Shown: piece after piece, positions 1 to 64,000 of the stretch
Position numbering within the stretch: position 1 is the first letter of the stretch
How the letters are laid out: each line of letters starts with the position of its first letter
DNA from: an uncultured Gammaproteobacteria bacterium
GTDB lineage: Bacteria > Patescibacteriota > Microgenomatia > Levybacterales > UBA12049
Assembly: GCA_964416445.1 (NCBI GenBank)
Contig: CAYQEE010000001.1
Coordinates: 131,676-195,675, forward strand
Length of the DNA: 64,000 nucleotides
Reading direction: 5' to 3'
The notes under the pieces: model-generated
Databases searched by the model: none
Seen by the model: the letters and a program-made list of their open reading frames with translations, nothing else
What the model was told of the DNA's origin: nothing
Translations under genes and position numbers: made by a program

Positions 1-22
1 ATAAGCAGGCAATATCATACGT

Positions 23-952
23 ATGAACAAGCCAGAATTATCAATAATTATTCTTAACTACAACACCAAGAAAATCACTTTAGAAGCAATAAAGTCTATA
101 GAAGAAAATTATTCCAAAGAGGTAAAGTCTGGTATATTTGAAGTATTAGTTGCTGATAATGCCTCTCCTGACAATTCAATTGCAGCATTTACTGCATATA
201 AAAAAATAACAACGATAAAACATTTTGTTGTGGTTGATAATAAAAAAAATATTGGATTTGCTGCTGGAAATAATGCTGCAATTCGTCACGCAGGCGGAAA
301 ATATATTCTTTTTCTTAACCCAGACACTGTGGTACGATCGCAAACACTCACGACAATGATTGCATTCATGGATCAACACCCTGATGCGGGAGCTGCCACC
401 TGTAAAGTTGAGATACCAAATGGCAGTATTGATGAAGCATCTCATAGAGGGTTTCCAACACCCTGGAATGCTTTTAGTCATTTCTCAGGTCTTGAGCGGT
501 TATTTCCCCATACCAGGTTATTTGATGGATACCGGCAAGGGTGGAAAAATATGAATGAGATACATACAGTTGATGCAATTGTTGGAGCCTTTATGATTGT
601 TCCGAGAAAAGTAGGTGAAGAAGTTGGATGGCTTGATACAGATTATTTTTTCTATGGTGAGGATTTAGACTTTTGTTATACCATTAGAGAACACGGGTAT
701 AACATTTATTATGTTCCTACGGTATCGATTCTTCATTATGGAGGAGTTTCAAGCGGTATTAAAAAACAATCGCAACAAATTACTACTGCAAACATTCAAA
801 CAAAAACACTTGTTCAAAATGCAAGGTTTGATGCTATGCGTATTTTCTATGAAAAACATTATGTAAAAAAATACCCGAAATTTATTACCTGGATTGTGTT
901 AAAAGGAATTGATTATCTTCATAAGCGAAACCTACCTCAAATAAATAAGTAG
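23..952 (+). CDS. Family 2 glycosyltransferase (GT-A fold)
   Basis: The N-terminus 'LSIIILNYNTKK' followed by 'VADNASPDNS' is a typical GT2 start. DxD-like 'YGEDLDF' is also present. The ORF is 309 aa. Confidence 0.8.
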   Translation: MNKPELSIIILNYNTKKITLEAIKSIEENYSKEVKSGIFEVLVADNASPDNSIAAFTAYKKITTIKHFVVVDNKKNIGFAAGNNAAIRHAGGKYILFLNPDTVVRSQTLTTMIAFMDQHPDAGAATCKVEIPNGSIDEASHRGFPTPWNAFSHFSGLERLFPHTRLFDGYRQGWKNMNEIHTVDAIVGAFMIVPRKVGEEVGWLDTDYFFYGEDLDFCYTIREHGYNIYYVPTVSILHYGGVSSGIKKQSQQITTANIQTKTLVQNARFDAMRIFYEKHYVKKYPKFITWIVLKGIDYLHKRNLPQINK

Positions 953-1024
953 TTTTTCTGATTGAGAGATTTGTTTTTCCAATTAAATAAAGAATTAGTT
1001 ATTATTTTCTTATATAATAGATAC

Positions 1025-2149
1025 ATGGATAATCAGTCGTTCCGAATTGGAATCGATGCACGTCTTTGGAATGAAACCGGTGTTGGACGATATATTCGGA
1101 ATCTTGTTGATGGGCTAAGCGTAGTAGATAAAAAAAACCATTATTATCTTTATGTAAAAAAAAGGGAGTTTGAAGAAATTCAGCTACCAAATATAAATTT
1201 CCATAAACGTTTAGCTGATATTCATTGGCATTCTATTCGTGAACAGGTGCTTTTGCCAAAAATCTTTTTACGTGATCAACTCGATCTCATGCATTTTCCC
1301 TATTTTTCCTACCCGTTATTTTATCACAAGCCTTTTGTTCTCACGATTCATGACTTAATTCTCAATCATTTTCCGACAGGAAAGGCTTCAACGTTACCAG
1401 GATGGCTTTATCAAATAAAATATATGAGTTATCAATTTTTGTTACAAAATGGAGCACAAAAAGCAAAAAAAATTATAACTGTTTCTCAAGCGACAAAAAA
1501 GGAAATTATCGAACATCTTGGTGTATCCAGTGATAAAGTAGTGGTGACGTATGAAGGTGTTGATGTCCATTTTTCATCACGAAATCATAATGGAATATCA
1601 CAAGGATCAAAAAAATATTTTCTTTATGTAGGGAATGCATACCCGCATAAAAATGTACAAGTTCTTCTCAAAGCATTCTCGAGATATTATAAAAAAAACA
1701 GGTTTATCCAATTAGTTCTGGTAGGAAAGAAAGATTTTTTTTATAATCGTGTTCTCCAAGAATGCAAAAAACTCAACCTTTCTGATGCAGTAGTGTTTTA
1801 TACTGATGTTACTGATGAAATGCTTACGTATTTATATCAACATGCAATTGCACTTATATTACCATCGTTTATGGAGGGGTTTGGATTACCTGCGCTTGAA
1901 GCAATGTCACAGAAATGTTTAGTTATTGCTTCGGCAATACCAGCATTTCAGGAAATATGTCAAAATGCAGCACTCTATTTTGATCCGCATAATGAACTGG
2001 AACTTGAACAAACATTGATCGAAGCGACAATGCAACGTGATAAAATGCTTCCTATCATTACAAAAGGCATTGAGCGTGTAAAACAATTTTCATGGGAGAA
2101 AACTGCCGCCGAGACAGTAACAATTTATGAAAGTAGCATTCGTCTATGA
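1025..2149 (+). CDS. GT4-type (GT-B fold) glycosyltransferase; start moved to the internal ATG at 1025
   Basis: C-terminal 'EGFGLPALEAM' is the GT4 donor-binding signature. The N-terminus 'FRIGIDARLW' fits the family. The track start at 962 adds an unlikely 21-aa extension. Confidence 0.75.
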   Translation: MDNQSFRIGIDARLWNETGVGRYIRNLVDGLSVVDKKNHYYLYVKKREFEEIQLPNINFHKRLADIHWHSIREQVLLPKIFLRDQLDLMHFPYFSYPLFYHKPFVLTIHDLILNHFPTGKASTLPGWLYQIKYMSYQFLLQNGAQKAKKIITVSQATKKEIIEHLGVSSDKVVVTYEGVDVHFSSRNHNGISQGSKKYFLYVGNAYPHKNVQVLLKAFSRYYKKNRFIQLVLVGKKDFFYNRVLQECKKLNLSDAVVFYTDVTDEMLTYLYQHAIALILPSFMEGFGLPALEAMSQKCLVIASAIPAFQEICQNAALYFDPHNELELEQTLIEATMQRDKMLPIITKGIERVKQFSWEKTAAETVTIYESSIRL

Positions 2150-3245
2150 TCGGGTAAACAAGTGGGGAGGTGCTGAACGAGTTTTATTGATTCTCAAAGA
2201 GCTTTTCCCAGATGCCCCTTTGTTCACATCTGTCTATAATAAGCAAACAGCTGCATGGGCTAAAAAATTTACTGTTTACCCATCATTTTTACAACAATTT
2301 CCTTTTGCGAAGTCATATCATGAATGGTTTCCTCTCCTTATGCCGTTAGCTTTTGAAAGTTTTTCTTTTGATGCATACGATTTAGTTATTTCTGTTACCA
2401 GTGAAGCGGCAAAAGGTATTATTACCAAACCGGAAACAACGCATTTGTGTATTTGTTTAACACCAACAAGATATCTTTGGAGTGGATATGCAACGTATTT
2501 TTCGAATACGTTCTTCCGATTTCTGTCAAAACCGCTTGTTTCATATTTACGAACATGGGATAAGATTGCAGCATCAAGACCTGATTATCTCGTTGCGATT
2601 TCTCACGAGGTGCAAAAAAGAATTCAAATGTATTACCATCGAGAATCGACCGTCGTGTATCCTCCACTCCTTCTTGATACGACGTCTTCTGGCTATCTTT
2701 CCCAAGGAACAGATGATAGCGGGTACTTTTTGGTTGTTTCTCGTCTTGTTTCTGCCAAACGAATAGATATAGCTATCCAAGCTTGTAATATGCTACAGTT
2801 GCCTTTGAAAATTATCGGGGTTGGATCAGAAATGAAATATTTACAACAGATTGCTGGATCAACCATTTCTTTCCTTGGTAACTTGACTGATAGTGATCTC
2901 GTAAGGTATTATAAAGGCTGTTGTGCTCTGATATTCCCAGGATATGAAGATTTTGGCTTAACGGTTCTCGAAGCACAAGCATTTGGTAAACCCGTTATTG
3001 CGTATAAGGCTGGAGGAGCATTAGAAACAATTCATGAAGGGAAGACGGGTGAATTCTTTTCTCCGCAAACTGCTGATGCATTAGCGAAGAAAATAGTTGA
3101 ATTATTGAGAAATAAAAAATTAACAAGAGAGAGAACAGAGCAATCTTTTTATGCAGATGCTTGTAGAATGCATGCGAGTAAATTTACCAAAGAACATTTT
3201 AAACGACAAATACAAGACATAGTACAACAAGTAATGAACAAATAA
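2127..3245 (+). CDS. GT4-type glycosyltransferase; paralogous neighbour of the previous gene
   Basis: 'YEDFGLTVLEAQAFGKPVIA' is the GT4 E-x7-E motif. The gene overlaps the upstream GT4 by 23 nt, consistent with an operon. Confidence 0.75.
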   Translation: MKVAFVYDRVNKWGGAERVLLILKELFPDAPLFTSVYNKQTAAWAKKFTVYPSFLQQFPFAKSYHEWFPLLMPLAFESFSFDAYDLVISVTSEAAKGIITKPETTHLCICLTPTRYLWSGYATYFSNTFFRFLSKPLVSYLRTWDKIAASRPDYLVAISHEVQKRIQMYYHRESTVVYPPLLLDTTSSGYLSQGTDDSGYFLVVSRLVSAKRIDIAIQACNMLQLPLKIIGVGSEMKYLQQIAGSTISFLGNLTDSDLVRYYKGCCALIFPGYEDFGLTVLEAQAFGKPVIAYKAGGALETIHEGKTGEFFSPQTADALAKKIVELLRNKKLTRERTEQSFYADACRMHASKFTKEHFKRQIQDIVQQVMNK

Positions 3246-3249
3246 TTAT

Positions 3250-4332
3250 ATGAGAATTGTAGTTTTTGCAGGAGGAGTTGGAAGTCGATTATGGCCGTTA
3301 TCTCGAAAAAATCAACCAAAACAATTTGGAAAAATTATTGGTGATTCGTCCACGTTACAACAAACCGTTGAACGATTAATTCCTTCCTTTGTCAAGGAAA
3401 AAATCTTTATTTCAACTGGGAAAAGATATAAAGATGTTGTTCTTGAACAATTACCAGAGTTACCTCAAGATAACTTTATTTTCGAACCCGAAATGCGTGA
3501 TGTTGGTCCAGCCATTGGTCTCGCTGCATTTCTGCTAGGATCGAAAGATTTAGATGAACCAATGGGAATTGTTTGGAGTGATCACATGTTAAAGCAAGAT
3601 AAGGCTTTTCGAGATGCGTTGAAGGTTGCTGAAAAAAACGTGATCAACGGTAAGTCAAATTTTGTGTTCATTGCACAAAAACCTCGCTTTGCAAGTCAAA
3701 ACATGGGGTGGATTCAAATTGGTGAAAAGAATAACATTGTTGATGGAATTGCATTGTATGAATTCAAGAAGTTAAAATATCGTCCAAAATTATCTCAAGC
3801 AGAGGATTTTTTTCAAAGTAAACAATATGTTTGGAATTTAGGGTATTTTGTTACAACTCCTCGTTTTCTTATGAATCTTTATTATAAATTTGCCCCGGAG
3901 ATGGCTGAAAAATTACTCATGATTAGCAAATCATGGGGTACAAAAGTATTTACCATGACGTTAGATACCATTTATCCAACACTTGAAAAAATAAGCTTTG
4001 ATGATGCAATTCTAGAGAAAATGTCACCTGATAACATATCGGTAATTTCAGAAGATCTTGGTTGGAGTGATATCGGTGCGTGGGAATCATTAAAAGAAGC
4101 ACTCGCTGCAACCGAAGACGAGAATGTTACAAAGGGAAATGTCTTAATTAAAGATTCACAAGATTCATTATTTTTCAATTTTACGAAACAACTTATTGTA
4201 GGAATTGATTTAGATGATATGATTGTAGTAAATACCGATGATGTTATTTTAATTTGTCCAAAATCGTCTGTTCCTAAGATTAAAAAGATTGTAGAGAATC
4301 TGAATGGGACATCACACGAACATTTGGCATAA
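3250..4332 (+). CDS. Mannose-1-phosphate guanylyltransferase-like sugar nucleotidyltransferase
   Basis: The N-terminus 'MRIVVFAGGVGSRLWPLSRKNQPKQF' matches the ManC/GMPP G-x-G-x-R-L motif. Confidence 0.7.
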   Translation: MRIVVFAGGVGSRLWPLSRKNQPKQFGKIIGDSSTLQQTVERLIPSFVKEKIFISTGKRYKDVVLEQLPELPQDNFIFEPEMRDVGPAIGLAAFLLGSKDLDEPMGIVWSDHMLKQDKAFRDALKVAEKNVINGKSNFVFIAQKPRFASQNMGWIQIGEKNNIVDGIALYEFKKLKYRPKLSQAEDFFQSKQYVWNLGYFVTTPRFLMNLYYKFAPEMAEKLLMISKSWGTKVFTMTLDTIYPTLEKISFDDAILEKMSPDNISVISEDLGWSDIGAWESLKEALAATEDENVTKGNVLIKDSQDSLFFNFTKQLIVGIDLDDMIVVNTDDVILICPKSSVPKIKKIVENLNGTSHEHLA

Positions 4333-4335
4333 CAT

Positions 4336-5001
4336 ATGTCATACACCGAAGTAAAAAAAAGTGTGCTCTATGAGTTTGCCAAGAGGTTAATTGACATTGT
4401 GTTTTCTACGTTTCTTTTAATTCTTTTCTCACCAATCATTGTTGTTGTTGCCATTGCGATCAAATTCAATTCTTCAGGTCCAATTCTTGCCGATACTCCA
4501 CAACGCGTTGGTGAAAATGGAAGATTATTTAAAATGTATAAGTTTCGATCTATGATCCAAAATGCGCATGAAATACTGAGGGAAAATCCACAATTTGCTG
4601 AATTATTCGATGCATATAAAAAAGGAAGTTATAAACTAAAAAATGATCCTCGAATTACGAAGGTAGGAAGATTTATCCGGAAATATTCTCTTGATGAAGT
4701 ACCGCAACTGATAAATGTCTTAAAAGGAGATATGAGTTTAGTCGGTCCTCGAGCATATTATCCGGACGAACTTAGAGAGCAACAAAAAAAATACCCGTAT
4801 ACACGTGATTCAGTAAAATTTGTGCTTTCAGTAAAACCTGGTATTACGGGGTACTGGCAAGTGAGTGGAAGAAGTGAAATTAATTTTGATAAGCGCATTC
4901 AAATGGATGCCTATTATGTTCACAAACGGTCAATTTTTTATGACTTATACATCATTGCAAAAACTCCTTGGGCAATGATTTCAGGGAAAGGTGCATTATA
5001 A
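4336..5001 (+). CDS. Bacterial sugar transferase (small monotopic phosphoglycosyl transferase, PglC/WbaP C-terminal-domain type)
   Basis: An N-terminal membrane re-entrant helix is followed by 'KMYKFRSM' and '[21 protein letters not shown]'. These are characteristic of the PF02397 family. Confidence 0.75.
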
Positions 5002-5144
5002 AATAGAAAAAATAGTACAAAAATAAGGAAATGAGAACGGATTAGATACGCTTATTTGCATGATAGAGGAATCTCATTTTAGATACTATTTTCTGATATC
5101 TGTCAAGAATTGACAGAATAGTTTTTATCAATTACGATAGTTTA

Positions 5145-7103
5145 ATGGATGGCTTCGAAAAGTTTGATTTGCAAGCAAACAGGAAAAAAGTAGCCTCCGC
5201 TAGAGAAGATGCTAGCTTTAGAGAAATGAGAAAAAATAAAAAAACCACCAAACGAAAAATACTTTTTACAGTGCTTGGAGTCCTTGTTGTCATTGTGCTT
5301 TTTGTTATTTTAGGTGTCGTTCTTCCAGGAATGAGTGTTGCAAAAAATGCAAAATTAACAATGGCTGACGCTCAACAAGTGGAGTATTGGGCAAAACATG
5401 AGAATGTGAATCTTGCTTCATCTAATTTAGATCAAACGAAAGCAGATTTATTAAAAACGCAAGCATCATTGCATCATATGGCATATTTGAAATTTATTCC
5501 TCCATTTAGTATGTATTACAATGATGCTGATCATTTAATCAATGCAGGTTTTGCTGGACTACAAGGAGGGAGAGTCCTTATTGATTCTGTCTCTCCTTAT
5601 GCTGATGTATTAGGGTTGAAAGGGCAGGGAACCTTTACCGGTGGTACAGCAGAACAACGAATTCAAACTGCGGTAACGACATTAAGTAAAATTACTCCAA
5701 ATATAGATAAAATATCGCAGTCGTTAGTAGTCGTAAAACAAGAATTAGATCAAGTTGATCCAAATCATTATCCTTCCCTCTTAGGAGGAGATAAAGTTAA
5801 AAAGTATCTTTCAGAAGCAAGAACTGTTGCAGATGGTGCGGATACATTTGTAAAAGAAGCAACACCCTTAATTAAAGTATTACCCGTACAATTAGGAGAG
5901 CCTGATCAAAAGAAATACCTAGTATTATTTCAAAATAATGCTGAACTGCGCGCAACAGGAGGATTTATCTCAGCATATACCGTGCTCAATTTTGAGCATG
6001 GCGTGATGCATCCTGAAAAAGCAGATGACATTTATACTCTTGATGGAACAATTCCAACAGCATATAAACCAATTGCTCCCAGGCCAATTCTTGATTATCT
6101 AGCAAATGTTCCGCAATTAAATCTTCGTGACACGAACCTTTCACCAGATTTTGAAACATCAATTAATACCTTTAATTCTTTGTACACGAAGGCTGGTTCC
6201 TATGAGAAAGTTGATGGTATCATTGCCATTGATACCCAACCAATGGTTGATGCTATTGATATTTTGGGAGGAGAAATCCAAGTGGATGGTGTTACGATGA
6301 CTTCACATACTAATCCAATTTGTCATTGCGCTGATGTTATTTATCAACTTGAACAAAATGTTGATACACCAGTTAATTATGTTAAGACAAATAGAAAAGG
6401 AATTATTGGGGACTTAATGGTAGCAATTATTCATAAAGCATTTTCATCGTCACCGAAATTATATTGGGGTCCATTATTCCAAACTCTCCTCACTGATACC
6501 GCACAAAAACATATTCTCTTTGATGTGTATAATCAAGATGCGCAATCCGGTATAGAAGCTTTAAATGCTGCCGGAAAGATTGTTCCCTTTGAAGGCGATT
6601 ATCTCCATATTAATGATGTTAATTTCGGTGGTGCCAAATCTAATCTCTTCGTTACCGAAGCGGTGTCACAAAATTATCAAATCAATTCAGATGGTTCAAT
6701 TCAAAAGACCATAACAATAAATTATAAAAATCCATATCCTCCTTCCAATTGTAGTTTGAAAGATCAAAGTCTTTGTTTGAATGCGACCCTGCGAGATTGG
6801 TTGCGAATCTATGTGCCACAGGGAAGTCAGTTAGTTAATTCACAAGGATCAGAGGTCAAGTTAACTACGTATGATGAACTCGGTAAAACAGTTTTCGATG
6901 GGTTCTTAACAGTGAGACCACTGGGTATCGCAAACTTTACGATTACCTATAAGTTACCATTTAAAGTTGCTGGTAATTCATTACCAGTACTTATTCAAAA
7001 ACAACCTGGAACCAATAGTAATCAGTACACGATATCGGTGAATGGAAATCAAGTAGATCAATTTCCTTTACTTCAAGATAAAACTCTTAAACTTACTCCA
7101 TAA
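5145..7103 (+). CDS. DUF4012-domain membrane-anchored protein
   Basis: There is one N-terminal TM segment. 'FQNNAELRATGGFISAY' is the hallmark DUF4012 motif. The gene lies at the end of the glycan locus. The DUF4012 assignment rests on motif recall only. Confidence 0.55.
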   Translation: MDGFEKFDLQANRKKVASAREDASFREMRKNKKTTKRKILFTVLGVLVVIVLFVILGVVLPGMSVAKNAKLTMADAQQVEYWAKHENVNLASSNLDQTKADLLKTQASLHHMAYLKFIPPFSMYYNDADHLINAGFAGLQGGRVLIDSVSPYADVLGLKGQGTFTGGTAEQRIQTAVTTLSKITPNIDKISQSLVVVKQELDQVDPNHYPSLLGGDKVKKYLSEARTVADGADTFVKEATPLIKVLPVQLGEPDQKKYLVLFQNNAELRATGGFISAYTVLNFEHGVMHPEKADDIYTLDGTIPTAYKPIAPRPILDYLANVPQLNLRDTNLSPDFETSINTFNSLYTKAGSYEKVDGIIAIDTQPMVDAIDILGGEIQVDGVTMTSHTNPICHCADVIYQLEQNVDTPVNYVKTNRKGIIGDLMVAIIHKAFSSSPKLYWGPLFQTLLTDTAQKHILFDVYNQDAQSGIEALNAAGKIVPFEGDYLHINDVNFGGAKSNLFVTEAVSQNYQINSDGSIQKTITINYKNPYPPSNCSLKDQSLCLNATLRDWLRIYVPQGSQLVNSQGSEVKLTTYDELGKTVFDGFLTVRPLGIANFTITYKLPFKVAGNSLPVLIQKQPGTNSNQYTISVNGNQVDQFPLLQDKTLKLTP

Positions 7104-7139
7104 ATTTGGTATACTGATCCACAGCGATAGCTACTGCCT

Positions 7140-7682
7140 ATGAGAACATTTAAAACTACTGGTATTATTATCAAACGAAAAAATATTGGCGAAGCAGATC
7201 GGTATATTACCGTATTTACAAAAGAGCATGGAAAAATTTCTATTAAAGCGAAAGGTGTTCGAAGAATCACGAGCCGGCGGTCTTCGCATGTAGAATTATT
7301 GAATTACGGCATTCTTAATTTGTATAAAGGACAAGGAACTCCGGTACTCACAGAAATTGAAACATGCAATTCTTTCCATGAGATAAAGGCAGATTTAGAA
7401 AAAACAGGTTTAGCGTACCATCTCTGTGAGCTAATTGATGGATTGTGTCCTGAAAATCAAGAGCTCTCAAATGTTTTCTCACTTTTTCTGGATACTTTAG
7501 AAAAGCTTTCAAGAAATGAGTCGCCAAAGAGTATTGTCCATACATTTGAACGTTCATTACTTAATGTACTTGGCTATTGGTCAAGTCAAAAGGATATTAG
7601 CCAATCGCAAGTAGAACATTTAATTGAAAATATTTTAGAAAGAAAATTAAAGACGTTACAAATACTTCCTCAGTTACAGTAG
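7140..7682 (+). CDS. recO: DNA repair protein RecO (short form)
   Basis: 'GIIIKRKNIGEADRYITVFTKEHGKISIKAKGVRR' matches the RecO N-terminal OB-fold consensus. At 180 aa it is shorter than typical RecO. Confidence 0.65.
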   Translation: MRTFKTTGIIIKRKNIGEADRYITVFTKEHGKISIKAKGVRRITSRRSSHVELLNYGILNLYKGQGTPVLTEIETCNSFHEIKADLEKTGLAYHLCELIDGLCPENQELSNVFSLFLDTLEKLSRNESPKSIVHTFERSLLNVLGYWSSQKDISQSQVEHLIENILERKLKTLQILPQLQ

Positions 7683-7727
7683 CCAGCAGGGCTTTTTTCA
7701 AGAGAGCTTTTCTGATATCATACAGGC

Positions 7728-9185
7728 ATGCAAGAAAATAGTATGGAAAAAATTATTGCTTTAGCAAAGCGTAGAGGATTTATTTATCCTGGTTCAGAAA
7801 TATATGGGGGACTTGCTAATACCTATGATTATGGTCCTGTGGGTACTGAATTACTGCGAAATATTAAGAATGTTTGGTGGCAGAATTTTGTCCAGTCCAG
7901 AGATGATATGGTTGGTCTTGATGCAAGTATTATCTCACATCATCAGATCTGGGAAGCATCAGGACATGTTTCTGGTTTTGCTGATGCAATGGTAGACTGT
8001 AAACACTGTAAAGCTCGAATGCGCGCTGACCATCTCATTGAAAATTTTATCGAGATACGGGGTGCGAAATTGAGAGATGTAATTGTCCTTGTTGAAAAAA
8101 TTACTGATGTTGAACTCAAAGAAGCATTAGATACGGGAAAAGTAGAAGGATGGAGTACAGAGAAACTTGATGAGTTTATAAGACTTTTTCAGATACCTTG
8201 TCCGAATTGTGGGGAAAATGATTGGACGAAAGTACGTAAATTTAACCTCCTTTTCCCTGTACAACTAGGTATTGTTGAGGGTGAAGGTGGTCTAGGGTAT
8301 CTTCGAGGTGAAACAGCGCAGGGTATGTTTATTAACTTCAAAAATGTTGTTGCTTCAAACAGAATAAAATTACCATTTGGAATTGCGCAAACTGGGAAAA
8401 GTTTTCGAAACGAAATTACTCCAGGAAACTCTGTTTTTCGTACGATTGAATTTGAACAAGGAGAGATTGAATATTTCTTTGATCCACAGGTAACAAAGTG
8501 GGAAGATGCCTATGAATCATGGAAAATCGCAATGTATGATTTTGTTACAAGAATTCTTGGAATTAAAGGGGAGAATCTTCGTTGGAGAGAGCATACGGAT
8601 AAAGAACGTTCTTTTTATAGTAAACGAACCGAAGATCTTGAATATAAGTTTCCTTTTGGTTTTAAAGAATTATGGGGACTTGCCTATCGAACCAATTATG
8701 ATCTTACCCAGCATCAAAGTTTTTCAAAAAAAGATTTAACATATATGGATCAGGAAACAGGAAGGAAAATATTACCTCATGTTATTGAACCAGCGGTGGG
8801 GATAAATCGATTGTTACTTATGGTACTGGCGGATGCGTATGATGAGGATGAAAGTCGTGTCGTCTTACGATTAGCCCCAAAAATTGCACCCGTGAAAGCG
8901 GCTGTTTTTCCCTTACTTCGGAATAAACCTGAGTTGGTGGAAAAAGCAAGGGAAATTTATACTGTACTGAAACAGAATATTAATGGTCTTATTCAGTATG
9001 ATGATCGAGGTAATATAGGAAAGCGATATCTCTCACAAGATGAAATTGGAACTCCTTATGGAATAACTGTTGATTTTCAGACATTAGAAGATAATACCGT
9101 AACCGTTCGGGATAGAAATACAACCAAGCAGGAGCGTATTGCTGTTGATTCCTTATTATCCTCTCTCCAAACACGTCTTCGTTAA
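7728..9185 (+). CDS. glyQS: Glycyl-tRNA synthetase, dimeric alpha2 (archaeal/eukaryotic-like) type
   Basis: 'IIALAKRRGFIYPGSEIYGGLANTYDYGPVGTELLRNIKNVWW' is the canonical N-terminus of class II alpha2 GlyRS. Size is 485 aa. Confidence 0.85.
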   Translation: MQENSMEKIIALAKRRGFIYPGSEIYGGLANTYDYGPVGTELLRNIKNVWWQNFVQSRDDMVGLDASIISHHQIWEASGHVSGFADAMVDCKHCKARMRADHLIENFIEIRGAKLRDVIVLVEKITDVELKEALDTGKVEGWSTEKLDEFIRLFQIPCPNCGENDWTKVRKFNLLFPVQLGIVEGEGGLGYLRGETAQGMFINFKNVVASNRIKLPFGIAQTGKSFRNEITPGNSVFRTIEFEQGEIEYFFDPQVTKWEDAYESWKIAMYDFVTRILGIKGENLRWREHTDKERSFYSKRTEDLEYKFPFGFKELWGLAYRTNYDLTQHQSFSKKDLTYMDQETGRKILPHVIEPAVGINRLLLMVLADAYDEDESRVVLRLAPKIAPVKAAVFPLLRNKPELVEKAREIYTVLKQNINGLIQYDDRGNIGKRYLSQDEIGTPYGITVDFQTLEDNTVTVRDRNTTKQERIAVDSLLSSLQTRLR

Positions 9186-9359
9186 GAAACAGTATCTCGC
9201 ATCGTGTGCTATTTTGTTAGTGTATGCAGGTTGCCGCTATGAACTATTCCTATAGTAAGTTTGACAAGATTCTTTCACATTCAATAATATCTCATTACCT
9301 AGTTCTTATGGAAGATAGGTATGTTCTTTTTATTACCGTAAAATAAAGTCAGTTACTGC

Positions 9360-9388
9360 TTGATTTCTTATAATTCGTGTGATACAAT
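9360..9388 (+). promoter_or_regulatory. Candidate sigma70-like promoter TTGATT-17-TACAAT, about 50 nt upstream of the 9439 CDS
   Basis: The -35 TTGATT (9360-9365), a 17-nt spacer and the -10 TACAAT (9383-9388) were read directly. It lies in a 250-nt AT-rich intergenic region. Confidence 0.35.
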
Positions 9389-9438
9389 AATTATCCTATA
9401 ATAATCTAATCAGCGCCAAAAAGGGTCTTTCAGAATTT

Positions 9439-10875
9439 ATGAGTCAAATAGCAGAAACAAGAGGAACGCGCCATTTAATGGGCAAGTATCTCGCTTCGGC
9501 AGATATAGCTGTCAAACCATTTACCTTACGACATGAAAAGACATATGTAGGTCAGCGTGACGCACAAACTATCAAATTTCTTGAACGATCACTCACAGGC
9601 ATAGCCCTTATTAATCCTGCTTTACAGCAGGCAGCATCTCAGTTGCCTGGAATTGCAGAAGGGCAATTAGTTACGGCAAAACCACTCTTAGATACCTATA
9701 TGCAAGTTGCGTCGGCTCCCAAGTCTGAGCAAACAAGCCAACAATTAGCGGAATTAACGGCGACCATTCTTACAGATACCACTGTGCAAGGAGATTTGCA
9801 GAGTTATATGCGTTTTGTAAAAGCATCTGGAGTAATTGAGGATATCAGTGATATGACGAAAATCATGAGAAAATTTTACGTTGCAAATGCTTTATTAAAT
9901 GATAAAAATACAACAAGTAAACGAAGAGAGCAGATAGCGACGATTAAGAGACAATATCGAAAACTACCAGAAATTAGTGAAGTTGACGCAGAGGAGATTG
10001 TATTACCTTCGAATAGAACTACTCAAAGAGATATTTTGGGAAGAGTTGGTCATGATATCGGTCATACTTTTACTCCATTACAGGGTAATTTAGACATTTT
10101 AAAACTAAAGATGAGAAAACAAGAAGATAAACTAAAACCGGAGGATTATTTATCCTTCTATATTACAACAATGAAAGTATATGAAAAAGCACGAGGGGTT
10201 GATGAATATCTCCAACGCATACCATTTTTATTACGCAATGAAATCCATGTTGAGAATTTAACTATACCGATTGTCAGGGAAATTTTTAACACGCATTATC
10301 TCCAAACATTAATTGATCAAGGAGTTTCTGTAGAAACAGGTGATAAATTAACTCCCGAACAATTTCCAAGTATTAAATGGGAAAAAACGGCAGCAGCTCA
10401 GGTTGCTACGAATTTGGCAAGTAATGTTTTGGAAATTTTCAATGCCAAACATACAAGCTCGCTTCAGGAGAGGAACGAACCTGATGAACGAGCTCCAGAA
10501 GCAATGCCGCAATCGTTGCCTCATCACGTTACTGTTTCTGAAAGAATACTTCAAGGACGTCAATTATATGAAATGTTTCGAGTTTCTTCAGAAATGAATG
10601 AGCAAGGCAATGAATCACTCTTTCCTCCCCAATTTGCAAATCGATCATTTTATGTTCTTGAATTCGTGGATAATGGTCGTGAACTAAACGATTATATCGC
10701 GAATAATGGGTTTCAAGTAGGATTCTCAACAAATGAAGCAACTGAGACGAAACGTCGTGGAGATGGAATTAGTAGACAAGCTGAGTTTTCAAAAAATAAT
10801 TTCGGTATCTTCATTCTTCCCCGGAAACGTGTTGATGGGGTAGGTACCAGTATTTCTGTTATTATCCCTGTATGA
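9439..10875 (+). CDS. Hypothetical soluble protein with degenerate histidine-kinase-like motifs (HisKA-like 'GHDIGHTFTPLQGNLDIL'; HATPase-like 'VDNGREL ... GDGISRQ')
   Basis: A long ORF with no TM segments, flanked by AT-rich intergenic regions. The motif resemblance was judged by eye only. Confidence 0.45.
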   Translation: MSQIAETRGTRHLMGKYLASADIAVKPFTLRHEKTYVGQRDAQTIKFLERSLTGIALINPALQQAASQLPGIAEGQLVTAKPLLDTYMQVASAPKSEQTSQQLAELTATILTDTTVQGDLQSYMRFVKASGVIEDISDMTKIMRKFYVANALLNDKNTTSKRREQIATIKRQYRKLPEISEVDAEEIVLPSNRTTQRDILGRVGHDIGHTFTPLQGNLDILKLKMRKQEDKLKPEDYLSFYITTMKVYEKARGVDEYLQRIPFLLRNEIHVENLTIPIVREIFNTHYLQTLIDQGVSVETGDKLTPEQFPSIKWEKTAAAQVATNLASNVLEIFNAKHTSSLQERNEPDERAPEAMPQSLPHHVTVSERILQGRQLYEMFRVSSEMNEQGNESLFPPQFANRSFYVLEFVDNGRELNDYIANNGFQVGFSTNEATETKRRGDGISRQAEFSKNNFGIFILPRKRVDGVGTSISVIIPV

Positions 10876-11010
10876 TATGGTGAGTCTGCTATAAAAAGCG
10901 AAAAAGATGTGAGCAGATTCTTATCATAATAATATAACTTCTTGCCTCAATGTTATGTGAGACAATCGTTGAAATAGCTTGTTTGGAAAGAAGTGTACTT
11001 GCTCGTTTCC

Positions 11011-11283
11011 TTAAAAGAAATCTTGATTGTCATTATCCTTGTGATTGCTTAATGATGGTTGACCATTAGAAGCATCCACTTGTATGAATTCTTCTTTAAT
11101 TTTAACAAATTCATTTTCAACTTCTTGCAAACGGTTTCTACATTGCTTGATTAATTCCTTTCCCTCTCGTAATTTATGTAAACCTTCATCAAGATCAATT
11201 TCTTCATTCTGAAACCAAGTATTAATTTCTTCAAGTCGCTTCACTGATGTGGTGAAATCAATTTTTTTTACCGAATCGCTCAT
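11011..11283 (-). CDS. xseB: Exodeoxyribonuclease VII small subunit
   Basis: 'VKRLEEINTWFQNEEIDLDEGLHKLREGKELIKQCRNRLQEVENE' has the XseB coiled-coil signature. It overlaps xseA by 4 nt. Confidence 0.8.
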   Translation of the reverse strand: MSDSVKKIDFTTSVKRLEEINTWFQNEEIDLDEGLHKLREGKELIKQCRNRLQEVENEFVKIKEEFIQVDASNGQPSLSNHKDNDNQDFF

Positions 11284-12650
11284 ATATTCACCTCCTTTAT
11301 CTGTGACTGTACTTTGCCATCGTAGAAGTGAATGGTAACTACGTCCCCGTTCTTAGTTTGTGATGGAGATTTAATTACTTTTCCTTGTATATCTTTTGTA
11401 ATACTATATCCTTGTTTTAATTTTACTTGTGGGTCACAGAGTGAGAGAACGTGTTCATGGTCTTTGATTTTTTTAGTTAAAAGGTAATACCAATTTTTGG
11501 CATCTTTTTCTATGCTTTTATCGAGATAGGTGAAATTTTGAAGTTGTGTATTCATTCGTTGATGAAATCGTTCGAAATTATAGGTGAAAGTATCTTCAAT
11601 ATGTTTTATTTTCTGTAACATATCTCTGAAACATCGCATTAACGAGTCTTGATAATGCGTTATATCTTTCTGACACTGATAAATATGTTTTGCATAGTTA
11701 CTCATAATGTTATTTTGGAAATAGGTTAGGTTAGTCAGACATGCTTGATATGTATTTTTAAATCGGGTTACTATGTTTTCTTCAATTGTTTCAATTCGTT
11801 GAGCAATCTGAATCCAAGGCTCTGCAAGCATTTTTCCAGCATGTAACGGCACTGAGGCACGAACATCAGCAACTAAATCAGCTATTGTTACGTCTCGTTC
11901 ATGTCCAATAGCAGTAAGAACGGGTGTTTTTGAACTATGAATTGCTTTAGCAATTTCCATACTGTTAAATGCTTGAAGACTTTCCAAACTTCCCCCTCCT
12001 CGGGCTATCACGAGTACATCCAGTGGCTCAGGTAATTCGTTGAACCAACGGATTGCTTGTTGAATACTTTCGATTGCGTTTATTCCTTCAACTCGTACAT
12101 CATAAAAGGAAATATGTAAGCCATGATTTCCTAACCCCATCAAAAAATCAGTAATGACGACTCCTGATCGAGAAGTTATGAGTCCGATTCGTTGGGGAAA
12201 TTGCGGCAGGATTCGTTTTCTCTCTTGACGGAAGTATCCCGCTGCATCAAGTTCTTTCTTTAACTTTTCAAATGCAAGTTTTAAAGCGCCTTCACCAACA
12301 GGCATAATATACTGAACCTGCAAAGAAAGTTTGCCATAAGGTTTATATATTTCTGCATATCCAATAATTTTTACTTCCATTCCTTCTTCGAGGATAAATC
12401 CAATGTTCCGCAATGTGTTTTGCCAAGCAAAACAATTAAGAACAGCTTTTTCTTTTTTATCGCATAAGGTGAAATACACTGCAGCTCCTCGTGTATCAAT
12501 TTTACCGATTTCTCCTTGTACGGTTCCTTTCAGGGGTTTGAGAGCATAATTGAGGTAGCTCAAATACTCGCTCACACTAAAAATTTGATCATCTTTTTCT
12601 GATATCTCTTCGTCAGGTGTATAATGTGATACAGAATAAGGAGCAGTCAT
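11280..12650 (-). CDS. xseA: Exodeoxyribonuclease VII large subunit
   Basis: An OB-fold N-terminus is followed by 'GLITSRSGVVITDF' and 'IARGGGSLESLQAFN', both conserved XseA motifs. Confidence 0.85.
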   Translation of the reverse strand: MTAPYSVSHYTPDEEISEKDDQIFSVSEYLSYLNYALKPLKGTVQGEIGKIDTRGAAVYFTLCDKKEKAVLNCFAWQNTLRNIGFILEEGMEVKIIGYAEIYKPYGKLSLQVQYIMPVGEGALKLAFEKLKKELDAAGYFRQERKRILPQFPQRIGLITSRSGVVITDFLMGLGNHGLHISFYDVRVEGINAIESIQQAIRWFNELPEPLDVLVIARGGGSLESLQAFNSMEIAKAIHSSKTPVLTAIGHERDVTIADLVADVRASVPLHAGKMLAEPWIQIAQRIETIEENIVTRFKNTYQACLTNLTYFQNNIMSNYAKHIYQCQKDITHYQDSLMRCFRDMLQKIKHIEDTFTYNFERFHQRMNTQLQNFTYLDKSIEKDAKNWYYLLTKKIKDHEHVLSLCDPQVKLKQGYSITKDIQGKVIKSPSQTKNGDVVTIHFYDGKVQSQIKEVNI

Positions 12651-12727
12651 AGTGGTAATTAGGTATTATAACATACTCCGTTAAGAGCAAAAATAATAAA
12701 ACGCTTCATGCTATACTCAGGGAAATT

Positions 12728-12988
12728 ATGCAAAAAGAATATTATATAAACGCGAGTGAACTTGGTGATTATGTATATTGTAAACGTGGTTGGTGGTTGC
12801 GATGTAATGGAATAATGACGGGAAGTAATAACGATATGATTCGAGGGACAAATGCTCACATACGTTTATCTCAAGCACTTGATCTGAATAGAAAAAAAAC
12901 AAATATCGCTTGGATAATCATTATACTTGCAATCGGTTTGTTAATGCTGTTACTGAGTATTTTTTTGATGACAAACATGCGGCAGTAA
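12728..12988 (+). CDS. Cas4/DUF83-like PD-(D/E)XK nuclease, N-terminal fragment. It carries the N-terminal Cys motif 'YVYCKRGWWLRC', 'GTNAHIRLSQAL', then one TM helix
   Basis: Motif order matches the Cas4 N-terminus. It ends with a hydrophobic helix. The stop and the next ATG form 'TAATATG'. Confidence 0.5.
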   Translation: MQKEYYINASELGDYVYCKRGWWLRCNGIMTGSNNDMIRGTNAHIRLSQALDLNRKKTNIAWIIIILAIGLLMLLLSIFLMTNMRQ

Positions 12989-12989
12989 T

Positions 12990-13466
12990 ATGTTTTATCT
13001 TATAATTATTACTCTTGGAATTTTTTTATTAGGCATATTTCTTCTCGTATTTACCTCAAACCAAAATCGGTCATTTGGTATTCTTACCAGAAAAAAAATC
13101 TACCAAGATACAGAGGAAAAACCGGGAAAAACATTGTATGCTACAACGCTTCCTCTTAGAGGAAAACCTGATTATCTTATTCAACAAGGAAAGGCAATTA
13201 TTCCCGTGGAAGTAAAAACTGGGAAAACGCCGAATTCTCCGTATATGAATCATAGTATGCAACTTATGGCATACTGTCTGTTGGTTGAGGAGACATTTCA
13301 TCAACGTCCTCTTGGTGGCTACTTACGGTATCCTGAAAAAGAATTTAAATTACTTTATACAGAAGAAGCAGAACAATCAGTAAGAAATCTCGTATGGGAA
13401 ATGATTAAAAATAAAAAAACAAATCAAGAATATTTTTGTAGGCATCCAGAACATAACAAATGCTAA
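12990..13466 (+). CDS. Cas4/DUF83-like PD-(D/E)XK nuclease core. One TM helix is followed by 'GKPDYLI', 'IPVEVKTGK', the QxxxY motif 'QLMAYCLL', and C-terminal Cys 'CRHPEHNKC'
   Basis: RecB-family motifs II and III, QxxxY and the C-terminal cysteines are present in Cas4 order. It is in a different frame from the upstream fragment. Confidence 0.55.
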   Translation: MFYLIIITLGIFLLGIFLLVFTSNQNRSFGILTRKKIYQDTEEKPGKTLYATTLPLRGKPDYLIQQGKAIIPVEVKTGKTPNSPYMNHSMQLMAYCLLVEETFHQRPLGGYLRYPEKEFKLLYTEEAEQSVRNLVWEMIKNKKTNQEYFCRHPEHNKC

Positions 13467-13783
13467 AAAGTAAGGAAAGTCCTCAGGTATCATGTCCACA
13501 TTGACATTTTTTTTGCTGTAACAAAACTTCCACCATACCTTCTAATTTCCCAATTTTTTCAGACATTCGAAAAAGTTCTTTTAATATATGCGGTGGTACA
13601 TCATGAACTTTATGAGGTGGTTGTAGTGGAAGTTTCCTTTGATCTTCAGAAAAAGGTTTTTGCTCAGGCATAGAAGTGATACTAAAGAAAAAATGTAAGT
13701 AATCTATAAGAAAAAGGGAAATTTTTGATATGTAAAGTAACTTAGTGTTTGACAGATAGAGATGATTATGTCATTATTTTTAT

Positions 13784-14206
13784 ATGGTAGATCAAAATGT
13801 TCCGCAGCAAAATACTACTGTAACTGACCCAATAGCACCTTCTGTGCAAACGGATCCACAATCCAGTATGCCACTCCAAGGTGTAGTAACAGAAGATGTT
13901 TTAATGAACCCTCCTCAGCCGGGACAACCAACAGATATCCCTTTCGAACAACAGGATGATTCTGGGGCAAACGCAAATTATATTGAAAATGTTGGTGGTT
14001 CTTTTTTTGATTTATTGAATGATGTACTGAGTAAGCAAGAATTAATGGCAGATATTGCAAAAGAGATGAATGTCACGACATTGAATTGTAGCAAAATTGC
14101 GGAAGGTATCCAAAACAAAATAAAACAAAATCAATTAACAAAAGAAGAAATTGCTTTTATTTTAACAGCTACGTTAGTAGATTTACCTCCTGAAGAACAA
14201 AGTTAA
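13784..14206 (+). CDS. Hypothetical acidic protein
   Basis: A 140-aa ORF rich in Pro/Gln/Asp/Glu. No recognisable domain. Confidence 0.4.
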   Translation: MVDQNVPQQNTTVTDPIAPSVQTDPQSSMPLQGVVTEDVLMNPPQPGQPTDIPFEQQDDSGANANYIENVGGSFFDLLNDVLSKQELMADIAKEMNVTTLNCSKIAEGIQNKIKQNQLTKEEIAFILTATLVDLPPEEQS

Positions 14207-14252
14207 ACAGATACAAAAAATATTCATTAAGCATCTTGAGACTCTCGCCATA

Positions 14253-15848
14253 TTATGCCTCGATAGCTTTTCCTGTTGTGCCAACAACGGCACCTCCTAA
14301 TACTCCGAGTATTGCAGCTGCCATTGCTAATAATGGATTCAATTTATCTTTATCGGGATCGTCACCTAAGGCTTTAATTTGTTCTCCTATTTGATTATAT
14401 TTTGCCATTAATTCATCGCGACTCATTTCAGTGAGCGGTTTTTCAGCGGCGGCAGGTTTATTTTCCTGAGCTATTTTTTTGTCGATTTGATTCCTCTGTT
14501 GTAAATTAGCTAATTCGTTTTGTTCATCAGTACTTAACGGAGTTTCTTGATCTTGTAATACTTTCATTCGGACTCTATCGTCATCAGATAAGGGAGTATG
14601 ATTCGCTCGTTCTTGCTGTCTGTCCTGATTAGTATTCGTTGCTGTTTCCTGAGCTGGTTCTTTCGCAGCTTTTGCTTCAAGTTGCATTTGTTGCCGTGCA
14701 TATCGTATCGCTTCTGCTCGAGCCTCTGCGAGATCTTCATCGTTTCGAGCCTGAACCATTCGTTGATTGAATTTATCGGTAAAATGACGGCTATTCATTG
14801 CTTGTTCATCAGAGATGACGACTCGTTTTTCCTGACCTGGCTCGCTTTGCGCTTGTTCTCGATGTTGTCTTCGGATTTCGTTAAACGCGCGTTGCCTTGC
14901 TACTTGTAATTCTGCAAAGGATACCTGATCTAATCGCACTCGTTCAGCAACAACCGGCAGTGGCTCGGTATTTTGCTGACCGTTCTCGCCAGAGAGATTT
15001 GGAAGTGCGTCAGTATGAACACCCTCACTCGTATCTGATGAAACGAGATGTAAGTTTACTGTTTCTCGCGCATTTGCTTTCGATCGTATTGAGTTTTGCT
15101 GTAAGTGTGCAAGTCTCTGTTCCTCAGCTCTTTTTTCAGCTCTCATGAGTGAAACCTGTTTGGCTACTTCATCTGCGAACTTTGGATCATTGTAGACATC
15201 CGCTGCCTCTTGCACTAACCCTTGCATCATATCTCGTCTGATTTGTTCTTCTTGAGCTCGAGAAGGCATATTTCCTGTATCTTCCATGATTTGTTCGATT
15301 CGTTGGGTAACTGCTTGGTTTAACTCTGAGCTGGTAAACGCTTGCGATCGAATATCTGCTTGTAATTGTTGTTCGTTATGTTGATTACGTTTTTGACGAA
15401 GACGACAAATATCAATTGCTTCTTTACGTGCATCTTTTCGCTCTTTGTCCGTTAATGTCCTTTTTGTTTCTCCTCGTTTCGCGTCAACAACGGACTTGAG
15501 TTCGGCAGCCACTTCAGCGCGATTGTTCCGAACAAATCGTCTATCTTGACCGGTCAATACTCGAACAGAATCAATTCGTACCACAGTTCGAGACCATTCT
15601 CGGGAAGTTCTTCCTTTCTGAAGCACCTCGCCGGTACGTAATTTTACTAAGCCTTCATGAGCATTTCCTGTATCACGGTCAGTGCGTAATCGCTTTGCAA
15701 CTTGTTGTGCCCACCATTGTTGTGCTTTTTCTTTGAATGAAGGACCTTGTTTTTCAGCAACCTTATCTTTGATTTCTTTTCGCTTGACGAGTTGTTCACT
15801 ACTCATTTGAGGTAGCGGTCGTAGTGGTGTTGGTGCATTATTTGGCAT
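14253..15848 (-). CDS. Hypothetical highly charged (R/E/Q/A-rich) coiled-coil protein with a C-terminal transmembrane anchor
   Basis: 531 aa of low complexity. The C-terminus 'LLAMAAAILGVLGGAVVGTTGKAIEA' is hydrophobic. Local GC is visibly higher than in the surrounding DNA. Confidence 0.55.
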   Translation of the reverse strand: MPNNAPTPLRPLPQMSSEQLVKRKEIKDKVAEKQGPSFKEKAQQWWAQQVAKRLRTDRDTGNAHEGLVKLRTGEVLQKGRTSREWSRTVVRIDSVRVLTGQDRRFVRNNRAEVAAELKSVVDAKRGETKRTLTDKERKDARKEAIDICRLRQKRNQHNEQQLQADIRSQAFTSSELNQAVTQRIEQIMEDTGNMPSRAQEEQIRRDMMQGLVQEAADVYNDPKFADEVAKQVSLMRAEKRAEEQRLAHLQQNSIRSKANARETVNLHLVSSDTSEGVHTDALPNLSGENGQQNTEPLPVVAERVRLDQVSFAELQVARQRAFNEIRRQHREQAQSEPGQEKRVVISDEQAMNSRHFTDKFNQRMVQARNDEDLAEARAEAIRYARQQMQLEAKAAKEPAQETATNTNQDRQQERANHTPLSDDDRVRMKVLQDQETPLSTDEQNELANLQQRNQIDKKIAQENKPAAAEKPLTEMSRDELMAKYNQIGEQIKALGDDPDKDKLNPLLAMAAAILGVLGGAVVGTTGKAIEA

Positions 15849-15852
15849 AAAA

Positions 15853-16185
15853 TTATTGTTCTTTTAAGAGTTTTGCAACATTAATTGCATGTTCAATATT
15901 TCCTGATTTGATTGCTGCATGCATTTGATCAATTGCTTGCGCTTCTTTCTCTGTCTGATCTTTTGAAAATTCAAGTGAGTAGACAAATTTTGCCTCTGAG
16001 TAATGTTCCCCGAGCAGTTTTAATTTTTCTAATAGTTCTACTCGATTTTTTACCGGAAGCAAATCAAGAAAGTCACTTGCAAGCTTTTTAGCAGTATCGG
16101 TACTTAATGAATTATTTTCTAAGTGTTTGATAATGATATCCAGTAATTCTTCTTCAACAGTTTGTGTTTGTTGTTGTAAATCCAT
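15853..16185 (-). CDS. Hypothetical small acidic protein, immediately upstream of the charged coiled-coil gene and probably in the same operon
   Basis: 110-aa ORF separated by a 4-nt gap. Helical and acidic. Confidence 0.45.
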   Translation of the reverse strand: MDLQQQTQTVEEELLDIIIKHLENNSLSTDTAKKLASDFLDLLPVKNRVELLEKLKLLGEHYSEAKFVYSLEFSKDQTEKEAQAIDQMHAAIKSGNIEHAINVAKLLKEQ

Positions 16186-16441
16186 AAATAAAATACAGTT
16201 TTAGTACCTATTACTAATAGTGGCACAGAGCAGTTCACTCTGTCAATAATTTATTTACCTTACGATTTACTTTACTGTTTGTTTTTTAGAAAAAGAAAAC
16301 AATGGGGCAGAGTTCATTGAGAAAGTAATGTCGTAACACGAACGAGATTAGAGCAATACATATCATATGATAAGCCAATTTGTAGGCCAAATGCGAATAT
16401 TGGTATGCATTTGACAAATCCCTCTGAGTTGTTACAATGAT

Positions 16442-16933
16442 ATGAGGATGAACCAAAAAGTAGTTATTATCTTAATTACTGTTCTTGTGGCAATTATTAT
16501 AGCAGGAGGGGGATATTTTCTCTACGCGAAAAATCAGGGCAATCAACAGCAGCAACAAAACCAGTTACCAACACAATCAGCACAGCAATCAGGAAATATA
16601 CCAACATTATCACCTGATGATATAGGGCTTACGTTAAAGCAAAGTACGTCAGGTAAATTTGCGGGTCATGGGCTTGATATGACCATAACTAAGTTATCAG
16701 GAATATCAAATATTGATTGTCAATTCTCTTACACGGCACAAGGCAATTTACCCAGAGGTGGAATTTGTACCTCTGTATCGGTAAAACCTGGTGATACTAT
16801 TGTGCAACAGGAATATCCTTTTGGTACGTGTTCAGATGTCTGCCATTTTGATAGTGGGGTAAGCGATGTCAAAATGGTCCTAAAAATTACGAAGACGGAT
16901 GGAAATACCTATCAAGTTTCTGCATCGCTGTAA
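16442..16933 (+). CDS. Hypothetical membrane-anchored or secreted protein with a Gln-rich linker and 4 Cys
   Basis: An N-terminal TM or signal segment 'VVIILITVLVAIIIAGGGYFLYA', then a poly-Q stretch, then a Cys-containing beta-rich C-terminus. Confidence 0.5.
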   Translation: MRMNQKVVIILITVLVAIIIAGGGYFLYAKNQGNQQQQQNQLPTQSAQQSGNIPTLSPDDIGLTLKQSTSGKFAGHGLDMTITKLSGISNIDCQFSYTAQGNLPRGGICTSVSVKPGDTIVQQEYPFGTCSDVCHFDSGVSDVKMVLKITKTDGNTYQVSASL

Positions 16934-17063
16934 TAATTCTTCGTAAAGATCTCAGTCATTTATTACTTTTTTTTCTTTACTTTTCACAATAACAAGCAAT
17001 TTCGTATTCAATTTCTCATGATTTCCCTCTTGACACCCTGTGAAAAATGTTTCAAAATGGATG

Positions 17064-17090
17064 AAGTAGTACCAAGTAGGAAAAAGTAGG
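17064..17090 (+). promoter_or_regulatory. Putative MraZ operator: three direct repeats AAGTAG(G) spaced exactly 10 bp apart, ending 15 bp before the mraZ ATG
   Basis: The repeats were read at 17064, 17074 and 17084. MraZ is known to bind arrays of short direct repeats with 10-bp periodicity in its own promoter. Confidence 0.45.
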
Positions 17091-17104
17091 AAACATGAAA
17101 CGTT

Positions 17105-17563
17105 ATGGTAATTGGACAGTATGAAGGAAAAGTCGGCGATAAATTTCAAGCAGCTTTTCCTAAAAAATTTCGAGATGAGTTAGGTAACAAACTCATCATG
17201 ACAAAAGGATTTGAAAACTGTTTAATAATTGTTTCTGAAGATCGTTGGAAAACCTTACTTGAAGGCACGAACGGAATACCTTTTACGAATCGGAATACAA
17301 GAGAATTACAACGATTTTTACTTGGCAACGCAACATTTGTCGAATTAGACAATAAAGGAAGATTTGTCATACCAGATTATTTACGGAAATATGCGCAATT
17401 AGGAGAGGACATTATCTACGCAGGAATTGAACGATTTGTTGAAGTTTGGAGTAAAGAAGCATGGGAAAAACATCAACAGCATTTGTCAGAAAATATTGAG
17501 TCAATTGCTGAAAGATTATCAAATAATCCTGCCCAAGAGAGGTCGGAGCGTTTGAATGAGTGA
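17105..17563 (+). CDS. mraZ: Transcriptional regulator MraZ
   Basis: Two SpoVT/AbrB-like halves, 'MVIGQYEGKVGDK ... DRW' and 'DNKGRFVIPDYLRKYA ... VEVWSKEAW'. It is the first gene of the dcw block. Confidence 0.85.
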   Translation: MVIGQYEGKVGDKFQAAFPKKFRDELGNKLIMTKGFENCLIIVSEDRWKTLLEGTNGIPFTNRNTRELQRFLLGNATFVELDNKGRFVIPDYLRKYAQLGEDIIYAGIERFVEVWSKEAWEKHQQHLSENIESIAERLSNNPAQERSERLNE

Positions 17564-18437
17564 ATATCATAAAAGTGTACTTTTACAAGAATCGATTGAA
17601 GCGTTACGCATTAAGCAAGGAAGTCGAATTATTGATGGAACGCTGGGAGGGGGAGGTCATACCCGAGAAATAATACGTCAAGGTGGCATTGTTCTTGGTA
17701 TAGACATTGATGATCATGCTATTCAGTTTGTCAGTAACGAACTGAATAGTGAGATAGAGCTTCATAAGCTCACCGTTGTAAAGGGTAATTTTAGAAATAT
17801 TGACAAGATTGCCAAGGAACAGTCATTTGAGCATGTTGACGGAATACTTCTTGATATAGGCGTATCAAGCAGTCAGTTTGATACCAAATCAAGAGGCTTT
17901 AGTTTTCGAGAAGATGCGAGACTTGATATGCGAATGGATATGAGTTTATCCGTAACCGCAGCAGATCTCGTGAATGGATTAAATAAAGGTGAGCTCATTG
18001 AGTTATTTACGAAGCTTGGTGAAGAACCATTTGCCAAGTCAATTAGTAACCATATTGTGAGCGCGAGGCAGAAAAAACGCATAGAAACAACAGGAGAATT
18101 AGCGCGGATAGCTGAGATGGCGTACCCAAAAGGGTTTAAAAAAATCCATCCGGCTACCAAAATATTTCAGGCGTTACGGATTGCGGTGAATGATGAATTG
18201 CATAGTTTAGAAGATGTAATGCCAAAAGCTTTAGATCTTTTAGCAACGCAGGGAAGGCTTGTAGTCATTTCGTTTCATTCACTCGAAGATCGTATTGTTA
18301 AAAATTATTTTAAAAAAGCAGAAGCTGAGCATAAAGGCAGGATACTAACTGAGAAGCCGATTGTCCCCACTGGGGACGAAATGGAAGCGAATAAACGTTC
18401 GCGAAGTGCGAAATTACGGGTATTTGAAAAGTTATGA
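17556..18437 (+). CDS. rsmH: 16S rRNA (cytosine1402-N4)-methyltransferase RsmH (MraW)
   Basis: 'HKSVLLQESIEALRIKQGSRIIDGTLGGGGHTREI' is the canonical RsmH N-terminus and SAM motif. Confidence 0.9.
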   Translation: MSEYHKSVLLQESIEALRIKQGSRIIDGTLGGGGHTREIIRQGGIVLGIDIDDHAIQFVSNELNSEIELHKLTVVKGNFRNIDKIAKEQSFEHVDGILLDIGVSSSQFDTKSRGFSFREDARLDMRMDMSLSVTAADLVNGLNKGELIELFTKLGEEPFAKSISNHIVSARQKKRIETTGELARIAEMAYPKGFKKIHPATKIFQALRIAVNDELHSLEDVMPKALDLLATQGRLVVISFHSLEDRIVKNYFKKAEAEHKGRILTEKPIVPTGDEMEANKRSRSAKLRVFEKL

Positions 18438-18730
18438 AAAAGTTAGAATTTAGTATCCTTTGTATTGTCGTTATTGTCGCTTTAGCACTTATTTGTGTGA
18501 AAATAGGGGTTGATACGCTTTTTACCGCAAGTGGAGATGAATACAGTCAAATCCAAACAGAGACGCAAAAGCTACAAACTGAAAATATTATTCTGAAAGA
18601 GCGAATTCTTGCGCAATCATCCTATTTTAATATTGCGTCTGAAGCAGCCTCTCTCGGATTTATTCCGAGTGATGCAAAGACAAGTATTGTCCTAACAAAT
18701 CCAGCCGAACCATTTGCATATAACCAATGA
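18434..18730 (+). CDS. ftsL: Cell division protein FtsL-like (TM plus coiled coil)
   Basis: 98 aa with an N-terminal TM helix and a coiled-coil segment. It sits between rsmH and ftsI with 4-nt overlaps on each side. Confidence 0.55.
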   Translation: MKKLEFSILCIVVIVALALICVKIGVDTLFTASGDEYSQIQTETQKLQTENIILKERILAQSSYFNIASEAASLGFIPSDAKTSIVLTNPAEPFAYNQ

Positions 18731-20427
18731 GGTGGAGATATCTTCTCATTTTCATTTTATTTATTCTGTCATTCCTGAGTATATGGATGAAGCTTGGTTA
18801 TTGGCAATTAGTGAAAGCAGAAGAGCTGTCCAGTATGGGACAAGCGCAATATGCGCAATATTTAGAAATACCTCCGAATCGTGGTGATATTGAGACATCA
18901 GATACATTTCCATTTGTTACGAATAAGATGTCGTATCTTGTTTATGGCAATCCCAAATTAGTACAAGATGTTGCGAAACTGTCCCAAACGTTGGCTCCCT
19001 TTTTACAAAGTGATCCTGCATCGATAAGTGCAGAATTATCATTAAACCGTGTTTGGGTGCCATTAAGAACGGGAGTGGATAATACAGTGAAAGAACAAAT
19101 CGATGCGTTGCATATTCCTGGTATCGGTTTTCAAGAAACTCCATCTCGTTATTATCCTGAAGCTTCAATGGCAGCCCAATTAGTTGGTTTTGTTGGCAAA
19201 GATACTTTTGGTGAAGATAAAGGATATTTTGGGCTCGAAGGCTATTATGATTGGCAATTACGAGGAAGAGTTGGAAGAACAACAATTATTCATGACGCAT
19301 TTGGAAAACCGGTGCTTGCGAAATTAACAGAAAATTCAGGACAGCAAGATGGCAGAACACTTATTCTTCATGTCGACCGAAGGATTCAGTATTTGGTTGA
19401 ACAGCAATTATCAGCCGGTATTCAAAAATTTGGTGCACAGAGTGGCACTGCTGCTGTAATGGATCCCAAAACAGGTGGAATTCTTGCGATGGCGAGTTTT
19501 CCTTCATTTGATCCCCGTAATTTTTGGCAATACGACCAATCATTATATGTGAATCCTTTTATCACTGATACGTATGAGCCTGGTTCAACGTTTAAACCTT
19601 TAGTGATGGCTGCTGCATTTGATGCTGGCCTTTTGGTGCCAACAAGTACATGTCCTTCATGTTCAGGTCCTGCAGAAGTTGGCGGATATGCTATTCATAC
19701 ATGGGACGATAAGTACTTTCCCAATACAAATATGATCGATATTATGATCCACTCAGATAATACCGGAATGGTATATGTAGCACAAAAGCTTGGATTAAAT
19801 GGTATGCTGAGTTATTTACATAAATTTGGAATTGGTCAGCAAACAGGAATTGATTTACAAGGAGAATCATCGCCTGATTTAAAAGTACCTGATCAATGGT
19901 ATCCGGTTGATCTAGCGACAGCTGGGTTTGGGCAAGGATTAGCAGTAACTCCGATAGAACTCCTTGATGCTTTTTGCAGTATTGGCAATGGAGGAGCAAG
20001 AATGGAACCCCATGTAGTTTCACAAATTCATACTGCAGATGGGCAAACGATCACAATTCCTCCGAAAGTACTCGATCGACCAATTTCTCCCATTACCGCA
20101 AAAGTAATGACAGAAATATTAGTTGATACGGTAAATAAAGGAGAAGCAAGCTTCGCGAGATTGAAAGGGTACCGAATTGCAGGGAAAACAGGAACTGCAT
20201 CCATTGCAAAAGATGGACACTATGATAGTCGGAATACTATTGCCTCTTTTGAGGGATTAGTTCCGGCAGATAATCCGAAATTTTGTATGCTCGTTGTATT
20301 AAACCAACCGCAAGTGTCTATTTATGGTTCTGAAACAGCTGCCCCAATATTTTTTAATATTTCTCGTGATCTTTTAAATTATTATGGTATTATGCCAACA
20401 GAACCATTAACAACCACCAGTCAATAA
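18727..20427 (+). CDS. ftsI: Penicillin-binding protein (FtsI/PBP2-type transpeptidase)
   Basis: Transpeptidase motifs SxxK ('STFKP'), SxN ('HSDNTGM') and KTG ('GKTGTAS'). An N-terminal TM helix is present. Confidence 0.85.
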   Translation: MRWRYLLIFILFILSFLSIWMKLGYWQLVKAEELSSMGQAQYAQYLEIPPNRGDIETSDTFPFVTNKMSYLVYGNPKLVQDVAKLSQTLAPFLQSDPASISAELSLNRVWVPLRTGVDNTVKEQIDALHIPGIGFQETPSRYYPEASMAAQLVGFVGKDTFGEDKGYFGLEGYYDWQLRGRVGRTTIIHDAFGKPVLAKLTENSGQQDGRTLILHVDRRIQYLVEQQLSAGIQKFGAQSGTAAVMDPKTGGILAMASFPSFDPRNFWQYDQSLYVNPFITDTYEPGSTFKPLVMAAAFDAGLLVPTSTCPSCSGPAEVGGYAIHTWDDKYFPNTNMIDIMIHSDNTGMVYVAQKLGLNGMLSYLHKFGIGQQTGIDLQGESSPDLKVPDQWYPVDLATAGFGQGLAVTPIELLDAFCSIGNGGARMEPHVVSQIHTADGQTITIPPKVLDRPISPITAKVMTEILVDTVNKGEASFARLKGYRIAGKTGTASIAKDGHYDSRNTIASFEGLVPADNPKFCMLVVLNQPQVSIYGSETAAPIFFNISRDLLNYYGIMPTEPLTTTSQ

Positions 20428-20757
20428 TTAGCGAATTCCTGTTCCCGGATTAACTGGTGCTGTGGGAGCGAGAGGAAGAGGTTTGTCGCCTTCAGCAGCA
20501 AGTAACATTCCCTCTGAATATTCGTCCATCATTTTACGAGGTTCCAAGTTAATAATAAAGAGAAATGATGCGCCAATAAGTGATTCTGGAGTGTACCATT
20601 TTGCAATTCCTGAAAATATGGTTTTTTGACCTTCGTCTCCAAAATCAACGACCAGTCGTAATAATTTCTCTGATCCCTCTTTTTTAGTACAAGCAATGAT
20701 CTTTCCGATTCGAAGATCAAGCGATTCAAAAACGGAAAAAGGTATTACTGATTTCAT
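20428..20757 (-). CDS. tRNA-binding domain protein (CsaA/Myf-like)
   Basis: 'LDLRIGKIIACTKKEGSEKLLRLVVDFGDEGQKTIFSGIAKWYTPESLIG' matches the tRNA-binding OB-fold consensus. Confidence 0.7.
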   Translation of the reverse strand: MKSVIPFSVFESLDLRIGKIIACTKKEGSEKLLRLVVDFGDEGQKTIFSGIAKWYTPESLIGASFLFIINLEPRKMMDEYSEGMLLAAEGDKPLPLAPTAPVNPGTGIR

Positions 20758-20797
20758 ATTTGCATTATATGTATTTCTCTAACTGAGATCAAGCAGA

Positions 20798-21121
20798 TCA
20801 TTGAAACGAAAAGGCTATGGTATCAAACTTTTTTATTCTTTTTTCGATAATGGTATTTGCTGGTAATTCTAGAACAGTATGGAATTGTGGATTCCAAAAG
20901 TAACAACGATTAGGCATAAGCGATTTTTTATATGCAACAACTTGATTTTCATTATTGAGTATAACAACATCAATTGGAAAACGCATGCCGAAAGTATGAA
21001 TACCGAATCGTGTTGATAAGACGACTGACTCTGGAGTGGTTTTTCCTAATAATCCAATCGTTTGTTCAAGAAATGATGTCAATTTCCGAACGGTCAATAA
21101 ATGTGATGAAGTATTTGACAT
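20798..21121 (-). CDS. DUF192-like small protein
   Basis: 'FGIHTFGMRFPIDVVILNNENQVV' resembles the DUF192 core motif. Size is 107 aa. Confidence 0.45.
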   Translation of the reverse strand: MSNTSSHLLTVRKLTSFLEQTIGLLGKTTPESVVLSTRFGIHTFGMRFPIDVVILNNENQVVAYKKSLMPNRCYFWNPQFHTVLELPANTIIEKRIKKFDTIAFSFQ

Positions 21122-21150
21122 GTTTGTTTCGCTCTATTTACAATAGATAT

Positions 21151-21990
21151 ATGCGATTAGGTTTATTATACAAGTTTGTGCTGGTCAATTTGCTCATGAT
21201 TTTGCTCGCGTTCATATTACCGACTATCCCGCATATGCAGGTTGATGTCATTCTTATTCCAGCTACTTTTCTATTTGGAACAATTTATAGTTTTGAAATA
21301 TTTATTGTATTAGGAAATTTTTCTGAGTTAAAAAAATTACTTGCATCCGAAACGGCAAATCTTGTTTTTATTTATTATATTGCAAAAAGTATCGGCGATG
21401 GTTTTGCGAATGCAATTACTGAGAGAATCGAAAATTATACATTAACATCAATAGACTATTCATTAAAATATCATATCTCTTCAACAGATCAAGATTTCTT
21501 ATCAATTGCAGAACCAATTAAAACCGTAACAATACGAGGAGAAAGGCAGTCAGTTGCTCTCGAATCAATTAATAAAAGTTTTCATAAAATTGTGGAAGCA
21601 AGGTATCAACTCGGTCAAGTAGCTCCTCGAGAAATTGGATCAGGCGAATGGGCAATGCTCACGATACTTGGGTGTATTCTGATTGTGGTTCTTTTTTTGA
21701 GTAGGGGATCTGATGATATATCAAAAGTCTTTTCAGCAATTTTCTCGGCTACGGTAGTTGGAACATTAATCCTTCTTGATGAAGCAGATTCTAACCATAT
21801 TCAAGAAACACAACTGGAATATGAAATATTTAATCAGGTATTAGAAGATATGGGAAAAACTCGGTATTATCCAAAATTTGCGTTAAGAAAGAGACTGATT
21901 ACTCCCCCAAAAGGAAAACCATATCGTGTTGGCGTATTTCCTCAGTATCCAAATTTAACAAAAAGAGAAATTGAACTGGTGAATGCATAA
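21151..21990 (+). CDS. Hypothetical polytopic membrane protein; start moved to the internal ATG at 21151
   Basis: The track ORF start overlaps the upstream minus-strand gene. From 21151 onward there are TM helices and no recognisable domain. Confidence 0.45.
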   Translation: MRLGLLYKFVLVNLLMILLAFILPTIPHMQVDVILIPATFLFGTIYSFEIFIVLGNFSELKKLLASETANLVFIYYIAKSIGDGFANAITERIENYTLTSIDYSLKYHISSTDQDFLSIAEPIKTVTIRGERQSVALESINKSFHKIVEARYQLGQVAPREIGSGEWAMLTILGCILIVVLFLSRGSDDISKVFSAIFSATVVGTLILLDEADSNHIQETQLEYEIFNQVLEDMGKTRYYPKFALRKRLITPPKGKPYRVGVFPQYPNLTKREIELVNA

Positions 21991-21994
21991 GACA

Positions 21995-22573
21995 TTATTG
22001 ATGAATATAACGTTTGAGATACTGAATAATAAAATGATAATGTGTATAATAAATAGCAACATTAGCAAGTAAAAGTCCAGGAAAGATAATCAGTTTTTCA
22101 AAGAAACCTCCAGTTTTTATTCGTAAATGTTTTATCGGCGGAAATCCAAACTTAATTGGAATAGGAAATAACCACGGGACGCCTTCTCGAGTAATCGTGT
22201 CCATAATTAAGTGGGAAAAAAAACCAATCATAAAACTCCACCAAACAATGGTTTCGTCAACGACAATCGTATGTCTTGCAACAAAAAGTGCATAATGGAA
22301 GGCAAAACCGAAAAGCGCAAGTCCAACTAATGAATGTGAGATGAAACGATGGCCACCGAAAAGTGGTGCAATGATTTTCCCCCAAATAGTTCCTGCAGGA
22401 ACCTCATGCCAAAGTTTTGCAGTAGGCTGATCAATATCAGGGGCAAGCCCTCCAATAAGATTTGCTGCAAGAGCAATCATGAGCGTACCAAGAGATAGCG
22501 TATGTACTGGTTCAAAGAAAATAACAAACGAGACAGCGGTAAATGCTGCTAAATCATGTGTTCGGCCAGTCAT
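21995..22573 (-). CDS. Membrane-bound metal-dependent hydrolase (DUF457/YdjM-like); start at the internal ATG at 22573
   Basis: 'MTGRTHDLAAFTAVSFV' and multiple intramembrane His residues are typical of DUF457. The 5' extension of the ORF is AT-rich and unlikely to be coding. Confidence 0.5.
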   Translation of the reverse strand: MTGRTHDLAAFTAVSFVIFFEPVHTLSLGTLMIALAANLIGGLAPDIDQPTAKLWHEVPAGTIWGKIIAPLFGGHRFISHSLVGLALFGFAFHYALFVARHTIVVDETIVWWSFMIGFFSHLIMDTITREGVPWLFPIPIKFGFPPIKHLRIKTGGFFEKLIIFPGLLLANVAIYYTHYHFIIQYLKRYIHQ

Positions 22574-22754
22574 ATATACTATAATACATAATTTTGCTTT
22601 CCGTTGTGAAGTTTTTTTCTTTTCGTAATAATTTTGTAGGATTTCTGTAATAAAAAATATAAAATTGATATTATTCGTATCTTTTTTATTCATATTGTTA
22701 TACATAATATATCTTGACCAATTGTCGAATCGTTTGATAGCGTTATAGGTCTAC

Positions 22755-24290
22755 ATGGTTACACAAAAATATAGTCTCCTTATTAGAGCAATTTTTATAT
22801 TATTTTTCTTCACTGTTGCTGCAATATACCCGCAAAGAAGTCGTGCTGCACAGCTATCATTATTGCCGTTGGGATGGCATTTAACTGCTTCTCGGGGACC
22901 TGCACAAGCGTACCAAACTGTTGATAGAACAATCTTGCAAAATGCGCAAACTATCGGTATAACCTATAATTTACATGGTCTTTGTCTTATTCCTGGTGAT
23001 GCATCAGCAATCATTTTTGATCAAAATGGTTGGAAATATATTTCTCTTGCGAATTATGGGAAAAATTGTTTTGAAGGTAATCAAACGGTAACAATTCCAC
23101 TTACACATTTTAAAGATATTGTAACGAATCAGCCATTGAACCCTAACCGTCCATTAACCGGTTCTCTTCATACGCGATTTTGGAGTACAAATGTCTATGC
23201 GGTTGATATTCGAACAATTGATGTTATAACAACACAACCAGTATCTCAAGCAAATGTTACACCATCACTTCCGGTAAGTACTGTCGTGCTTACACCACTG
23301 ACAACACCTTCACATCCTTCTCAAAAACCAACGTTGCAACCCAGTCTCCTTACCCCAACACCCGTTCCTGTAGACACCCTTCCTTCATGGACGATTAAAA
23401 GTGTTGATGCAATGAAATACACGAAGGATGCTGTTTGTAGTCCGGTTTCATCTTCTTGGATAGACACATGGGTAGCTAAGGCAGCAAATGTCGGTGCCAA
23501 TTTTATTGCCATTTCAACTCCTTATGATAATCCTGATTGTGGTGATAGTGTTGCCTATACAAAAATGTGGGTAAACGCTATTCGATCACATGGGTTGCAT
23601 GTATGGTTTCGACAAATGCCGTTAGCATTTGAAGGTATTTATAGAGTTCAGAAATCAACTTCGACGACCTATCTCGATCAGATTGCACATTATATTTTTG
23701 CAAATAAAAATAATTATCAATCGGGAGATATTTTCACACCAATACCTGAACCACAAAATGGAGGAATTGGCGGCGTAACGTATTGTCCAAATAATCAGTG
23801 TGAATTTTCCAGTAAAGAAGCATTCAATCAGTGGTTGCGCGACGCAATGACTATTTCAAAGAATGCTTTTACTCAGGCAGGTATTTCAGGAGTACAGGTT
23901 GGATTTTTTGGATTTGATGGCTTTATCGCATGGGGAGATCATAATCCAGATTGGCACGGAATTTTGGAAGATAAAACGGTACAGGCAATGGGGAATATTA
24001 CGATTGACCATTATCCAGAAGCAATTGGGGAAACAATGCAACAAGGTTTAGATTCATTACAAGCCAAGTACCCACGGATACCTATAATCATTGGTGAATG
24101 GGGCACTGTTACAGGTGGGAATGTGGTTGCGCAAGTGAAAACGAGTATGGGAGCAGCAAAAAGGCCGAATGTTATTGGATTTAATTATTGGCAGTTTGGC
24201 CCGGGAGGAAGTGGAGAACAGCTGATTAATAGTGATTTTTCTTCACGAGAACAATTCAGTGCTGTGCAATCATTTTATCAATTACGGTAA
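22755..24290 (+). CDS. Secreted protein with an N-terminal signal peptide, a Pro/Thr-rich linker and a C-terminal domain with clan GH-A-like glycoside hydrolase motifs
   Basis: Signal peptide 'LLIRAIFILFFFTVAAIYP', then a PT-rich linker at residues ~170-215. 'IIIGEWG' is a candidate nucleophile motif and 'IPEPQ' a candidate acid/base motif. Confidence 0.45.
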   Translation: MVTQKYSLLIRAIFILFFFTVAAIYPQRSRAAQLSLLPLGWHLTASRGPAQAYQTVDRTILQNAQTIGITYNLHGLCLIPGDASAIIFDQNGWKYISLANYGKNCFEGNQTVTIPLTHFKDIVTNQPLNPNRPLTGSLHTRFWSTNVYAVDIRTIDVITTQPVSQANVTPSLPVSTVVLTPLTTPSHPSQKPTLQPSLLTPTPVPVDTLPSWTIKSVDAMKYTKDAVCSPVSSSWIDTWVAKAANVGANFIAISTPYDNPDCGDSVAYTKMWVNAIRSHGLHVWFRQMPLAFEGIYRVQKSTSTTYLDQIAHYIFANKNNYQSGDIFTPIPEPQNGGIGGVTYCPNNQCEFSSKEAFNQWLRDAMTISKNAFTQAGISGVQVGFFGFDGFIAWGDHNPDWHGILEDKTVQAMGNITIDHYPEAIGETMQQGLDSLQAKYPRIPIIIGEWGTVTGGNVVAQVKTSMGAAKRPNVIGFNYWQFGPGGSGEQLINSDFSSREQFSAVQSFYQLR

Positions 24291-24310
24291 TAGTCTCAAA
24301 AACGAAGTGA

Positions 24311-25696
24311 TTACCAGGAAAATGGTAGTTGAAATAATTTTTTATCAACGCAATATTGTAATCGGTTCAAAATTGCGGAAGGATACTCTTTTGAGAGAAA
24401 ATCAAACTTGGGGCGGTAATACATATTTGCCATAGAAAATTGCGATACATAGTGATACAGCGTTTCTACCGATGCTGTTAATGTTTGTTGAGAAGCAGTA
24501 ACTGGTGAAACATGCATATCATATCCTGTGGTATAGAAGGACTCGTTTTTTTGGTAAATATCATATGGCCAATAATGCTTCGCTAAATGAGAAGGGTATT
24601 GTATTGATAAGTCTGCTTGAGGACGTCCTGTGGTTGGGTCATTGAGTAAATTAAATAGCATAAGAGAAACGCCAATTGTTCCTATTGTGTAGGGGTTTTC
24701 CTTTCGTACTACTTTTTCATAAAAATCATTCATGCTTGGTAGCTGTTCAAACATCGTAAACGTCGAATTATATCCTAAACGGTTTGGGCAAAATTCGCCA
24801 AAATAGATTGCATCAGTTTCTTGGTCAATTAAGAGCGATGCATCCCAAATAAATAGTCCTTGGTGTTTTTTTGCCAATTCATCAACAATGGGTGGAAATG
24901 CAATATCATGAATTTTCCCTTGCATTGGTAACGGGAAAACAATATCTCCTGCAGAGCCAACTTGGAAGGAAATGTTACCGCTCCCGATGAATTTATTTTC
25001 TATCATGAGGTTCATTCCCAGTGGAACACCATCATAATAGATTTTTTCAGGAGTTATTTCGATGACTGAAGGGATTTTTTTTTCTAAAAAAAATCCAGAA
25101 TTTTCATATGCTTCTTGATGAATAAGTAGATTCTCAATAATGTGTTTTGTTGCCACGTGAGGATTTTCGGTGTGCGGAAGGAATGTAGGAATTGCTTCTG
25201 TTTGACTTTTAAGTACCCAGACATGTTTCGTATTTTTCAGAAATGATATCGCGTCTGCAACTCGTTGGAATGGTTGTTTCTCTGCAACCAGTAATTCTGA
25301 GTAATGCGAAAGAACAAAATCTTTTGCAAGGTTTCGATCAATTTCAAAAAGTCTATTTTGCATGGTAGGAAATTGACCATGAAATCCTAACTTCTTTACT
25401 TTTTCAGCGTAATAATATAAGGTATTAGATTCACAAATCACAAAATAATTTTGCGGATCAGGTATTTTTTTTAATTGACTAATCAAGGTGTCAGCAGGAA
25501 TTTTTTCAATCATATTGTCATATCGCATGAGGCGATGCTTTGTATCATAGCTATCTTCTTCGTTTTGTAATGCTTCAGAGGTGATAATGCCTTTATCATT
25601 TTGTACTTGTCCAACAATCACTTCATGTCCTTCTTGTTGTAAATGGTAAGCTAAAGCGAGTCCATTTCCTTCGTACGTAAATACAATATATTTCAT
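24311..25696 (-). CDS. PurD-like ATP-grasp ligase, paralog 1 of 2; function unknown
   Basis: A PurD-like N-domain 'MKYIVFTYEGNGLALAYHL'. The ATP-grasp core 'VWVLKSQTE ... FFLEKKIPSVIEITPEKIYYDG ... GSGNIS' is present. 'YFGEFCPNRLGYNS' corresponds to the PurD 'LEFNxRFGDPE' motif. Confidence 0.55.
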   Translation of the reverse strand: MKYIVFTYEGNGLALAYHLQQEGHEVIVGQVQNDKGIITSEALQNEEDSYDTKHRLMRYDNMIEKIPADTLISQLKKIPDPQNYFVICESNTLYYYAEKVKKLGFHGQFPTMQNRLFEIDRNLAKDFVLSHYSELLVAEKQPFQRVADAISFLKNTKHVWVLKSQTEAIPTFLPHTENPHVATKHIIENLLIHQEAYENSGFFLEKKIPSVIEITPEKIYYDGVPLGMNLMIENKFIGSGNISFQVGSAGDIVFPLPMQGKIHDIAFPPIVDELAKKHQGLFIWDASLLIDQETDAIYFGEFCPNRLGYNSTFTMFEQLPSMNDFYEKVVRKENPYTIGTIGVSLMLFNLLNDPTTGRPQADLSIQYPSHLAKHYWPYDIYQKNESFYTTGYDMHVSPVTASQQTLTASVETLYHYVSQFSMANMYYRPKFDFLSKEYPSAILNRLQYCVDKKLFQLPFSW

Positions 25697-25697
25697 A

Positions 25698-27101
25698 TTA
25701 AAAGGTTACCGGAAAAGGAAGGGTATATAATTTTTTCTGTAATCCATATCGTAAGCGATTTAATATTGATGTTGAGTAGTCCATTGATAAATAATCTGAT
25801 TTTGGTCGGTAATACACACCTGCTAGTGAAAAATTTTCAACATTTCGAAAAAGATGTCTGACTGATTCATCAATTGTTTTTCCAGATCCTGTAATTAAAG
25901 AAAGATACCAATCAGTGCCAACTATTCTCATCTTATCATTTTTCTTTTTTTTGTACACATCGAACGGCCAGACATCTTTTTGAATCATTTCCGGATAATT
26001 AATTGATGCTCCTGAAAGAATATGACGTTCATGGGGATCACGGGAAAGATTAAAGAGCGTGACTGAAGACCCAACGGTTCCTAAAGTAAATGGATTTTTC
26101 TTTTTGACAACTGATTCAAAAAAATGACTTGTTGATGGTAATTGAGCCAGTTCGGTAAAAAACGAATTGTATCCGACTCGATTTGGACAAAACTCACCAA
26201 AATAAACAATGCCTGTGTGTTTATCAATTAATAGTGATGCGTCCCAAATAAAAAGCCCTTTATGTCTTTTCGCTAATCGGTCCACAATTGGAGGAAAACA
26301 AATATCATGTATTTTACTTTCCATACTTATTGGAAAAACAAGATCTGCTGCACAGTAGGTTTGGATTGAAAGGTTACCACTACCAATCGGTTTATTCTCA
26401 AAATTAATGGTCATTCCTAATGGAACGCCGTCGTAATAAATTTTCTCCGGAGTGATTTCAACAACTGACGGAATTTTACGTTCAAGTATAAATCCGGCCT
26501 CTTCATAATAGTCTTTAAATGCTTCCATATTTTCAATGACTTGTCTTTTGGCAAGCTCGACATTATTCGTTGTCGGAACAAATGTTTGTGAGATTTCTGT
26601 TTTTCCTTTCAGTACCCAAACCGTTTGGGAATCTTTGAGAAATTTCTTTGCACGGTTTATTGTGCGAAATTCTTCTTTTTCAGCGATTTGTACTGATGGA
26701 TAATATTTTTTTACAAAATTTTTCGAATAGTCTCGGTCAACTTCAAATAAACGATCTTGTTCAGTAGGAAAAATTCCATGAAATCCTAAATCTTTTATTG
26801 CGTCAGCGTAACGAAAAAGATTATTAAAATCAAAGAAGACGAAATAATCGTGTGGATTTTTAATTCGACGCATTCGTTTAATAAGTGTATCAGCGGGAAC
26901 CCGTTCAACGATATTTTTATAGAGTGAAAGGCGACGTTTCTTAGTAAACGCACTTTCTTCGCCGTTTCTTCTTTTTTCTTCTTTAGTTAATGTTGATTTA
27001 AAATCATCAACATGTCCGATAATTACTTCATTTCCTTCATCCTGGAGATGTTTTGCTAGGGGGTAACCATAGCCATCAAACGTGAAGATAATATATTTCA
27101 T
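25698..27101 (-). CDS. PurD-like ATP-grasp ligase, paralog 2 of 2; a tandem duplicate roughly half identical to its neighbour
   Basis: Same motif set as paralog 1: 'VWVLKGKTE', 'FILERKIPSVVEITPEKIYYDGVPLGM', 'YFGEFCPNRVGYNS'. The gap to its neighbour is 1 nt. Confidence 0.55.
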   Translation of the reverse strand: MKYIIFTFDGYGYPLAKHLQDEGNEVIIGHVDDFKSTLTKEEKRRNGEESAFTKKRRLSLYKNIVERVPADTLIKRMRRIKNPHDYFVFFDFNNLFRYADAIKDLGFHGIFPTEQDRLFEVDRDYSKNFVKKYYPSVQIAEKEEFRTINRAKKFLKDSQTVWVLKGKTEISQTFVPTTNNVELAKRQVIENMEAFKDYYEEAGFILERKIPSVVEITPEKIYYDGVPLGMTINFENKPIGSGNLSIQTYCAADLVFPISMESKIHDICFPPIVDRLAKRHKGLFIWDASLLIDKHTGIVYFGEFCPNRVGYNSFFTELAQLPSTSHFFESVVKKKNPFTLGTVGSSVTLFNLSRDPHERHILSGASINYPEMIQKDVWPFDVYKKKKNDKMRIVGTDWYLSLITGSGKTIDESVRHLFRNVENFSLAGVYYRPKSDYLSMDYSTSILNRLRYGLQKKLYTLPFPVTF

Positions 27102-27162
27102 TAATAACTTATAATGTTAAACGAATCTCAGCGGGAAATCAATATTAGATTTACTCTTCCTG

Positions 27163-28443
27163 GTGTTCTTTTGCTATCAGGGATATAATACGATCATGTG
27201 GCAACAAGCTAAAAATATTTATCACTTACTTATTTCCTTTTTTGTGAATCTTTCTCAAGGATTTCCAGGGCGGAAATTAATTGTCATTGGGGTTACAGGG
27301 ACAAGTGGGAAAACAACCACGTCGCATATGCTCTATGAAGTTCTGAGAGCGTCAGGAAAACAAGTTGCATTAATTTCGTCAATAAAAGCAGTAATTGGCG
27401 GAAAAGATATTGATACAGGATTTCATGTTACAACGCCAGGCCCGGATGTATTACCAAAATATTTACATCAAGCAGTCGAAGCTCATGATCACTATGTTGT
27501 TCTTGAAGTTTCTTCTCATGCGCTTGATCAAAATCGAGCAGCATTTATTCCTTTTCATATAGGAGTTTTAACGACGCTTGCCCATGAACACTTGGATTAC
27601 CATAAGACATTTCTCAATTATGCAAAAGCGAAATTTAAGTTACTCCACAGAGCAAAAACTGCTGTAATTCCTGAGAAAAGTATTCCGCTTGATATTAAAA
27701 AAGGGGTACATTATGAAAAACTTAAAAAGGTCGTAACGTTTGGATTGTCACAAGGACAAGTAACTCAATCAGAATGGCAATTGCGCCTGAAAGTCCCAGG
27801 AGATTATAATCTCCTGAATGCACTTGCAGCAGCTGCAGTTGGAGAACTTCTCCATATTCCCCATGATAGTATTAAAAAAACGTTAGAAAACTTTTCTGCA
27901 ATTCCGGGGAGGTTTGAAGAAATTCCTAATGCATTTGGTTTTCGAGTTATTATTGATTTTGCTCATAAACCCGATGCGTTAGAAGAAGTTTTGAAAACAG
28001 CACGAAAACAAGTAACAACAAATGGGAGAATTATTGTCATGTATGGATGTGCAAGCCAGCGTGATGTATTAAAACGGCCTATTATGGGAAAAATAAGTGG
28101 AGAACTTGCTGAAATCACTGTTTTAACTGATGAAGATCCACGACTGGAAAATTCTATGAAAATTATCAACGAGATAGCACAAGGTTGTCTTGAAGCACAC
28201 GCAAAAGAAATATCCGCGAGAGCGCATCAACCTTCAACAAAAACACATGTTTTTTATAAAATACCAAACCGAAAAGAAGCAATTATCTTTATCATAACGA
28301 AACTTGCAAGAAAAGATGATATTATACTGTTTTGTGGAAAAGGTCATGAACAATCGATGAATTATCATGGAATTGAAACACCTTGGAATGAACATCTTGT
28401 TGTTGCTAATGCATTAGCCATGTATGGAGAAAAAAAACATTAA
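27163..28443 (+). CDS. MurE-like Mur ligase lacking the N-terminal UDP-binding domain
   Basis: P-loop 'GVTGTSGKTTTS' sits at residue ~45. 'LAHEHLDYHKTF', 'GRFEEI', 'DFAHKPDALEEVL' and 'GCASQRDVLKRPIMG' are Mur ligase motifs. C-terminal 'GKGHEQ' is MurE-like. Only 61 nt separate it from the divergent upstream gene, so there is no room for a canonical N-domain. Confidence 0.6.
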   Translation: MFFCYQGYNTIMWQQAKNIYHLLISFFVNLSQGFPGRKLIVIGVTGTSGKTTTSHMLYEVLRASGKQVALISSIKAVIGGKDIDTGFHVTTPGPDVLPKYLHQAVEAHDHYVVLEVSSHALDQNRAAFIPFHIGVLTTLAHEHLDYHKTFLNYAKAKFKLLHRAKTAVIPEKSIPLDIKKGVHYEKLKKVVTFGLSQGQVTQSEWQLRLKVPGDYNLLNALAAAAVGELLHIPHDSIKKTLENFSAIPGRFEEIPNAFGFRVIIDFAHKPDALEEVLKTARKQVTTNGRIIVMYGCASQRDVLKRPIMGKISGELAEITVLTDEDPRLENSMKIINEIAQGCLEAHAKEISARAHQPSTKTHVFYKIPNRKEAIIFIITKLARKDDIILFCGKGHEQSMNYHGIETPWNEHLVVANALAMYGEKKH

Positions 28444-29857
28444 ACATATTCATTTTATTGGTATAAAAGGAGTAGGAATGGCTCCACTCGCAATTATTGC
28501 AAAGGAAGCTGGATTTCAAGTCTCTGGATGTGATGTCGCTGATTCGTTTATTACTGATACGCCCTTGCGAACAGCTGGCATACATCCACTGGTTGGATTC
28601 CATCCATTACATTTGAAAGGTGTCGATCTTGTTATAACAACGGGAGCACATAACGGGAAGAATAATCCTGAGGTATTGCAAGCAGATAGACTGCATATCC
28701 CAATTCGTATGCAAGGTCAAGCAGTTGGTGAGTTTATGAAAGGTGACTTGTTTCATAGAAAGTTAAAGGGAATATCGGTTGCCGGTTGTCATGGTAAAAC
28801 GACTACGACTGCTTTAGTAGCAACACTTTTAAAAAACGGGCAGTATGATCCTTCGTTTGTTATTGGAACTGGAGAAATTCCCTCGCTTGGAGGATCTGGT
28901 CATTATGGTCATGGTGATTACTTTATTGCAGAAGCCGATGAATATGCTACCGATCCTCAGGGTGATCGAACTCCAAAGTTTCTTTGGCATCATCCGGAGA
29001 TTGCTATTATTACGAATATAGAATTTGATCATCCAGATTTGTATAAAAATATCGAACAAACTGAAAATGCTTATGCTCAGTTTGTGAAAAATATCCATTC
29101 GAATGGTGTGCTTATCGCGAACGGAGATGATGAACATGTGCGAAAAATTCTGAAAAATGTTTCATGTAGAACTACACTTTTCGGTTTTAATTCGAATAAT
29201 GATTATGTTCTACAAAATATCCGCATTCGTGACAGGAAGACATTTTTTACTCTTTCAGATAAAAAAGGATTTGATCAAGAATTCGCCGTCAATGTTATTG
29301 GTACTCATAACGCATTTAATGCAACCGCTGCACTTTTTGTCGCGAAAGAGGTAGGTATGTCGGACAGTGATATCCAGTCGGGATTATTTTCCTTTCATGG
29401 AACAAAAAGACGATTTGAATATAAAGGAAAGCTTGTTTCTGGTGCGCTTCTCTATGACGATTACGCCCATCATCCGACAGAAATTCAGGCAACTCTTGCG
29501 GCGCTGCATGCAGCTCACCCAAGCAGTAACATTGTCGCTATTTTCCAACCGCATACCTTCAGTAGAACTAAAATAATGTTCGATGATTTTATTAACTCAT
29601 TTTCTGATGCACGGATTGTTTTGCTAACTCAAATATATGCCTCAAAACGCGAAGCTCCTGATGGATCCATTTCTTCAGAAATGCTTGTTGCAGCCTTGCA
29701 AAAGGCAGGCAAAAAGGTTGTTTTTGTACCACAGCTCAACGATGTGGTAGAATACGTACACAAACAACATTGGGATGAATCCTATTGTCTTATTACCTTA
29801 GGCGCAGGAGACATCTATAAAATAGAAGATCAATTAACCAAAGAAGAACTGCTTTAG
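28424..29857 (+). CDS. murC: UDP-N-acetylmuramate--L-alanine ligase
   Basis: 'HFIGIKGVGMAPLAIIAKEAG' is the MurC Rossmann N-domain. The P-loop 'GCHGKTTTT' is present. Full three-domain length of 477 aa. Confidence 0.85.
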   Translation: MEKKNIKHIHFIGIKGVGMAPLAIIAKEAGFQVSGCDVADSFITDTPLRTAGIHPLVGFHPLHLKGVDLVITTGAHNGKNNPEVLQADRLHIPIRMQGQAVGEFMKGDLFHRKLKGISVAGCHGKTTTTALVATLLKNGQYDPSFVIGTGEIPSLGGSGHYGHGDYFIAEADEYATDPQGDRTPKFLWHHPEIAIITNIEFDHPDLYKNIEQTENAYAQFVKNIHSNGVLIANGDDEHVRKILKNVSCRTTLFGFNSNNDYVLQNIRIRDRKTFFTLSDKKGFDQEFAVNVIGTHNAFNATAALFVAKEVGMSDSDIQSGLFSFHGTKRRFEYKGKLVSGALLYDDYAHHPTEIQATLAALHAAHPSSNIVAIFQPHTFSRTKIMFDDFINSFSDARIVLLTQIYASKREAPDGSISSEMLVAALQKAGKKVVFVPQLNDVVEYVHKQHWDESYCLITLGAGDIYKIEDQLTKEELL

Positions 29858-29863
29858 CCTATT

Positions 29864-31192
29864 ATGGACATATTTAAAGTGACCGGTGGTATACCGTTAC
29901 GAGGAACAACATCCGTTTCAGGTGCCAAGAACGCTGCATTGAAAGCCGTTGTTGCAGCGTGTTTAACGTCTGAAGAAGTTATCATTCATAACATTCCGCT
30001 GATTTCAGATTTTTACTATATGGTAGACATTATGAAGCTTTTGGGAGCTTCCGTTGTTATAAAAGACCATACCGTTCATGTACGCATGAAAAAATTTCAT
30101 CGATCGACCATTCCTCTTGATATTGCCGCTCAAATGCGAACTTCCGCAATGTTTATTGGCCCGCTCCTCGCTCGTACGGGGAAAGCATTAATACCCAATC
30201 CTGGAGGGTGTCGGCTTGGAGCACGTCCCATAGATCGAACAATTAATGGGGTGCGACATTTGAATGCAAAAATTGCTTATAACAGCGAAGACGGTTATTT
30301 TCATGCACAAACAAGAAAACTCAAAGGTACAATGTATACTTTTGAAAAGAACACCCATGTCGGTACAGAAACGATGATTATTGCGGCAGCCCTTGCAGAA
30401 GGTAAAACAATACTGAAAAATGCCGCAGAAGAGCCTGAAATTGATGATCTGATTGAACTATTAAATAATATGGGTGCAAATGTGATGCGTACCGCAAAAA
30501 GAGAAATAACGATTGTTGGGGTAGAAAAGCTTCATGGAGCTACCATTACTATTCACCCTGATCGTAATGAAATTGTTACTTTTGCCATTGCTGCTATTTT
30601 AACAAAAGGTGATATTTTTATTAATGACGCACATACCGTCGATTTACAAGCGTTTCTTACTGCAGTAGATCAAGCAGGTGCAGGATACGAAAAAACAGAG
30701 AAAGGAATTAGATTTTATGCAAAAGATACAATTCAAGCAACGAATTTGACAACGTCAGTATATCCAGGATTTATGACGGACTGGCAAGCGCCATGGGCAA
30801 TTCTTATGACTCAAGCACAAGGGACATCAACAATACATGAGACAGTATTTGAAAATAAGTTTGGCTACATTTATGATTTACGAAAAATGGGTGCTCATAT
30901 CGATTTTTACAATCCTCAAGTTCAAAATCCTGAAGCAGTGTATAATTTTAATTTATCAGATGATCGACCTGATTATTATCATGCTATCAAGATTTTTGGT
31001 CCAACCAAGCTGCATAATGCGATAGTCACGATGATTGATATTCGCGCAGGAGCCGCTGTTGTATTAGCTGCATTAGCTGCAAAAGGTACGTCGACAATTT
31101 TTGGTATTGAAAAGCTTGATAGAGGATATGAAAAATTTGAGAAACGATTACGAAGTCTTGGTGCAAAAGTAAAACGAATGAGACAACCATGA
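29864..31192 (+). CDS. murA: UDP-N-acetylglucosamine 1-carboxyvinyltransferase
   Basis: 'MDIFKVTGGIPLRGTTSVSGAKNAALKAVVAACL' is the canonical MurA N-terminus. Size is 442 aa. Confidence 0.9.
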   Translation: MDIFKVTGGIPLRGTTSVSGAKNAALKAVVAACLTSEEVIIHNIPLISDFYYMVDIMKLLGASVVIKDHTVHVRMKKFHRSTIPLDIAAQMRTSAMFIGPLLARTGKALIPNPGGCRLGARPIDRTINGVRHLNAKIAYNSEDGYFHAQTRKLKGTMYTFEKNTHVGTETMIIAAALAEGKTILKNAAEEPEIDDLIELLNNMGANVMRTAKREITIVGVEKLHGATITIHPDRNEIVTFAIAAILTKGDIFINDAHTVDLQAFLTAVDQAGAGYEKTEKGIRFYAKDTIQATNLTTSVYPGFMTDWQAPWAILMTQAQGTSTIHETVFENKFGYIYDLRKMGAHIDFYNPQVQNPEAVYNFNLSDDRPDYYHAIKIFGPTKLHNAIVTMIDIRAGAAVVLAALAAKGTSTIFGIEKLDRGYEKFEKRLRSLGAKVKRMRQP

Positions 31193-31920
31193 AAGATAAC
31201 ATTGCAGCAATTATTCTTGCAGCGGGAAGAGGTAAACGAATGGAATCAACTGATAAAAATAAAGTTGTCTTTCCTTTAAAAGGAAAACCAATGATTGCGT
31301 ATACTATTCGTTTACTTAACGAGTTGGATATTTCTGAAATTATCGTTGTTGTGGGTTTTGCAAAAGAATCAGTGTATGAAGTATTAGGAACATCTGTACA
31401 GTATGCTGAACAAAAAGAACAGCGAGGAACAGCGGATGCGGTATGGGAGGGTCTAAAAAAAGTATCTGATTCGGTATCACATATTTTGGTATTGAATGGT
31501 GACGATTCTGCATTCTACACGAAAGAAGTAGTACAAGCGCTTATAACAAAGCATATTCATTCTTCGGATGTCATAACATTATTGACAACAAAACGAGAAA
31601 ATCCATATGGAATTGGAAGAATAGTCAGGACAAAAAACAAAAAATTAGTTAAAATAGTGGAAGAGAAGGATGCAAGTGAAGAAGAAAAAATGATAACTGA
31701 AGTCAATGTTGGGTGTTATCTCTTTACAAGTTCGTATCTTAAGAGAGCGCTTCCCAAATTAGAAAAAAGTTCTATCACCGGCGAGTATTATTTAACAACG
31801 TTGGTTGATATGGCGCTGCAAGAAAAGTTACCAGTTGAAACAGTTACTGATCCGAATTTACGATGGCATGGAATCAATACGAAGGAAGATTTACAAAAGG
31901 CAGAAACCTATTTTATGTAA
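31189..31920 (+). CDS. GlmU-like N-terminal sugar nucleotidyltransferase domain, as a stand-alone gene
   Basis: 'AAIILAAGRGKRMES' is the G-x-G-x-R NTase motif. At 243 aa it matches the GlmU pyrophosphorylase domain only. Confidence 0.6.
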   Translation: MKDNIAAIILAAGRGKRMESTDKNKVVFPLKGKPMIAYTIRLLNELDISEIIVVVGFAKESVYEVLGTSVQYAEQKEQRGTADAVWEGLKKVSDSVSHILVLNGDDSAFYTKEVVQALITKHIHSSDVITLLTTKRENPYGIGRIVRTKNKKLVKIVEEKDASEEEKMITEVNVGCYLFTSSYLKRALPKLEKSSITGEYYLTTLVDMALQEKLPVETVTDPNLRWHGINTKEDLQKAETYFM

Positions 31921-31926
31921 TAGATC

Positions 31927-32568
31927 ATGAATAATACATTTGCGCCAGAGCACTATTTTGATTTAACAAATTGTACATTTGCTGATATCTTTCAAGGGAA
32001 AGAAGCAGTATGGGAAGTTTTAGGAAATTTGGGAGACTTCTTACAAAAACAATTTACCGACAAAAAGATCATTGCGAATTATAAGGATAGTACCAACATT
32101 TATGTCGGTGAAGGAACGATTATTGAAGAAGGCGCGTATATTAAAGGTCCAGCAATTATTGGAAAAAATTCATTTATTGGTCATGCCGCTTATTTACGGC
32201 AAAATTGTCTTTTTGATGATGATGTCTCAATTGGACATGGAAGTGAAGTAAAAAATAGTATTGTCTTTTCCCATTCTGCAATTGCTCATTTGAATTATAT
32301 TGGCGATAGTATATTTGGACACAATGTTAATATCGGTGGTGGAGCGAAAACAGCTAATTTCCGATTAGATGGAAGGACGATTCCTGTTAGAGAGGGAGAT
32401 AACAAGATTGATACGGGGCTCACGAAATTTGGAGCGATTTTGGGTGATGAAACAAAAATAGGAGTTAATGCTGTTTTGAATCCGGGAACTATTCTTGGAA
32501 AACGAGTCCATGTTTTTCCTCTCAAGCTGGTATTTGGAACCCATGGTGAGGGAACAGTTATTAAATAA
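31927..32568 (+). CDS. Left-handed beta-helix (hexapeptide-repeat) acyltransferase, probably the separated GlmU acetyltransferase half
   Basis: Hexapeptide repeats are visible, for example 'IGDSIFGHNVNIGGGAKTANF'. It begins 6 nt after the NTase gene. Confidence 0.55.
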   Translation: MNNTFAPEHYFDLTNCTFADIFQGKEAVWEVLGNLGDFLQKQFTDKKIIANYKDSTNIYVGEGTIIEEGAYIKGPAIIGKNSFIGHAAYLRQNCLFDDDVSIGHGSEVKNSIVFSHSAIAHLNYIGDSIFGHNVNIGGGAKTANFRLDGRTIPVREGDNKIDTGLTKFGAILGDETKIGVNAVLNPGTILGKRVHVFPLKLVFGTHGEGTVIK

Positions 32569-32572
32569 GTAT

Positions 32573-33256
32573 ATGAACCATTACCAGAAAAAAATTATAT
32601 TGTTTGATATTGATTATACATTATTTAACGCACAACACTTTCGCGAATCATTTATGCAACTCCTTGCAAATAGAATTCCCCATAGCAATAAAAATGAATT
32701 ACTTACCATACTTCAGGAAGTATACGATGAAGAAAAAATGAAAACAAGTTTTTTTGATCCTCGATCGTTTTTAGCGCTTCTTGAAAAAAGAATACCTTAT
32801 TTATCAGATAAAAATTTACTTGAGAAAGCAATTATGAATGAAGCGTTACTTGAAGAAGCATTGTACAAGGAGTCAAAAGAAGTTTTGTCTTTACTTGCTA
32901 AAAATAACGATGTTTTGTTAGGAATATTTTCTTGGGGTAATATTCCTGTTCAAAAAGCAAAAATTAAACTCCTTGATGCATATTTTCATCGTGAACATAT
33001 TCATATCGTTGAATTTGATAAAAAAAATGCATTGCCTAATATATTAGCAAAATATCGTAACTGGGACATTTATCTGATCGATGATTATCAGGAGGTGTTG
33101 CTAGAGGCTAAAAAACTGTTGCCTGAAATTCATACCATTTGGATCAAACGTCCTGAAACAGAAGGGAAACGGGAAATATTTGATTATTTCACCCCAGATA
33201 GTATAATAAGGTCCTTGTCGGAGATTATTCCGTATTTTCAAGGTAAACAACGATAA
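32573..33256 (+). CDS. HAD-superfamily hydrolase; start at the internal ATG at 32573
   Basis: The DxDxT motif 'ILFDIDYTLF' lies near the N-terminus. The longer track ORF would overlap the previous gene by 74 nt. Confidence 0.55.
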   Translation: MNHYQKKIILFDIDYTLFNAQHFRESFMQLLANRIPHSNKNELLTILQEVYDEEKMKTSFFDPRSFLALLEKRIPYLSDKNLLEKAIMNEALLEEALYKESKEVLSLLAKNNDVLLGIFSWGNIPVQKAKIKLLDAYFHREHIHIVEFDKKNALPNILAKYRNWDIYLIDDYQEVLLEAKKLLPEIHTIWIKRPETEGKREIFDYFTPDSIIRSLSEIIPYFQGKQR

Positions 33257-33257
33257 T

Positions 33258-35018
33258 ATGTGTGGAATTTTTGGTTATGTTGGTCATAGAAGAAATGCTC
33301 CTCAAATAATTTTTGAAGGATTAAAAGTGTTGGAGTATCGCGGATATGATTCATGGGGGATTGCGGTAAAAGTAGGCGAAACGATCTCAATTGAGAAACA
33401 TGTTGGCAAAATAGGAGAAACGAAAATATCCTTGCCAGAAAGTTCGATTGGAATAGGTCATACAAGATGGGCTACTCATGGAGGCGTCACTATCCAAAAT
33501 GCGCATCCTCATCTTGATTGTACAAAAAAAATAGCAGTACTTCAAAATGGTATCGTTGAAAATTATCAAGAATTAAAAGATGAATTAATTGCAAGAGGTC
33601 ATATCTTTTTCTCTGAAACAGATACGGAAGTGATTGCTCATCTCATTGAAGACTATGCAAAGCAAGAAGAATTTTCATATGCTGTTCGCGATGCGTTTAA
33701 TCGATTAAAAGGATTAAATGCAATTCTAGTGATTAATACAAAAGGATCGGAAATAATTGTTGCAAAAAATGGTTCTCCACTCGTAATTGGTATTGGAGAA
33801 GATGAATTTTTTGTAGCATCTGATATTGTTGGCATATTGCCTCATACGAGACAAGTTATTTTTCTTAAAGACAACGAGATGGCAGTATTAGGAAGACAAA
33901 TGAACGTCTATACGCTTCCTCAAGGGACAAAACAGGAACCACAAATTGAAACAGTTAACTGGAAAATTGAACAGGCAGATAAAGGTACCTATCAGCACTT
34001 TATGTTTAAAGAGATACATGAGCAACCAACCATTGTTCGTAATATTGCACAAACATATAGTGATCAAGTGGTTGATTTAGCACAGGTAGTAAGCAATGCA
34101 AAAGGTACTTTTTTTATTGGTTCAGGAACAGCGTTTCATGCGTGTCTTGCAGGCGTTTACTTGTTTTCGAAAGTTTCTAAGAAACACGTGAATACGGCAC
34201 CAGCTTCTGAATTTAATTATTTAGAGGATTTCCTTACTCCAGAAAGTTTAATTGTTGCTTTATCGCAGTCAGGAGAGACAATTGATGTCATTGAGCCACT
34301 TACCCGTGCTAAAGGAAAAGGTAGCGCTATTGCGGGTTTGGTAAATGCTCTAGGATCAACTATTTATCGAATGGCAAATTATAAAATGCTTCTTGGTGCA
34401 GGACCCGAAAAGGCAGTTGCTTCAACCAAGGCATATATTGCAAAGCTTTCAGTTCTGTTTATGTTGGCATATGCTGTTTCGGGAAAAATTTCAAAAGCAC
34501 AAGAGCTATTATTACTCGCTGCTGATGAAATTCAACGGATATTGGAACCAGAGAATTTAGAAAATTTGAAAGAAATTGCCAAAGTATTAGCATCAGTAAA
34601 TCATATTTATACTATTGGTCGAGGAGTATCATATCCGACCGCGTTAGAGGCTGCTTTAAAAATAAAAGAAGTGAGTTATATTCATACAGAAGGATTAGCA
34701 GGGGGAGAACTAAAACATGGGCCAATTGCTCTTATTGACAAAGGAACTCCGTGTTTTGTTTTTGCTCCTGAAGACGATACTTATGATGCCATTATCTCGA
34801 ACGCTACTGAAATTAAAGCACGAGGAGGAATTATGATTGGTGTTTCTTCTAAACGAGCGAGAGTATTTGACCACTTTATAGAAGTAAAGGATGTTGGACT
34901 TGCGTCAATTATTACGCAAAATATTCCTGCACAAATCATTGCCTATTACCTTGCATTAGAGAAGGGACTTGATCCAGATAAACCTCGAAATTTAGCCAAA
35001 AGTGTAACAGTGAAATAA
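33258..35018 (+). CDS. glmS: Glutamine--fructose-6-phosphate aminotransferase (isomerizing)
   Basis: The N-terminal nucleophile 'MCGIFGYVGHR' is followed by two SIS domains. Size is 586 aa. Confidence 0.9.
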   Translation: MCGIFGYVGHRRNAPQIIFEGLKVLEYRGYDSWGIAVKVGETISIEKHVGKIGETKISLPESSIGIGHTRWATHGGVTIQNAHPHLDCTKKIAVLQNGIVENYQELKDELIARGHIFFSETDTEVIAHLIEDYAKQEEFSYAVRDAFNRLKGLNAILVINTKGSEIIVAKNGSPLVIGIGEDEFFVASDIVGILPHTRQVIFLKDNEMAVLGRQMNVYTLPQGTKQEPQIETVNWKIEQADKGTYQHFMFKEIHEQPTIVRNIAQTYSDQVVDLAQVVSNAKGTFFIGSGTAFHACLAGVYLFSKVSKKHVNTAPASEFNYLEDFLTPESLIVALSQSGETIDVIEPLTRAKGKGSAIAGLVNALGSTIYRMANYKMLLGAGPEKAVASTKAYIAKLSVLFMLAYAVSGKISKAQELLLLAADEIQRILEPENLENLKEIAKVLASVNHIYTIGRGVSYPTALEAALKIKEVSYIHTEGLAGGELKHGPIALIDKGTPCFVFAPEDDTYDAIISNATEIKARGGIMIGVSSKRARVFDHFIEVKDVGLASIITQNIPAQIIAYYLALEKGLDPDKPRNLAKSVTVK

Positions 35019-35020
35019 CT

Positions 35021-35713
35021 ATGACAAAAACCATTGTTATTCTTCATGGTTGGAGACTAACAGGGCAAAAATATCAAAATATCCAGAAAATTTTTGAGCA
35101 GCATGGTTTTACTGTATATTCTCCTGATTTACCGGGAAGTGGATCTGAAAAATTAACCAAACCGATTATGAAAATAGATGATTATATCGATTTTGTGGTT
35201 GACTATTTCCAAAAACATACTATTAAGAAAGCTATTGTTATTGGTCATTCATTTGGGGGAAGAGTTGGTGCAAAACTTGCTGCAACACATCCAGAATTGG
35301 TCGAAAAATTAATTCTCACTGGTGCACCATTAATAAAACAACAGTTGCCATTTCGTAAAAAAGTACTTGTTTATTTTGCTAAATTTGTTAAAAAGATAGT
35401 TATAGCAAAAAAAATGAGAAAATTACTGTATTATATTCTTGGCGAGTGGGATTATTATAAAACAACTCCTGAAATTCGTGAAACGTTTAAAGCAATCATA
35501 GCTGAGGATATTGCACAAAATCTTTCTCAAATCACCGTACCCACTTGTATTATTTGGGGTGGTGAGGATACATTTGTTGGCAAGTCGTTAGGTCGGCAAA
35601 TTGCTAGTCAAATTCCAGGTTCAACATATAAGGAAATTCCTCATGCAACGCATAAACTGCCTTATGAATATCCAGAAAAGTTCGCAGGGAGTGTTTTATC
35701 ATGGGTGCAGTAA
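35021..35713 (+). CDS. Alpha/beta-fold hydrolase
   Basis: 'IVILHGW' together with the nucleophile elbow 'GHSFGG'. Confidence 0.65.
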   Translation: MTKTIVILHGWRLTGQKYQNIQKIFEQHGFTVYSPDLPGSGSEKLTKPIMKIDDYIDFVVDYFQKHTIKKAIVIGHSFGGRVGAKLAATHPELVEKLILTGAPLIKQQLPFRKKVLVYFAKFVKKIVIAKKMRKLLYYILGEWDYYKTTPEIRETFKAIIAEDIAQNLSQITVPTCIIWGGEDTFVGKSLGRQIASQIPGSTYKEIPHATHKLPYEYPEKFAGSVLSWVQ

Positions 35714-37317
35714 CCATTGCTTCGTATTTCCACACTATTGTTTTCGGGGCCTTTATCCTTTGGGTACTAAGGAATGTCCTTTTTTGGGTTGGTTTGTGGC
35801 AAGATAAAGAATATCGATTAGATAGATTAGTGGTTCATTTGACAGAAACCGTACAAGGGAGACATGTATTTACTTCATGGGGTAATAGATTAAAATGGTT
35901 ATTTTTTTTAGGATATATCTTTGTTGCTTTCTATGATACCTATGCGACCTGGTATGAATTATTGCTCGGATTATTCTTTATTCTCCAAGCATTATTTATT
36001 ATCAAAGATGGATGGTATCATCGGATAAAACGTCCAGTTTTTACTTCCAAAGCACTTGTCCTCATTGTGCTGAGTCTATTATTTATAAGTGTTTTTTTGA
36101 TTTACCCGCTGATGAATACTTTCTTTTGGTTATTATTTGTCGACCGAACACTCCCTTTTGTTGTTGCACTTTTTGTCTTTTTTATGGCATTTCCGACAGA
36201 GGTTGCCGAAGATATTAAAATTGGCAATGCAAAAAAAAAGATGCAGCGGTTAGAAAAAATATTGGTTATTGCGGTAAGCGGTAGTTATGGGAAAACATCA
36301 ACAAAAGAGTATATTGCACAGGTACTATCGCATAAATACAAAGTTGTTAAAACACCTGGATCAAATAATACTCCTGTTGGTATAGCAAATACGATCTTGC
36401 ACAAAATACATAATGATACGGAAGTATTTGTGGTTGAAATGGGTGCTTATAAACTCGGAGAAATTGCCGAATTAACTCAAATTGTTGCTCCATCAATCAG
36501 TGTTACTACTGCTATCAGTGATCAACATATATCTCTCTATGGAAGTTTACAAAATGTTATTAATTCTGAATATGAACTCATTCACGCGTTACCAAAAAAT
36601 GGTTTGGCATTGTTTAATGGGAACAGTAAAAATATAGAAAAACTTTTTGATCGAGCAAAAATTGAGAAGGTGTGGTATCAAGTATTTACTCGAAAGCCAA
36701 AAGACAATCCGCGAATTGGAGCATATCATGTTCAAGCGAGTATTCGCGGAGTAACGTTTACTGCATTGTTACATGGAAAAGAATTCTTGTGTAAAACACC
36801 ATTGTTTGGTGTCCATGTGGTTGAAAATATTTTACCTGCTCTATTTTTAGCAGATCGTTTAGGATTTAGCAAAAAAGAAATGAGTAAAGCAATAGCAGAA
36901 TTGCAACCTCCTGCACAAACGATGATCAAACGTGAGTTGCGCAATGGTGCGTTTGCAATGGATGACACATTTAATGCAAGTCCTGAGTCGGTTTTTTCAG
37001 CAATGGATTTTTTAAAGCTTTCACCGAAAAAGAAAATATTTGTCTTAGCTCCTCTTACCGAACTTGGCAGTGAAGCAAAAAAAAGACATTTTCAGGTAGG
37101 AGAAAAAGCAAGCGGAATATGTGATTTCTTATTTTTACTCAACAGTAATTTTTCATCTGAAATCTCGAAAGGCGTTATTGAAGGAAAGGGAACTTGTCAC
37201 GTACAAATTGCTCGGCCTGAAGAAATAGCAAAAATCATTGCAAAACTTACGAAAAAAGGAGATATGATAATCTTTGAAGGAAAAGAATCAAAAATGGTTA
37301 TGAATAAATTATTATGA
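35701..37317 (+). CDS. MurF-like UDP-MurNAc-pentapeptide synthetase catalytic and C-terminal domains, fused to a ~190-aa N-terminal polytopic membrane domain
   Basis: MurF motifs: 'AVSGSYGKTSTKEY', 'GSNNTPVGIANTIL', 'VVEMGAYKLGEIAEL', 'MDDTFNASPESV'. The first ~190 aa have about 5 hydrophobic helices and replace the usual MurF domain 1. Confidence 0.65.
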   Translation: MGAVTIASYFHTIVFGAFILWVLRNVLFWVGLWQDKEYRLDRLVVHLTETVQGRHVFTSWGNRLKWLFFLGYIFVAFYDTYATWYELLLGLFFILQALFIIKDGWYHRIKRPVFTSKALVLIVLSLLFISVFLIYPLMNTFFWLLFVDRTLPFVVALFVFFMAFPTEVAEDIKIGNAKKKMQRLEKILVIAVSGSYGKTSTKEYIAQVLSHKYKVVKTPGSNNTPVGIANTILHKIHNDTEVFVVEMGAYKLGEIAELTQIVAPSISVTTAISDQHISLYGSLQNVINSEYELIHALPKNGLALFNGNSKNIEKLFDRAKIEKVWYQVFTRKPKDNPRIGAYHVQASIRGVTFTALLHGKEFLCKTPLFGVHVVENILPALFLADRLGFSKKEMSKAIAELQPPAQTMIKRELRNGAFAMDDTFNASPESVFSAMDFLKLSPKKKIFVLAPLTELGSEAKKRHFQVGEKASGICDFLFLLNSNFSSEISKGVIEGKGTCHVQIARPEEIAKIIAKLTKKGDMIIFEGKESKMVMNKLL

Positions 37318-38549
37318 AACGAGTAAATGCTATTGGGTTATCACCAAATACGAGCATGCGCGATGTTCTTATTGCCTGCAAACAAATGATTAACCCACGA
37401 ACCTATCAAAAAGGCCCTGCGATAACCACTATCGAAAAATGGTTTCTCTCGTATTTTCAGGTAGGATCTGCGGTTTCGTTTTCTCATGGACGAACTGCAC
37501 TCTATGCGATCATGAAAGCGCTTGAAATTGGAAGAGGTGATGAAGTTATTTTACAAGCGTTTACTTGTGTAGTTGTTCCTAATATGATTGTTGCTTTGGA
37601 TGCACAACCAATTTATGCGGATATTACGAAAAACTTGACGATAGATCCTCGTGATGTTGAAAAAAAAATTACCAAAAAAACAAAAGCAATTATTGTACAA
37701 CATACGTTTGGTATTCCTGCAGATATGGAGGCACTTATGGCCATTGCAAAGAAACATAAGATATCGCTTATTGAAGATGTTGCTCATACCATTGGAGGTA
37801 CCTATAAGGGGAAAAAATTGGGAACGTTTGGTATAGCAAGTATTTTTAGTTTTGGAAGAGATAAAGCATTCTCCTCGGTATTTGGAGGAATTGCCATTAC
37901 GAATGATACCGATCTTGGAGAAAAATTGCGAAATTTTCAAAAAAATATTCCTTTTCCATCAAAACAATGGATAGCACAACAACTCTTTCATCCGATTGCT
38001 TTTTCCGTTATTTTGCCTACATATAATTCGGGGTTTGGAAAGCTTATCCTTGTTGTGTTGCAGAAATTACATTTCTTATCCTTTCCAGTAAGTCGTGATG
38101 AGCGAAAGGCACTCTTTTCTCAATCATTGCTGAAGCGATTTCCTAATGCTCTTGCGATACTTGCATTGCAACAACTTGAGCAGCAAGAAAAATTTAATTC
38201 AAAAAGAATAGCAATTAGCCAAAAATATCAAGAAGTATGCCAAGTGAAAGGTATTTCGATTATGAGCAATGAACGATATCCTTACCTTAGATTTCCTCTT
38301 CGAGTAGCAAACCCCCAAGCAATGCGCTCATTTTTTAAAGCGAAAAGGAATATTTATTTAGGCGATTGGTATGCACATGTTCTTGATCCCAGAGGGAGTG
38401 ATTTTACAGCAGTTTCCTATACAAAAGGATCTTGTCCTGTCGCTGAAGCTATTGCCTGTCAAATTATCAACTTGCCAACATACCCATCGATGTCAGACAA
38501 TGATGTGACTGAGGTAATTGATCTCCTCAAACAATATGATACAAATTAA
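37314..38549 (+). CDS. DegT/DnrJ/EryC1/StrS-family PLP-dependent sugar aminotransferase
   Basis: Family motifs 'ILQAFTCVVVPNMI', 'IIVQHTFGIPADM' and 'SFGRDKAF' (PLP lysine region). Confidence 0.75.
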   Translation: MKRVNAIGLSPNTSMRDVLIACKQMINPRTYQKGPAITTIEKWFLSYFQVGSAVSFSHGRTALYAIMKALEIGRGDEVILQAFTCVVVPNMIVALDAQPIYADITKNLTIDPRDVEKKITKKTKAIIVQHTFGIPADMEALMAIAKKHKISLIEDVAHTIGGTYKGKKLGTFGIASIFSFGRDKAFSSVFGGIAITNDTDLGEKLRNFQKNIPFPSKQWIAQQLFHPIAFSVILPTYNSGFGKLILVVLQKLHFLSFPVSRDERKALFSQSLLKRFPNALAILALQQLEQQEKFNSKRIAISQKYQEVCQVKGISIMSNERYPYLRFPLRVANPQAMRSFFKAKRNIYLGDWYAHVLDPRGSDFTAVSYTKGSCPVAEAIACQIINLPTYPSMSDNDVTEVIDLLKQYDTN

Positions 38550-39552
38550 AGAAATCATCAGTAAAACAAGTTGGAATGCTTTTTTAGAACTTATTCCAGC
38601 GGAAAATTATCCTTTTTTCCAAACATGGAATTGGGGAGAGATTCAAAAAAATAACGGATTTCCTATTATCCGGCTAGGTATATATGATGAAAATAAATTA
38701 GTTGGTATTTGTTTAGTTGTTGATATTAATGCAAAACGAGGTCACTATTTCCATTTGCGTCATGGGCCCGTCTTGCTTGATTTTGAAAAATATTTCGATC
38801 CCTTAATCGGGTATATAACAAAACAAGCACAAGCGAAGAACGCTGCATTTTTGCGAATAAGTCCGCTTTTAAAAAAAGATACACTTTTTTTAGATTTTTT
38901 TATAAAACGAAAATTTCGATACGCACCTATTCATAATATGGATGCAGAGATTTGTTCATTGTTGAATATTCAAAAATCTGAACAGGAATTGTTAAGTGGA
39001 ATGAGGAAATCTCATCGGTATTTGATAAAAAAAGCGAAAACGATGACAATTAGCATTCGTAAAAGTACGGACAAAAAAGATATAGAAAATTTTTTGCAGC
39101 TCTATGAAGATTTTTCATCCAAAAAGCATTTTGTTGCGCATAAGGGAATTCTTGAGGAATTTACCGTATTACAGAAAGATGATGAAATTGCTTTATTTCT
39201 TGCTACCTACGAAGAAAAAATTATAGCAGGAATTCTTATCGATTATATTGGTCCTGTTGCCATTTATCATCATGCAGCAAGCAATGCGCAATATCGTAAT
39301 ATTCCTGCAAATTATTTGCTTCTATGGGAAGCTATTATTGAAGCGAAAAAGCGGAACAAATTGTATTTTAACCTCTGGGGAATTGCTCCGACAGAAAGTA
39401 AAAAACATCCTTGGAGTGGGTTTACTCTTTTTAAGACTGGCTTTGGTGGCGAACGAGTAGAATTTTTGCATGCTATGGATTTACCTTTATCGCAATCGTA
39501 CTGGAAAACATATGTTATCGACTGGATAACAAAGAAACGAAAAGGATACTAA
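38518..39552 (+). CDS. FemAB-family aminoacyl-tRNA-dependent peptidoglycan peptidyltransferase
   Basis: The N-terminus '[31 protein letters not shown]' matches the FemABX consensus. Size is 344 aa. Confidence 0.6.
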
Positions 39553-39625
39553 ATATAAACAGATTTTATTGTTCTGCTTTGATCACTTGCAAAACCGTAG
39601 TGCATTTGTTAGGATCAAATTCACT

Positions 39626-40774
39626 ATGCTAATCAAACCTCAAAATTCTAACTTCGCTAAGATCCGAGTCGTTGGGGTTGGCGGTGGAGGCAATAACGCT
39701 TTAAATTCCATGATTTCTCAGAGTCAAATTCAAGGAGTTGATTTCATTTCCGTGAATACAGATGCACAAGCATTACTGCATGCGCAAGCAACATCAACAA
39801 AATTACAAATTGGTGAAAAATTGACAAAAGGTTTGGGAAGTGGTGGAGATCCTGACATAGGAAAACAAGCAGCTGAAGAATCTGCGGAAAAAATAAAAGA
39901 CATGTTAGAAGGATCCGATATGGTTTTCCTTGCAGCTGGTATGGGGGGAGGGACGGGTACTGGTGCTGCACCAATTATTGCCAGAATATCTAAAGAGCTT
40001 GGTGCATTAACCATCGCAGTGGTAACAAAACCATTTACTTTTGAAGGCACCCGTCGAATGGTAAATGCTGAGGATGGCATCGAAAACTTAAAAGATAAGG
40101 TTGATACGCTTATTGTTATTCCAAATCAGCGGATTCTTGATGTCGTTGATAAAAAAGTTTCACTTCTGGAAGCTTTCCGAGTCGCTGATTCAGTACTTTC
40201 TCAAGGAGTTCAAGGAATATCAGATCTTATTACTATGCCTGGACTCATTAACGTCGATTTTGCTGACGTTCGAACGATTATGACAAACGCGGGATCGGCA
40301 TTAATGGGTATCGGTACTGGTTCAGGAGATGGAAGAGCGCAAAATGCTGCTCGAGCTGCTGTTGCATCGCCACTTCTTGAAATTTCTATGGATGGAGCTC
40401 GCGGAGTTCTCTTTAATATTACTGGAGGAGCAGACCTCACGATGAATGAAGTTGATGAAGCAGCAAAAATTATTGCTGATGCAGCAGATCCCGATGCTAA
40501 TATCATTTTTGGCACGGCTATAGACGAATCACTCAAAGATCAAATCAAAATTACTGTTATAGCGACAGGATTTGATTCAACAAAAAGCCGATTAAAAGAA
40601 TTTATGCCCGCCTACGGAGTAAATTACCAAAATCAAGAACAACAATCATCAGTGCAAAAACCAAAACCACAACAAGCACCGCAGCCGCAACAAATGGTAA
40701 ATGAACCAGAATCTACTGAACAAACTGATGAGGAAGTTTGGGATATCCCCGCGTTTCTTAGACAAAAGAATTAA
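39626..40774 (+). CDS. ftsZ: Cell division GTPase FtsZ; start at the internal ATG at 39626
   Basis: '[17 protein letters not shown]' and the tubulin signature '[13 protein letters not shown]'. The C-terminus is Gln/Pro-rich. Confidence 0.9.
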
Positions 40775-41102
40775 TTCATAGTATATCTTCGTTAATCGTT
40801 CAGCTTTAGGTATAGGAGTTAATCTATACAGAATAGGGAATTGATTAAACTGTGTTGCTTGAAAAATAACCTATAATATTCTATACTTAACTTACGATAT
40901 CTATGATAAAAGCTGAACGAGGAGGACCACAACATATACTTTCTAGCCTTGTGGGAAAAGTGATTATCCCAAATCATTCGCTGAAGATTCGTAACTTGGA
41001 TACTGCTTGGAAATTTCCTCGAAGATCTGTTGAAGAATTGACGACTGATATTCGGAGAGTCAGAAGTTAGCTCTTGTTTCAGAAATATGCGGTATTGCGA
41101 GT

Positions 41103-41309
41103 ATGGCTGTCAGTTTATTGGGTGCAGGAATAGCTCTTGCTTCAGGAGAGACAGCAACTGCTGGGATGGTGCTTATTGGATTTGGAGCATCTGCCTCATC
41201 ACTCGGGATCCCAAAAATGATCAATGATGATTCAATAGAACGTTCTCATGAAATTGCCAGACAGATCAGTCAAAATGAAGCTACCAGACGATGGATTAAT
41301 CGTCGTTAG
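41103..41309 (+). CDS. Possible small membrane protein
   Basis: 68 aa with a Gly/Ala-rich hydrophobic N-terminal half. No homology recognised. Confidence 0.3.
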   Translation: MAVSLLGAGIALASGETATAGMVLIGFGASASSLGIPKMINDDSIERSHEIARQISQNEATRRWINRR

Positions 41310-41318
41310 CTTTTCTTC

Positions 41319-41795
41319 TTATTTCTTCCACGCATTGAGAGTTTGACGCATGATGGCTAATTCTCCCAGATGATATGCGTTATGATCAGCAACAAGATGA
41401 AATTCTCTCAGATATGTTTGATGTGTTCCTTGAGGTATTTTCGCAGTAAGATCTATTGTCTCATCAAGTGCTAATTCTTGAAGTTTTTTGCGATCTGCAA
41501 TGAATTCCTCTACTGTTTTATCCCATTCATTTTTTGTAACCATATCGTTTACAGAGGGCCAATAATCATCTGGCCATTTTGGTTCATTATAATGAGGATT
41601 TACCATAAAATCGAGAATATCATGTTGGGTAAATCGCATATGTTCGATTAATGCCCACGCAGAATAGGTACCATTCGGAAAAATAGTATTCATAGCAGGT
41701 TTCGGAAACCCTTTTACTGCTTCTTCAAAAGGCATATGTGCTTGATCGCCACGTAACAAATGAACAATATTTTCTCTGATTACTTTTACATCCAT
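41319..41795 (-). CDS. DinB/YfiT-like four-helix-bundle metal-dependent hydrolase superfamily protein
   Basis: His-containing helices 'WALIEHMRFTQHDILDF' and 'HNAYHLGELAIMRQ'. Confidence 0.5.
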   Translation of the reverse strand: MDVKVIRENIVHLLRGDQAHMPFEEAVKGFPKPAMNTIFPNGTYSAWALIEHMRFTQHDILDFMVNPHYNEPKWPDDYWPSVNDMVTKNEWDKTVEEFIADRKKLQELALDETIDLTAKIPQGTHQTYLREFHLVADHNAYHLGELAIMRQTLNAWKK

Positions 41796-41895
41796 ACATC
41801 TCTTATAATCAATTATGATAAAAAATGCAACAATATCTTTATTTTCTTACGAAAAACGAGAGATATCTCCCGCTTTTCGAAGAAAAGTAATCTGA

Positions 41896-42171
41896 TTAGT
41901 TTGCCCCTTCGCCATCAGAAGTACCTATCTGGTCATTTTCTTGGGTATCAGTTTTTTGTGAAACTGATTGTGATGGCTTTGGACTTATACCATCATCTTG
42001 TACTTCTTGATCTTGAACTGACACAACATTTTGCTTTGGTGACACTTGGGCCTGAACAGAAGTTGGTCCAAGATGGGCCACTGTAAATATGGTTGCTACG
42101 ATGCCTATGATGCCAAATGTAAGTATTGGTATCGTAATTTTTTTCAGTATTTTTTCTTTCATTGCTATCAC
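41896..42171 (-). CDS. Small protein with an N-terminal TM anchor and an acidic, Gln/Ser-rich tail
   Basis: 91 aa. 'IPILTFGIIGIVATIFTVA' is hydrophobic. Confidence 0.35.
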   Translation of the reverse strand: MIAMKEKILKKITIPILTFGIIGIVATIFTVAHLGPTSVQAQVSPKQNVVSVQDQEVQDDGISPKPSQSVSQKTDTQENDQIGTSDGEGAN

Positions 42172-42236
42172 CTCCTTTCTCTAAAACTATATATAATTTT
42201 CAATGGGAAGAACGTGAGAATACTATGAAGATACTG

Positions 42237-43241
42237 CTATTTTGGTAATACAATCGTAAAAGTCGAGCCCTTTCCTTCTTGAGAAGATACGGATACTTTT
42301 CCATGATGTTTTACGACTGCTGATTTGACAATTGCGAGTCCAAGTCCATAGCCTTTTGTCTCTCCGCGTGAAGTATCAACGCGGAAAAATCGGTCAAATA
42401 TTTTTTTTTGATTTTCTTTTGTAATACCAATTCCTGTGTCGTGAATAGAGACAACAATAGTATTTTTTGCATCAACTAATAGAATCGTTATTTTTCCGTA
42501 AGGAGGAGTGTACATAATTGCATTGTTGAGAAGATTATAAAATAATTGTCTCAGTAGAGTATAATGACCTCGTATCGTTGGGGGAGTAGCAATAGTGTCT
42601 TTTGTTGTAAAAGTAACAGCTAAATGTTTTTTCTTGCTCTTCAATAAAAGAGATTGATTAACCTCATAAATTAAATCAATGATATCAACATATTCTGTGT
42701 GCCGTACTGTATTGTTTTGGTCATTCTTTGCTAAAAAGAGTAAGTTTTTAATCAATTGAGATAATCTATCTGTTTCTTCTTTAATACTCACAAATGTTCT
42801 CTTATAATGATTAATAGCATGTTCTTTATGGAGTATTATTTCTATTTCACCGCTGATAATAGAAAGTGGTGTACGCATCTCGTGTGATACATCAGAAACA
42901 AATTGCTTTTGTTGTTCATAGATTATTTGAATTGGAGAAAGTGTTTGTTTCGCAAGGAAAAAAGATGCAATAGGAATAAGTACTAGAAGTCCCCCATTAA
43001 GAAAAATAAGAATAGTAGCTAGTTTATCGAGAGCAACATCCCCAGCAATGGTTATCATCTTGCTGTTTGTCTTTCCTACAATATCCTTCTCGGATCCTTG
43101 TTTTTGTTGTACCTGGCTAATATATCCTTCACCAACTGAGTTGTCCATCCAGGTATACAGACCAAAGCTAAATATCCAAAAAAGGAGTAAAAAAAGTAGT
43201 GAATAGAAAATAGTAAGTTTAATTTGTGCATGGTGAAACAT
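42237..43241 (-). CDS. Two-component sensor histidine kinase
   Basis: Two N-terminal TM helices. H-box 'VSHEMRTPLSIISGEIE'. HATPase G-box 'GYGLGLAIVKS'. Confidence 0.8.
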   Translation of the reverse strand: MFHHAQIKLTIFYSLLFLLLFWIFSFGLYTWMDNSVGEGYISQVQQKQGSEKDIVGKTNSKMITIAGDVALDKLATILIFLNGGLLVLIPIASFFLAKQTLSPIQIIYEQQKQFVSDVSHEMRTPLSIISGEIEIILHKEHAINHYKRTFVSIKEETDRLSQLIKNLLFLAKNDQNNTVRHTEYVDIIDLIYEVNQSLLLKSKKKHLAVTFTTKDTIATPPTIRGHYTLLRQLFYNLLNNAIMYTPPYGKITILLVDAKNTIVVSIHDTGIGITKENQKKIFDRFFRVDTSRGETKGYGLGLAIVKSAVVKHHGKVSVSSQEGKGSTFTIVLPK

Positions 43242-43242
43242 G

Positions 43243-43916
43243 TTATGTTACTTTCATAATATAACCTGAGCCTCGCATCGTATAAATTAACTCTTTATCT
43301 TGTGATTTTGTTTGTAATTTTTTACGAAGATATTTCACATAGGTTTCTACAATATTGGAAAGTCCTTGATAATTATAATCCCAGACATGTTCTAATAGTT
43401 CAGTTTTTGTAATAACTTGATTTACGTGACGCATGAAATATTCAAGCAGTGCATATTCTCGTGTCGTCAAAATAATAGTCTTATTTCCTCTTTTTGCCAT
43501 TCGCGTTGCGGGGTCTAGGGTGAGTGTATCAATTTTCAGAAGCACAGGATCAGCTTTTTTACCTCGTCTTATCAGAGCTCTAATTCTTGCAGAAAGTTCT
43601 GAGAAGGCGAAGGGTTTTGTTAAATAGTCATCTCCGCCCGCATCGAGTCCTGTTACACGATCTTCAATTGCGTCTTTTGCTGTAAGCATAAGAATGGGAA
43701 TATGTGTGTTTTTGGTTCGAATAGATCGACAAACATACATACCGTCACCATGTGGTAACATAATATCGAGTATAATACAATCATAATTGTTTATTGCGAA
43801 TTTATATAAGCTTCTTCACCAGAGGATGCAATATCAACCACATAGCTTTCTTCCATAAGGCCACGTCTAATAAATTTTGCGATTTTTACTTCATCTTCAG
43901 CTATCAATATTTGCAT
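43243..43916 (-). pseudogene. OmpR-family response regulator interrupted by an apparent single-base frameshift inside the receiver domain, near 43790-43800. It may be a pseudogene or a sequencing indel
   Basis: The upstream piece (43791-43916) reads 'MQILIAEDEVKIAKFIRRGLMEESYVVDIASSGEEAYINSQ*'. Upstream of the downstream ORF's ATG, its frame reads '...NNYDCIYLDIMLPHGDG' followed by 'LTAKD ... wHTH'. Together they form a complete receiver plus winged-helix domain. Confidence 0.5.
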
Positions 43917-43999
43917 TATGTTATAATAGCTCGAGGAACATGAAAATAAAATGAGAAATTCCCATGCTATTCTCATAATCAGGTTTCTATAATTTATTT

Positions 44000-44812
44000 A
44001 TGAATCTACTCAAAAACTGGCAGGGGAAAAAAACAGCAGCAATTGGTCGTAAAATTTTAAATAAGGTTCCAGAGGTTACTTTGTATTTTTGGTTAATTAA
44101 AATTTTATGCACCACTGTAGGTGAAACCGCAGCGGATTACCTTAATTCTACGTTGAATTTTGGTTTAACTGGAACGACAGTAATCATGAGCATCCTTTTT
44201 CTTATCACTCTCTTCTTTCAATTTCGATCGCGGAAATATATTCCTGGAATATATTGGCTCGCTGTTGTTTTGATTAGTGTTGTTGGTACCCTCATTACTG
44301 ATAATCTGACCGATAAGCTTGGTATCAGTTTGATAACAACGACCGTTGTTTTTGGAGTTATCCTGGGGTTAGTTTTTACAGTATGGTATAAATTTGAAAA
44401 GACCTTATCGATTCATACAATTTCAAAAATGCGTCGTGAAGGATTTTATTGGCTTGCTATTCTCTTTACATTTGCACTTGGAACTGCGGCCGGAGATCTT
44501 GCTGCAGAGCGACTCAATATCGGTTATTTGAATTCTGCAATCATGTTTGGTGCGTTGATTCTTGTCATAGCTATTGCACATATGCGGTTTAAATTACCGG
44601 CAGTTTTATCCTTCTGGCTTGCATATATCTTAACCCGTCCTCTTGGAGCGTCAATTGGGGATTATTTATCACAGCCTCGTGAAAATGGTGGGTTAAGTTT
44701 AGGGACCGTAACTACCAGCGGTATATTTCTATTTACCATTTTCGTCACGGTACTCTATCTTACCTTCACCAAAAAAGAAGCAGTTGCTACCAGTGAAGAG
44801 GCCCTTGGATAA
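44000..44812 (+). CDS. Hypothetical polytopic membrane protein
   Basis: 270 aa with about 7 TM helices and no recognised motif. Confidence 0.5.
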   Translation: MNLLKNWQGKKTAAIGRKILNKVPEVTLYFWLIKILCTTVGETAADYLNSTLNFGLTGTTVIMSILFLITLFFQFRSRKYIPGIYWLAVVLISVVGTLITDNLTDKLGISLITTTVVFGVILGLVFTVWYKFEKTLSIHTISKMRREGFYWLAILFTFALGTAAGDLAAERLNIGYLNSAIMFGALILVIAIAHMRFKLPAVLSFWLAYILTRPLGASIGDYLSQPRENGGLSLGTVTTSGIFLFTIFVTVLYLTFTKKEAVATSEEALG

Positions 44813-45003
44813 CAAAGAGAAAAAATTATTTACCCAGTCTTACCCTTTATATTCAATACTTGCTTGATATAGCTTGCTTCGTTATAAAGAATATTATGTA
44901 ATATTTGCGCATATATGAAAAAATATCGTTTTGTCAAAGAAATATTACCACTATATACTTTAATTTCTTTAGTGGCTGTTGTAGAGTAATAGTATACCGT
45001 GAC

Positions 45004-46479
45004 ATGAAACATGCAAATCGTAAGCGCAAGAAAAAAAATCAAGGAATGAAGCTTTCTCTTTTACTCAGTATCATTTTGTTATTTTTTCTCTGTTTAGCGT
45101 TAACTATTGCTTTATTCTTCCTACAACTTCCACAAGATATTCGTCAACATGCTGCTGGGCCAACAACATATGGTACGTGTAGTGGTTCAAGCCCTTCGCA
45201 GAGTGGTAATTGTTACGCTACGCCCAATTCGTGTGCCTCGCAAGGGTTAACTCAATACTATTCATCATTTGTTCCCCAGATCACCCAATGTGGACAACAA
45301 GCATACCTTGCAGGCGTAACTGCTGGTACATCGGTTAGCTGTTGCCCGAATCAACCGAACGGCTATCCCAACTCCTACGGATCTTGTGGAGCAACAAACC
45401 AAGGTACCTGTACGAGCAGTGCTTGTGTTGGAACGCCACTATATACTGATACCGTTCCTACGCAATGTTCCTATAATGGTTCTCAGGCGGCATTAGCAGT
45501 TGGGACACAAATGTACTGTTGTTCATTACCACCAACGCCTACCCCAACTCCAACGATTGATCCGTGCTCAACATTACAGTTAAATCCCAATTGTGCTATA
45601 ACAGCGAACAAGAGCGGTAATTTTTGTGGCGGGAATGCTCCTCCGAGTAATTGTCAGTTAGGAGGTAATGCAAATACGCTGTATTCATGTCAATGTAATG
45701 CCCAAGGTAAGAACTGCGTGATGGTTAGTTCTCAGAATTGTGCACAATCACAAAATGGTGCGTGTATTGTCATTCCTGGTGGGGTAAACGCAGACCACTG
45801 TGGCACAGTTTCACCTCCTCCCGTTGCCGCAGCATTCTCGTTCAACCTTACTGGTATTGGACCAGGAGGAAATAAAAACCCGGGACGCAAAACGCGGACC
45901 TTTTTTCTCTATTTCTCTCCTCATCAATTTGCCAGTGCGTTACTTGCTCAAAATACGAATCAACGAGTGTTAGGTACCCAAGTGATCAAGGTTTCTGGCA
46001 CTGCGACCTATAATGCTTCAGCTGGAGGGTTTCAAGCTTCAAATATTTCCCTTGCTGCAGTTCCCGCGGGGCAATATGATGTAATTCTTCATGTCGATGG
46101 ATCACTCGATAAATTTTTACAACCTATTGGCGGCGCACCATATTTTACTATTACGAATGGTCAGCCAATTACGCCGAGTTCAGTTTCTCTTTCAGGAGGA
46201 GATATTGCCCCTCCTCCTTCAGGTGATAATTTTGTTGATATTCAAGATTATAATGCGCTGATTACCTGTATGAACAATGTCAATTGTGCAAATAAAACAT
46301 TAGCAGATATTAATGATGATGGAATTGTAGATGGAACAGATTTACAGCTTCTCCTGCAGTCTTTTGGTCAGTTGGGTGATAGTTTTAGTAGTCCCTTATT
46401 CGGTTGTGTTCTTGACCCAAATTGTAAAACGGGGGGAGGTACGATACAATTTTGTCAGTTGGTTTGTAAAATACAATGA
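45004..46479 (+). CDS. Cys-rich secreted protein with a Pro-Thr linker and a C-terminal dockerin-like domain; start at the ATG at 45004
   Basis: Signal/TM 'LSLLLSIILLFFLCLALTIALFF', many Cys, and 'PPTPTPTPTPTIDP'. The dockerin-type repeat is 'DINDDGIVDGTDLQLLLQSFGQ', with a weaker preceding repeat 'GDNFVDIQDYNALI'. Confidence 0.55.
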   Translation: MKHANRKRKKKNQGMKLSLLLSIILLFFLCLALTIALFFLQLPQDIRQHAAGPTTYGTCSGSSPSQSGNCYATPNSCASQGLTQYYSSFVPQITQCGQQAYLAGVTAGTSVSCCPNQPNGYPNSYGSCGATNQGTCTSSACVGTPLYTDTVPTQCSYNGSQAALAVGTQMYCCSLPPTPTPTPTIDPCSTLQLNPNCAITANKSGNFCGGNAPPSNCQLGGNANTLYSCQCNAQGKNCVMVSSQNCAQSQNGACIVIPGGVNADHCGTVSPPPVAAAFSFNLTGIGPGGNKNPGRKTRTFFLYFSPHQFASALLAQNTNQRVLGTQVIKVSGTATYNASAGGFQASNISLAAVPAGQYDVILHVDGSLDKFLQPIGGAPYFTITNGQPITPSSVSLSGGDIAPPPSGDNFVDIQDYNALITCMNNVNCANKTLADINDDGIVDGTDLQLLLQSFGQLGDSFSSPLFGCVLDPNCKTGGGTIQFCQLVCKIQ

Positions 46480-47042
46480 ACAATATGGTAATGAAAAAAT
46501 ATACTCCTCTTTTTATGGTAATTACCGTACTTGTGGCAATACTTATTTTTTTTATTATTCAAAAAAGCAGTCATGATATTTTTACAACTGCAATCGCGAC
46601 TCCCACACCGTATGTTGTTTCCGTAACACCTATTTCGCCAAACGCTGTTGCCACACTTTCATTAAAGCAGGAACAACAAAATACCGTAACAGTTCACATC
46701 GATAGTCAGAATAAGCCGGTTACTGCGGTACAACTCGCATTATCATACAATCCACAAGTATTATCTTCGGTTACCATAAACCCTGGTCAATTTTTTACAA
46801 ATCCTGTTGTGTTAAGTAATACTGTTGATCCACATAAGAAAATGATATTTTATGTGCTAGCGATTCGGCCAAATCAGCAGCCACCAACAGGGATAGGTGA
46901 TCTCGCAACGATTACCTATACCGTTAATTTTGGTGTTGCTAGCACTATTTCCTTAGAATTTTTGCCTCAAACGAAGATAACAGAACTTGGTATAGAAGAA
47001 TCAATATTGAAAAGAGCAACAGGAATTGAAATTCCAATATAA
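46476..47042 (+). CDS. Membrane-anchored cohesin-like domain protein
   Basis: An N-terminal TM helix, a Pro/Thr linker, then 'VTAVQLALSYNPQVLSSVTINPGQFF', which resembles the cohesin YDPxxLE core. It overlaps the dockerin gene by 4 nt. Confidence 0.45.
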   Translation: MNNMVMKKYTPLFMVITVLVAILIFFIIQKSSHDIFTTAIATPTPYVVSVTPISPNAVATLSLKQEQQNTVTVHIDSQNKPVTAVQLALSYNPQVLSSVTINPGQFFTNPVVLSNTVDPHKKMIFYVLAIRPNQQPPTGIGDLATITYTVNFGVASTISLEFLPQTKITELGIEESILKRATGIEIPI

Positions 47043-47053
47043 ACGGAGAAATG

Positions 47054-47434
47054 TTATTTTATAAGGGATTTTAAGTGAGCTCCAATAACTTTCGTTGAAA
47101 TAACACCAATGATATTTCCTTCTTTCATAACCATCAATCTTCGAATTTTATATTTTGTTAAAATTTCTGCAGCTTCTAACACATCGGTGTTGTGATCAAT
47201 CATAATCAAAGGATAATTTTTAATTCGATCAACCTCAATATTATCTGCCTCTTTGCCACGAGCAAGTACTCGTTCAATAATATCTCCTTGAGTAACAATA
47301 CCGACAATATCGTCGTTTGTTCCGACAAGAAGAGAGCCTACTTTTTTTTCGGCCATCAATCGTGCTGCATCTCTGGCAGTAGCTTGTGGGCTAATATAAT
47401 ACAGCTGGGTATACATGATATCTTTTACTTTCAT
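47054..47434 (-). CDS. CBS-domain pair protein
   Basis: Two CBS motifs, 'VGSLLVGTNDDIVGIVTQGDI' and 'IRRLMVMKEGNIIGVIS'. Confidence 0.75.
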   Translation of the reverse strand: MKVKDIMYTQLYYISPQATARDAARLMAEKKVGSLLVGTNDDIVGIVTQGDIIERVLARGKEADNIEVDRIKNYPLIMIDHNTDVLEAAEILTKYKIRRLMVMKEGNIIGVISTKVIGAHLKSLIK

Positions 47435-47765
47435 GGCTGTACTTTCCTTTCTTGGATAATATCAGACGAATCTTATTAATGCAAGTGGAATTAATAAGCA
47501 AAACGATAAAGTGATTTTTCTCGGTAATCATGAAAATAACAGTAATTTTGTAGCGAAAGTGTCGTATTTCAACGAACTTATTATGCCATTTCTCTCTGGA
47601 CCTTGAAATTTTACAAAAATCCTTATATAATGAATTTATCCTTATTAATAGTGCAGAAGACATGAGGTCTTAAAACCCTAGTCATATCGGCTAGGCTTTC
47701 TTTTTTAAAAGCCGCAGAACGCAGACATAGGTTAATTTGAATCGTAAGGTAAATAAGAGAAGAAT

Positions 47766-49514
47766 ATGTCAAAAAAGTCAAAGGGGCATACAAAGTTAAA
47801 TCAGTGGTTTGCAACGTCGATTTGTGGAAATGATATTTTAAGTTCTACATTTTATGTATCTGGAGTTGCGATTGTTTTTGCAGGGGTTTACGCTCCGATT
47901 GTCCTCGCGTTAATTGTTCTCGTATTGTTTTTTTATAAAGGTGTTTATACAGAAGTTGTTGAAGCATTGCCGATTAATGGAGGTGCGTATAATTGTTTGT
48001 TGAACGCTTCCTCAAAACCATTTGCAGCAATTGCAGGAACCATGACAATTTTATCGTATATGGCTACCGCGGTTTTGTCAGGCAATACCGCAATAGAATA
48101 TCTTCATTCAGTGATTAAATTTCCCGTCATACCAGTAACGATCGCATTGCTCTTGGCTTTTGCGTTGTTAGTTATTTCAGGGATTAAAGATTCTGCAAAA
48201 GTAGCGTTTACTATTTTTGCAACACATGTGATCGTTTTAACGCTCTTTCTCATACTCGGTGGCTGGTATGTTTTTCATGGGCATTCGTATCTTATGCAAA
48301 ATGTACATTTTACCCAAAATGGTATAGTTAATAAAAAAGGCCTTATGACGGCCTTGTTTTTTGGTTTTGCGACATCACTTTTAGGAGTATCAGGTTTTGA
48401 ATCGTCAGCAAATTTTGTTGAAGAACAAGCACCTGGTGTATTTCGAAAAACGCTGAGAAATATGTTAATTGGTGTTGGAATTTTTAATCCTTTGATCGCA
48501 CTTATTGTCTTAAATGTCCTACCCTATGCACATATTGCCTCAGCTGAAGATTTTCTTCTCTCCGACGCGGCTAAAGTTCTCGGGGGACATATATTCCAAT
48601 ATATAGTCATTGGTGACGCGTTTCTTGTACTTGCCGGAGCAGTATTAACGGCGTTTGTGGGAGTAAGTGGGTTAATGTATCGCATGACCACTGATGGGTG
48701 CTTACCAAATTTTCTTGCAAAACAAAATACGAAAGGTTCATATCCATATATCATTGTTGCATTCTTCATTTTTTCCGCTTCCATATTACTGGTAACACAA
48801 GGAAATCTGCTATCGTTGTCTGGGTTATATACCATTGCATTTTTAAGTGTCATGAGTTTGTTTGCTCTCGGAAATTTAATCATGCGTCGGACTCGGCCGA
48901 CTTTGAAGCGAACATATTATGCAAGTCAAGTATTAGTTTTCCTCGCATTTCTCGCCACTGCGAGTGGAGTGATTGGAAATATTCAAATTAATCATGAGAA
49001 CTTCTTTTTCTTCTGTATCTATTTTATTCCCGCTATGGCAATTGTATTATTATCAATCAATGAAGATGTGTTTATGAAAGTATTGTTAGGTCTCACTCGT
49101 AAAATTCCTACGGTATATGGTTATTTACATAAACATTTTGAAGATCTTATCAATGGAAAGTTTGTTGTTTTTATCCATCATCCGCACAGAATTCATGAAA
49201 TTCTTACCTATATTGATAGAAACGAAATTGGCAGATCAATTTATTTAGTTCACTGCAATAATAACGAAAAAGGTGCGCAATATGATAAAAGTTTTAAAGA
49301 ATTACTGCATATTGTTCCAGCTCTTCAAAAAGCTGGTGTGTTTCCACACCTTCGGTTACATGTATTATATAAAGAGAAACCGTTTGGACCTGATACCATT
49401 GATGATATTTCAAAAGAATTACATGTGAGAAAAAACAGAATTCTTATCGGCTCAATTCATGAAGAACATCCATTTGATTATGAGGAGTTAGGTGGCGTTC
49501 GTATCATCTTCTAA
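47766..49514 (+). CDS. APC-superfamily amino acid permease with a ~140-aa cytoplasmic C-terminal extension
   Basis: About 12 TM helices with APC-like spacing. The soluble C-terminal domain has no recognised family. Confidence 0.7.
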   Translation: MSKKSKGHTKLNQWFATSICGNDILSSTFYVSGVAIVFAGVYAPIVLALIVLVLFFYKGVYTEVVEALPINGGAYNCLLNASSKPFAAIAGTMTILSYMATAVLSGNTAIEYLHSVIKFPVIPVTIALLLAFALLVISGIKDSAKVAFTIFATHVIVLTLFLILGGWYVFHGHSYLMQNVHFTQNGIVNKKGLMTALFFGFATSLLGVSGFESSANFVEEQAPGVFRKTLRNMLIGVGIFNPLIALIVLNVLPYAHIASAEDFLLSDAAKVLGGHIFQYIVIGDAFLVLAGAVLTAFVGVSGLMYRMTTDGCLPNFLAKQNTKGSYPYIIVAFFIFSASILLVTQGNLLSLSGLYTIAFLSVMSLFALGNLIMRRTRPTLKRTYYASQVLVFLAFLATASGVIGNIQINHENFFFFCIYFIPAMAIVLLSINEDVFMKVLLGLTRKIPTVYGYLHKHFEDLINGKFVVFIHHPHRIHEILTYIDRNEIGRSIYLVHCNNNEKGAQYDKSFKELLHIVPALQKAGVFPHLRLHVLYKEKPFGPDTIDDISKELHVRKNRILIGSIHEEHPFDYEELGGVRIIF

Positions 49515-49584
49515 TTCCTTACCTAATTCTCAAGTAATTATCACCTAATATTTATCATGTCTCAGTAAAATTTGTCTCCTTGGT

Positions 49585-49779
49585 ATGACAAAAGTTACGA
49601 ATCAAAAAACGTTGCCGTTTAACTTTAATCCTGATCGGTATGTTGGATTTTGTCGAATATGTGGCAGAGAAGTTACCAAACGGGTTGCAGAGTTTTCGCA
49701 GAAAACATATGGTCTGATTCAGTGTTATTCTTGCCAGCGAAAAGGAGGAAAAAACTATGGTAGATCAAAAAGCCGTTGA
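49585..49779 (+). CDS. Small zinc-ribbon protein
   Basis: CxxC ... CxxC: 'FCRICGREV ... QCYSCQRKG'. Confidence 0.4.
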   Translation: MTKVTNQKTLPFNFNPDRYVGFCRICGREVTKRVAEFSQKTYGLIQCYSCQRKGGKNYGRSKSR

Positions 49780-50194
49780 TACGAAAAAACAAACTAAAAC
49801 GATTGAAGAAAAAATCAAAGAAGTAAATGAAATCTTAACGAAAGGTGAACCAGGAAATATTAGTGTTGATACGTACTCAGGTTATTCTGGATATAAGCCG
49901 CAATTTATTATTGATGCAATGAATGCGATATTTGGTATTGGAGGATGGGGTTTTGAAGAGCTTTCAAGTAGTTTAGAAGGCGGTGTTGAAGGAAAGAATG
50001 CAACAATGGCTGTTGGTCAAGTGAAAGTATGGATTAAAGGAGTAGAATTTGCCCCTGTTGGTTGGGGGCAAAGTAGAATTACGAAAGGTGATATTGGTGA
50101 TGCGAAAAAAGGTGCTCAAACTGATGCAATAAAAAAAGCACTTTCTTATTTTTCAATTGGAAATAGAGCATATCATGGTCTTCTGAAGGGATAA
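49757..50194 (+). CDS. Rad52/Rad22-family single-strand annealing protein
   Basis: 'YKPQFIIDAMNAIFGIGGWGFEEL' matches the Rad52 '[22 protein letters not shown]' motif. 'AKKGAQTDAIKKALSYFSIGNRAYHG' matches '[23 protein letters not shown]'. Confidence 0.65.
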   Translation: MVDQKAVDTKKQTKTIEEKIKEVNEILTKGEPGNISVDTYSGYSGYKPQFIIDAMNAIFGIGGWGFEELSSSLEGGVEGKNATMAVGQVKVWIKGVEFAPVGWGQSRITKGDIGDAKKGAQTDAIKKALSYFSIGNRAYHGLLKG

Positions 50195-50248
50195 TTACCC
50201 CCGAGATATTTCAGTAAATTTCCCAAACCTGTTATCATGTAAAATATT

Positions 50249-51479
50249 CATGGGAAAAAAATTCAATCAACAGGCATCTGTATGGGTTACTTTGGCCTTA
50301 TTCGTTATATTTCTTTTAGCGATCTTTTTTCGATTTTTTAATTATACGAATCGATGGGGGTTAGCTTCTGACCAAGCGAGGGATGCTATCATCATTGAAC
50401 GATCAATCCAATAGCATACATTTCCTCTTATTGGTCCATTCTCTGCTTCAGGACCGTTTGTTTTTGGTCCTTCCTGGTATATTTTCTTTATTGTTTTTAC
50501 TTCAGTATTTCCCCAATGGGTCATGACGCCATGGATTGTTCAAAGTATTATATTTACCCTCATGGTATTTGCGATGGTAAAAATTGGAGAAGAAATTGAA
50601 CAGAAAAGCTTAGGATTACTTTTTGGATTATTTACCGCAATCTCTACCGCGCAAATTACATTATCAACAAATCTTATTTTTTCAGCGCTCGTGAGTTGTT
50701 TCTCCGTAGGTTGTTTATATTACTTTTTACGATGTCTTAAAAAAGATTCGGTAATAAACTTTTTTATATTAGCATTATTAATGTCGGTTGCCATTACGGT
50801 ACATTTTCAGGCCATTCCTTTATTGATATTGTTGGTAATTGCTTGGGCAAAAAAGCGAATGAAACCGAAATATCTCTTCTACAGTATTGGTGGGTTTATC
50901 ATACCGTTTATACCACTTATTATTTTTGATACACAAACGGGTTTTTACGAAAGTACGCATCTCGTACAGTTTTTTCTTTTTAATCATGATGCGTATATAA
51001 CGAAACGTTGGTTAATTTACGCTGGGCAATTCTGGCCTGATGTGTGGGGTGATATAATTGGTGGGAATTTGTTTATCGGTGCCCTGCTTATGGTTATTTC
51101 TTTTGGTATCGCTGCCTATCAAATAGGGAAGAAACAATTAAATAGGGAAATGGGTTATTCCCTCATTGCTTTTGCTGGAATATTTATTCTGCTTCGATAT
51201 TTTCGTGGAATTCTTTTTGAAGGTTTTCTTTCGTTTCTGCATCCATTTGTCCTCTTAATCAGTGCGTGGGTATGTTTGCAAATTTATAAAATGCATAGAA
51301 TTATTGGGTTTTGTTTTATTCTTTTGATTGTTGTTCTGACAATGGTAAATAGTTTGAATGCAATACTTCATTCAACAAATAACACCGATAAGGAAACGCA
51401 AATTCTTGAAAATGTTATTGAAACAAAATATCCAAATAAAACATATGCTTTGTATGATTTTCAATATAAAAATACATAG
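50249..51479 (+). pseudogene. GT-C fold membrane glycosyltransferase (ArnT/PMT, GT39/GT83-like) with an apparent 1-nt frameshift in a T6A3 homopolymer at 50333-50341
   Basis: The frame from the 50249 ATG reads 'MGKKFNQQASVWVTLALFVIFLLAIFFRFF' and stops at 50369. The downstream ORF frame is open back to 50319 and reads 'NYTNRWGLASDQARDAIIIEPINPIAY...', an ArnT-like 'W..DExRYA' loop, before continuing into the 318-aa polytopic ORF at 50523. Confidence 0.5.
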
Positions 51480-51509
51480 CAAAGCCTTCCTTTATCACTT
51501 TTTATTCTT

Positions 51510-51725
51510 TTGAAAAAGGAAAATAATACCAAAGGAACACGAATCGGGTTGTCGAATCGGTTATTACAAGATCCTCGGTATCCACTTATGTACCATATTG
51601 AATTACCTTATCCGATCTATGTCTATGACTTAAATCGTGCAACAGTTGGTGATATAAAGAAGGATCAATGGATACTGGTTAATCCAAGAGCAGTCTACAG
51701 CTCTATTGAAGATTGGTATAAATAA
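51510..51725 (+). CDS. Small hypothetical protein
   Basis: 71-aa ORF with no recognisable features. Confidence 0.25.
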   Translation: MKKENNTKGTRIGLSNRLLQDPRYPLMYHIELPYPIYVYDLNRATVGDIKKDQWILVNPRAVYSSIEDWYK

Positions 51726-51743
51726 CTGTTTTCTAAGTCTCAA

Positions 51744-54581
51744 TTGAATAATACCAGTATTTTCGATACAATTGGCTATATGTTTAAGCCTGTTTCTGCA
51801 AAAATTGAATTTCCGAAACTTGAAGAAGAACTTATCAAGTATTGGAAAGAAAATAACATTTTTGAAAAATCAATTTCTACTCGTCCGGAAGATAAGCGAT
51901 GGACGTTTCTTGATGGACCTCCGTTTATTACCGGAATGCCTCATTATGGAACACTGCTCTCGAGTATTCCTAAGGATGTTTTTGGAAGGTATTGGACCAT
52001 GAAAGGATTTCGTGTCCGAAGAGTATGGGGATGGGACTGTCATGGATTACCTGCAGAAAATAAGGTAGAAAATAAACTTGGGCTTAAAAGTAAACGAGAA
52101 ATTGTTGAAAAAATAGGCGTAAAAAAATTTATAGATGAATGTAAATCGTATGTGAGTGAAGTTTCGTCAGAATGGGAATGGTACATCGATCATATTGCCC
52201 GTTGGGTTGATTTTAAACATGCCTATAAAACTATGGATCTTTCTTATATGGAAACGGTCATGTGGGTATTTAAGCAAATGTATGAAAAAGGACTCATCTA
52301 TAAAGGTTTGCGAGTTTCTCTCTACTGTCCTCATTGTGCAACGCCGATTTCCAATTTTGAAGTTGCTATGGATGCTGAAAATCATAAAGAGTTACTTGAT
52401 CCCGCTGCGACATATAAATATAAACTTGTTGGAGAAAAGGATACCTTTATCTTGGCATGGTCTACAACTCCTTGGAATAAATTAGTGACGCCTGCTCTTG
52501 CAGTGAATCCTAAATTTACCTATGTAAAAGTAAAACAGGGAAACGAATATTATATTCTGGCAGAGACAACATTGAACATGTTACAGAGGGAACCGTATGA
52601 AGTTGTTGAAAAAATGAAAGGAAAAGATCTCGTGGGAAAACAGTTTGAACCGCATTATGATTTTTATCAAATAGAACCTGGTAAGAGAGCATTTATCATT
52701 GTTGGTGGCGACTTTGTAACCGCTGAAGAAGGCACAGGAGTTGTTACTATTGCGGCATATGGAGAAGAGGATTTAAAAGTAATGCAAGAAGAGAATATTG
52801 AAATTGCTATTCATTTAGATGAAGAAGGAATGATAAAAGCAGATGTTCCTCAATTCGGTGGACTATATTACTTAAAAGCGAATAAATTAGTTAATCAAGA
52901 TTTAGAAAAACGAGGATTAGTATATCATGAGTATCAATATGCTCATACGGTGCCACTTTGTTGGCGATGTCATACGCGGTTGTATTATGCTCCCCAAGAT
53001 GCGTGGTACGTTGATATTCAAAAAATGAAAAAACAAATGGAAGAAACGAATGAGTTAGTGAATTGGTTTCCCCCTCACTTTAAGTATGGACGTTTTTTGA
53101 AAAGCTTACAGTCCGCTCCTGACTGGTGTATTTCTCGAAGTCGATTCTGGGGCTCACCTGTGCCTGTCTGGGAATGTGTCTGTGGAGAACGAATCGTTCC
53201 CGGTTCAATTCATGAGCTTGAAACATTGTCAGGGGAAAAAATAACTGATTTACATAAGCCAGAGATTGATGAGGTCGAGATTCATTGTTTAAAATGTGGG
53301 AAAGTTGCAAAACGAGTTCCTGAAGTATTAGATAGCTGGATTGAAGCGGGGAGTGCTTCCTTTGCTGAACGGCATTTCCCGTTTGAAAAAAATGAAAAAC
53401 TTGCTGATTTTTTTCCTGCAGATTTTATTACCGAATACACCGGGCAAATTCGCGCGTGGTTTTATGTCCTTCACGTTATAGCAAACGCGCTGTATAAATC
53501 AAATGAATTTAAAAATGTGTTAGTCACTGGCGTTATTTTAGGTACGGATGGTCGGAAAATGAGCAAAAATTTTGGAAATTATCCAGATCCAAAAGAGATG
53601 TTGCAAAAATATGGAGGGGATGCATTACGATTGTATTTACTTGGTAGTCCTGTTATGCATGGAGAAGACATCATTATTTCTGAAGAACAATATCGTAATC
53701 AAGTACGAGGCATGTTGCTGATTTTGTGGAATTCATATAACTTTTTTATGATGAATGTGCAGACCGATGGATGGGAACCAAAAACAAAAAGTGAAAAAAG
53801 TAGTCATGTGTTAGATACATGGATCATTTCGCTTCTTCATTCGCTTGCCAAACAAGTAACCAATGATTTGGAAAAGTATGATACGGTCGCAGCTGTTGAA
53901 CGGTTTCGAAAATTTATTGATGCATTCTCTACCTGGTATATTCGTCGGAGTCGAGAGCGAGTGGGTCCAACGGCAGAAGATCCTGTTTCCAAAGAGCAGT
54001 TCTATCAAACAGGATTTACTGTTTTTACTACTCTTTCAAAACTTCTCGCGCCAATAATTCCTTTTATGAGCGAAGAAATATACCGAAATTTAACACAGGA
54101 AGCATCGGTTCATTTAGCCTATTGGCCGGTTGTGAATGAATCATTACGTGATAAAAAACTTGAAGAACAAATGAAAACTGCACGGTTATTAGTTGAGGAA
54201 GCGCTATCTCAGAGAAAAGCTGCACAAATAAAGGTCCGACAACCATTACAAAAAGTGACACTTGCAACACCAGAACCATTACCGAACGGGATACTCAAAT
54301 TGATTCAAGACGAACTTAATGTGAAAGAAGTTGAAAATACCAAAGGTGATATGCTCGTGAATTTGCATACCGAGATAACCCCTGAACTGAAAGAAGAAGG
54401 CGAAGCACGAGATATTGCACGGGCAATACAGGAAGAACGAAAGAAATTAGGCACCTCGCGAACAGAACAGGTGCATGTTACTTTGCCAACTTGGCCAAAA
54501 GCATTTGAATCGTATATTAAGAAAAAAGCACTTGTTGCTACGCTGCAAAAAGGGGATCAATTCAAAGTAACTCGGTTATGA
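51744..54581 (+). CDS. ileS: Isoleucyl-tRNA synthetase, type 2 (eukaryote/archaea-like)
   Basis: 'PPFITGMPHYGTLL' is the HYGH variant. 'GWDCHGLPAE', 'WCISRSRFWGSPVPVW' and KMSKS 'KMSKNFGNY' are present. Size is 945 aa. Confidence 0.9.
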   Translation: MNNTSIFDTIGYMFKPVSAKIEFPKLEEELIKYWKENNIFEKSISTRPEDKRWTFLDGPPFITGMPHYGTLLSSIPKDVFGRYWTMKGFRVRRVWGWDCHGLPAENKVENKLGLKSKREIVEKIGVKKFIDECKSYVSEVSSEWEWYIDHIARWVDFKHAYKTMDLSYMETVMWVFKQMYEKGLIYKGLRVSLYCPHCATPISNFEVAMDAENHKELLDPAATYKYKLVGEKDTFILAWSTTPWNKLVTPALAVNPKFTYVKVKQGNEYYILAETTLNMLQREPYEVVEKMKGKDLVGKQFEPHYDFYQIEPGKRAFIIVGGDFVTAEEGTGVVTIAAYGEEDLKVMQEENIEIAIHLDEEGMIKADVPQFGGLYYLKANKLVNQDLEKRGLVYHEYQYAHTVPLCWRCHTRLYYAPQDAWYVDIQKMKKQMEETNELVNWFPPHFKYGRFLKSLQSAPDWCISRSRFWGSPVPVWECVCGERIVPGSIHELETLSGEKITDLHKPEIDEVEIHCLKCGKVAKRVPEVLDSWIEAGSASFAERHFPFEKNEKLADFFPADFITEYTGQIRAWFYVLHVIANALYKSNEFKNVLVTGVILGTDGRKMSKNFGNYPDPKEMLQKYGGDALRLYLLGSPVMHGEDIIISEEQYRNQVRGMLLILWNSYNFFMMNVQTDGWEPKTKSEKSSHVLDTWIISLLHSLAKQVTNDLEKYDTVAAVERFRKFIDAFSTWYIRRSRERVGPTAEDPVSKEQFYQTGFTVFTTLSKLLAPIIPFMSEEIYRNLTQEASVHLAYWPVVNESLRDKKLEEQMKTARLLVEEALSQRKAAQIKVRQPLQKVTLATPEPLPNGILKLIQDELNVKEVENTKGDMLVNLHTEITPELKEEGEARDIARAIQEERKKLGTSRTEQVHVTLPTWPKAFESYIKKKALVATLQKGDQFKVTRL

Positions 54582-55663
54582 TGCATCAAAAGCTGCCGTT
54601 GTATCTTGATATTAAGTTAATTCTACCGGTACTTGTATTGGTTACGTTAAGTTTGGTAACGTTGTTCTCCATCGATGTCTCGTTTTTTCGCTATCAGTTA
54701 TTATTTTGTATTGCATCGATAATCGTTTTTTTATTTGTTTCACAAATTGATTATCGATCCTTGGAAATGCTATCCGTACCTATTTATATCGGTTCACTTA
54801 TTTGTCTTTTGATTGTTTTATTTTTGGGATTTTCCACAAGAGGTGCAGTTCGATGGCTCGCGCTTTTTGGATTTAGTATCCAATTTTCTGAAATTTTGAA
54901 ACCATTACTTGCGATTTCTCTTGCGTCATTTCTTGCTCAAAAGAATGTGATGTCTCGAAAAGTGTTATTCCAGGTTTTACTTTTTGTCGCCCCGATTGCT
55001 TTTCTTATCTATCGTCAACCAGATCTCGGCAATGCACTTATTTACCTTGGGACTGTTTTTTTAACATTGTTAGTCTTTGGTTTTCCTCTTCGTTGGTTTT
55101 TTGTTGGCATTGTGGCTATAACGGGAAGTATACCTTTAATTTGGAGATTTCTTCATGAGTATCAAAGAGCTCGGTTATTAACTTTTTTTCATATTACCAA
55201 CGATCCCTTAGGAATATCCTACAACGCAATTCAATCAGTAATTGCTGTTGGTTCAGGAACATTACTTGGAAAAGGATTAGGACAGGGAACACAGTCTGGA
55301 CTGAGATTTCTTCCTGAACGGCATACAGACTTTATTTATGCAACGCTTTCCGAGGAATTAGGCTTTGTCGGTTCCGTGATTATCTTAATTGCGTTCGGAT
55401 TTCTTTTTATGAGGTTGTATGCTATTTTTAAAGAAAGTAATGACCTATTTTCACGAGTTTTCATTGCTGCGTGCTTCTTTTTGATGCTTATTCAGTGTGT
55501 CGTCAATATTGGTATGAATATTGGTATGTTGCCTATTGTGGGTGTTACGCTACCATTTGTCTCCTATGGTGGGAGTTCGTTGTTATCCAATGCTATTTTT
55601 CTTGGTCTTGTTTCTGCTATGGGAAGGTATGCGAAGACCCGAAATGTGCTGGAAATTGCCTAG
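54578..55663 (+). CDS. SEDS-family peptidoglycan glycosyltransferase (RodA/FtsW-like), second copy in the window
   Basis: 'PERHTDFIYATLSEELGFVGS' is the SEDS signature. 10 TM helices. Confidence 0.8.
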   Translation: MMHQKLPLYLDIKLILPVLVLVTLSLVTLFSIDVSFFRYQLLFCIASIIVFLFVSQIDYRSLEMLSVPIYIGSLICLLIVLFLGFSTRGAVRWLALFGFSIQFSEILKPLLAISLASFLAQKNVMSRKVLFQVLLFVAPIAFLIYRQPDLGNALIYLGTVFLTLLVFGFPLRWFFVGIVAITGSIPLIWRFLHEYQRARLLTFFHITNDPLGISYNAIQSVIAVGSGTLLGKGLGQGTQSGLRFLPERHTDFIYATLSEELGFVGSVIILIAFGFLFMRLYAIFKESNDLFSRVFIAACFFLMLIQCVVNIGMNIGMLPIVGVTLPFVSYGGSSLLSNAIFLGLVSAMGRYAKTRNVLEIA

Positions 55664-55690
55664 CGCTTTTGGTATAATGATAACTATTGT

Positions 55691-56074
55691 ATGAAATACG
55701 CAGTTATTATAAGTGGAAACAGACAATATAAAGTCTCAGAAGGAGATATTATTGAGGTTGATCAACTTGCCGGTAAGGTAGAAGATACCCATACGTTTGC
55801 GCAAGTGCTTCTTTATGTAGATGGAGATAAAAGCCAGTTTGGAACACCACTGTTGTCACATGTTCCCGTTACCGGAAGTATTGTTTCGCATAAAAAAGGG
55901 AAAAAAATTCGCGTTGCTAAATTTAAAGCAAAATCTCGCTATCGAAGAGTACAAGGTTTTCGACCTGCAGTAACGCTTGTAAAAATTACTTCTATCGGTT
56001 CACAAGAAGGCACAAAAGATACAGCTTCTCCAGCGAAAGTAAAATCTGAAAAAAAAGAAACAGTTCAAAAATAA
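55691..56074 (+). CDS. rplU: 50S ribosomal protein L21
   Basis: 'MKYAVIISGNRQYKVSEGDIIEVD' is a canonical L21 N-terminus. Confidence 0.9.
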   Translation: MKYAVIISGNRQYKVSEGDIIEVDQLAGKVEDTHTFAQVLLYVDGDKSQFGTPLLSHVPVTGSIVSHKKGKKIRVAKFKAKSRYRRVQGFRPAVTLVKITSIGSQEGTKDTASPAKVKSEKKETVQK

Positions 56075-56077
56075 CTC

Positions 56078-56107
56078 TTGACAAGTTGTGAAAATTTTTT
56101 ATAGAAT
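56078..56107 (+). promoter_or_regulatory. Candidate promoter TTGACA-17/18-TAGAAT upstream of rpmA
   Basis: The -35 TTGACA at 56078-56083 and a -10-like ATAGAAT at 56101-56107 were read directly. An internal promoter between rplU and rpmA is not required, so confidence is low. Confidence 0.3.
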
Positions 56108-56136
56108 AGGATTGGTTTTCACAGGAGATACGAACT

Positions 56137-56388
56137 ATGGCACATACAAAACAAGCAGGAGCAGTAAAAGGTAATAGAGATTCAATAGCAAAGCGTTTAG
56201 GCGTAAAACTTTATGCTGGCCAAAAAGTGAAAGCCGGAAATATCATTGTGAGACAAAAAGGGACAAAATTCTTTCCTGGTAATGGGGTAGATATGGGGAA
56301 AGATTTTACGATATTTTCTCTTGTTGAAGGTATAGTTAAATTTAAGAGACTTAAAGGCAAGAAAATTATAGAGGTTGTTAATGGATAA
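56137..56388 (+). CDS. rpmA: 50S ribosomal protein L27
   Basis: '[29 protein letters not shown]' is a canonical L27 N-terminus. Confidence 0.9.
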
Positions 56389-57217
56389 TACGGATAATAG
56401 AATATACGAACTAGAAACACATTTAATTCAGTTAAACCCGCTTCAGCCTCGAGGCGTCATCATGCCCGAATCCCTTACCGATTTAGTTGATTCAATTCGC
56501 GAGCAGGGTATTCTTGAACCACTCATCGTCGCTCAAACTCCCGCAGGATATCAGTTAATTGCGGGCGAACGTCGATTGCGAGCTGCAAAAATTCTCGGTA
56601 TTCAGAAAGTGCCTGTTGTTATTAAAGAAACAACACCTCAAGGTATTTTAGAAATGTCCATTGTTGAAAATGTACAGCGGGAAGACTTAAATCCTATTGA
56701 GCGTGCACTTGCATATAAACGGTTAATTGATGAATTTGGATTAAGTACAAACGAAGTTGCAAGAAGAGTTGGTAAAAGTGTTCCAACAATTTCTAATACA
56801 ATTCGTTTGCTTTCCTTGCCAGATGCAATCAAAGACGCACTTGTTGCAGGTGTTATCACTGAAGGGCATGTGCGACCACTCATTTCACTGGGTGACACGG
56901 CACTTATGTTAACATTATTCAAAAAAATATTGAAGGAAAATAGTACGGTAAGGCAAACAGAGGAGATGGCACGACACGCAAAAGGGGAAATTCAAAAAAA
57001 GGAACCACAAACGCATAAATCAAAAATCTATATTCCCGAACTAGTTGAGATGGAAAAATTAATACAAGAGCGTCATGGGTTTTCTAAAGTGCAATTAAGT
57101 CAATCACGCAGTTTAGCAAGAATTGTAATAGAAGTAAAAGGTGATCTTGAAGAAACGACGCAACATGTAAAAAATGTCGTCAAATTGCTACTTGAAGTAG
57201 AAAATAAACCTTCATAA
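56375..57217 (+). CDS. parB: Chromosome partitioning protein ParB (Spo0J)
   Basis: ParB box '[40 protein letters not shown]' and HTH '[24 protein letters not shown]'. Confidence 0.85.
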
Positions 57218-57743
57218 TTTCTCATAAGTTTTCACACTCTACTGGATTTTCTTCCTAGGTTACCTGCTATACTATATTCACGATGATTTTTCTTGCTGGA
57301 GATAAGCATGGATACGCAGCAATATAATGTGTTGCTGCATATCTTCATGCACTTCACCTTTCTTTGTAAATGTTGGAATTAAACATGAACACGGGGATAT
57401 GAGACTTGAAGATTTTATTCCTCTCGGAACAATATGTTTTGGAAAATAGAGAGAATAGCGGAATACTTTCCTTTGGTACTGTTATTGGTGTTGAAGTCGG
57501 AGCAAATAAGTTTGCTTGAATAAGAGCTTGTTTAGCAACAAATGAGCAAATAGCAAAGTGGGCAAAAATATATGATAAAACTAATATTTTATGTTTATCT
57601 GGATGGCAGACGAGTATAGAAATGATACAAAAAATTGTAGCCACATGGAAGCACGCAGAATATGATGGAAATGAGAAAAGACTCCACATGTTTACGAAAT
57701 TTGAAACTTGGCATTAAGTCTGCGTTTTGAATAATTATTGAAC

Positions 57744-58361
57744 TTATTTTTGTCTATTTGGTGGAAAGGGGTTTTTGACGAGTCTGGCCGTATTCACTGG
57801 CCAATATACGAAAAGTGATTTACCAATAAGATTTTTTCTTGGAACAAATCCCCACTCACGAGAGTCTGAACTATATGGTCGGTTATCTCCCATGACAAAG
57901 AAATTATCTTGGGGGACCGTTATAGTATTTTCAGGTCCATCATGTAGATATGAACCACCGTATGTTTTAACATCAGATTGTAAGTAGGGACTTTCGTCAA
58001 AGAGTTGTCCATTCACGTAAACATTTCCATCTTGAAGATATATCTTATCACCGGGAAGACCAATAACTCGTTTAATAAAATCTTTATCAGGTGAAGGAGG
58101 AGCAATAAAAACAATAACATCGCCTCGATTTGGATCTCCAAAACGCAACGAAATTAAATTCGTTAAAACATATTCTTTATCTTTAAACGTCGGATACATA
58201 GATTCCCCAGTAACTTGAAACGGACGAAAAAGAAAAATATAAATAACGAGAAAGATTGACGCTGCAATCAAAATGCTCTCTATTGTGTCAACCAAAAAAG
58301 CATAAATTTTTCTGACTATTTCCACAGTATCTATTGTCACGGATTTCTGAAATTTTGTCAA
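57744..58361 (-). CDS. lepB: Signal peptidase I
   Basis: S26 motifs 'GESMYPTF' and 'GDNRPYSSDSREWG'. An N-terminal TM anchor is present. Confidence 0.85.
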   Translation of the reverse strand: MTKFQKSVTIDTVEIVRKIYAFLVDTIESILIAASIFLVIYIFLFRPFQVTGESMYPTFKDKEYVLTNLISLRFGDPNRGDVIVFIAPPSPDKDFIKRVIGLPGDKIYLQDGNVYVNGQLFDESPYLQSDVKTYGGSYLHDGPENTITVPQDNFFVMGDNRPYSSDSREWGFVPRKNLIGKSLFVYWPVNTARLVKNPFPPNRQK

Positions 58362-58394
58362 CGTTGGTATTTTATGATACTATGGATCCCACTT

Positions 58395-58468
58395 GGATCT
58401 GTAGCTCAGTTGGCTAGAGCGTTGCATTCACATTGCAAAGGCCAGTGGTTCGAGCCCACTCAGGTCCA
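58395..58468 (+). tRNA. tRNA-Val (anticodon CAC); CCA not encoded
   Basis: The cloverleaf was folded by hand. Acceptor GGATCTG pairs with CAGGTCC, 7 bp including one G-U. D-arm GCTC/GAGC. Anticodon stem TTGCA/TGCAA with loop TTCACAT. T-arm AGTGG-TTCGAGC-CCACT. Discriminator A. Confidence 0.8.
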
Positions 58469-58648
58469 CATCAAATAGTTATCGGACACCCCCGTCAGGT
58501 CGTGTTCCTGCGCCACCTCCCGTGCCTGATCCTCCACCGCTTAACATAGTCCACCTCCTTTCCTAGGTATATTCTGAACCTTCCAGAGAATATACAGGCA
58601 TAATAAGAATAGCTTAAAACGAGGGTAAGATGTACGTAATAAGGTGGA

Positions 58649-59953
58649 TTATGGAATAAATGATTTAATAAGATCAATTAATTTTTTAAAAAATTTGCCA
58701 CTCGGGAGACTTTTATGTCCAATTTTTGGCAGAGAGAACCCAAATGAAGATTTTTTATCTAACTTAGCACCAAAACGAATTAAACCAATAGCTGTTGCAA
58801 AGGGAGTATCTTGAATTTCATCGACAATACCCTTCATATTGCTAGGAGCACCAACTCGAACAGGCATTGCAAGCATTCGTTTAGCAGAATCAACAATCCC
58901 AACTGTTCGAGCGCCACCTCCCGTAATGACTAACCCTGCAGGAGTTTGGCCACCTAAACCACTTTTTTTGAGTTCATGACCGACCATCGTGAATATTTCG
59001 TTAAGACGTGGTCTGATGATACCCTCGACCAGCGTCTTTTTAGATACTTTATGGAGTTCCTCAGGTAATGACAATGAAGAAAGATCAATTTCATCATGAT
59101 TTCGGTGTTGTTCTTTCTTGTCAGTTTCCAAAACTTGCTCTTCCATATAGGTTGGCCGCTTTGGTGGATTTGAAAGAAATAATTTTATTTTTTCAGCACT
59201 TTCAAGGGAAACCCGCAAACCAATTGCTAAATCATTCGTAACATGTCGTGAACCAATAGGCAAAACTGATGAGTACGCAATAGAGCCTTCAATATATACG
59301 GATATATCTGTTGTTCCTGCTCCGATATCGACTAAGATAATACCTAATTCTTTCTCAGTATCAGAAAGAACCGCAAGTGAGCTTGCGTAACCACTAAAGA
59401 CTACATCATCCACATCCACTCCGACTTCAGTAAGCGCCTTTTCAAGGTTACGAATTGCTGTCGTACTTGCCGTAATAATATGGGTATCAACTTCTAACCG
59501 GACACCCGTCATTCCGGTTGGGTCTTTAATTCCTTCTTGCCCATCGACGGTGTAGTTTCTAGGAAGTACATGCAAAACCTCTCGTGATGACGGAAGTGAT
59601 ACCGCACGAGCAGCGTCGATGACTCGGACGAGGTCATTATGTCCAATTTCACCTTCAGGTGTGGACACGGCAACAACACCTTTTGAATTGATACTTTCAA
59701 TATGATTTCCATCAATTGAGGTAATAACATGCGAAATAGAATGGCCAGCCATACGCTCTGCAGCTTCTAACGAAGAATTGATAGCGACAACAGCATCTTC
59801 AATATCAACTATTTGTCCTTTTCGAATTCCTGCGGATTTTACTTCGGAGACGCCAAGTACGTTGACAATACCCTCTTCATCAACTTTTGCAATTATAGTG
59901 ACAATTTTTGATGTCCCAATGTCAATACCTACGATTATTTTCCCATCAGCCAT
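58649..59953 (-). CDS. ftsA: Cell division protein FtsA
   Basis: Actin-fold N-terminus 'IIVGIDIGTSKIVTIIAKV' and 'DIGAGTTDISVY'. The C-terminus is an amphipathic membrane-targeting helix. Confidence 0.9.
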   Translation of the reverse strand: MADGKIIVGIDIGTSKIVTIIAKVDEEGIVNVLGVSEVKSAGIRKGQIVDIEDAVVAINSSLEAAERMAGHSISHVITSIDGNHIESINSKGVVAVSTPEGEIGHNDLVRVIDAARAVSLPSSREVLHVLPRNYTVDGQEGIKDPTGMTGVRLEVDTHIITASTTAIRNLEKALTEVGVDVDDVVFSGYASSLAVLSDTEKELGIILVDIGAGTTDISVYIEGSIAYSSVLPIGSRHVTNDLAIGLRVSLESAEKIKLFLSNPPKRPTYMEEQVLETDKKEQHRNHDEIDLSSLSLPEELHKVSKKTLVEGIIRPRLNEIFTMVGHELKKSGLGGQTPAGLVITGGGARTVGIVDSAKRMLAMPVRVGAPSNMKGIVDEIQDTPFATAIGLIRFGAKLDKKSSFGFSLPKIGHKSLPSGKFFKKLIDLIKSFIP

Positions 59954-59957
59954 ACTT

Positions 59958-60392
59958 TTAAAACGTTATCACCGGATTATCATAACGAAAATCTATCCGG
60001 TGAAATCGCTTTCCTTCTATTGTAAGCTGCCTCTCAATAAGTTGTAAAGAGGCGATTTGCTGTTCTATATCTTTCTGATTGCTTAAAATAATTTCTTGAT
60101 TGCTTGGTAGGGTTACGAGGGTATTATTATTTTGTGCTGGTTGAACTGAAGTATATTCGATGCTGTTTTTATCGAGTGCCTGGCGAACGAGGGATGAGTA
60201 ATCTTGCGTGTTCGGTAAGATTTTTACCTCGTGTTTCATCAATGGGAGTGGGCTTGCAAGAATTTTTTTTCCAGAAAAGAGGAAGTAACTGACAAATAAT
60301 ATGCTTAAGGTACCAAAAAAGATGCAAGCAGCAAGTAATGATTTATTAATAATGGAACGGAGTTTACGTTTGTGTGGAACTTTTTTGAGCAT
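59958..60392 (-). CDS. FtsQ/DivIB-like short cell-division protein (TM plus POTRA-like region)
   Basis: 144 aa with an N-terminal TM helix. It sits between murG and ftsA with a 4-nt gap. Identified by position and architecture only. Confidence 0.45.
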   Translation of the reverse strand: MLKKVPHKRKLRSIINKSLLAACIFFGTLSILFVSYFLFSGKKILASPLPLMKHEVKILPNTQDYSSLVRQALDKNSIEYTSVQPAQNNNTLVTLPSNQEIILSNQKDIEQQIASLQLIERQLTIEGKRFHRIDFRYDNPVITF

Positions 60393-61482
60393 AGGTCAAG
60401 ATTGTTAGTATATTCTTTGCTGCATCTTTATGAAGCAGAATGTCGGAGTCTGGTTTTTGGTTCGTGCTATTTCCTTTCTGATTAATCATATCATGAATAT
60501 GCTGGAGGAATTGTTCAGGAGTTGCGTTCTGTTGTAAAAGAATCTGGCCTTTTCCATGCGCTTTAAAAAATAGTGCATTTTTTCGTTGTTCATCATGTTG
60601 GGTGTGGGGAAGCGGAATAAGAAGTGCTTGTTTTTGCATGACTAACAACGTGGTAATTGTGTTCATTCCTGCACGCGAAATAATAAGATCAGCCTGAGCA
60701 AATATCGAGACAATATCTTTGGGATCAACAAATTTTACCAATGTATACCTATTTTTAGCCAGTGGACTGAGGGCATCTTTTTTTTCGGTAAGATTGTCGA
60801 AATCATGAAATTCTTTCGCATCACCAGTCTGGTGAAAAACGGTATAGTATTTAACTAATTCTCCGAGCGTTGCTGATACGAGCATATTGATGGCATGAGA
60901 ACCTTGGCTACCGCCAACAATGACGAGTCGATGTCGATTGCTTATCTCTTCTGTGCTTGGTATCTTGTGTGAAAAAATTTCTGATACAGCAGGATTACCA
61001 GTGAGCGCGATTTTGTTCCGATTAAAAAAATTGCTAGAACTCTGCCATGAGATACAAATCTTTGTTGCAAAAGGTGCAATCACTCTGTTTGCAAGTCCTG
61101 CTTCAAGGGTTTGTTCATGAATAACAATAGGAATTCGCAAAAGAAAACCAACCAAGCAAATAGGGACTTGCACATATCCGCCAAATCCGAGAATAATTGT
61201 TGGACGAAATGTTTTAATAATACGAAATGCCTGCCAAAATCCAATGGGAATTTTCAATATTGATGCGAATGAATGGTTTGTCCACTTTCGTTGAAATCTT
61301 CCTGTCGTGATCTCAGCAAATGGTATCTTTCGTTTTGTGAGAATTTGATATTCAAGCGAAAGCGTTTTTTCACCTTCTAAAGCAGTTTTTCTTCCCACGT
61401 AGAGCAGATGTGCTTCAGGAGGAAGTGCTTCAATAACTGCCAAAGCTGGGGTAAAATGGCCACCAATAATGAGAACTCTCAT
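60364..61482 (-). CDS. murG: UDP-N-acetylglucosamine--N-acetylmuramyl-(pentapeptide) pyrophosphoryl-undecaprenol N-acetylglucosamine transferase
   Basis: Start moved to the internal ATG at 61482, giving 'MRVLIIGGHFTPALAV', the MurG G-loop. This start overlaps the ftsW stop by 4 nt. C-terminal GT-B domain is present. Confidence 0.85.
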   Translation of the reverse strand: MRVLIIGGHFTPALAVIEALPPEAHLLYVGRKTALEGEKTLSLEYQILTKRKIPFAEITTGRFQRKWTNHSFASILKIPIGFWQAFRIIKTFRPTIILGFGGYVQVPICLVGFLLRIPIVIHEQTLEAGLANRVIAPFATKICISWQSSSNFFNRNKIALTGNPAVSEIFSHKIPSTEEISNRHRLVIVGGSQGSHAINMLVSATLGELVKYYTVFHQTGDAKEFHDFDNLTEKKDALSPLAKNRYTLVKFVDPKDIVSIFAQADLIISRAGMNTITTLLVMQKQALLIPLPHTQHDEQRKNALFFKAHGKGQILLQQNATPEQFLQHIHDMINQKGNSTNQKPDSDILLHKDAAKNILTILTYAQKSSTQT

Positions 61483-62549
61483 ATGCTTTGTTTTCGAATA
61501 TTCAATAAAATACCAATCGAACATAAATCAATGATTAATGATGAACCCCCATACGAAATGAAAGGCAGTGGAACCCCGGTGAGAGGAAACAATGTTGTCT
61601 GAGCTCCTAAATTAATAATCATTTGCATTGTTAAAAATGCGGTGATGCCACCTGCTAATAGTTTACCAAACGTATCTCTTGCTCGCATAGCTATAAAGAG
61701 TCCTCTCCAAGCAAGGACTGCTAATACGACAAGCAAAATGGTTGAACCTATAAAACCAAATTCTTCTGCGATGATAGCAAAAATAGAATCAGTAGTGTTC
61801 TCGGGTAAATACGCATATTTTTGCAGTGAATTACCAATGCCTACTCCTGTAAGTCCTCCCGAACCAAGGGCAATTAATATTTGTGTGACATGATAATGCG
61901 CGGGGTTTGAGGGATCGGTAGGATTAAGGAATGTTGCTAATCGTTTCGCGCGATATGGTTCAATCTTAATGAGAATAAACCCAAGAATGCCCAGAATTGG
62001 TCCCATAATACCTAAATAGAGAAAATTTCCCCCCGACAGAAAATATAAAATGAGTGCTTCAGAAAGAATAATAATTGCTGTTCCCATATCAGGTTCTAAA
62101 AGAACTAAAACGAGAACAAGTCCGACTAATAAGAGAAAGGAAAAAAATCTTCCTTTTTCTTTATTGGAAAACCATGCAGCAAGGTATATGGCTAACGTTA
62201 ATTTAACGAACTCTGCAGGTTGCAGTACCGTAAAGTGGAAATTAAGCCATCGGTGAGCGCCTAAAATTGGTTGACTCAATCCAGGAATAAACACCATCAG
62301 TAGGAGAAGAATAGCAAGAATAAGTAAAGGAAGTGATAGTTTATAAAATTTGTGATAATCAAAATAAGTCAGAAAAGACATTCCAATAAATCCAAAAATC
62401 ATCCATATCGATTGATCCTTAATGTAATGAAATTTATCTCCATGGAAATCACGGTATGAAATAAATGATGAAGCGTCGTAAATCATGAGAAAGCCAAATA
62501 ACGTTAGTGCAATAACACCAATGAGCAGTACGAGGTCTATTTTTTTCAT
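61479..62549 (-). CDS. ftsW: SEDS-family lipid II flippase/peptidoglycan polymerase FtsW
   Basis: Start at the internal ATG at 62549, giving 'MKKIDLVLLIGVIALTLFG', which overlaps the mraY stop by 4 nt. 'ENTTDSIFAIIAEEFGFIGS' is the SEDS signature. Confidence 0.85.
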   Translation of the reverse strand: MKKIDLVLLIGVIALTLFGFLMIYDASSFISYRDFHGDKFHYIKDQSIWMIFGFIGMSFLTYFDYHKFYKLSLPLLILAILLLLMVFIPGLSQPILGAHRWLNFHFTVLQPAEFVKLTLAIYLAAWFSNKEKGRFFSFLLLVGLVLVLVLLEPDMGTAIIILSEALILYFLSGGNFLYLGIMGPILGILGFILIKIEPYRAKRLATFLNPTDPSNPAHYHVTQILIALGSGGLTGVGIGNSLQKYAYLPENTTDSIFAIIAEEFGFIGSTILLVVLAVLAWRGLFIAMRARDTFGKLLAGGITAFLTMQMIINLGAQTTLFPLTGVPLPFISYGGSSLIIDLCSIGILLNIRKQSI

Positions 62550-63553
62550 CTGATGAGCGCGAGATATAGTCCGACGATAGCAAAGAAGAAACCGAGTAAC
62601 CAAGCCCGCATAACAATTTTAGGTTCTTCCCATCCTTTATGTTGCAAATAGAGATGAAAAGGCGATACAGGAAATAATTTTTTATGAAAAAACTTTTTCC
62701 AAATCATTTGTAATAATGATGATCCTGCTTCAATAATAAAAACGCCTCCGATGACGGCAAGCGCGATTGTTTTTCCGGATAACAAACCAATCACTGCTAA
62801 CACAGCACCTAATGATAATGAACCGACATCTCCGAGCCAGATTCTCGCTTTATAGATATTAAAATAAAGAAAGGCTCCCACAGACCCCATAAGTAGAGCA
62901 ATAAAAATACCGAGCGATGGGTCCAATTGTTGTGCTGAAATAGCTAAAAAGGCGACAAGACAAATAAGAAATAATCCTGATGCGAGCCCATCTAATCCAT
63001 CAGCGATATTAGAAGCGTTTGCAAACCAAACAATTACAGCAGCTGCAAACGGAATATATAAATAACCGACACTTGCCAGACCAAAACCACGTATGTAGAT
63101 AAAATTACCATTTAATTTTGTATAAAAAATAACGGCAATAATTAATGCAAGGATCAATTGAATAATGAGTTTATGACGAAGTCTAAGGCCAAAAAATGCT
63201 GATCGAATATTAGTCATTTTTTTTAGATCATCATACAGACCAAGCATACCAAAACCTATAAACGAAATGAGAAGTACTGTTAATGCCCAAGGGTTAATTT
63301 TTACATTTAAAAGACCATAGGCCCAAAACGTAAGAATTGAGACTGCAACAATAATGAGCAGTCCTCCCCCAATAGGAGTGCCAACTTTCCAAGAATGAAA
63401 TTTATCAAAGATTGTTGCACGTTTATTGAAAGGATCTTTCGTTGCTTGCGTACGTCGTTGCAGCTTAATTTTATATAAGAAATCAATAAAAGGCACAAGT
63501 AAAATTGCCGTGATAAACGACGATAATATGGATAAACCGAGGAGTTGCACCAT
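62546..63553 (-). CDS. mraY: Phospho-N-acetylmuramoyl-pentapeptide transferase
   Basis: 'NASNIADGLDGLASG' is the MraY signature. About 10 TM helices. Confidence 0.9.
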   Translation of the reverse strand: MVQLLGLSILSSFITAILLVPFIDFLYKIKLQRRTQATKDPFNKRATIFDKFHSWKVGTPIGGGLLIIVAVSILTFWAYGLLNVKINPWALTVLLISFIGFGMLGLYDDLKKMTNIRSAFFGLRLRHKLIIQLILALIIAVIFYTKLNGNFIYIRGFGLASVGYLYIPFAAAVIVWFANASNIADGLDGLASGLFLICLVAFLAISAQQLDPSLGIFIALLMGSVGAFLYFNIYKARIWLGDVGSLSLGAVLAVIGLLSGKTIALAVIGGVFIIEAGSSLLQMIWKKFFHKKLFPVSPFHLYLQHKGWEEPKIVMRAWLLGFFFAIVGLYLALIR

Positions 63554-63649
63554 ACCGTCTATTATACGTCAGTAGCCGAGTATAAACAATGTAGAGTTGA
63601 GTGATAGTATGATATCTTATAGTATTTATATTGTAGCTATGCCAACTTG

Positions 63650-64000
63650 TTATTGGACTACATAACCTAAGCCTGATCGTGTAGTCGTCGAAGTTGGTAT
63701 GCCATTTTTCCAGTCTATTTCAATATAAACGCGGGAATTAAACAGCGCGTTGAGGTTTGCGATACTTTTTCTGGCTGTTGTATCAATGACATCACCTGTA
63801 TCGCCAACAAAGACATATTTTCCATCAGTACTATGCAAAAGCCAACCATCTCCTAAACAGTCATATGCGCAATTTGCTTGGTTTTGATTGAACGGATGTA
63901 CAGGAATATCTGCGATTTGTTGAGGTACCGTTGTTTGTGCATTGGATACATTAAACACGTGAACGTAATTACAAGTATAATCGATAACATACAGTTCTTT
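63650..64000 (-). CDS. Hypothetical protein, C-terminal part only; the ORF runs off the window edge
   Basis: The frame stays open through position 64000 beyond the ATG at 63958. No recognisable domain. Confidence 0.35.
   Translation of the reverse strand, partial: KELYVIDYTCNYVHVFNVSNAQTTVPQQIADIPVHPFNQNQANCAYDCLGDGWLLHSTDGKYVFVGDTGDVIDTTARKSIANLNALFNSRVYIEIDWKNGIPTSTTTRSGLGYVVQ

What the first reader, a model, noticed from the sequence alone, without database searches (positions are those of the whole stretch)
35701..37317. MurF fused to a polytopic membrane domain in place of its nucleotide-binding N-domain
Residues ~190-538 carry all MurF hallmark motifs: P-loop 'GSYGKTSTKEY', 'GSNNTPVGIANTIL', 'VVEMGAYKLGEIAEL' and 'MDDTFNASPESV'. 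The first ~190 residues are about five hydrophobic helices with no similarity to MurF domain 1, which normally contacts the UDP moiety.

A membrane-embedded MurF suggests D-Ala-D-Ala addition on a membrane-associated, possibly lipid-linked, precursor rather than on soluble UDP-MurNAc-tripeptide.
Basis: partly seen in the sequence, partly recalled or inferred. Interest (0 to 1): 0.65.

Follow-up and report, generated by a model that had tools for sequence, protein, structure and literature searches.

The report
Membrane-embedded MurF of Patescibacteria
MurF, a cell-wall enzyme that is soluble in textbook bacteria, is here and in hundreds of Patescibacteria built onto a conserved five-helix membrane domain that replaces its nucleotide-binding part, so the last peptide-adding step of peptidoglycan precursor synthesis seems to happen at, or possibly on, the membrane.

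Summary
ORF 35701-37317 (+) is one uninterrupted 538-aa gene. Residues ~184-538 are a MurF-type Mur ligase by sequence and by predicted fold. The ~70-aa MurF domain 1 is absent.

Residues 1-165 instead form a confidently modelled, all-helical five-TM domain (N-out/C-in by charge bias). It has no Pfam family and no significant match among solved structures. It carries invariant polar motifs in two cytoplasmic loops and a conserved Asp/Arg pair inside TM5.

The fusion is not an artefact:
- More than 120 full-length relatives were found, and an N-domain profile hits 732 cluster representatives, always at the N-terminus.
- At least 111 species genomes across Patescibacteria carry it.
- It sits in the dcw cluster, sometimes directly upstream of mraY.
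- It usually lies in a conserved cassette: alpha/beta-hydrolase, TM-MurF, DegT-like aminotransferase, FemAB-like transferase.

The neighbouring MurE also lacks domain 1 yet is soluble. I found no description of this architecture in the literature searched.

Verdict: a real, widespread, apparently undescribed variant of a known enzyme. Its acceptor substrate is the open question.

The parts
35701..37317 (+). Complete TM-MurF gene (538 aa plus stop)
   Evidence: Uninterrupted ORF. An identical protein, P0001, is in public data on a 259,585-bp contig.
35686..35691 (+). Shine-Dalgarno-like AGGGAG, 9 nt upstream of the ATG
   Evidence: Read directly from the sequence.
35710..35769 (+). TM1 (about residues 4-23), poorly conserved hydrophobic helix running outside to inside
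   Evidence: Hydropathy, AlphaFold helix 2-35 and charge bias.
35770..35880 (+). Juxtamembrane helix plus cytoplasmic loop 1 (residues 24-60), carrying the motif W29..L32-W33-Q34-x-K36-E37-Y38-R39-x-D41-R42...H46...G53
   Evidence: Invariant or near-invariant columns. Mean 6.5 K+R per sequence, so cytoplasmic.
35881..36012 (+). TM2 (about 61-77) and TM3 (about 83-104), joined by a short uncharged outer loop
   Evidence: AlphaFold helices 60-77 and 79-105. Loop 2 has mean K+R of 0.3.
36013..36051 (+). Cytoplasmic loop 3 (residues 105-117), motif K-R-P112-V-F-T115-x-K117
   Evidence: In 65 genome-derived sequences P112 and T115 are 100% and K117 is 97% conserved. P112 is 87% conserved, and position 117 is K/R in 89%, among 90 unbiased representatives. 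Mean K+R 3.7.
36052..36195 (+). TM4 (about 118-134), short outer loop, and TM5 (about 142-165) with the conserved intramembrane pair D148/R149 plus W143
   Evidence: AlphaFold helices 116-134 and 140-183. Position 148 is D/E in 93% and position 149 is K/R in 82% of representatives.
36196..36258 (+). Linker helix (residues 166-186), continuous with TM5 and equivalent to the domain-1/domain-2 connector of canonical MurF
   Evidence: Single AlphaFold helix 140-183. Aligns to T. maritima MurF from residue 73 and E. coli MurF from 99. Distant members align from murF profile position 60-71.
36274..36849 (+). Mur ligase middle (ATP-binding) domain, P-loop G194-S-Y-G-K198-T at 36280-36297
   Evidence: PF08245, E 1.4e-33. 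G194, S195, G197, K198, E246, Q275, H276 and N306 are conserved across the family.
36943..37284 (+). Mur ligase C-terminal (incoming amino acid/dipeptide) domain
   Evidence: PF02875, E 4.6e-8. D421, E454-L455-G456 and H463 are conserved.
35021..35713 (+). Alpha/beta-hydrolase gene, conserved upstream partner, overlapping the TM-MurF start
   Evidence: Pfam Abhydrolase_1 and Hydrolase_4. Directly upstream in 67 of 75 loci.
37314..38549 (+). DegT/DnrJ/EryC1-type PLP aminotransferase-like gene, conserved downstream partner (ATGA overlap)
   Evidence: PF01041, E 1.6e-62. Downstream in 42-48 of 62 loci. The PLP lysine K184 is conserved.
38518..39552 (+). FemAB-family transferase-like gene, conserved second downstream partner
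   Evidence: PF02388, E 4.3e-31. DegT followed by Fem in 43 of 58 loci.
27163..28443 (+). MurE that also lacks the MurE/F-type domain 1 (soluble); context for interpretation
   Evidence: TIGR01085, 330 bits, profile 78-471 of 472. At most 37 aa before the P-loop strand, stop codons upstream, no hydrophobic segment.
62546..63553 (-). MraY (next enzyme in the pathway), displaced here by a rearrangement; adjacent to the cassette or to TM-MurF in relatives
   Evidence: PF00953. Gene orders.

Best explanation
This gene encodes the cell's own (housekeeping) MurF, the ATP-dependent ligase that adds the terminal dipeptide, normally D-Ala-D-Ala, to the MurNAc-tripeptide precursor of peptidoglycan. It is an integral-membrane form specific to Patescibacteria.

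The usual alpha/beta domain 1, which holds the UDP end of the acceptor, has been replaced by a conserved five-helix membrane domain with N-terminus outside and C-terminus inside. TM5 of that domain runs as one helix straight into the ligase. Two conserved, basic and aromatic cytoplasmic loops (W-x-x-L-W-Q-x-K-E-Y-R-x-D-R and K-R-P-x-x-T-x-K) lie where domain 1 would be.

My preferred version: these loops take over binding of the nucleotide-diphosphate end of UDP-MurNAc-tripeptide. The reaction chemistry is unchanged (acyl-phosphate formation on residue 3, then attack by the dipeptide amine). The product, UDP-MurNAc-pentapeptide, is released at the membrane face next to MraY.

Shown here: the architecture, its conservation, the MurF-type sequence and fold, the topology by charge bias, and the dcw-cluster position.
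Inferred: that it is the only MurF in these genomes, that the loops bind the acceptor, the identity of the acceptor, and hand-over to MraY.
For: MurF identity:
- TIGR01143 scores 227 bits against 66 or less for other Mur ligase models. The same holds for six distant members (165-264 bits).
- The ten best PDB fold matches are all MurF structures (E 3e-25 to 2e-21).
- phmmer aligns residues 177-530 to T. maritima MurF 73-409.
- Catalytic residues are conserved family-wide.

Housekeeping role:
- The gene lies in the dcw cluster between GlmS and MraY-FtsW-MurG in a complete genome.
- It lies directly upstream of MraY in L012 and L018 (and L005 with a 474-bp gap), the ancestral murF-mraY adjacency.
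- No second MurF-like ORF occurs in the window or in any of the 80 loci.
- An FtsI transpeptidase is present, which by established knowledge needs D-Ala-D-Ala-ended donors.

A functional, not merely anchoring, membrane domain:
- Models are confident: pLDDT 92.3 with pTM 0.86, and 94.8 for the N-domain alone.
- Invariant polar residues concentrate in the cytoplasmic loops.
- The positive-inside pattern is clear: 6.5, 3.7 and 5.7 K+R inside against 0, 0.3 and 0.5 outside.

UDP acceptor still possible without domain 1: the soluble MurE next door also lacks domain 1.
Against:
- Tethering an enzyme to the membrane does not by itself concentrate a soluble substrate.
- A mere tether would not need five helices with a conserved intramembrane Asp/Arg pair and conserved residues on the outer side.
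- MurT, which lacks domain 1, acts on lipid II, and the published rationale for that (PMC6113224) fits this protein's geometry well.
- The curated MurF cutoff (288.6 bits) is not reached.
- I could not scan whole genomes for a second, canonical MurF.
Confidence: 0.5

Rival explanations
1. Lipid-linked acceptor. MraY first transfers phospho-MurNAc-tripeptide to undecaprenyl phosphate. TM-MurF then adds the dipeptide to undecaprenyl-PP-MurNAc-tripeptide (lipid I or lipid II stage). The membrane domain holds the polyprenyl chain and the basic loops hold the pyrophosphate at the membrane surface.
For: - Domain 1, the UDP-binding part, is exactly what has been replaced, and it is replaced by a membrane domain.
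- In MurE 4c12 and MurF 4cvk the substrate pyrophosphate sits at the domain-1/middle-domain boundary. MurT, whose closest structural relatives are MurFs, lacks domain 1 because its substrate is lipid II and domain 1 would clash with the membrane (PMC6113224).
- Here that boundary coincides with the exit of TM5 from the membrane.
- Conserved residues lie within the bilayer and on its outer side (W143, D148/R149, P136), not only at the cytoplasmic face.
- The conserved neighbour is a FemAB-family enzyme, a family whose S. aureus members act on lipid II (for that statement; for the neighbour).
Against: - There is no precedent for MurF acting after MraY.
- It requires MraY to use a tripeptide donor efficiently, which was not tested.
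- The soluble MurE without domain 1 shows that loss of domain 1 in this lineage does not require a membrane-bound substrate, unless MurE too acts on lipid, which is more radical still.
- The linker helix of about 18 residues could hold the ligase up to ~27 Å from the bilayer if it is straight. This is my inference; the geometry was not measured.
Confidence: 0.33
2. Paralogue with another job. The protein is a MurF-derived ligase that, together with the alpha/beta-hydrolase, the DegT-like aminotransferase and the FemAB-like transferase, builds or decorates a different membrane-associated glycopeptide or polymer. A canonical MurF is encoded elsewhere in the genome.
For: - The four-gene cassette is very tightly conserved (hydrolase in 67 of 75 loci; DegT followed by Fem in 43 of 58).
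- In Parcubacteria-type genomes the cassette stands apart from the other mur genes, next to FtsI only.
- DegT-type enzymes normally act on nucleotide-keto-sugars (nearest solved relatives).
- FemAB-family models also exist for exopolysaccharide systems (TIGR03019 hit).
- The MurF model's curated cutoff is not reached.
- A related short class has the TM domain plus only the middle domain, in a different gene context.
Against: - In L005, L012 and L018 the gene occurs without the three partners, directly before mraY-ftsW-murG.
- No other MurF-like gene is found in about 1.4 Mb of dcw-region sequence.
- The score gap to all non-MurF ligase models is large and stable across the family.
- The best fold matches are MurFs.
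Confidence: 0.13
3. Artefact. The N-terminal 185 residues belong to a separate upstream membrane-protein gene that was joined to a truncated murF by a sequencing or assembly error.
For: - Genes in this operon overlap, so single-base errors can fuse neighbours. Apparent one-off fusions do exist (P0063 hydrolase plus TM-MurF; the L054 MurF-DegT ORF).
Against: - The same continuous ORF occurs in more than 120 independent full-length relatives and in 64 full-length genome-derived sequences.
- The N-domain profile always matches at residues 1-177 of MurF-length proteins.
- Short hits end inside TM helices or at the P-loop, so they are fragments, not a free-standing family.
- AlphaFold models TM5 and the linker as one helix with pTM 0.86.
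Confidence: 0.01

Closest known systems
Canonical MurF (UDP-MurNAc-tripeptide--D-alanyl-D-alanine ligase; TIGR01143; PDB 1gg4, 3zl8, 4cvk, 4qf5)
   Same: [quoted passage not shown]
- The P-loop and catalytic residues are conserved.
- The gene lies in the dcw cluster, adjacent to mraY in some relatives.
   Different: - Domain 1 (about 70-85 aa, alpha/beta, UDP-binding) is absent.
- It is replaced by a 165-aa all-helical five-TM domain with its own conserved motifs.
- The protein is integral to the membrane rather than soluble, and its score is below the family's curated cutoff.
MurT of the GatD/MurT lipid II isoglutaminyl synthase (PDB 7q8e and others; PMC6113224)
   Same: - It is a Mur-ligase relative whose closest structural homologues are MurFs.
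- It lacks domain 1, and that loss is explained by a membrane-bound (lipid II) substrate.
- It appears among the fold matches of this protein (rank 36).
   Different: - MurT is soluble, has a Cys4 zinc ribbon, and works with the GatD amidotransferase to amidate rather than extend the peptide. From my own knowledge, its C-terminal domain is of the DUF1727 type.
- This protein has no CxxC motif, has PF02875 as its C-domain, has no GatD neighbour, and scores only 22-23 bits on the MurT models (cutoff 800).
Natural Mur chimeras with membrane proteins (MurD-FtsW, MraY-MurG) surveyed in PMC10214165
   Same: A cytoplasmic peptidoglycan enzyme is covalently joined to a polytopic membrane protein of the same pathway.
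   Different: - In those chimeras two complete, recognisable enzymes are joined and the ligase keeps all three domains.
- Here the membrane part matches no known family and substitutes for a ligase domain.
- The survey used proteins over 600 aa from named species and does not list this form.
PgsB/CapB of poly-gamma-glutamate synthetase (from my own knowledge, not tested here beyond absence of hits)
   Same: It is a Mur-ligase-superfamily amide ligase that works at the membrane in a complex with membrane proteins. It is of similar size to the short 'TM plus middle domain' class seen in passing.
   Different: - No PgsB model appears among the NCBIfam hits for this protein.
- PgsB polymerises glutamate and is not MurF-like.
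- Its membrane association is through one short N-terminal segment and partner proteins, not a conserved five-TM domain.

Membership tests
MurF (TIGR01143 / Mur ligase family) | Mur ligase middle domain with an ATP-binding P-loop (GxxGKT/S) and catalytic Glu/His/Asn | tested here: met
   PF08245, E 1.4e-33. G194-S-Y-G-K198-T, E246, H276 and N306 are conserved in 65 sequences.
MurF (TIGR01143 / Mur ligase family) | Mur ligase C-terminal domain | tested here: met
   PF02875, E 4.6e-8, residues 415-528.
MurF (TIGR01143 / Mur ligase family) | Closer to MurF than to MurC, MurD, MurE, Mpl or MurT | tested here: met
   227 bits for murF against 66 or less for the others. The same holds in six distant members. 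The ten top PDB fold hits are all MurF.
MurF (TIGR01143 / Mur ligase family) | Whole-protein score at or above the curated cutoff (288.6 bits) | tested here: not met
   227.1 bits. The match starts at profile position 71 because domain 1 is missing.
MurF (TIGR01143 / Mur ligase family) | N-terminal MurE/F-type alpha/beta domain 1 that binds the UDP moiety | tested here: not met
   No profile match before residue 184. The model is all-helical up to residue 183. The definition of domain 1 is taken from PMC10117817 and PMC6113224.
MurF (TIGR01143 / Mur ligase family) | Located in the dcw cluster with murE and mraY | tested here: met
   Directly upstream of mraY in L012 and L018.
MurF (TIGR01143 / Mur ligase family) | Catalyses ATP-dependent addition of D-Ala-D-Ala to UDP-MurNAc-tripeptide | not testable with these tools
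   Needs an enzyme assay.
MurT (lipid II isoglutaminyl synthase subunit) | No domain 1 | tested here: met
MurT (lipid II isoglutaminyl synthase subunit) | Cys4 zinc ribbon in the middle domain, MurT-type C-terminal domain, adjacent GatD partner, and a family model score | tested here: not met
   No CxxC motif and only three Cys residues. The C-domain is PF02875. The neighbours are a hydrolase and DegT. NF045635 scores 23 bits against a cutoff of 800.
Mur-ligase/membrane-protein chimeras (MurD-FtsW type) | The membrane part is a recognisable pathway protein (FtsW/RodA or MraY) | tested here: not met
   No Pfam family on residues 1-183 in 29 members at E up to 1. No PDB fold match (best E 1.5).

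The most novel reading that the evidence does not exclude
In these Patescibacteria the order of the peptidoglycan pathway is changed. MraY loads an incomplete MurNAc-peptide onto undecaprenyl phosphate, and the stem peptide is finished on the lipid carrier by the membrane-embedded MurF. MurE, which has also lost domain 1 and so has a MurT-like architecture, may also act on lipid. The conserved hydrolase/DegT/FemAB cassette would be part of the same membrane-face tailoring unit. The five-TM domain would then be a new kind of polyprenyl-pyrophosphate-binding module.
Probability: 0.3. Interest if true: 0.9.

Novelty: new variant of a known kind. Interest (0 to 1): 0.68.

Why it matters
Mur ligases are textbook soluble cytoplasmic enzymes, and the split between cytoplasmic steps (MurA-F) and membrane steps (MraY onwards) is a fixed point of cell-wall biology and of antibiotic target thinking.

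An integral-membrane MurF conserved across a large part of the Patescibacteria shows that this boundary is not universal. It gives a concrete, testable case for two ideas: covalent membrane scaffolding of the Mur pathway, or stem-peptide completion on the lipid carrier.

It also defines a new, confidently modelled membrane domain with no known relatives, and a conserved four-gene cassette of unknown role in organisms whose envelope biology is almost unstudied. In addition, it flags a systematic annotation gap: these proteins are named either plain MurF or 'Mur ligase family protein', with no note of the domain replacement.

Tried and rejected
- Separate-gene or frameshift artefact: rejected.
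- Simple membrane anchor: unlikely, given five helices and invariant polar residues at the level of catalytic residues.
- Known family for the N-domain: none in Pfam at E up to 1, none in NCBIfam, and none in a Foldseek search of the PDB (best E 1.5, TM 0.31 or less).
- Hydrolase plus TM-MurF 'Rosetta' fusion P0063: judged an artefact. The hydrolase part stops before its catalytic His region and TM1 is truncated. It is therefore not used as evidence for topology or coupling.
- MurT membership: rejected.
- Hydrophobic peak in the DegT-like protein as a membrane segment: rejected, because it is the buried core strand of the fold.
- Literature: eight searches found no description of a transmembrane MurF or of this cassette. 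The 2023 survey of Mur chimeras does not include it.
- Measuring how the conserved loops face the active site: not possible, because model coordinates are not exposed to scripts.
Full report
**1. The observation**

ORF 35701-37317 on the + strand is a single 538-codon frame. A Shine-Dalgarno-like AGGGAG lies 9 nt before the ATG. The start overlaps the stop of the upstream gene by 13 nt.

Pfam places a Mur ligase middle domain at residues 192-383 (E 1.4e-33) and a Mur ligase C-terminal domain at 415-528 (E 4.6e-8).

Among NCBIfam models the best is murF (TIGR01143) at 227 bits, far above murD (66), murC (65) and murE (52). The match covers only profile positions 71-407 of 418, and the score stays under the curated cutoff of 288.6. 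The roughly 70-residue domain 1 of MurF is therefore missing.

phmmer against PDB sequences aligns residues 177-530 to T. maritima MurF 73-409, and 186-483 to E. coli MurF 99-394.

**2. The N-terminal part**

Kyte-Doolittle analysis shows several strongly hydrophobic stretches in the first 170 residues and none later.

AlphaFold2 with a 40-sequence alignment gives a confident model: mean pLDDT 92.3 and pTM 0.86. Helices run at 2-35, 40-49, 51-58, 60-77, 79-105 and 116-134, plus one very long helix at 140-183 that leads directly into the first strand of the ligase. The N-domain alone models at pLDDT 94.8. There is no beta-strand before residue 188. MurE/F-type domain 1, by contrast, is a five-stranded alpha/beta domain that binds the UDP moiety (PMC10117817; PMC6113224).

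Charge counts over 90 cluster representatives give the following mean K+R values:

| Segment | Mean K+R |
|---|---|
| Loop 1 (residues 24-60) | 6.5 |
| Loop 3 (105-117) | 3.7 |
| Linker (166-186) | 5.7 |
| N-terminus | 0 |
| Loop 2 | 0.3 |
| Loop 4 | 0.5 |

By the positive-inside rule this is a five-TM domain with a very short N-terminus outside and the ATP-dependent ligase inside.

**3. A domain with its own conserved site**

In 40 relatives of 42-68% identity the N-domain aligns almost without gaps. Invariant residues are W29, Q34, E37, Y38, R39, D41, G53, S59, P112, T115, W143, P165 and D171.

In 65 genome-derived sequences, N-domain identity to the query is only 21-49%. Even so, R42, H46, G53, K65, P112, T115, K117, D148 and A177 remain at least 90% conserved. 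Positions W29-Y38 are uninformative in that set, because they formed the retrieval pattern.

In 90 representatives found by profile search, which carry no pattern bias, the following remain at 80-93%:
- identical residues W33, Q34, Y38, R42, P112, D148, P165 and A177;
- K/R at positions 117 and 149.

Most of these residues lie in the two cytoplasmic loops. D148/R149 lie inside TM5.

No Pfam model matches the domain at E up to 1 in 29 members. Foldseek against the PDB finds nothing (best E 1.5, TM-scores of 0.31 or less). The full-length model has ten MurF structures as its top matches (E 3e-25 to 2e-21), ahead of MurE, MurC, cyanophycin synthetase and MurT.

**4. Not an artefact, and widespread**

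A search of 5.8 billion proteins returns more than 120 full-length (about 530 aa) relatives with at least 95% coverage. Where they carry a name they come from Patescibacteria or Levybacteria, and they are annotated either as MurF or as 'Mur ligase family protein'.

An N-domain profile searched against 1.84 billion cluster representatives finds 732 proteins at E up to 1e-3 and 333 at E up to 1e-10. The match is always at residues 1-177. Short hits end inside TM helices or at the P-loop, so they are fragments.

One peptide pattern alone recovers 111 species genomes. Their record titles include Levybacteria, Microgenomates, Woesebacteria, Staskawicz-, Nealson- and Wildermuthbacteria, Spechtbacterales, Paceibacterota and Peribacteria. 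Six of the most distant members still match murF best (165-264 bits, starting at profile position 60-71).

**5. Genomic context**

In the window the + strand carries, in order:
- MraZ, RsmH and FtsI;
- five unrelated ORFs;
- MurE, MurC, MurA, a split GlmU, a HAD protein and GlmS;
- an alpha/beta-hydrolase, TM-MurF, a DegT-type aminotransferase, a FemAB-family protein and FtsZ.

MraY, FtsW, MurG and FtsA lie inverted at 58.6-63.5 kb.

In the complete genome CP066685.1 the cluster is intact: FtsI, MurE, MurC, MurB, MurA, GlmU, GlmS, hydrolase, TM-MurF, DegT, FemAB, MraY, FtsW, MurG, FtsA, FtsZ.

Bulk annotation of 80 loci gives these counts:
- The hydrolase is directly upstream in 67 of 75 loci that have enough sequence to judge.
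- DegT is downstream in 42 of 62 loci within 300 bp, and in 48 of 62 if longer gaps are allowed.
- DegT followed by FemAB occurs in 43 of 58.
- In L012 and L018 (and L005 with a 474-bp gap) the three partners are absent and TM-MurF stands directly before MraY-FtsW-MurG, the ancestral murF-mraY adjacency.
- No locus and no part of the window holds a second MurF-like gene.

In Parcubacteria-type genomes the cassette follows FtsI and is separated from the other mur genes.

**6. How it most likely works**

Shown: this is a MurF-type ligase, integral to the membrane, with its active domains in the cytoplasm. It is conserved in the cell-division and cell-wall cluster, and a conserved loop-rich surface occupies the place where domain 1 normally sits.

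Inferred: it is the housekeeping MurF. An FtsI transpeptidase is present and needs pentapeptide donors (established knowledge), and no other candidate MurF is visible.

My preferred mechanism (about 0.5) is that the conserved basic and aromatic loops replace domain 1 in holding the nucleotide-diphosphate end of UDP-MurNAc-tripeptide. The enzyme would then release UDP-MurNAc-pentapeptide at the membrane face beside MraY. That would be a covalent version of the membrane scaffolding proposed for soluble Mur enzymes (PMC10214165). Supporting this, the adjacent MurE also lacks domain 1 (TIGR01085, 330 bits, profile 78-471) yet has no hydrophobic segment. Loss of domain 1 in this lineage therefore does not by itself imply loss of the UDP substrate.

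**7.

This rival holds that the acceptor is lipid-linked. The strongest argument comes from the GatD/MurT structure paper. In substrate-bound MurE (4c12) and MurF (4cvk) the pyrophosphate lies at the boundary between domain 1 and the middle domain. For lipid II that is where the lipid leaves the membrane. MurT, whose nearest structural relatives are MurFs, accordingly lacks domain 1, which would clash with the membrane.

In TM-MurF that boundary is the point where TM5 emerges from the bilayer. Conserved residues also lie within the membrane and on its outer side. A tether alone would not need those.

Against this rival:
- No MurF is known to act after MraY.
- MraY would have to use a tripeptide donor.
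- The straight 18-residue linker might hold the ligase some distance from the bilayer.

I could not measure the geometry because model coordinates are not exposed.

**8. Other rivals**

A paralogue that works with the hydrolase, DegT and FemAB on another glycopeptide, with a canonical MurF elsewhere, gets about 0.13. It is favoured by the tight cassette and by the sugar-aminotransferase affinities of the DegT-like protein. It is disfavoured by the cassette-free murF-mraY arrangement and by the stable MurF-specific scores.

An assembly artefact is effectively excluded. The two one-off fusions seen (P0063; the 944-aa L054 ORF) are not used as evidence.

**9. Comparison with what is known, and novelty**

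The protein works like MurF and is probably its orthologue. It fails two defining features of the curated family: domain 1 and the score cutoff.

It shares with MurT only the absence of domain 1. It has no zinc ribbon, no MurT-type C-domain, no GatD partner, and only a 23-bit score on the MurT model.

Known Mur chimeras with membrane proteins (MurD-FtsW, MraY-MurG) join two complete enzymes. The survey that catalogued them used proteins over 600 aa from named species and lists nothing like this.

Eight full-text searches found no description of a transmembrane MurF or of the cassette. Absence from the searched library is not proof that it is undescribed.

I rate it a new variant of a known kind, with interest 0.68. 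The architecture is solidly established and runs against the textbook picture. The membrane domain is new, and the open question of UDP-linked versus lipid-linked acceptor is directly testable.

Noticed in passing
window 27163-28443 (+): The MurE orthologue also lacks the MurE/F-type N-terminal domain. TIGR01085 scores 330 bits over profile positions 78-471 of 472, and at most 37 aa precede the P-loop strand. It is soluble. Short MurE ORFs (336-452 aa) recur in all Levybacteria-type loci, while MurC (28424-29857) keeps its N-domain. So both MurE/F-class ligases have lost domain 1 in this lineage.
   Followed up: partly
window 35021-39552 (+); loci L005-L084: A conserved four-gene cassette: alpha/beta-hydrolase, TM-MurF, DegT-like PLP enzyme, FemAB-like transferase. 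The hydrolase is upstream in 67 of 75 loci and DegT followed by Fem is downstream in 43 of 58. The DegT-like protein keeps its PLP lysine (K184) and has a conserved insertion at about residues 215-250. The joint function is unknown.
   Followed up: partly
L054 6978-9812 (+); L024 1940-4246 (+): A single 944-aa ORF in a Minisyncoccales MAG fuses the MurF-like ligase to the DegT-like protein. This could be a real fusion or a one-base error. L024 has a 768-aa MurC-MurB fusion, a chimera type already known.
   Followed up: no
proteins P0142, P0145, P0150 and others; L085 2093-3286: A second class of proteins of about 360-410 aa carries the same TM domain followed only by a Mur ligase middle domain (or by a divergent domain with no Pfam hit), with no C-terminal domain. 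P0142 is a complete gene lying after an NTP-transferase and a GNAT acetyltransferase.
   Followed up: partly
window 54578-63553: The dcw cluster is split in this genome. MraY (62546-63553), FtsW (61479-62603), MurG (60364-61524) and FtsA (58649-59953) lie on the minus strand about 19 kb from FtsZ. A second FtsW/RodA-family gene lies at 54578-55663 (+). No MurB, MurD or Ddl is visible in the window, although MurB sits between MurC and MurA in relatives.
   Followed up: partly
window 20974-27101: Five ORFs interrupt the cluster between FtsI and MurE: a bestrophin-like protein, a YdjM-family membrane protein, and three large ORFs (22755-24290 +, 24311-25696 -, 25698-27101 -) with no Pfam match.
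   Followed up: no
window 31189-32568 (+): GlmU is encoded as two separate ORFs here: the nucleotidyltransferase at 31189-31920 and the hexapeptide acetyltransferase at 31927-32568. In CP066685.1 it is a single 417-aa protein.
   Followed up: no
window 44905-47042 (+): Adjacent ORFs carry a dockerin type I domain (44905-46479) and a cohesin domain (46476-47042). This is unexpected in a small patescibacterial genome.
   Followed up: no
protein P0063 (738 aa, JGI contig of 3,460 bp): An apparent alpha/beta-hydrolase plus TM-MurF fusion. The hydrolase part ends before its catalytic His region and TM1 lacks its first residues, so it is probably a deletion or assembly artefact rather than a true three-part fusion.
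   Followed up: yes

What the first reader, a model, noticed from the sequence alone, without database searches (positions are those of the whole stretch)
45004..47042. Operonic dockerin/cohesin-like pair suggesting a cell-surface anchoring module
Gene 1 encodes a signal-anchored, Cys-rich protein of about 40 Cys, Thr/Ser/Gly-rich, with a 'PPTPTPTPTPT' linker. Its C-terminus carries a canonical dockerin calcium-binding repeat, 'DINDDGIVDGTDLQLLLQSFGQ', preceded by a degenerate repeat.

Gene 2 overlaps gene 1 by 4 nt. It has an N-terminal TM anchor, a short Pro/Thr linker and a ~120-aa beta-rich domain containing 'VQLALSYNPQVLSSVTINPGQFF', similar to the cohesin 'xxLxYDPxxLE' core.

A membrane-anchored cohesin presenting a dockerin-bearing Cys-rich protein would be a non-cellulosomal surface-display system. 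That is plausible for an episymbiotic lifestyle.
Basis: partly seen in the sequence, partly recalled or inferred. Interest (0 to 1): 0.6.

Follow-up and report, generated by a model that had tools for sequence, protein, structure and literature searches.

The report
Membrane-anchored cohesin with dockerin-tagged partner
Two adjacent genes encode a membrane-tethered cohesin "socket" and a secreted cysteine-rich protein ending in a dockerin "plug"; this known protein-docking pair is here apparently used to hold a surface protein on a tiny uncultured bacterium rather than to build a cellulose-degrading machine.

Summary
Gene 1 (45004-46479, 491 aa) ends in a dockerin that just passes Pfam's cut-off. 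Gene 2 (46476-47042, 188 aa) is an N-terminal membrane helix, a Pro/Thr linker and one cohesin domain. Pfam and a confident structure model whose top 50 PDB matches are all cohesins support this.

New here: gene 2 belongs to a large undescribed family of about 200-aa membrane-anchored single cohesins (761 clusters at E<1e-10). In 10 of 11 related loci, and 35 of 50 assessable metagenome loci, the neighbouring same-strand gene ends in the same roughly 170-aa module. That module is an Ig-like domain plus a dockerin with a conserved Cys pair. As a profile it best matches the X-module/type II dockerin of clostridial scaffoldins (E 1.5e-11), the module used for cell-surface attachment. The N-terminal parts of these partner proteins are unrelated to each other and include no glycoside hydrolase.

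The most likely function is non-covalent, probably Ca2+-dependent tethering of variable surface proteins to the membrane. Binding itself is inferred, not shown.

Corrections: 29 Cys, not about 40. The first Ca2+ loop is degenerate. The cohesin fold resembles type I more than type II. It is a new architectural variant of a known system, of moderate interest.

The parts
44931..44959 (+). Promoter-like site upstream of gene 1 (TTGTCA-17-TATACT)
   Evidence: Consensus scan gave 10 of 12 matches. This is a pattern match only, and the count of such sites in the region is not above the shuffled expectation.
45004..46479 (+). Gene 1: a 491-aa secreted or signal-anchored, Cys-rich protein with a C-terminal Ig-like module and dockerin
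   Evidence: ORF list. An identical 491-aa public gene call exists as P0003. Composition is 29 Cys, no Glu and no Trp.
45004..45123 (+). Gene 1 residues 1-40: basic N-terminus followed by a hydrophobic helix of about 24 residues (signal peptide or signal anchor)
   Evidence: Hydropathy maximum is 3.05 at residue 19. Whether it is cleaved is not known.
45133..45153 (+). Gene 1 residues 44-50, 'QDIRQHA': a divergent copy of a lineage-specific motif directly after the N-terminal helix
   Evidence: The motif Q(D/E)(I/V)RQ(R/H)A was found in 6 dockerin-bearing neighbours of related loci. A broader pattern matched 10 of 30 complete partner ORFs and 7 other ORFs in the metagenome loci.
45166..45531 (+). 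Gene 1 residues 55-176: two tandem Cys-rich repeats of about 58 aa, each ending in CC
   Evidence: The two halves align at 35% identity over 54 aa. No homologue was found elsewhere.
45529..45555 (+). Gene 1 residues 176-184: PPTPTPTPT linker
   Evidence: Read directly from the translation.
45562..45801 (+). Gene 1 residues 187-266: a third Cys-rich segment (10 Cys), with no homologue found
   Evidence: Cys positions. No family hit and no homologue.
45823..46197 (+). Gene 1 residues about 274-398: Ig-like beta module preceding the dockerin (X-module-like)
   Evidence: BLASTP to P0004 gives E 9e-14 over residues 316-453, and to the L001 neighbour E 9e-11. The leave-one-out family profile aligns residues 317-454. 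The family profile aligns through the X-module of 2b59_B. The N-terminal boundary is approximate.
46198..46380 (+). Gene 1 residues 399-459: dockerin. Loop 1 is degenerate (GDIAPPPSGDNFVDIQD, a 4-aa insertion). Cys422 and Cys428 lie in the linker. Loop 2 is canonical (D435, N437, D439, D443, D446).
   Evidence: Pfam Dockerin_1 at 23.2 bits against a cut-off of 22.9. All 9 single-sequence PDB hits are dockerins, aligned through repeat 2 in the alignments printed. G399, D400, D415, C422, C428, D435 and D446 are at least 90% conserved in 46 family members.
46381..46476 (+). Gene 1 residues 460-491: Cys-rich tail (4 Cys) beyond the usual family C-terminus '...GD'
   Evidence: Alignment A5. Six of the 8 aligned sequences end at or just before 'GD'; only the window protein and L001 continue into a Cys-containing tail.
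46476..47042 (+). Gene 2: a 188-aa membrane-anchored single-cohesin protein
   Evidence: ORF list. Pfam Cohesin at 35.3 bits. The family profile built without it scores 186.7 bits.
46503..46562 (+). Gene 2 residues 10-29: transmembrane helix, with Lys-Lys on the N-terminal side
   Evidence: The AlphaFold model has helix 10-29 at pLDDT about 90. Hydropathy is 2.93. A hydrophobic segment upstream of the cohesin core is present in 145 of 149 family representatives.
46563..46658 (+). Gene 2 residues 30-61: Pro/Thr/Ser/Val-rich linker, low model confidence
   Evidence: Residues 36-41 and 55-61 have pLDDT below 50. The sequence includes ATPTPYVVSVTPISP.
46659..47039 (+). Gene 2 residues 62-188: cohesin beta-sandwich
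   Evidence: Pfam matches residues 64-157. Model pLDDT over the domain is 92-98 from residue 71 on. Foldseek against PDB gave 81 hits at E<=1e-3, and the top 50 are all cohesins, with target-normalised TM-score up to 0.78. All 15 family-profile hits in PDB are cohesins.

Best explanation
The two genes form one transcription unit encoding a two-part surface-tethering device.

Gene 2 makes a bitopic membrane protein. It has a short basic cytoplasmic N-terminus, one transmembrane helix (residues 10-29), a flexible Pro/Thr linker of about 30 residues, and a single cohesin beta-sandwich facing outward.

Gene 1 makes an exported modular protein. It has an N-terminal export helix followed by a lineage-specific QDIRQHA motif. 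Next come three cysteine-rich segments with no homologue found, which form the variable functional end and are possibly an adhesin. These are followed by an Ig-like X-type module and a C-terminal dockerin.

Outside the cell, the dockerin would bind the cohesin non-covalently and probably in a Ca2+-dependent way. Contact would be mainly through its intact second Ca2+-loop/helix, with the Ig-like module buttressing the contact as in type II X-dockerins. The gene 1 product is thereby held on the cell membrane.

Shown: domain identities, the cohesin fold, the membrane-helix prediction, tight gene coupling, conserved adjacency of the two module types with swapped N-terminal parts, and absence of carbohydrate-active enzyme domains.

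Inferred: outward topology, cleavage of gene 1's signal, Ca2+ dependence, the binding itself, and the biological role of the Cys-rich part.
For: Domain identity:
- Pfam Cohesin at 35.3 bits and Dockerin_1 at 23.2 bits, both above the curated cut-offs.
- Cohesin model has pLDDT 85. Its top 50 PDB matches are all cohesins, including cell-surface and non-cellulosomal ones.
- All 15 hits of the cohesin family profile in PDB are cohesins.
- The profile of the C-terminal module of 8 partner proteins hits X-module plus type II dockerin chains best: 2b59_B at E 1.5e-11, then 3kcp_A, 5g5d_B, 4wi0_B and 4u3s_B, with the alignment running through part of the X-module and both dockerin segments. Free type I dockerins come next.
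- Gene 1 scores 76.3 bits against that profile when it is left out of the build.

Functional linkage:
- The stop and start codons overlap, or lie at most 11 nt apart, with no terminator-like site between the genes.
- Gene 2 belongs to a family of 761 clusters at E<1e-10 (1708 at E<=1e-3). Of 149 representatives examined, the median length is 201 aa and 145 have a hydrophobic N-terminal segment.
- In 10 of 11 distinct loci fetched by protein identity, a same-strand neighbour ends in the same module.
- In an independent metagenome scan, 33 of 50 assessable cohesin genes have such a gene directly upstream and 2 more have it directly downstream. There were 41 such ORFs in 370 kb of cohesin loci and none in 284 kb of the 47 scanned loci without a cohesin hit.
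- N-terminal parts of the partners are unrelated to each other: von Willebrand A (VWA) plus SdrD_B, NPCBM_assoc, a metallophosphoesterase, and Cys-rich proteins with no homologue. This is the pattern expected of interchangeable cargo on a common plug.
Against: - No binding test of any kind was possible.
- A crude co-evolution test on 9 pairs found no correlation between cohesin and neighbouring-dockerin similarity (r 0.10, Mantel p 0.32).
- Gene 1's first Ca2+ loop has a 4-residue insertion and has lost the position-1 ligand. Pfam's dockerin score is only 0.3 bits above the cut-off.
- Gene 1 has its own long N-terminal hydrophobic helix. If uncleaved, it would already anchor the protein and make a second tether less obviously needed.
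- Between 15 of 50 metagenome loci and 1 of 11 fetched loci have a cohesin gene with no detectable partner next to it.
- The cohesin linker is short, about 30 residues. The cohesin would therefore sit close to the membrane, possibly beneath any cell wall.
Confidence: 0.62

Rival explanations
1. Both products stay in the membrane. Gene 1's N-terminal helix is an uncleaved anchor, so the cohesin-dockerin contact acts in cis. It would pin the C-terminus of an already anchored protein back to the membrane, or link neighbouring molecules into a surface lattice, rather than serve as the sole tether.
For: Gene 1's hydrophobic segment is about 24 residues long, which is long for a cleaved signal peptide, and no classical Ala-x-Ala site follows it. 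The conserved motif after the helix could be a retention or recognition signal rather than a cleavage signal. Two partner proteins, P0004 (L002) and the L018 556-aa protein, have N-terminal stretches that look cohesin-like by eye; Pfam reported no cohesin for either.
Against: Three partner proteins (L009, L013/L014, L019) have ordinary short cleavable-looking signal peptides ending in Ala. These still carry the same C-terminal module, which argues that the plug is what retains them. The motif ends in small residues (RA-A/G/S/T) compatible with cleavage.
Confidence: 0.17
2. The two modules are genuine but not cognate. Gene 1's dockerin binds a different cohesin encoded elsewhere in the genome or on another cell, and gene 2's cohesin receives other dockerin proteins. 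Adjacency would then reflect only co-regulation of surface genes.
For: No co-evolution signal was found. Some cohesin genes lack a neighbouring partner. Some loci have two or three dockerin genes beside one cohesin (L006; L032, L112 and L133). A 2276-aa relative, P0006, carries nine cohesins and a dockerin, which shows that more complex networks exist. Type II pairs are reported to be cross-reactive (PMC12484212).
Against: Adjacency on the same strand holds in about 70-90% of loci despite complete turnover of the cargo. Only one cohesin and one dockerin occur in this 64-kb window. The start and stop codons overlap.
Confidence: 0.14
3. It is a minimal cellulosome: a device for assembling polysaccharide-degrading enzymes, as earlier genome papers assumed for dockerin and 'cellulosome anchoring' genes in candidate phyla.
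For: The domain families are the cellulosomal ones. Kantor et al. 2013 (PMC3812714) read dockerin-like and cellulosome-anchoring or cellulosome-related genes in candidate-phylum SR1 and OD1 genomes as evidence for complex carbon degradation. NPCBM_assoc domains occur in a few partners.
Against: Gene 1 has no catalytic or carbohydrate-binding domain hit even at E<=10. None of the 46 partner proteins scanned hits a glycoside hydrolase, polysaccharide lyase or CBM3 family. There is one cohesin per protein and no scaffoldin in the window.
Confidence: 0.03
4. The dockerin call is spurious. The DINDDG loop would be a lone EF-hand-like Ca2+ loop in some other fold, and the cohesin-like gene an unrelated beta-sandwich.
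For: Pfam's dockerin score is marginal, at 23.2 against a cut-off of 22.9. The single-sequence PDB hits use the second repeat in the alignments printed. A shallow two-sequence cohesin model gave no cohesin match.
Against: The family profile hits X-dockerin structures at E 1.5e-11 over both segments. The leave-one-out score is 76 bits. Positions 1 and 12 of both loops are at least 90% conserved in 46 relatives. The deep-alignment cohesin model matches solved cohesins exclusively among its top 50 hits.
Confidence: 0.02

Closest known systems
Type II cohesin / X-module-dockerin complex of Clostridium thermocellum (CipA XDoc bound to SdbA cohesin; PDB 2b59, 3kcp) and of Acetivibrio cellulolyticus (4u3s, 4wi0)
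   Same: An Ig-like module immediately precedes a C-terminal two-segment dockerin, and a cohesin on a cell-surface protein receives it. The role is attachment to the cell rather than enzyme recruitment. This is the best sequence match of the partner-module profile (E 1.5e-11). Type II cohesins are among the profile hits of the cohesin family.
   Different: - The receiving cohesin here is held by an N-terminal membrane helix, not by C-terminal S-layer-homology modules or sortase. Those are the two mechanisms listed in the 2025 review PMC12484212.
- Its predicted fold is compact and closer to type I cohesins: target-normalised TM-score 0.70-0.78 against 0.50-0.64 for type II. The model shows no helix in the domain.
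- The cargo is a Cys-rich protein with no homologue, not an enzyme-laden scaffoldin.
- The dockerin linker carries a conserved Cys pair, and loop 1 of gene 1 is degenerate.
Ruminococcus flavefaciens ScaE anchoring cohesin with X-dockerin partners (type III; ScaE described in PMC12484212; CttA and the type III X-dockerin from my own knowledge)
   Same: A protein with a single cohesin is fixed to the cell envelope. It receives X-dockerin modules of several different proteins, including a non-enzymatic adhesion protein. This is the closest functional analogy.
   Different: ScaE is linked covalently to peptidoglycan by sortase. Ruminococcal type III dockerins lack the second canonical Ca2+ loop, whereas here the first loop is the degenerate one. 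No direct sequence or structure comparison placed this pair in type III; R. flavefaciens cohesins rank lower.
Non-cellulosomal cohesins and dockerins (Archaeoglobus fulgidus cohesin 2xdh; Clostridium perfringens cohesin-like module 2jh2)
   Same: These are cohesin and dockerin modules in organisms and proteins unconnected with cellulose breakdown. Both structures are significant fold matches to the model: 2xdh at E 6.8e-7 with TMt 0.75, and 2jh2 at E 1.2e-5.
   Different: Those examples are not, to my knowledge, membrane-helix-anchored single cohesins encoded next to their presumed partner. No X-type module plus Cys-stapled dockerin has been described for them.
Dockerin and 'cellulosome anchoring' genes noted in candidate-phyla genomes (Kantor et al. 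2013, PMC3812714; essential dockerin-domain envelope protein SEML1_0315 in a Saccharibacterium, Wang et al. 2023, PMC10633639)
   Same: Earlier workers saw the same domain families in the same broad group of small-genome bacteria.
   Different: The domains were mentioned only in passing. They were read as carbohydrate degradation or glycan targeting. No membrane-anchored cohesin family, conserved gene pairing or X-type module was reported in the papers found.

Membership tests
Cohesin domain (Pfam PF00963) | Sequence match above the curated family threshold | tested here: met
   Score 35.3 bits against a cut-off of 24.1, E 1.6e-8, residues 64-157. Of 60 family members scanned, 56 also match.
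Cohesin domain (Pfam PF00963) | Nine-stranded flattened beta-sandwich (jelly-roll) fold like solved cohesins | tested here: met
   The deep-alignment AlphaFold model has pLDDT 85, and 92-98 over the domain from residue 71 on. Foldseek against PDB gave 81 hits at E<=1e-3, and the top 50 are all cohesins. The best is 1aoh_A, with target-normalised TM-score 0.78 and rmsd 2.8 A.
Cohesin domain (Pfam PF00963) | Binds a dockerin | not testable with these tools
   No complex prediction or experiment was available. The claim is inferred from conserved adjacency.
Dockerin (Pfam PF00404) | Sequence match above the curated family threshold | tested here: met
   Score 23.2 bits against a cut-off of 22.9, which is marginal; residues 407-450. 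All 9 single-sequence PDB hits are dockerins. The leave-one-out family profile scores 76.3 bits.
Dockerin (Pfam PF00404) | Two duplicated segments, each a 12-residue Ca2+-binding loop (ligands at positions 1, 3, 5, 9, 12) followed by a helix | tested here: inconclusive
   Segment 2 is canonical: D435, N437, D439, D443, D446. Segment 1 keeps positions 5, 9 and 12 (D408, D412, D415), but a 4-residue insertion (PPPS) puts Pro and Ser at positions 1 and 3. Most relatives have a canonical first loop.
Dockerin (Pfam PF00404) | Ca2+-dependent folding and binding | not testable with these tools
   Requires experiment.
Type II X-module-dockerin dyad | Ig-like X module directly N-terminal to the dockerin and homologous to that of solved XDoc structures | tested here: met
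   The profile of 8 partner modules hits 2b59_B at E 1.5e-11, aligned over profile positions 53-165 and chain residues 50-155. This covers the last X-module strands plus the dockerin. Gene 1 aligns to the leave-one-out profile over residues 317-454. The fold of gene 1's module was not modelled.
Type II cohesin | Extra helix between strands 6 and 7 and two beta-flaps that distinguish type II from type I cohesins (recalled from the structural literature) | tested here: not met
   The model shows no helix within residues 62-188. It superposes better on type I cohesins (TMt 0.70-0.78) than on type II (0.50-0.64). By sequence profile both types are hit. I therefore do not file gene 2 as a type II cohesin.
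Cellulosome | Dockerin-tagged carbohydrate-active enzymes | tested here: not met
   Gene 1 has no Pfam hit other than dockerin at E<=10. Among 46 partner proteins, none hits a glycoside hydrolase, lyase or esterase family.
Cellulosome | Scaffoldin with several cohesins and a cellulose-binding module | tested here: not met
   The window holds one cohesin in a 188-aa protein and no other cohesin. A multi-cohesin relative exists elsewhere, P0006 with 9 cohesins, but it is not in this window.
Anchoring scaffoldins of known cellulosomes | Attachment by S-layer-homology modules or a sortase LPXTG signal (PMC12484212) | tested here: not met
   Gene 2 has no SLH hit and no LPXTG in its sequence. It ends directly after the cohesin. 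The only anchoring element is the N-terminal helix.

The most novel reading that the evidence does not exclude
The pair may be one instance of a general, lineage-wide surface-display system of Microgenomates-like candidate-phyla bacteria. In this reading, a membrane-helix-anchored cohesin socket receives interchangeable, fast-evolving ectodomains. Each ectodomain carries a common Cys-stapled X-dockerin plug. Many are exported through a lineage-specific N-terminal signal, (A)IPLTV..QQQQ(D/E)IRQRA. The system would stand in for sortase or S-layer anchoring and would present the adhesins through which these ultra-small cells attach to hosts or surfaces.
Probability: 0.3. Interest if true: 0.7.

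Novelty: new variant of a known kind. Interest (0 to 1): 0.45.

Why it matters
Cohesin-dockerin docking is one of the strongest known non-covalent protein interactions. It is normally discussed as the assembly principle of cellulosomes.

This work points to a large family: at least 761 clusters at 50% identity. It occurs in uncultured bacteria, where labelled assigned to candidate phyla. The same plug-and-socket appears to be wired differently there. The socket is a membrane-helix-anchored single cohesin. The plug is an X-dockerin on the neighbouring gene. The cargo is variable and non-enzymatic.

If binding is confirmed, three things follow:
- It gives a concrete, testable handle on how these organisms display surface proteins. 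Their envelopes and host-attachment mechanisms are largely unknown.
- It corrects the habit of reading cohesin and dockerin annotations in such genomes as evidence for polysaccharide degradation.
- It offers new orthogonal cohesin-dockerin pairs for protein engineering.

For this particular window, the finding is a good example of the family rather than something unprecedented.

Tried and rejected
- A two-sequence AlphaFold model of gene 2 (pLDDT 67.6) gave only insignificant jelly-roll matches and no cohesin. I discarded it in favour of the 85-sequence model.
- Word-indexed homologue searches with single proteins found almost nothing, 2 hits each. The family became visible only with the exhaustive profile search.
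The 3-sequence alignment found only one genome locus, already known. The window's own genome is evidently not in that collection, so the organism could not be named.
- Cluster look-up gave no names or accessions for window proteins.
- A search for run and assembly accessions in the literature returned only irrelevant hits.
The last job went to the cohesin, so the X-module fold of gene 1 is unmodelled.
- The AlphaFold-database fold library was unavailable.
- The mirror-tree test for cohesin/dockerin co-evolution on 9 pairs was negative or uninformative (r 0.10, p 0.32).
- BLAST of gene 1's Cys-rich region against other partners gave only low-complexity matches, run without composition correction. 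I did not accept these as homology.
- The weak NCBIfam hits (GC-type dockerin at E 0.01, SAG1386/EF1546 at E 0.018) are far below their cut-offs, and I did not use them.
- The weak second hit of the cohesin profile in the window (16442-16933) matches only the membrane helix and linker, not the cohesin.
- I rejected the cellulosome reading and the lone-EF-hand reading, as set out under the rival explanations.
Full report
**1. What is in the sequence**

Two + strand ORFs occupy 45004-46479 (gene 1, 491 aa) and 46476-47042 (gene 2, 188 aa).
- Gene 1's ORF could start at a TTG at 44905. Public gene calls use the ATG at 45004, and a promoter-like hexamer pair lies at 44931-44959.
- Gene 1's stop (TGA, 46477-46479) overlaps gene 2's first ATG. 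Gene 2 also has ATGs at 46485 and 46491, and its family consensus begins 'MSKK'. The junction is therefore a 4-nt overlap or a gap of at most 11 nt.
- No terminator-like site separates the genes.
Gene 1 has 29 Cys, not about 40.
- Gene 1 contains no Glu and no Trp. Gene 2 contains no Cys and no Trp.

**2. Domain identity**

Pfam gives Dockerin_1 for gene 1 residues 407-450 (23.2 bits, cut-off 22.9). It gives Cohesin for gene 2 residues 64-157 (35.3 bits, cut-off 24.1).

*Gene 2.*
- A first AlphaFold model from two sequences was poor and gave meaningless fold matches.
- A model from 85 family sequences reached pLDDT 85, and 92-98 across the domain from residue 71 on. It shows a helix at residues 10-29, a disordered linker and an all-beta domain.
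- Its PDB matches number 81 at E<=1e-3, and the top 50 are all cohesins.
- The closest are compact type I cohesins (1aoh, 6kgc, 1ohz; target-normalised TM-score 0.70-0.78). Type II cohesins match less well (0.50-0.64).
- The non-cellulosomal cohesins 2xdh and 2jh2 are also hit.
- All 15 PDB hits of a 60-sequence family profile are cohesins.

*Gene 1.*
- On its own, the C-terminal 221 residues hit only dockerins in PDB, through the second repeat in the alignments printed.
- Loop 2 is canonical (D435, N437, D439, D443, D446).
- Loop 1 keeps D408, D412 and D415 but has a PPPS insertion that removes the position-1 ligand.

**3. A family and a conserved partnership**

Word-indexed searches found almost no relatives. 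An exhaustive profile search found 1708 clusters at E<=1e-3 and 761 at E<1e-10.
- Almost all top hits are 180-230 aa and match over their full length.
- Of 149 representatives, 145 have a hydrophobic segment before the cohesin core, and 125 have no Cys.

I fetched ten further distinct loci by protein identity. In nine of them a same-strand neighbour, usually directly upstream, ends in the same C-terminal unit of about 170 aa as gene 1 (L001, L002, L006 with two such genes, L009, L013, L015 where it lies downstream, L017, L018, L019). L011 has none. With the window itself, that is 10 of 11.

The unit consists of:
- a beta module (G.Y.(V/L)K(V/I)....YL.+..PG);
- GD.N.DN.(L/V)(D/N)I.DYN..I.C;
- a linker ending in a second Cys;
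- ADLNDDG.VD..D.NLF;
- usually a terminal ..VQ.GD.

In 46 sequences, G399, D400, D415, C422, C428, D435 and D446 (gene 1 numbering) are at least 90% conserved.

An independent scan of metagenome contigs used a back-translated cohesin core motif and gave 120 loci.
- 65 strong family cohesin ORFs were found.
- Of the 50 with at least 700 nt of upstream sequence, 33 have the partner module directly upstream and 2 have it only downstream.
- There were 41 partner ORFs in 370 kb of cohesin loci, against none in 284 kb of the 47 scanned loci without a cohesin hit.
- That control is imperfect, because those loci come from other organisms.

Profiles built without the window sequences score gene 1 at 76.3 bits over residues 317-454 and gene 2 at 186.7 bits.

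**4. What the partner module is**

The 8-sequence profile of the module matches X-module plus type II dockerin chains best: CipA XDoc 2b59_B at E 1.5e-11, then 3kcp_A, 5g5d_B, 4wi0_B and 4u3s_B. The alignment runs from the last strands of the X-module through both dockerin segments. Free type I dockerins follow.

The dockerin side therefore resembles the cell-surface-attachment type, which is the role of type II pairs according to PMC12484212. The cohesin's predicted shape is nearer type I. I do not file gene 2 as a type II cohesin.

**5. Cargo**

The N-terminal parts of partner proteins are unrelated to each other.
- Gene 1 has two tandem Cys repeats of about 58 aa (35% identical), a PT linker and a 10-Cys segment. 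No homologue or family was found for any of these.
- Other partners carry VWA plus SdrD_B, NPCBM_assoc, a metallophosphoesterase, or nothing recognisable.
- In 46 partners, no glycoside hydrolase, lyase or CBM3 family is hit.

This argues against a cellulosome and for interchangeable surface proteins on a common plug.

**6. Mechanism proposed**

Gene 2's product sits in the membrane with its N-terminus inside (Lys-Lys before the helix) and presents one cohesin on a short flexible linker. Gene 1's product is exported, and its C-terminal X-dockerin plugs into the cohesin, probably with Ca2+. The Cys-rich ectodomain is thereby held at the cell surface. The coupled genes favour matched production.

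- Shown: domains, fold, helix prediction, coupling, conserved adjacency, cargo turnover.
- Inferred: topology, signal cleavage, Ca2+ dependence, binding, biological role.

The main weaknesses are these:
- There is no binding evidence.
- The small co-evolution test was negative (r 0.10, p 0.32).
- Gene 1's first loop is degenerate.
- Gene 1's own long hydrophobic helix might stay in the membrane.

**7. Surroundings**

None of the neighbouring genes is conserved next to the pair in other loci (searches compared with 42-47, 68-70). They are:
- upstream and divergent, a histidine kinase and a frameshifted OmpR-type response regulator;
- upstream on the same strand, a DUF347 membrane protein (44000-44812);
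- downstream, a CBS-domain gene on the other strand and an amino-acid permease.

The conserved unit is the pair alone.

**8. Organism**

The organism is not identified.
- The window's genome is not in the species-representative collection, and cluster look-ups gave no names.
- One family member is labelled Candidatus Levybacteria. The closest locus is labelled Candidatus Paceibacterota.
- Several metagenome hits come from 0.1-0.2 um groundwater filtrates, judging by contig names.
- G+C content is about 36%.

A candidate-phyla (Patescibacteria) origin is likely but inferred.

**9. Comparison with what is known, and novelty**

Cohesin and dockerin modules outside cellulosomes are established; solved examples 2xdh and 2jh2 appear. 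Genome papers on candidate phyla have mentioned dockerin and 'cellulosome anchoring' genes in passing, reading them as carbohydrate degradation or glycan targeting (PMC3812714; PMC10633639).

Full-text searches found no description of any of the following:
- a membrane-helix-anchored single-cohesin family;
- its conserved pairing with X-dockerin genes;
- the Cys-stapled dockerin.

The 2025 cellulosome review lists only sortase and S-layer-homology anchoring for cohesin-bearing anchor proteins (PMC12484212).

I therefore rate this a new architectural variant of a known system, not a new kind of system. Standard Pfam annotation would already label both genes.

**10. Verdict**

- Binding and the link to an episymbiotic lifestyle remain to be tested.
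- Interest is moderate (0.45).

Noticed in passing
window 45133-45153 (gene 1 residues 44-50); also L002 1875-3023 and 3027-4661, L006 1138-3054 and 3078-4937, L015 5640-7613, L018 2193-3137 and 3176-4846, and 17 ORFs in metagenome loci L024-L133: A conserved motif sits directly after the N-terminal hydrophobic helix of many exported proteins in these loci. Its consensus is (A)IPLTV(F/Y)(I/V)(S/A)QQQQ(D/E)(I/T)RQRA(A/S/T), and gene 1 has the divergent form LQLPQDIRQHAAG. It occurs in 10 of 30 complete dockerin-partner ORFs and in 7 other ORFs of the same loci. It looks like a lineage-specific export or processing signal. I know of no description of it.
   Followed up: partly
window 43243-43976, minus strand: The OmpR-type response regulator next to the histidine kinase (42237-43241) is split into two reading frames. 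A 61-aa piece carries the start of the receiver domain. A 172-aa piece carries the rest of the receiver plus the DNA-binding domain. A one-base frameshift lies around 43785-43795, at 'CAATAAACAATTATGA'. The same split is called in two independent read-set assemblies (L003), so it is probably a real pseudogene or a recoding site rather than an assembly error.
   Followed up: partly
P0006 (2276 aa, JGI metagenome contig of 14,820 bp; not in the window): One relative found with the cohesin profile is a scaffoldin-like giant. It has an N-terminal membrane helix, nine cohesin domains, Big_7 and fibronectin-III domains, and a C-terminal dockerin. Multi-cohesin assemblies therefore also exist in this family.
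   Followed up: partly
L002 1875-3023 (382 aa) and L018 2193-3137 (314 aa): A second kind of Cys-rich exported protein sits just upstream of the X-dockerin gene in two loci. Its C-terminus carries two copies of a different dockerin-like segment, for example 'GDANCDGRIDILDFNIWRDEF ... GDIIIDILDFNIWRNSM'. Pfam does not recognise it. It may be a second plug type.
   Followed up: no
L002 3027-4661 (P0004) and L018 3176-4846: These two X-dockerin proteins also have an N-terminal stretch that looks cohesin-like by eye, for example 'INGFDVVVNPQSGMDLL' and 'ISGFSGIISYNTNRNNVLELV'. Pfam did not report a cohesin for them. If real, they would be adaptor proteins carrying both plug and socket.
   Followed up: no
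window 45004-46479 and 46476-47042: The amino-acid usage is unusual. Gene 1 (491 aa) has no Glu and no Trp at all but 29 Cys. Gene 2 has no Cys and no Trp. Across the families, 125 of 149 cohesin representatives have zero Cys, while the dockerin partners keep a conserved Cys pair in the inter-helix linker.
   Followed up: partly
window 46381-46476 (gene 1 residues 460-491); L001 1752-3317 C-terminus; L019 3205-4353: Gene 1 and its two closest relatives share a degenerate first Ca2+ loop, with an insertion in place of the usual N.DN. Two of them, the window and L001, extend beyond the family's usual '...GD' C-terminus with a short Cys-containing tail. This may mark a subfamily with a single binding mode.
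   Followed up: partly
window 14253-15848, minus strand: This is a 531-aa, highly charged, Gln/Arg/Glu-rich low-complexity protein with a single C-terminal hydrophobic segment. It lies in the stretch with the most deviant composition of the window (G+C 0.41, AT skew -0.24).
   Followed up: no
window 49757-50194: A Rad52/Rad22-family single-strand annealing protein (Pfam E 1.3e-9) sits among housekeeping genes. This family is more usual in phages and eukaryotes than in bacterial chromosomes.
   Followed up: no

Follow-up and report, generated by a model that had tools for sequence, protein, structure and literature searches.

Rad52-type annealases are working parts of recombineering and serve as models for human RAD52. 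RecO anneals SSB-coated ssDNA and in some species pairs its DNA-binding fold with a zinc module of the Cys4 type. In Mgm101, ring-and-groove annealing takes place in cis, on the same ring, and the same has been proposed for RAD52 (PMC13110880). Phage annealases contact their partner exonuclease and the host SSB through C-terminal domains (reviewed in PMC11611040). DdrA of Deinococcus radiodurans, the one chromosomal bacterial Rad52 homologue that has been studied, protects 3' ends and showed no annealing in vitro (PMC515370).

Here we describe a Rad52-family gene and its zinc-ribbon partner in a 64-kb stretch of DNA (the window) whose FtsZ has its best named relatives in Candidatus Levybacteria/Levyibacteriota, in Microgenomates, and in the Patescibacteria group. 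The Rad52 family is known; what we did not find described is a core-only member that is fixed in a Patescibacteria chromosome and has a zinc-ribbon partner of its own. The gene most likely encodes a working strand-annealing protein that the host has kept, rather than prophage debris.

Layout of the ZnR and Rad52 genes

An earlier note on this DNA had placed two short ORFs at the locus, and both are present. The first, taken from the ORF list (49585..49779, +), is gene 1 of a two-gene module and encodes a 64-aa zinc ribbon (ZnR; CRIC…CYSC). Its metal-binding motif, CxxC-x20-CxxC, is CRICGREVTKRVAEFSQKTYGLIQCYSC (49651..49734, +), and the same spacing recurs in the related loci L012, L015, L010, and L022. 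The second ORF (49757..50194, +) encodes a 145-aa protein that is predicted from PF04098, AF2, and Foldseek to be a core-only Rad52-family single-strand annealing protein. The two conserved Rad52 blocks that the note had quoted, FIIDAMNAIFGIGGWGFEEL and AKKGAQTDAIKKALSYFSIGNRAYHG, are both found in the translation of this ORF.

The ZnR and Rad52 ORFs overlap by 23 nt. A Shine-Dalgarno sequence, AAGGAGG (49742..49748, +), lies within the 3' end of ZnR and 8 nt 5' of the Rad52 ATG. An equivalent AGGAGG precedes Rad52 in L012, where it overlaps the ZnR stop codon. No obvious ribosome-binding site of its own was seen for the ZnR ORF. The arrangement of the ORFs and the Shine-Dalgarno sequence suggests that translation of Rad52 may be coupled to that of ZnR. 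A ZnR-Rad52 fusion made by programmed frameshifting was also considered and was rejected, with the Rad52 frame at +1 relative to ZnR in the window and at +2 in L012. As one part of the explanation that we favour, the locus is probably a two-gene operon in which a small zinc-ribbon protein is followed by a minimal Rad52-type annealase.

Family membership and predicted fold of the Rad52 protein

The 145-aa protein is a member of the Rad52 family, well above chance. The earlier note had named the Pfam family PF04098 (Rad52_Rad22) as the profile against which to check this assignment, and the protein scores 38.6 bits, above the gathering cutoff of 20.3 bits (E 1.3e-9, residues 50–139). The same family is carried by all 120 of the homologues among the matches listed. 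Searching PDB sequences with the single query gave a weak match (E 0.12); a family profile of 108 members reached human RAD52 with an E value of 7e-8 and yeast Rad52 with 4e-6. The comparison of the profile to the PDB also returned a lysozyme CW_7-type repeat (5i8l, 4cvd), which covered ~20 residues and was discarded as spurious.

An alignment of 26 sequences was shallow and gave a mediocre AF2 model (pLDDT 64.7), which was superseded by a model from a 108-sequence alignment with a pLDDT of 94.4 and a pTM of 0.86. Its elements follow the order helix, two short strands, helix, three long strands, and long helix, and the model has the beta-beta-alpha-beta-beta-beta-alpha fold of the Rad52 N-terminal domain. 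The best 30 Foldseek matches in the PDB are exclusively RAD52 or Mgm101 (E to 6.5e-7, TMq 0.60–0.68). Structural matches of this type in BFVD, which holds viral structures, are phage Rad52/Erf/RecT annealases. PF04098, the family profile, and Foldseek bear out the family that had been proposed for this protein.

K126 and K127 (codons at 50132..50137, +) align with K152/R153 of human RAD52 because query residue 133 sits at chain residue 159 in the HMMER alignment to 1h2i. In RAD52 structures these human residues contact ssDNA in the inner groove. Both lysines are invariant in family alignment A1, and the position of human R156 is a Ser in the 145-aa protein. The eukaryotic RAD52 subfamily model TIGR00607 was not reached (20.4 bits vs a cutoff of 224.8).

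The protein stops 5–6 residues past the annealing core and has no C-terminal partner-binding tail. Clustering at 50% identity yielded 617 detectable representatives, 80 of them at E ≤ 1e-30. Most of these are 200–270 aa long and extend past the core into a C-terminal tail; by this comparison the window protein is a core-only form. At 145 aa it is close to the smallest complete Rad52 core, and it is unusually well conserved. Clustering at 90% identity gave >400 relatives, most of them ~146 aa in length and 65–79% identical. For a mobile-element annealase, 65–79% identity over >400 clusters is unusually high conservation, and this family spans both Patescibacteria copies (GC about 36%) and Chloroflexota (GC 42–54%).

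The zinc-ribbon partner

No curated Pfam family matched ZnR, and a word-based search of a 5.8-billion-protein set returned no match except ZnR itself. Relatives were located by scanning neighbouring DNA and through fusion proteins. In L012 the corresponding position holds an uncalled ORF that is homologous to ZnR (37% identity over 43 aa, E 7e-12) and keeps four of the four cysteines. The C-terminal 34 residues of a Rad52-ZnR fusion, P0321, give a gap-free alignment with the window ZnR (E 4e-5) in which the CxxC-x20-CxxC spacing is identical, and the L012 ZnR also aligns to the C-terminal tail of this fusion (E 0.002). Among 275 family proteins, five have a CxxC…CxxC ribbon fused to the Rad52 core, at the C terminus in P0287, P0321, and P0328 and at the N terminus in P0347 and P0375.

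A CxxC-x20-CxxC ribbon is beside or fused to the Rad52 gene in one third of the non-redundant loci (5/15, window included). It is located immediately upstream in L015, upstream in L012, and downstream in L010, and it is fused in L022. On the same strand of the same loci, the exact spacing occurs five times in the 27.5 kb near Rad52 and is absent from the other 194 kb. A looser CxxC pattern was observed eight times near Rad52, compared to 1.84 expected (P = 6.6e-4). The earlier note had proposed a zinc-ribbon partner; the L012 homologue, the P0321 fusion, and this linkage count bear out a partner that is real and conserved.

In the DNA around the Rad52 gene, a zinc ribbon was not seen in L009, L021, L008, L017, or L005. 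Two of these, L009 and L021, are chromosomal copies without a ribbon in the available DNA, so the ribbon is not obligatory. The zinc ribbon is thus a recurrent, non-obligatory partner of this Rad52 subfamily. ZnR evolves fast (dN 0.69), and the papers on SSAP diversity that we consulted make no mention of such a zinc-ribbon partner.

Small Cys-rich ORFs with other CxxC spacings adjoin Rad52 in L006 (8480..8662), L014 (2536..2811), and L004 (5180..5302), and these could be more remote forms of the zinc-ribbon partner. The L022 contig is phage- or plasmid-like and carries DUF3846, Omega repressor, HTH_36, and PDDEXK_15 genes. It also encodes a 2825-aa protein with no Pfam match (L022 1..2075), on the same strand as the Rad52-zinc-ribbon fusion gene and ~4 kb upstream of it.

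Gene content of the window

Most ORFs of ≥110 aa across the 64 kb were scanned with Pfam, and the families found are housekeeping, cell-envelope, or transport families, or none. The window encodes glycosyltransferases, RecO, a class II aminoacyl-tRNA synthetase, XseA, a Cas4-like nuclease, MraZ/MraW, a PBP, Mur ligases, MurA, GlmS, FemAB, FtsZ, a two-component system, a dockerin/cohesin pair, a CBS protein, an APC permease, IleRS, RodA, L21, L27, ParB, LepB, FtsA, MurG, FtsW, and MraY. Genes flanking Rad52 include those for the Mur ligases, FtsZ, IleRS, RodA, L21, L27, ParB, and FtsA.

Among the scanned ORFs of the 64-kb window there is no integrase, transposase, relaxase, or phage structural gene. 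A search for flanking att-like repeats gave just short, imperfect AT-rich matches, and no tRNA is adjacent, the nearest (and only) one being ~8 kb away. The GC content of the Rad52 gene is 0.358 compared to 0.367 for the locus, with no GC anomaly. PADLOC defence models had no match at E ≤ 0.1 to Rad52, ZnR, or their neighbours. No ssb, exonuclease, or replication gene is adjacent to the window Rad52, whose neighbours are the APC permease and a membrane protein. Phage recombination modules (Sak-type SSAP) have a phage location and an annealase with a C-terminal tail, and neither feature was found here. The permease upstream, which the earlier note had recognized, matches PF13520 (E 1.4e-50). 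That note had also described the flanks as not phage-like and had suggested looking for prophage genes and att sites in related genomes; the scanned ORFs across the 64 kb hold no integrase, transposase, or phage family, and the check within the window found neither phage genes nor att-like repeats.

The membrane-protein gene downstream of Rad52 (50250..51725, +) is a single 491-codon frame with TAG codons at 50412-50414 and 51477-51479. It had been called a frameshifted GT-C glycosyltransferase. The frameshift does not hold, as the interruptions are two in-frame TAG codons in one frame, and the GT-C assignment is sub-threshold (PMT_2, 19.8 bits vs a cutoff of 26.1). The second TAG (51477-51479) is polymorphic, being TCG (Ser) in L003 (SRR12266072) and TAG in the window, L001, and L002.

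Host genes for recombination and repair elsewhere in the window include RecO, identified with Pfam (7140..7682, +), the exonuclease VII large subunit XseA (11280..12650, −), and a small Cas4-like PD-(D/E)XK nuclease (12990..13466, +). Since RecO is encoded in the window, a host mediator pathway also exists, and the Rad52 protein would therefore add to the host recombination-mediator machinery and not replace it.

Several other features of gene order were observed. The dcw block MraY-FtsW-MurG-(143 aa)-FtsA (58649..63553, −) is inverted and lies ~18 kb downstream of ftsZ in the window. FemAB directly abuts FtsZ both in the window (38518..40774) and in L020, and L019 retains the dcw block between FemAB and FtsZ (L019 4921..9953). 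At 44905..47042 (+), a dockerin-containing, Cys/Pro-rich secreted protein of 524 aa adjoins a cohesin-domain protein of 188 aa, possibly a minimal cohesin-dockerin pair in a Patescibacteria genome.

Related loci in mobile elements and chromosomes

Relatives of the Rad52 protein at 60–76% identity are carried by a phage, by other predicted viral contigs, and by conjugative-like elements, and their neighbours include terminase, integrase-like, Replic_Relax, TrwB-like, ArdC_N, and resolvase genes. A large terminase (phrog_38, E 7.5e-74) is encoded by the phage, L014. Two of the predicted viral contigs, L015 and L017, are low in GC (29% and 34%), and the Rad52 relatives on predicted viral contigs have 60–65% identity. 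In L006, L007, and L008, Rad52 is beside Replic_Relax proteins of 1300–1400 aa and strings of tiny ORFs. L013 carries resolvase and Tn3 genes and a TrwB-like protein. A scan of genome contigs identified two loci, both in Chloroflexota: L004 in a Ktedonobacteraceae genome and L005 in a Chloroflexia genome. These contexts support a mobile-element origin for the Rad52 pair.

Plasmid records contained one match, from Thermovibrio, with 39.6% identity. There was no match to this Rad52 subfamily at E ≤ 1e-3 in 50,697 sequenced phage genomes, and PHROG matches to the 145-aa protein were weak. The earlier note had expected such proteins to be nearly always phage-encoded, which holds in part: phage L014 and the viral contigs agree with it, but none of the 50,697 sequenced phage genomes has a match, and conjugative-like elements are carriers too.

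A stand-alone ArdC N-terminal protein of ~100 aa lies at most ~1 kb from Rad52 in L004 (5342..5653), L006 (9090..9398), and L013 (8537..8839). These three are conjugative-like elements that also carry 1300–1400-aa Replic_Relax proteins. The ArdC N-terminal domain binds ssDNA and is anti-restriction.

The loci of Patescibacteria relatives were obtained through FtsZ-anchored look-ups, and the chromosomal copies (window, L012, L009, and L021) are in Levybacteria-like genomes. Gene order in L012 is that of the window: urocanase, CBS (−), APC permease, ZnR, Rad52, a 404-aa protein, and IleRS. The 404-aa protein has no BLAST similarity to the interrupted gene of the window, and synteny at that place is thus positional only. 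The contig of L009 encodes an FtsZ that is 81% identical to that of the window, and its Rad52 gene follows hut genes, pumps, and MarR. In L021 the Rad52 gene comes after MarR and GreA. No Rad52 gene is present in the ftsZ-to-ileS interval of L019, which is fully covered, and the gene is therefore accessory, not core.

Selection and descent

Between the window and L012, identity is 74% for Rad52, 88% for IleRS, and 81% for the permease, with housekeeping genes at 77–88%. Values of dN are 0.189 for Rad52, 0.202 for CBS, 0.145 for the permease, and 0.098 for the N terminus of IleRS; dS is saturated throughout, which allows no more than an upper bound of ~0.1 on dN/dS. All 54 of the columns that are invariant in 25 other family members are kept in the window Rad52. 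The chromosomal copies group in a neighbour-joining tree, which joins the window with L012 and P0003, then L009 with P0006, and in which L021 also clusters; bootstrap values for this grouping are moderate (50–68/100). The window Rad52 is about equally similar to a mobile-element copy, L010 (76%), and to L012 (74%).

These observations fit, with moderate support, a single ancient acquisition and subsequent vertical descent under purifying selection. As in a DdrA-type gene, the window Rad52 is chromosomal, outside a prophage, and vertically inherited, judging from the synteny with L012 and a dN equal to that of its neighbours. The conserved L012 locus, the neighbour-like dN, and the 54 invariant residues make neutral prophage debris unlikely. 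The earlier note had left the choice between a domesticated recombinase and the remnant of a decayed prophage. The same evidence favours the first, a gene retained under selection, and disfavours a decaying remnant.

Proposed role and alternative explanations

Taken as a whole, the explanation that we consider the better supported, with moderate confidence, is a domesticated operon of ZnR and a minimal Rad52 annealase that the host has retained. A phage or plasmid-like element would have delivered the pair as one module, and the pair would have become fixed in a Levybacteria-like (Patescibacteria) chromosome, in a variable interval between ftsZ and ileS. It would since then have been inherited vertically under purifying selection. 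By homology, the 145-aa protein is expected to assemble into a ring and to hold ssDNA in a basic groove of which K126/K127 are part. A complementary strand would then be annealed on the same ring without ATP, as in RAD52 and Mgm101. The zinc ribbon may take over in trans the part that C-terminal tails play in cis in related annealases, and it probably contacts a partner protein (SSB or a nuclease) or provides an extra DNA contact. In the cell the pair would act in RecA-independent single-strand annealing repair or recombination, alongside the host RecO. The candidate roles are repair by single-strand annealing, recombination of DNA that enters the cell, and DdrA-like protection of ends.

A broader reading is more tentative, and we regard it as possible but doubtful. 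It holds that the core-only Rad52 ring and a dedicated CxxC-x20-CxxC subunit, separate or fused, form an undescribed two-component annealase that is carried on Chloroflexota/Patescibacteria phages and conjugative elements and was domesticated in a Levybacteria lineage. If true, this would be a host factor for RecA-independent recombination or repair, or a factor for incoming DNA, and possibly a compact recombineering tool.

Of the alternatives to annealing by a host-retained protein, a DdrA-like function survives best, and we consider it unlikely. Here the protein would bind and protect ssDNA 3' ends, or cap DNA ends in some other way, and would not anneal. It shares with DdrA the status of a chromosomal Rad52 homologue outside a prophage, and DdrA protects 3' ends with no annealing in vitro (PMC515370). 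The window protein is also missing the C-terminal tail through which other annealases work with an exonuclease or SSB (PMC11611040). However, the groove residues and the complete core fold of RAD52/Mgm101 annealing are conserved, and nearly identical proteins are found in phage and plasmid-like elements, where annealing is expected.

Less probable again is a system that is still selfish or engaged in conflict, either a minimal mobile or satellite ZnR-Rad52 module or a phage defence/counter-defence system, and that has no part in host DNA repair. No PADLOC model matched, the ORFs scanned in the window include no integrase, transposase, or relaxase, no repeat boundary was found there, and the stable synteny and the vertical look of the divergence also argue against such a system. 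These weigh against a module that recurs in many unrelated mobile elements (65–79% identity, 400+ clusters), that often adjoins ArdC_N anti-restriction-like genes, and that has a patchy chromosomal distribution.

A neutral leftover, meaning the last fragment of a decayed prophage or plasmid that is functionless and not yet deleted, is very unlikely, for although mobile elements carry the relatives, the gene sits in a variable, accessory interval from which it is absent in L019, and nonsense codons in the neighbouring membrane-protein gene point to some local decay, the ORF is uninterrupted and its ribosome-binding site, AAGGAGG, is strong, the locus persists in L012 at 77–88% identity of housekeeping genes, Rad52 dN is that of its neighbours at saturated dS with 54/54 invariant residues kept, GC is fully ameliorated, and useless DNA would hardly last this long in Patescibacteria, which are described as having small, reduced genomes.

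A ZnR-Rad52 operon kept by its host would have several implications. The recurrent zinc-ribbon partner may replace the usual partner-binding tail and would then offer a simple system in which to study tail function. A host-maintained annealase near RecO would indicate a RecA-independent route for repair or for incoming DNA in candidate-phyla-radiation bacteria, and such a route matters in very small genomes with limited repair capacity. The locus would also illustrate cleanly how a gene pair from a mobile element becomes fixed and vertically inherited.

Comparison with known systems

The N-terminal domain of RAD52/Mgm101 (PDB 1H2I, 8RJW, and 9YI6) provides the best structural matches, with the same order of fold elements. 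Homology to it is detected at the level of sequence profiles, and K126/K127 align to K152/R153. Compared to eukaryotic RAD52, the window protein has 145 aa, is without the C-terminal mediator region, and fails the TIGR00607 model.

Phage Rad52-like annealases, such as Sak of lactococcal phage ul36 and those of rad52-ssb modules, belong to the same Pfam family, PF04098. Relatives at 60–65% identity are found in predicted viral contigs, including L014 with its terminase, and BFVD holds Rad52/Erf matches. Unlike phage Sak-type proteins, the window Rad52 is tail-less, lies among housekeeping genes, and has no adjacent ssb, exonuclease, or replication gene. Its partner also differs, being a zinc ribbon that the SSAP surveys we consulted do not report.

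RecO is a functional analogue with an unrelated fold and is separately encoded in the window. DdrA, compared here by description, is like the window Rad52 a bacterial Rad52-family protein that is outside a prophage and maintained by its host. It differs in being longer and damage-induced, and in protecting 3' ends with no annealing detected.
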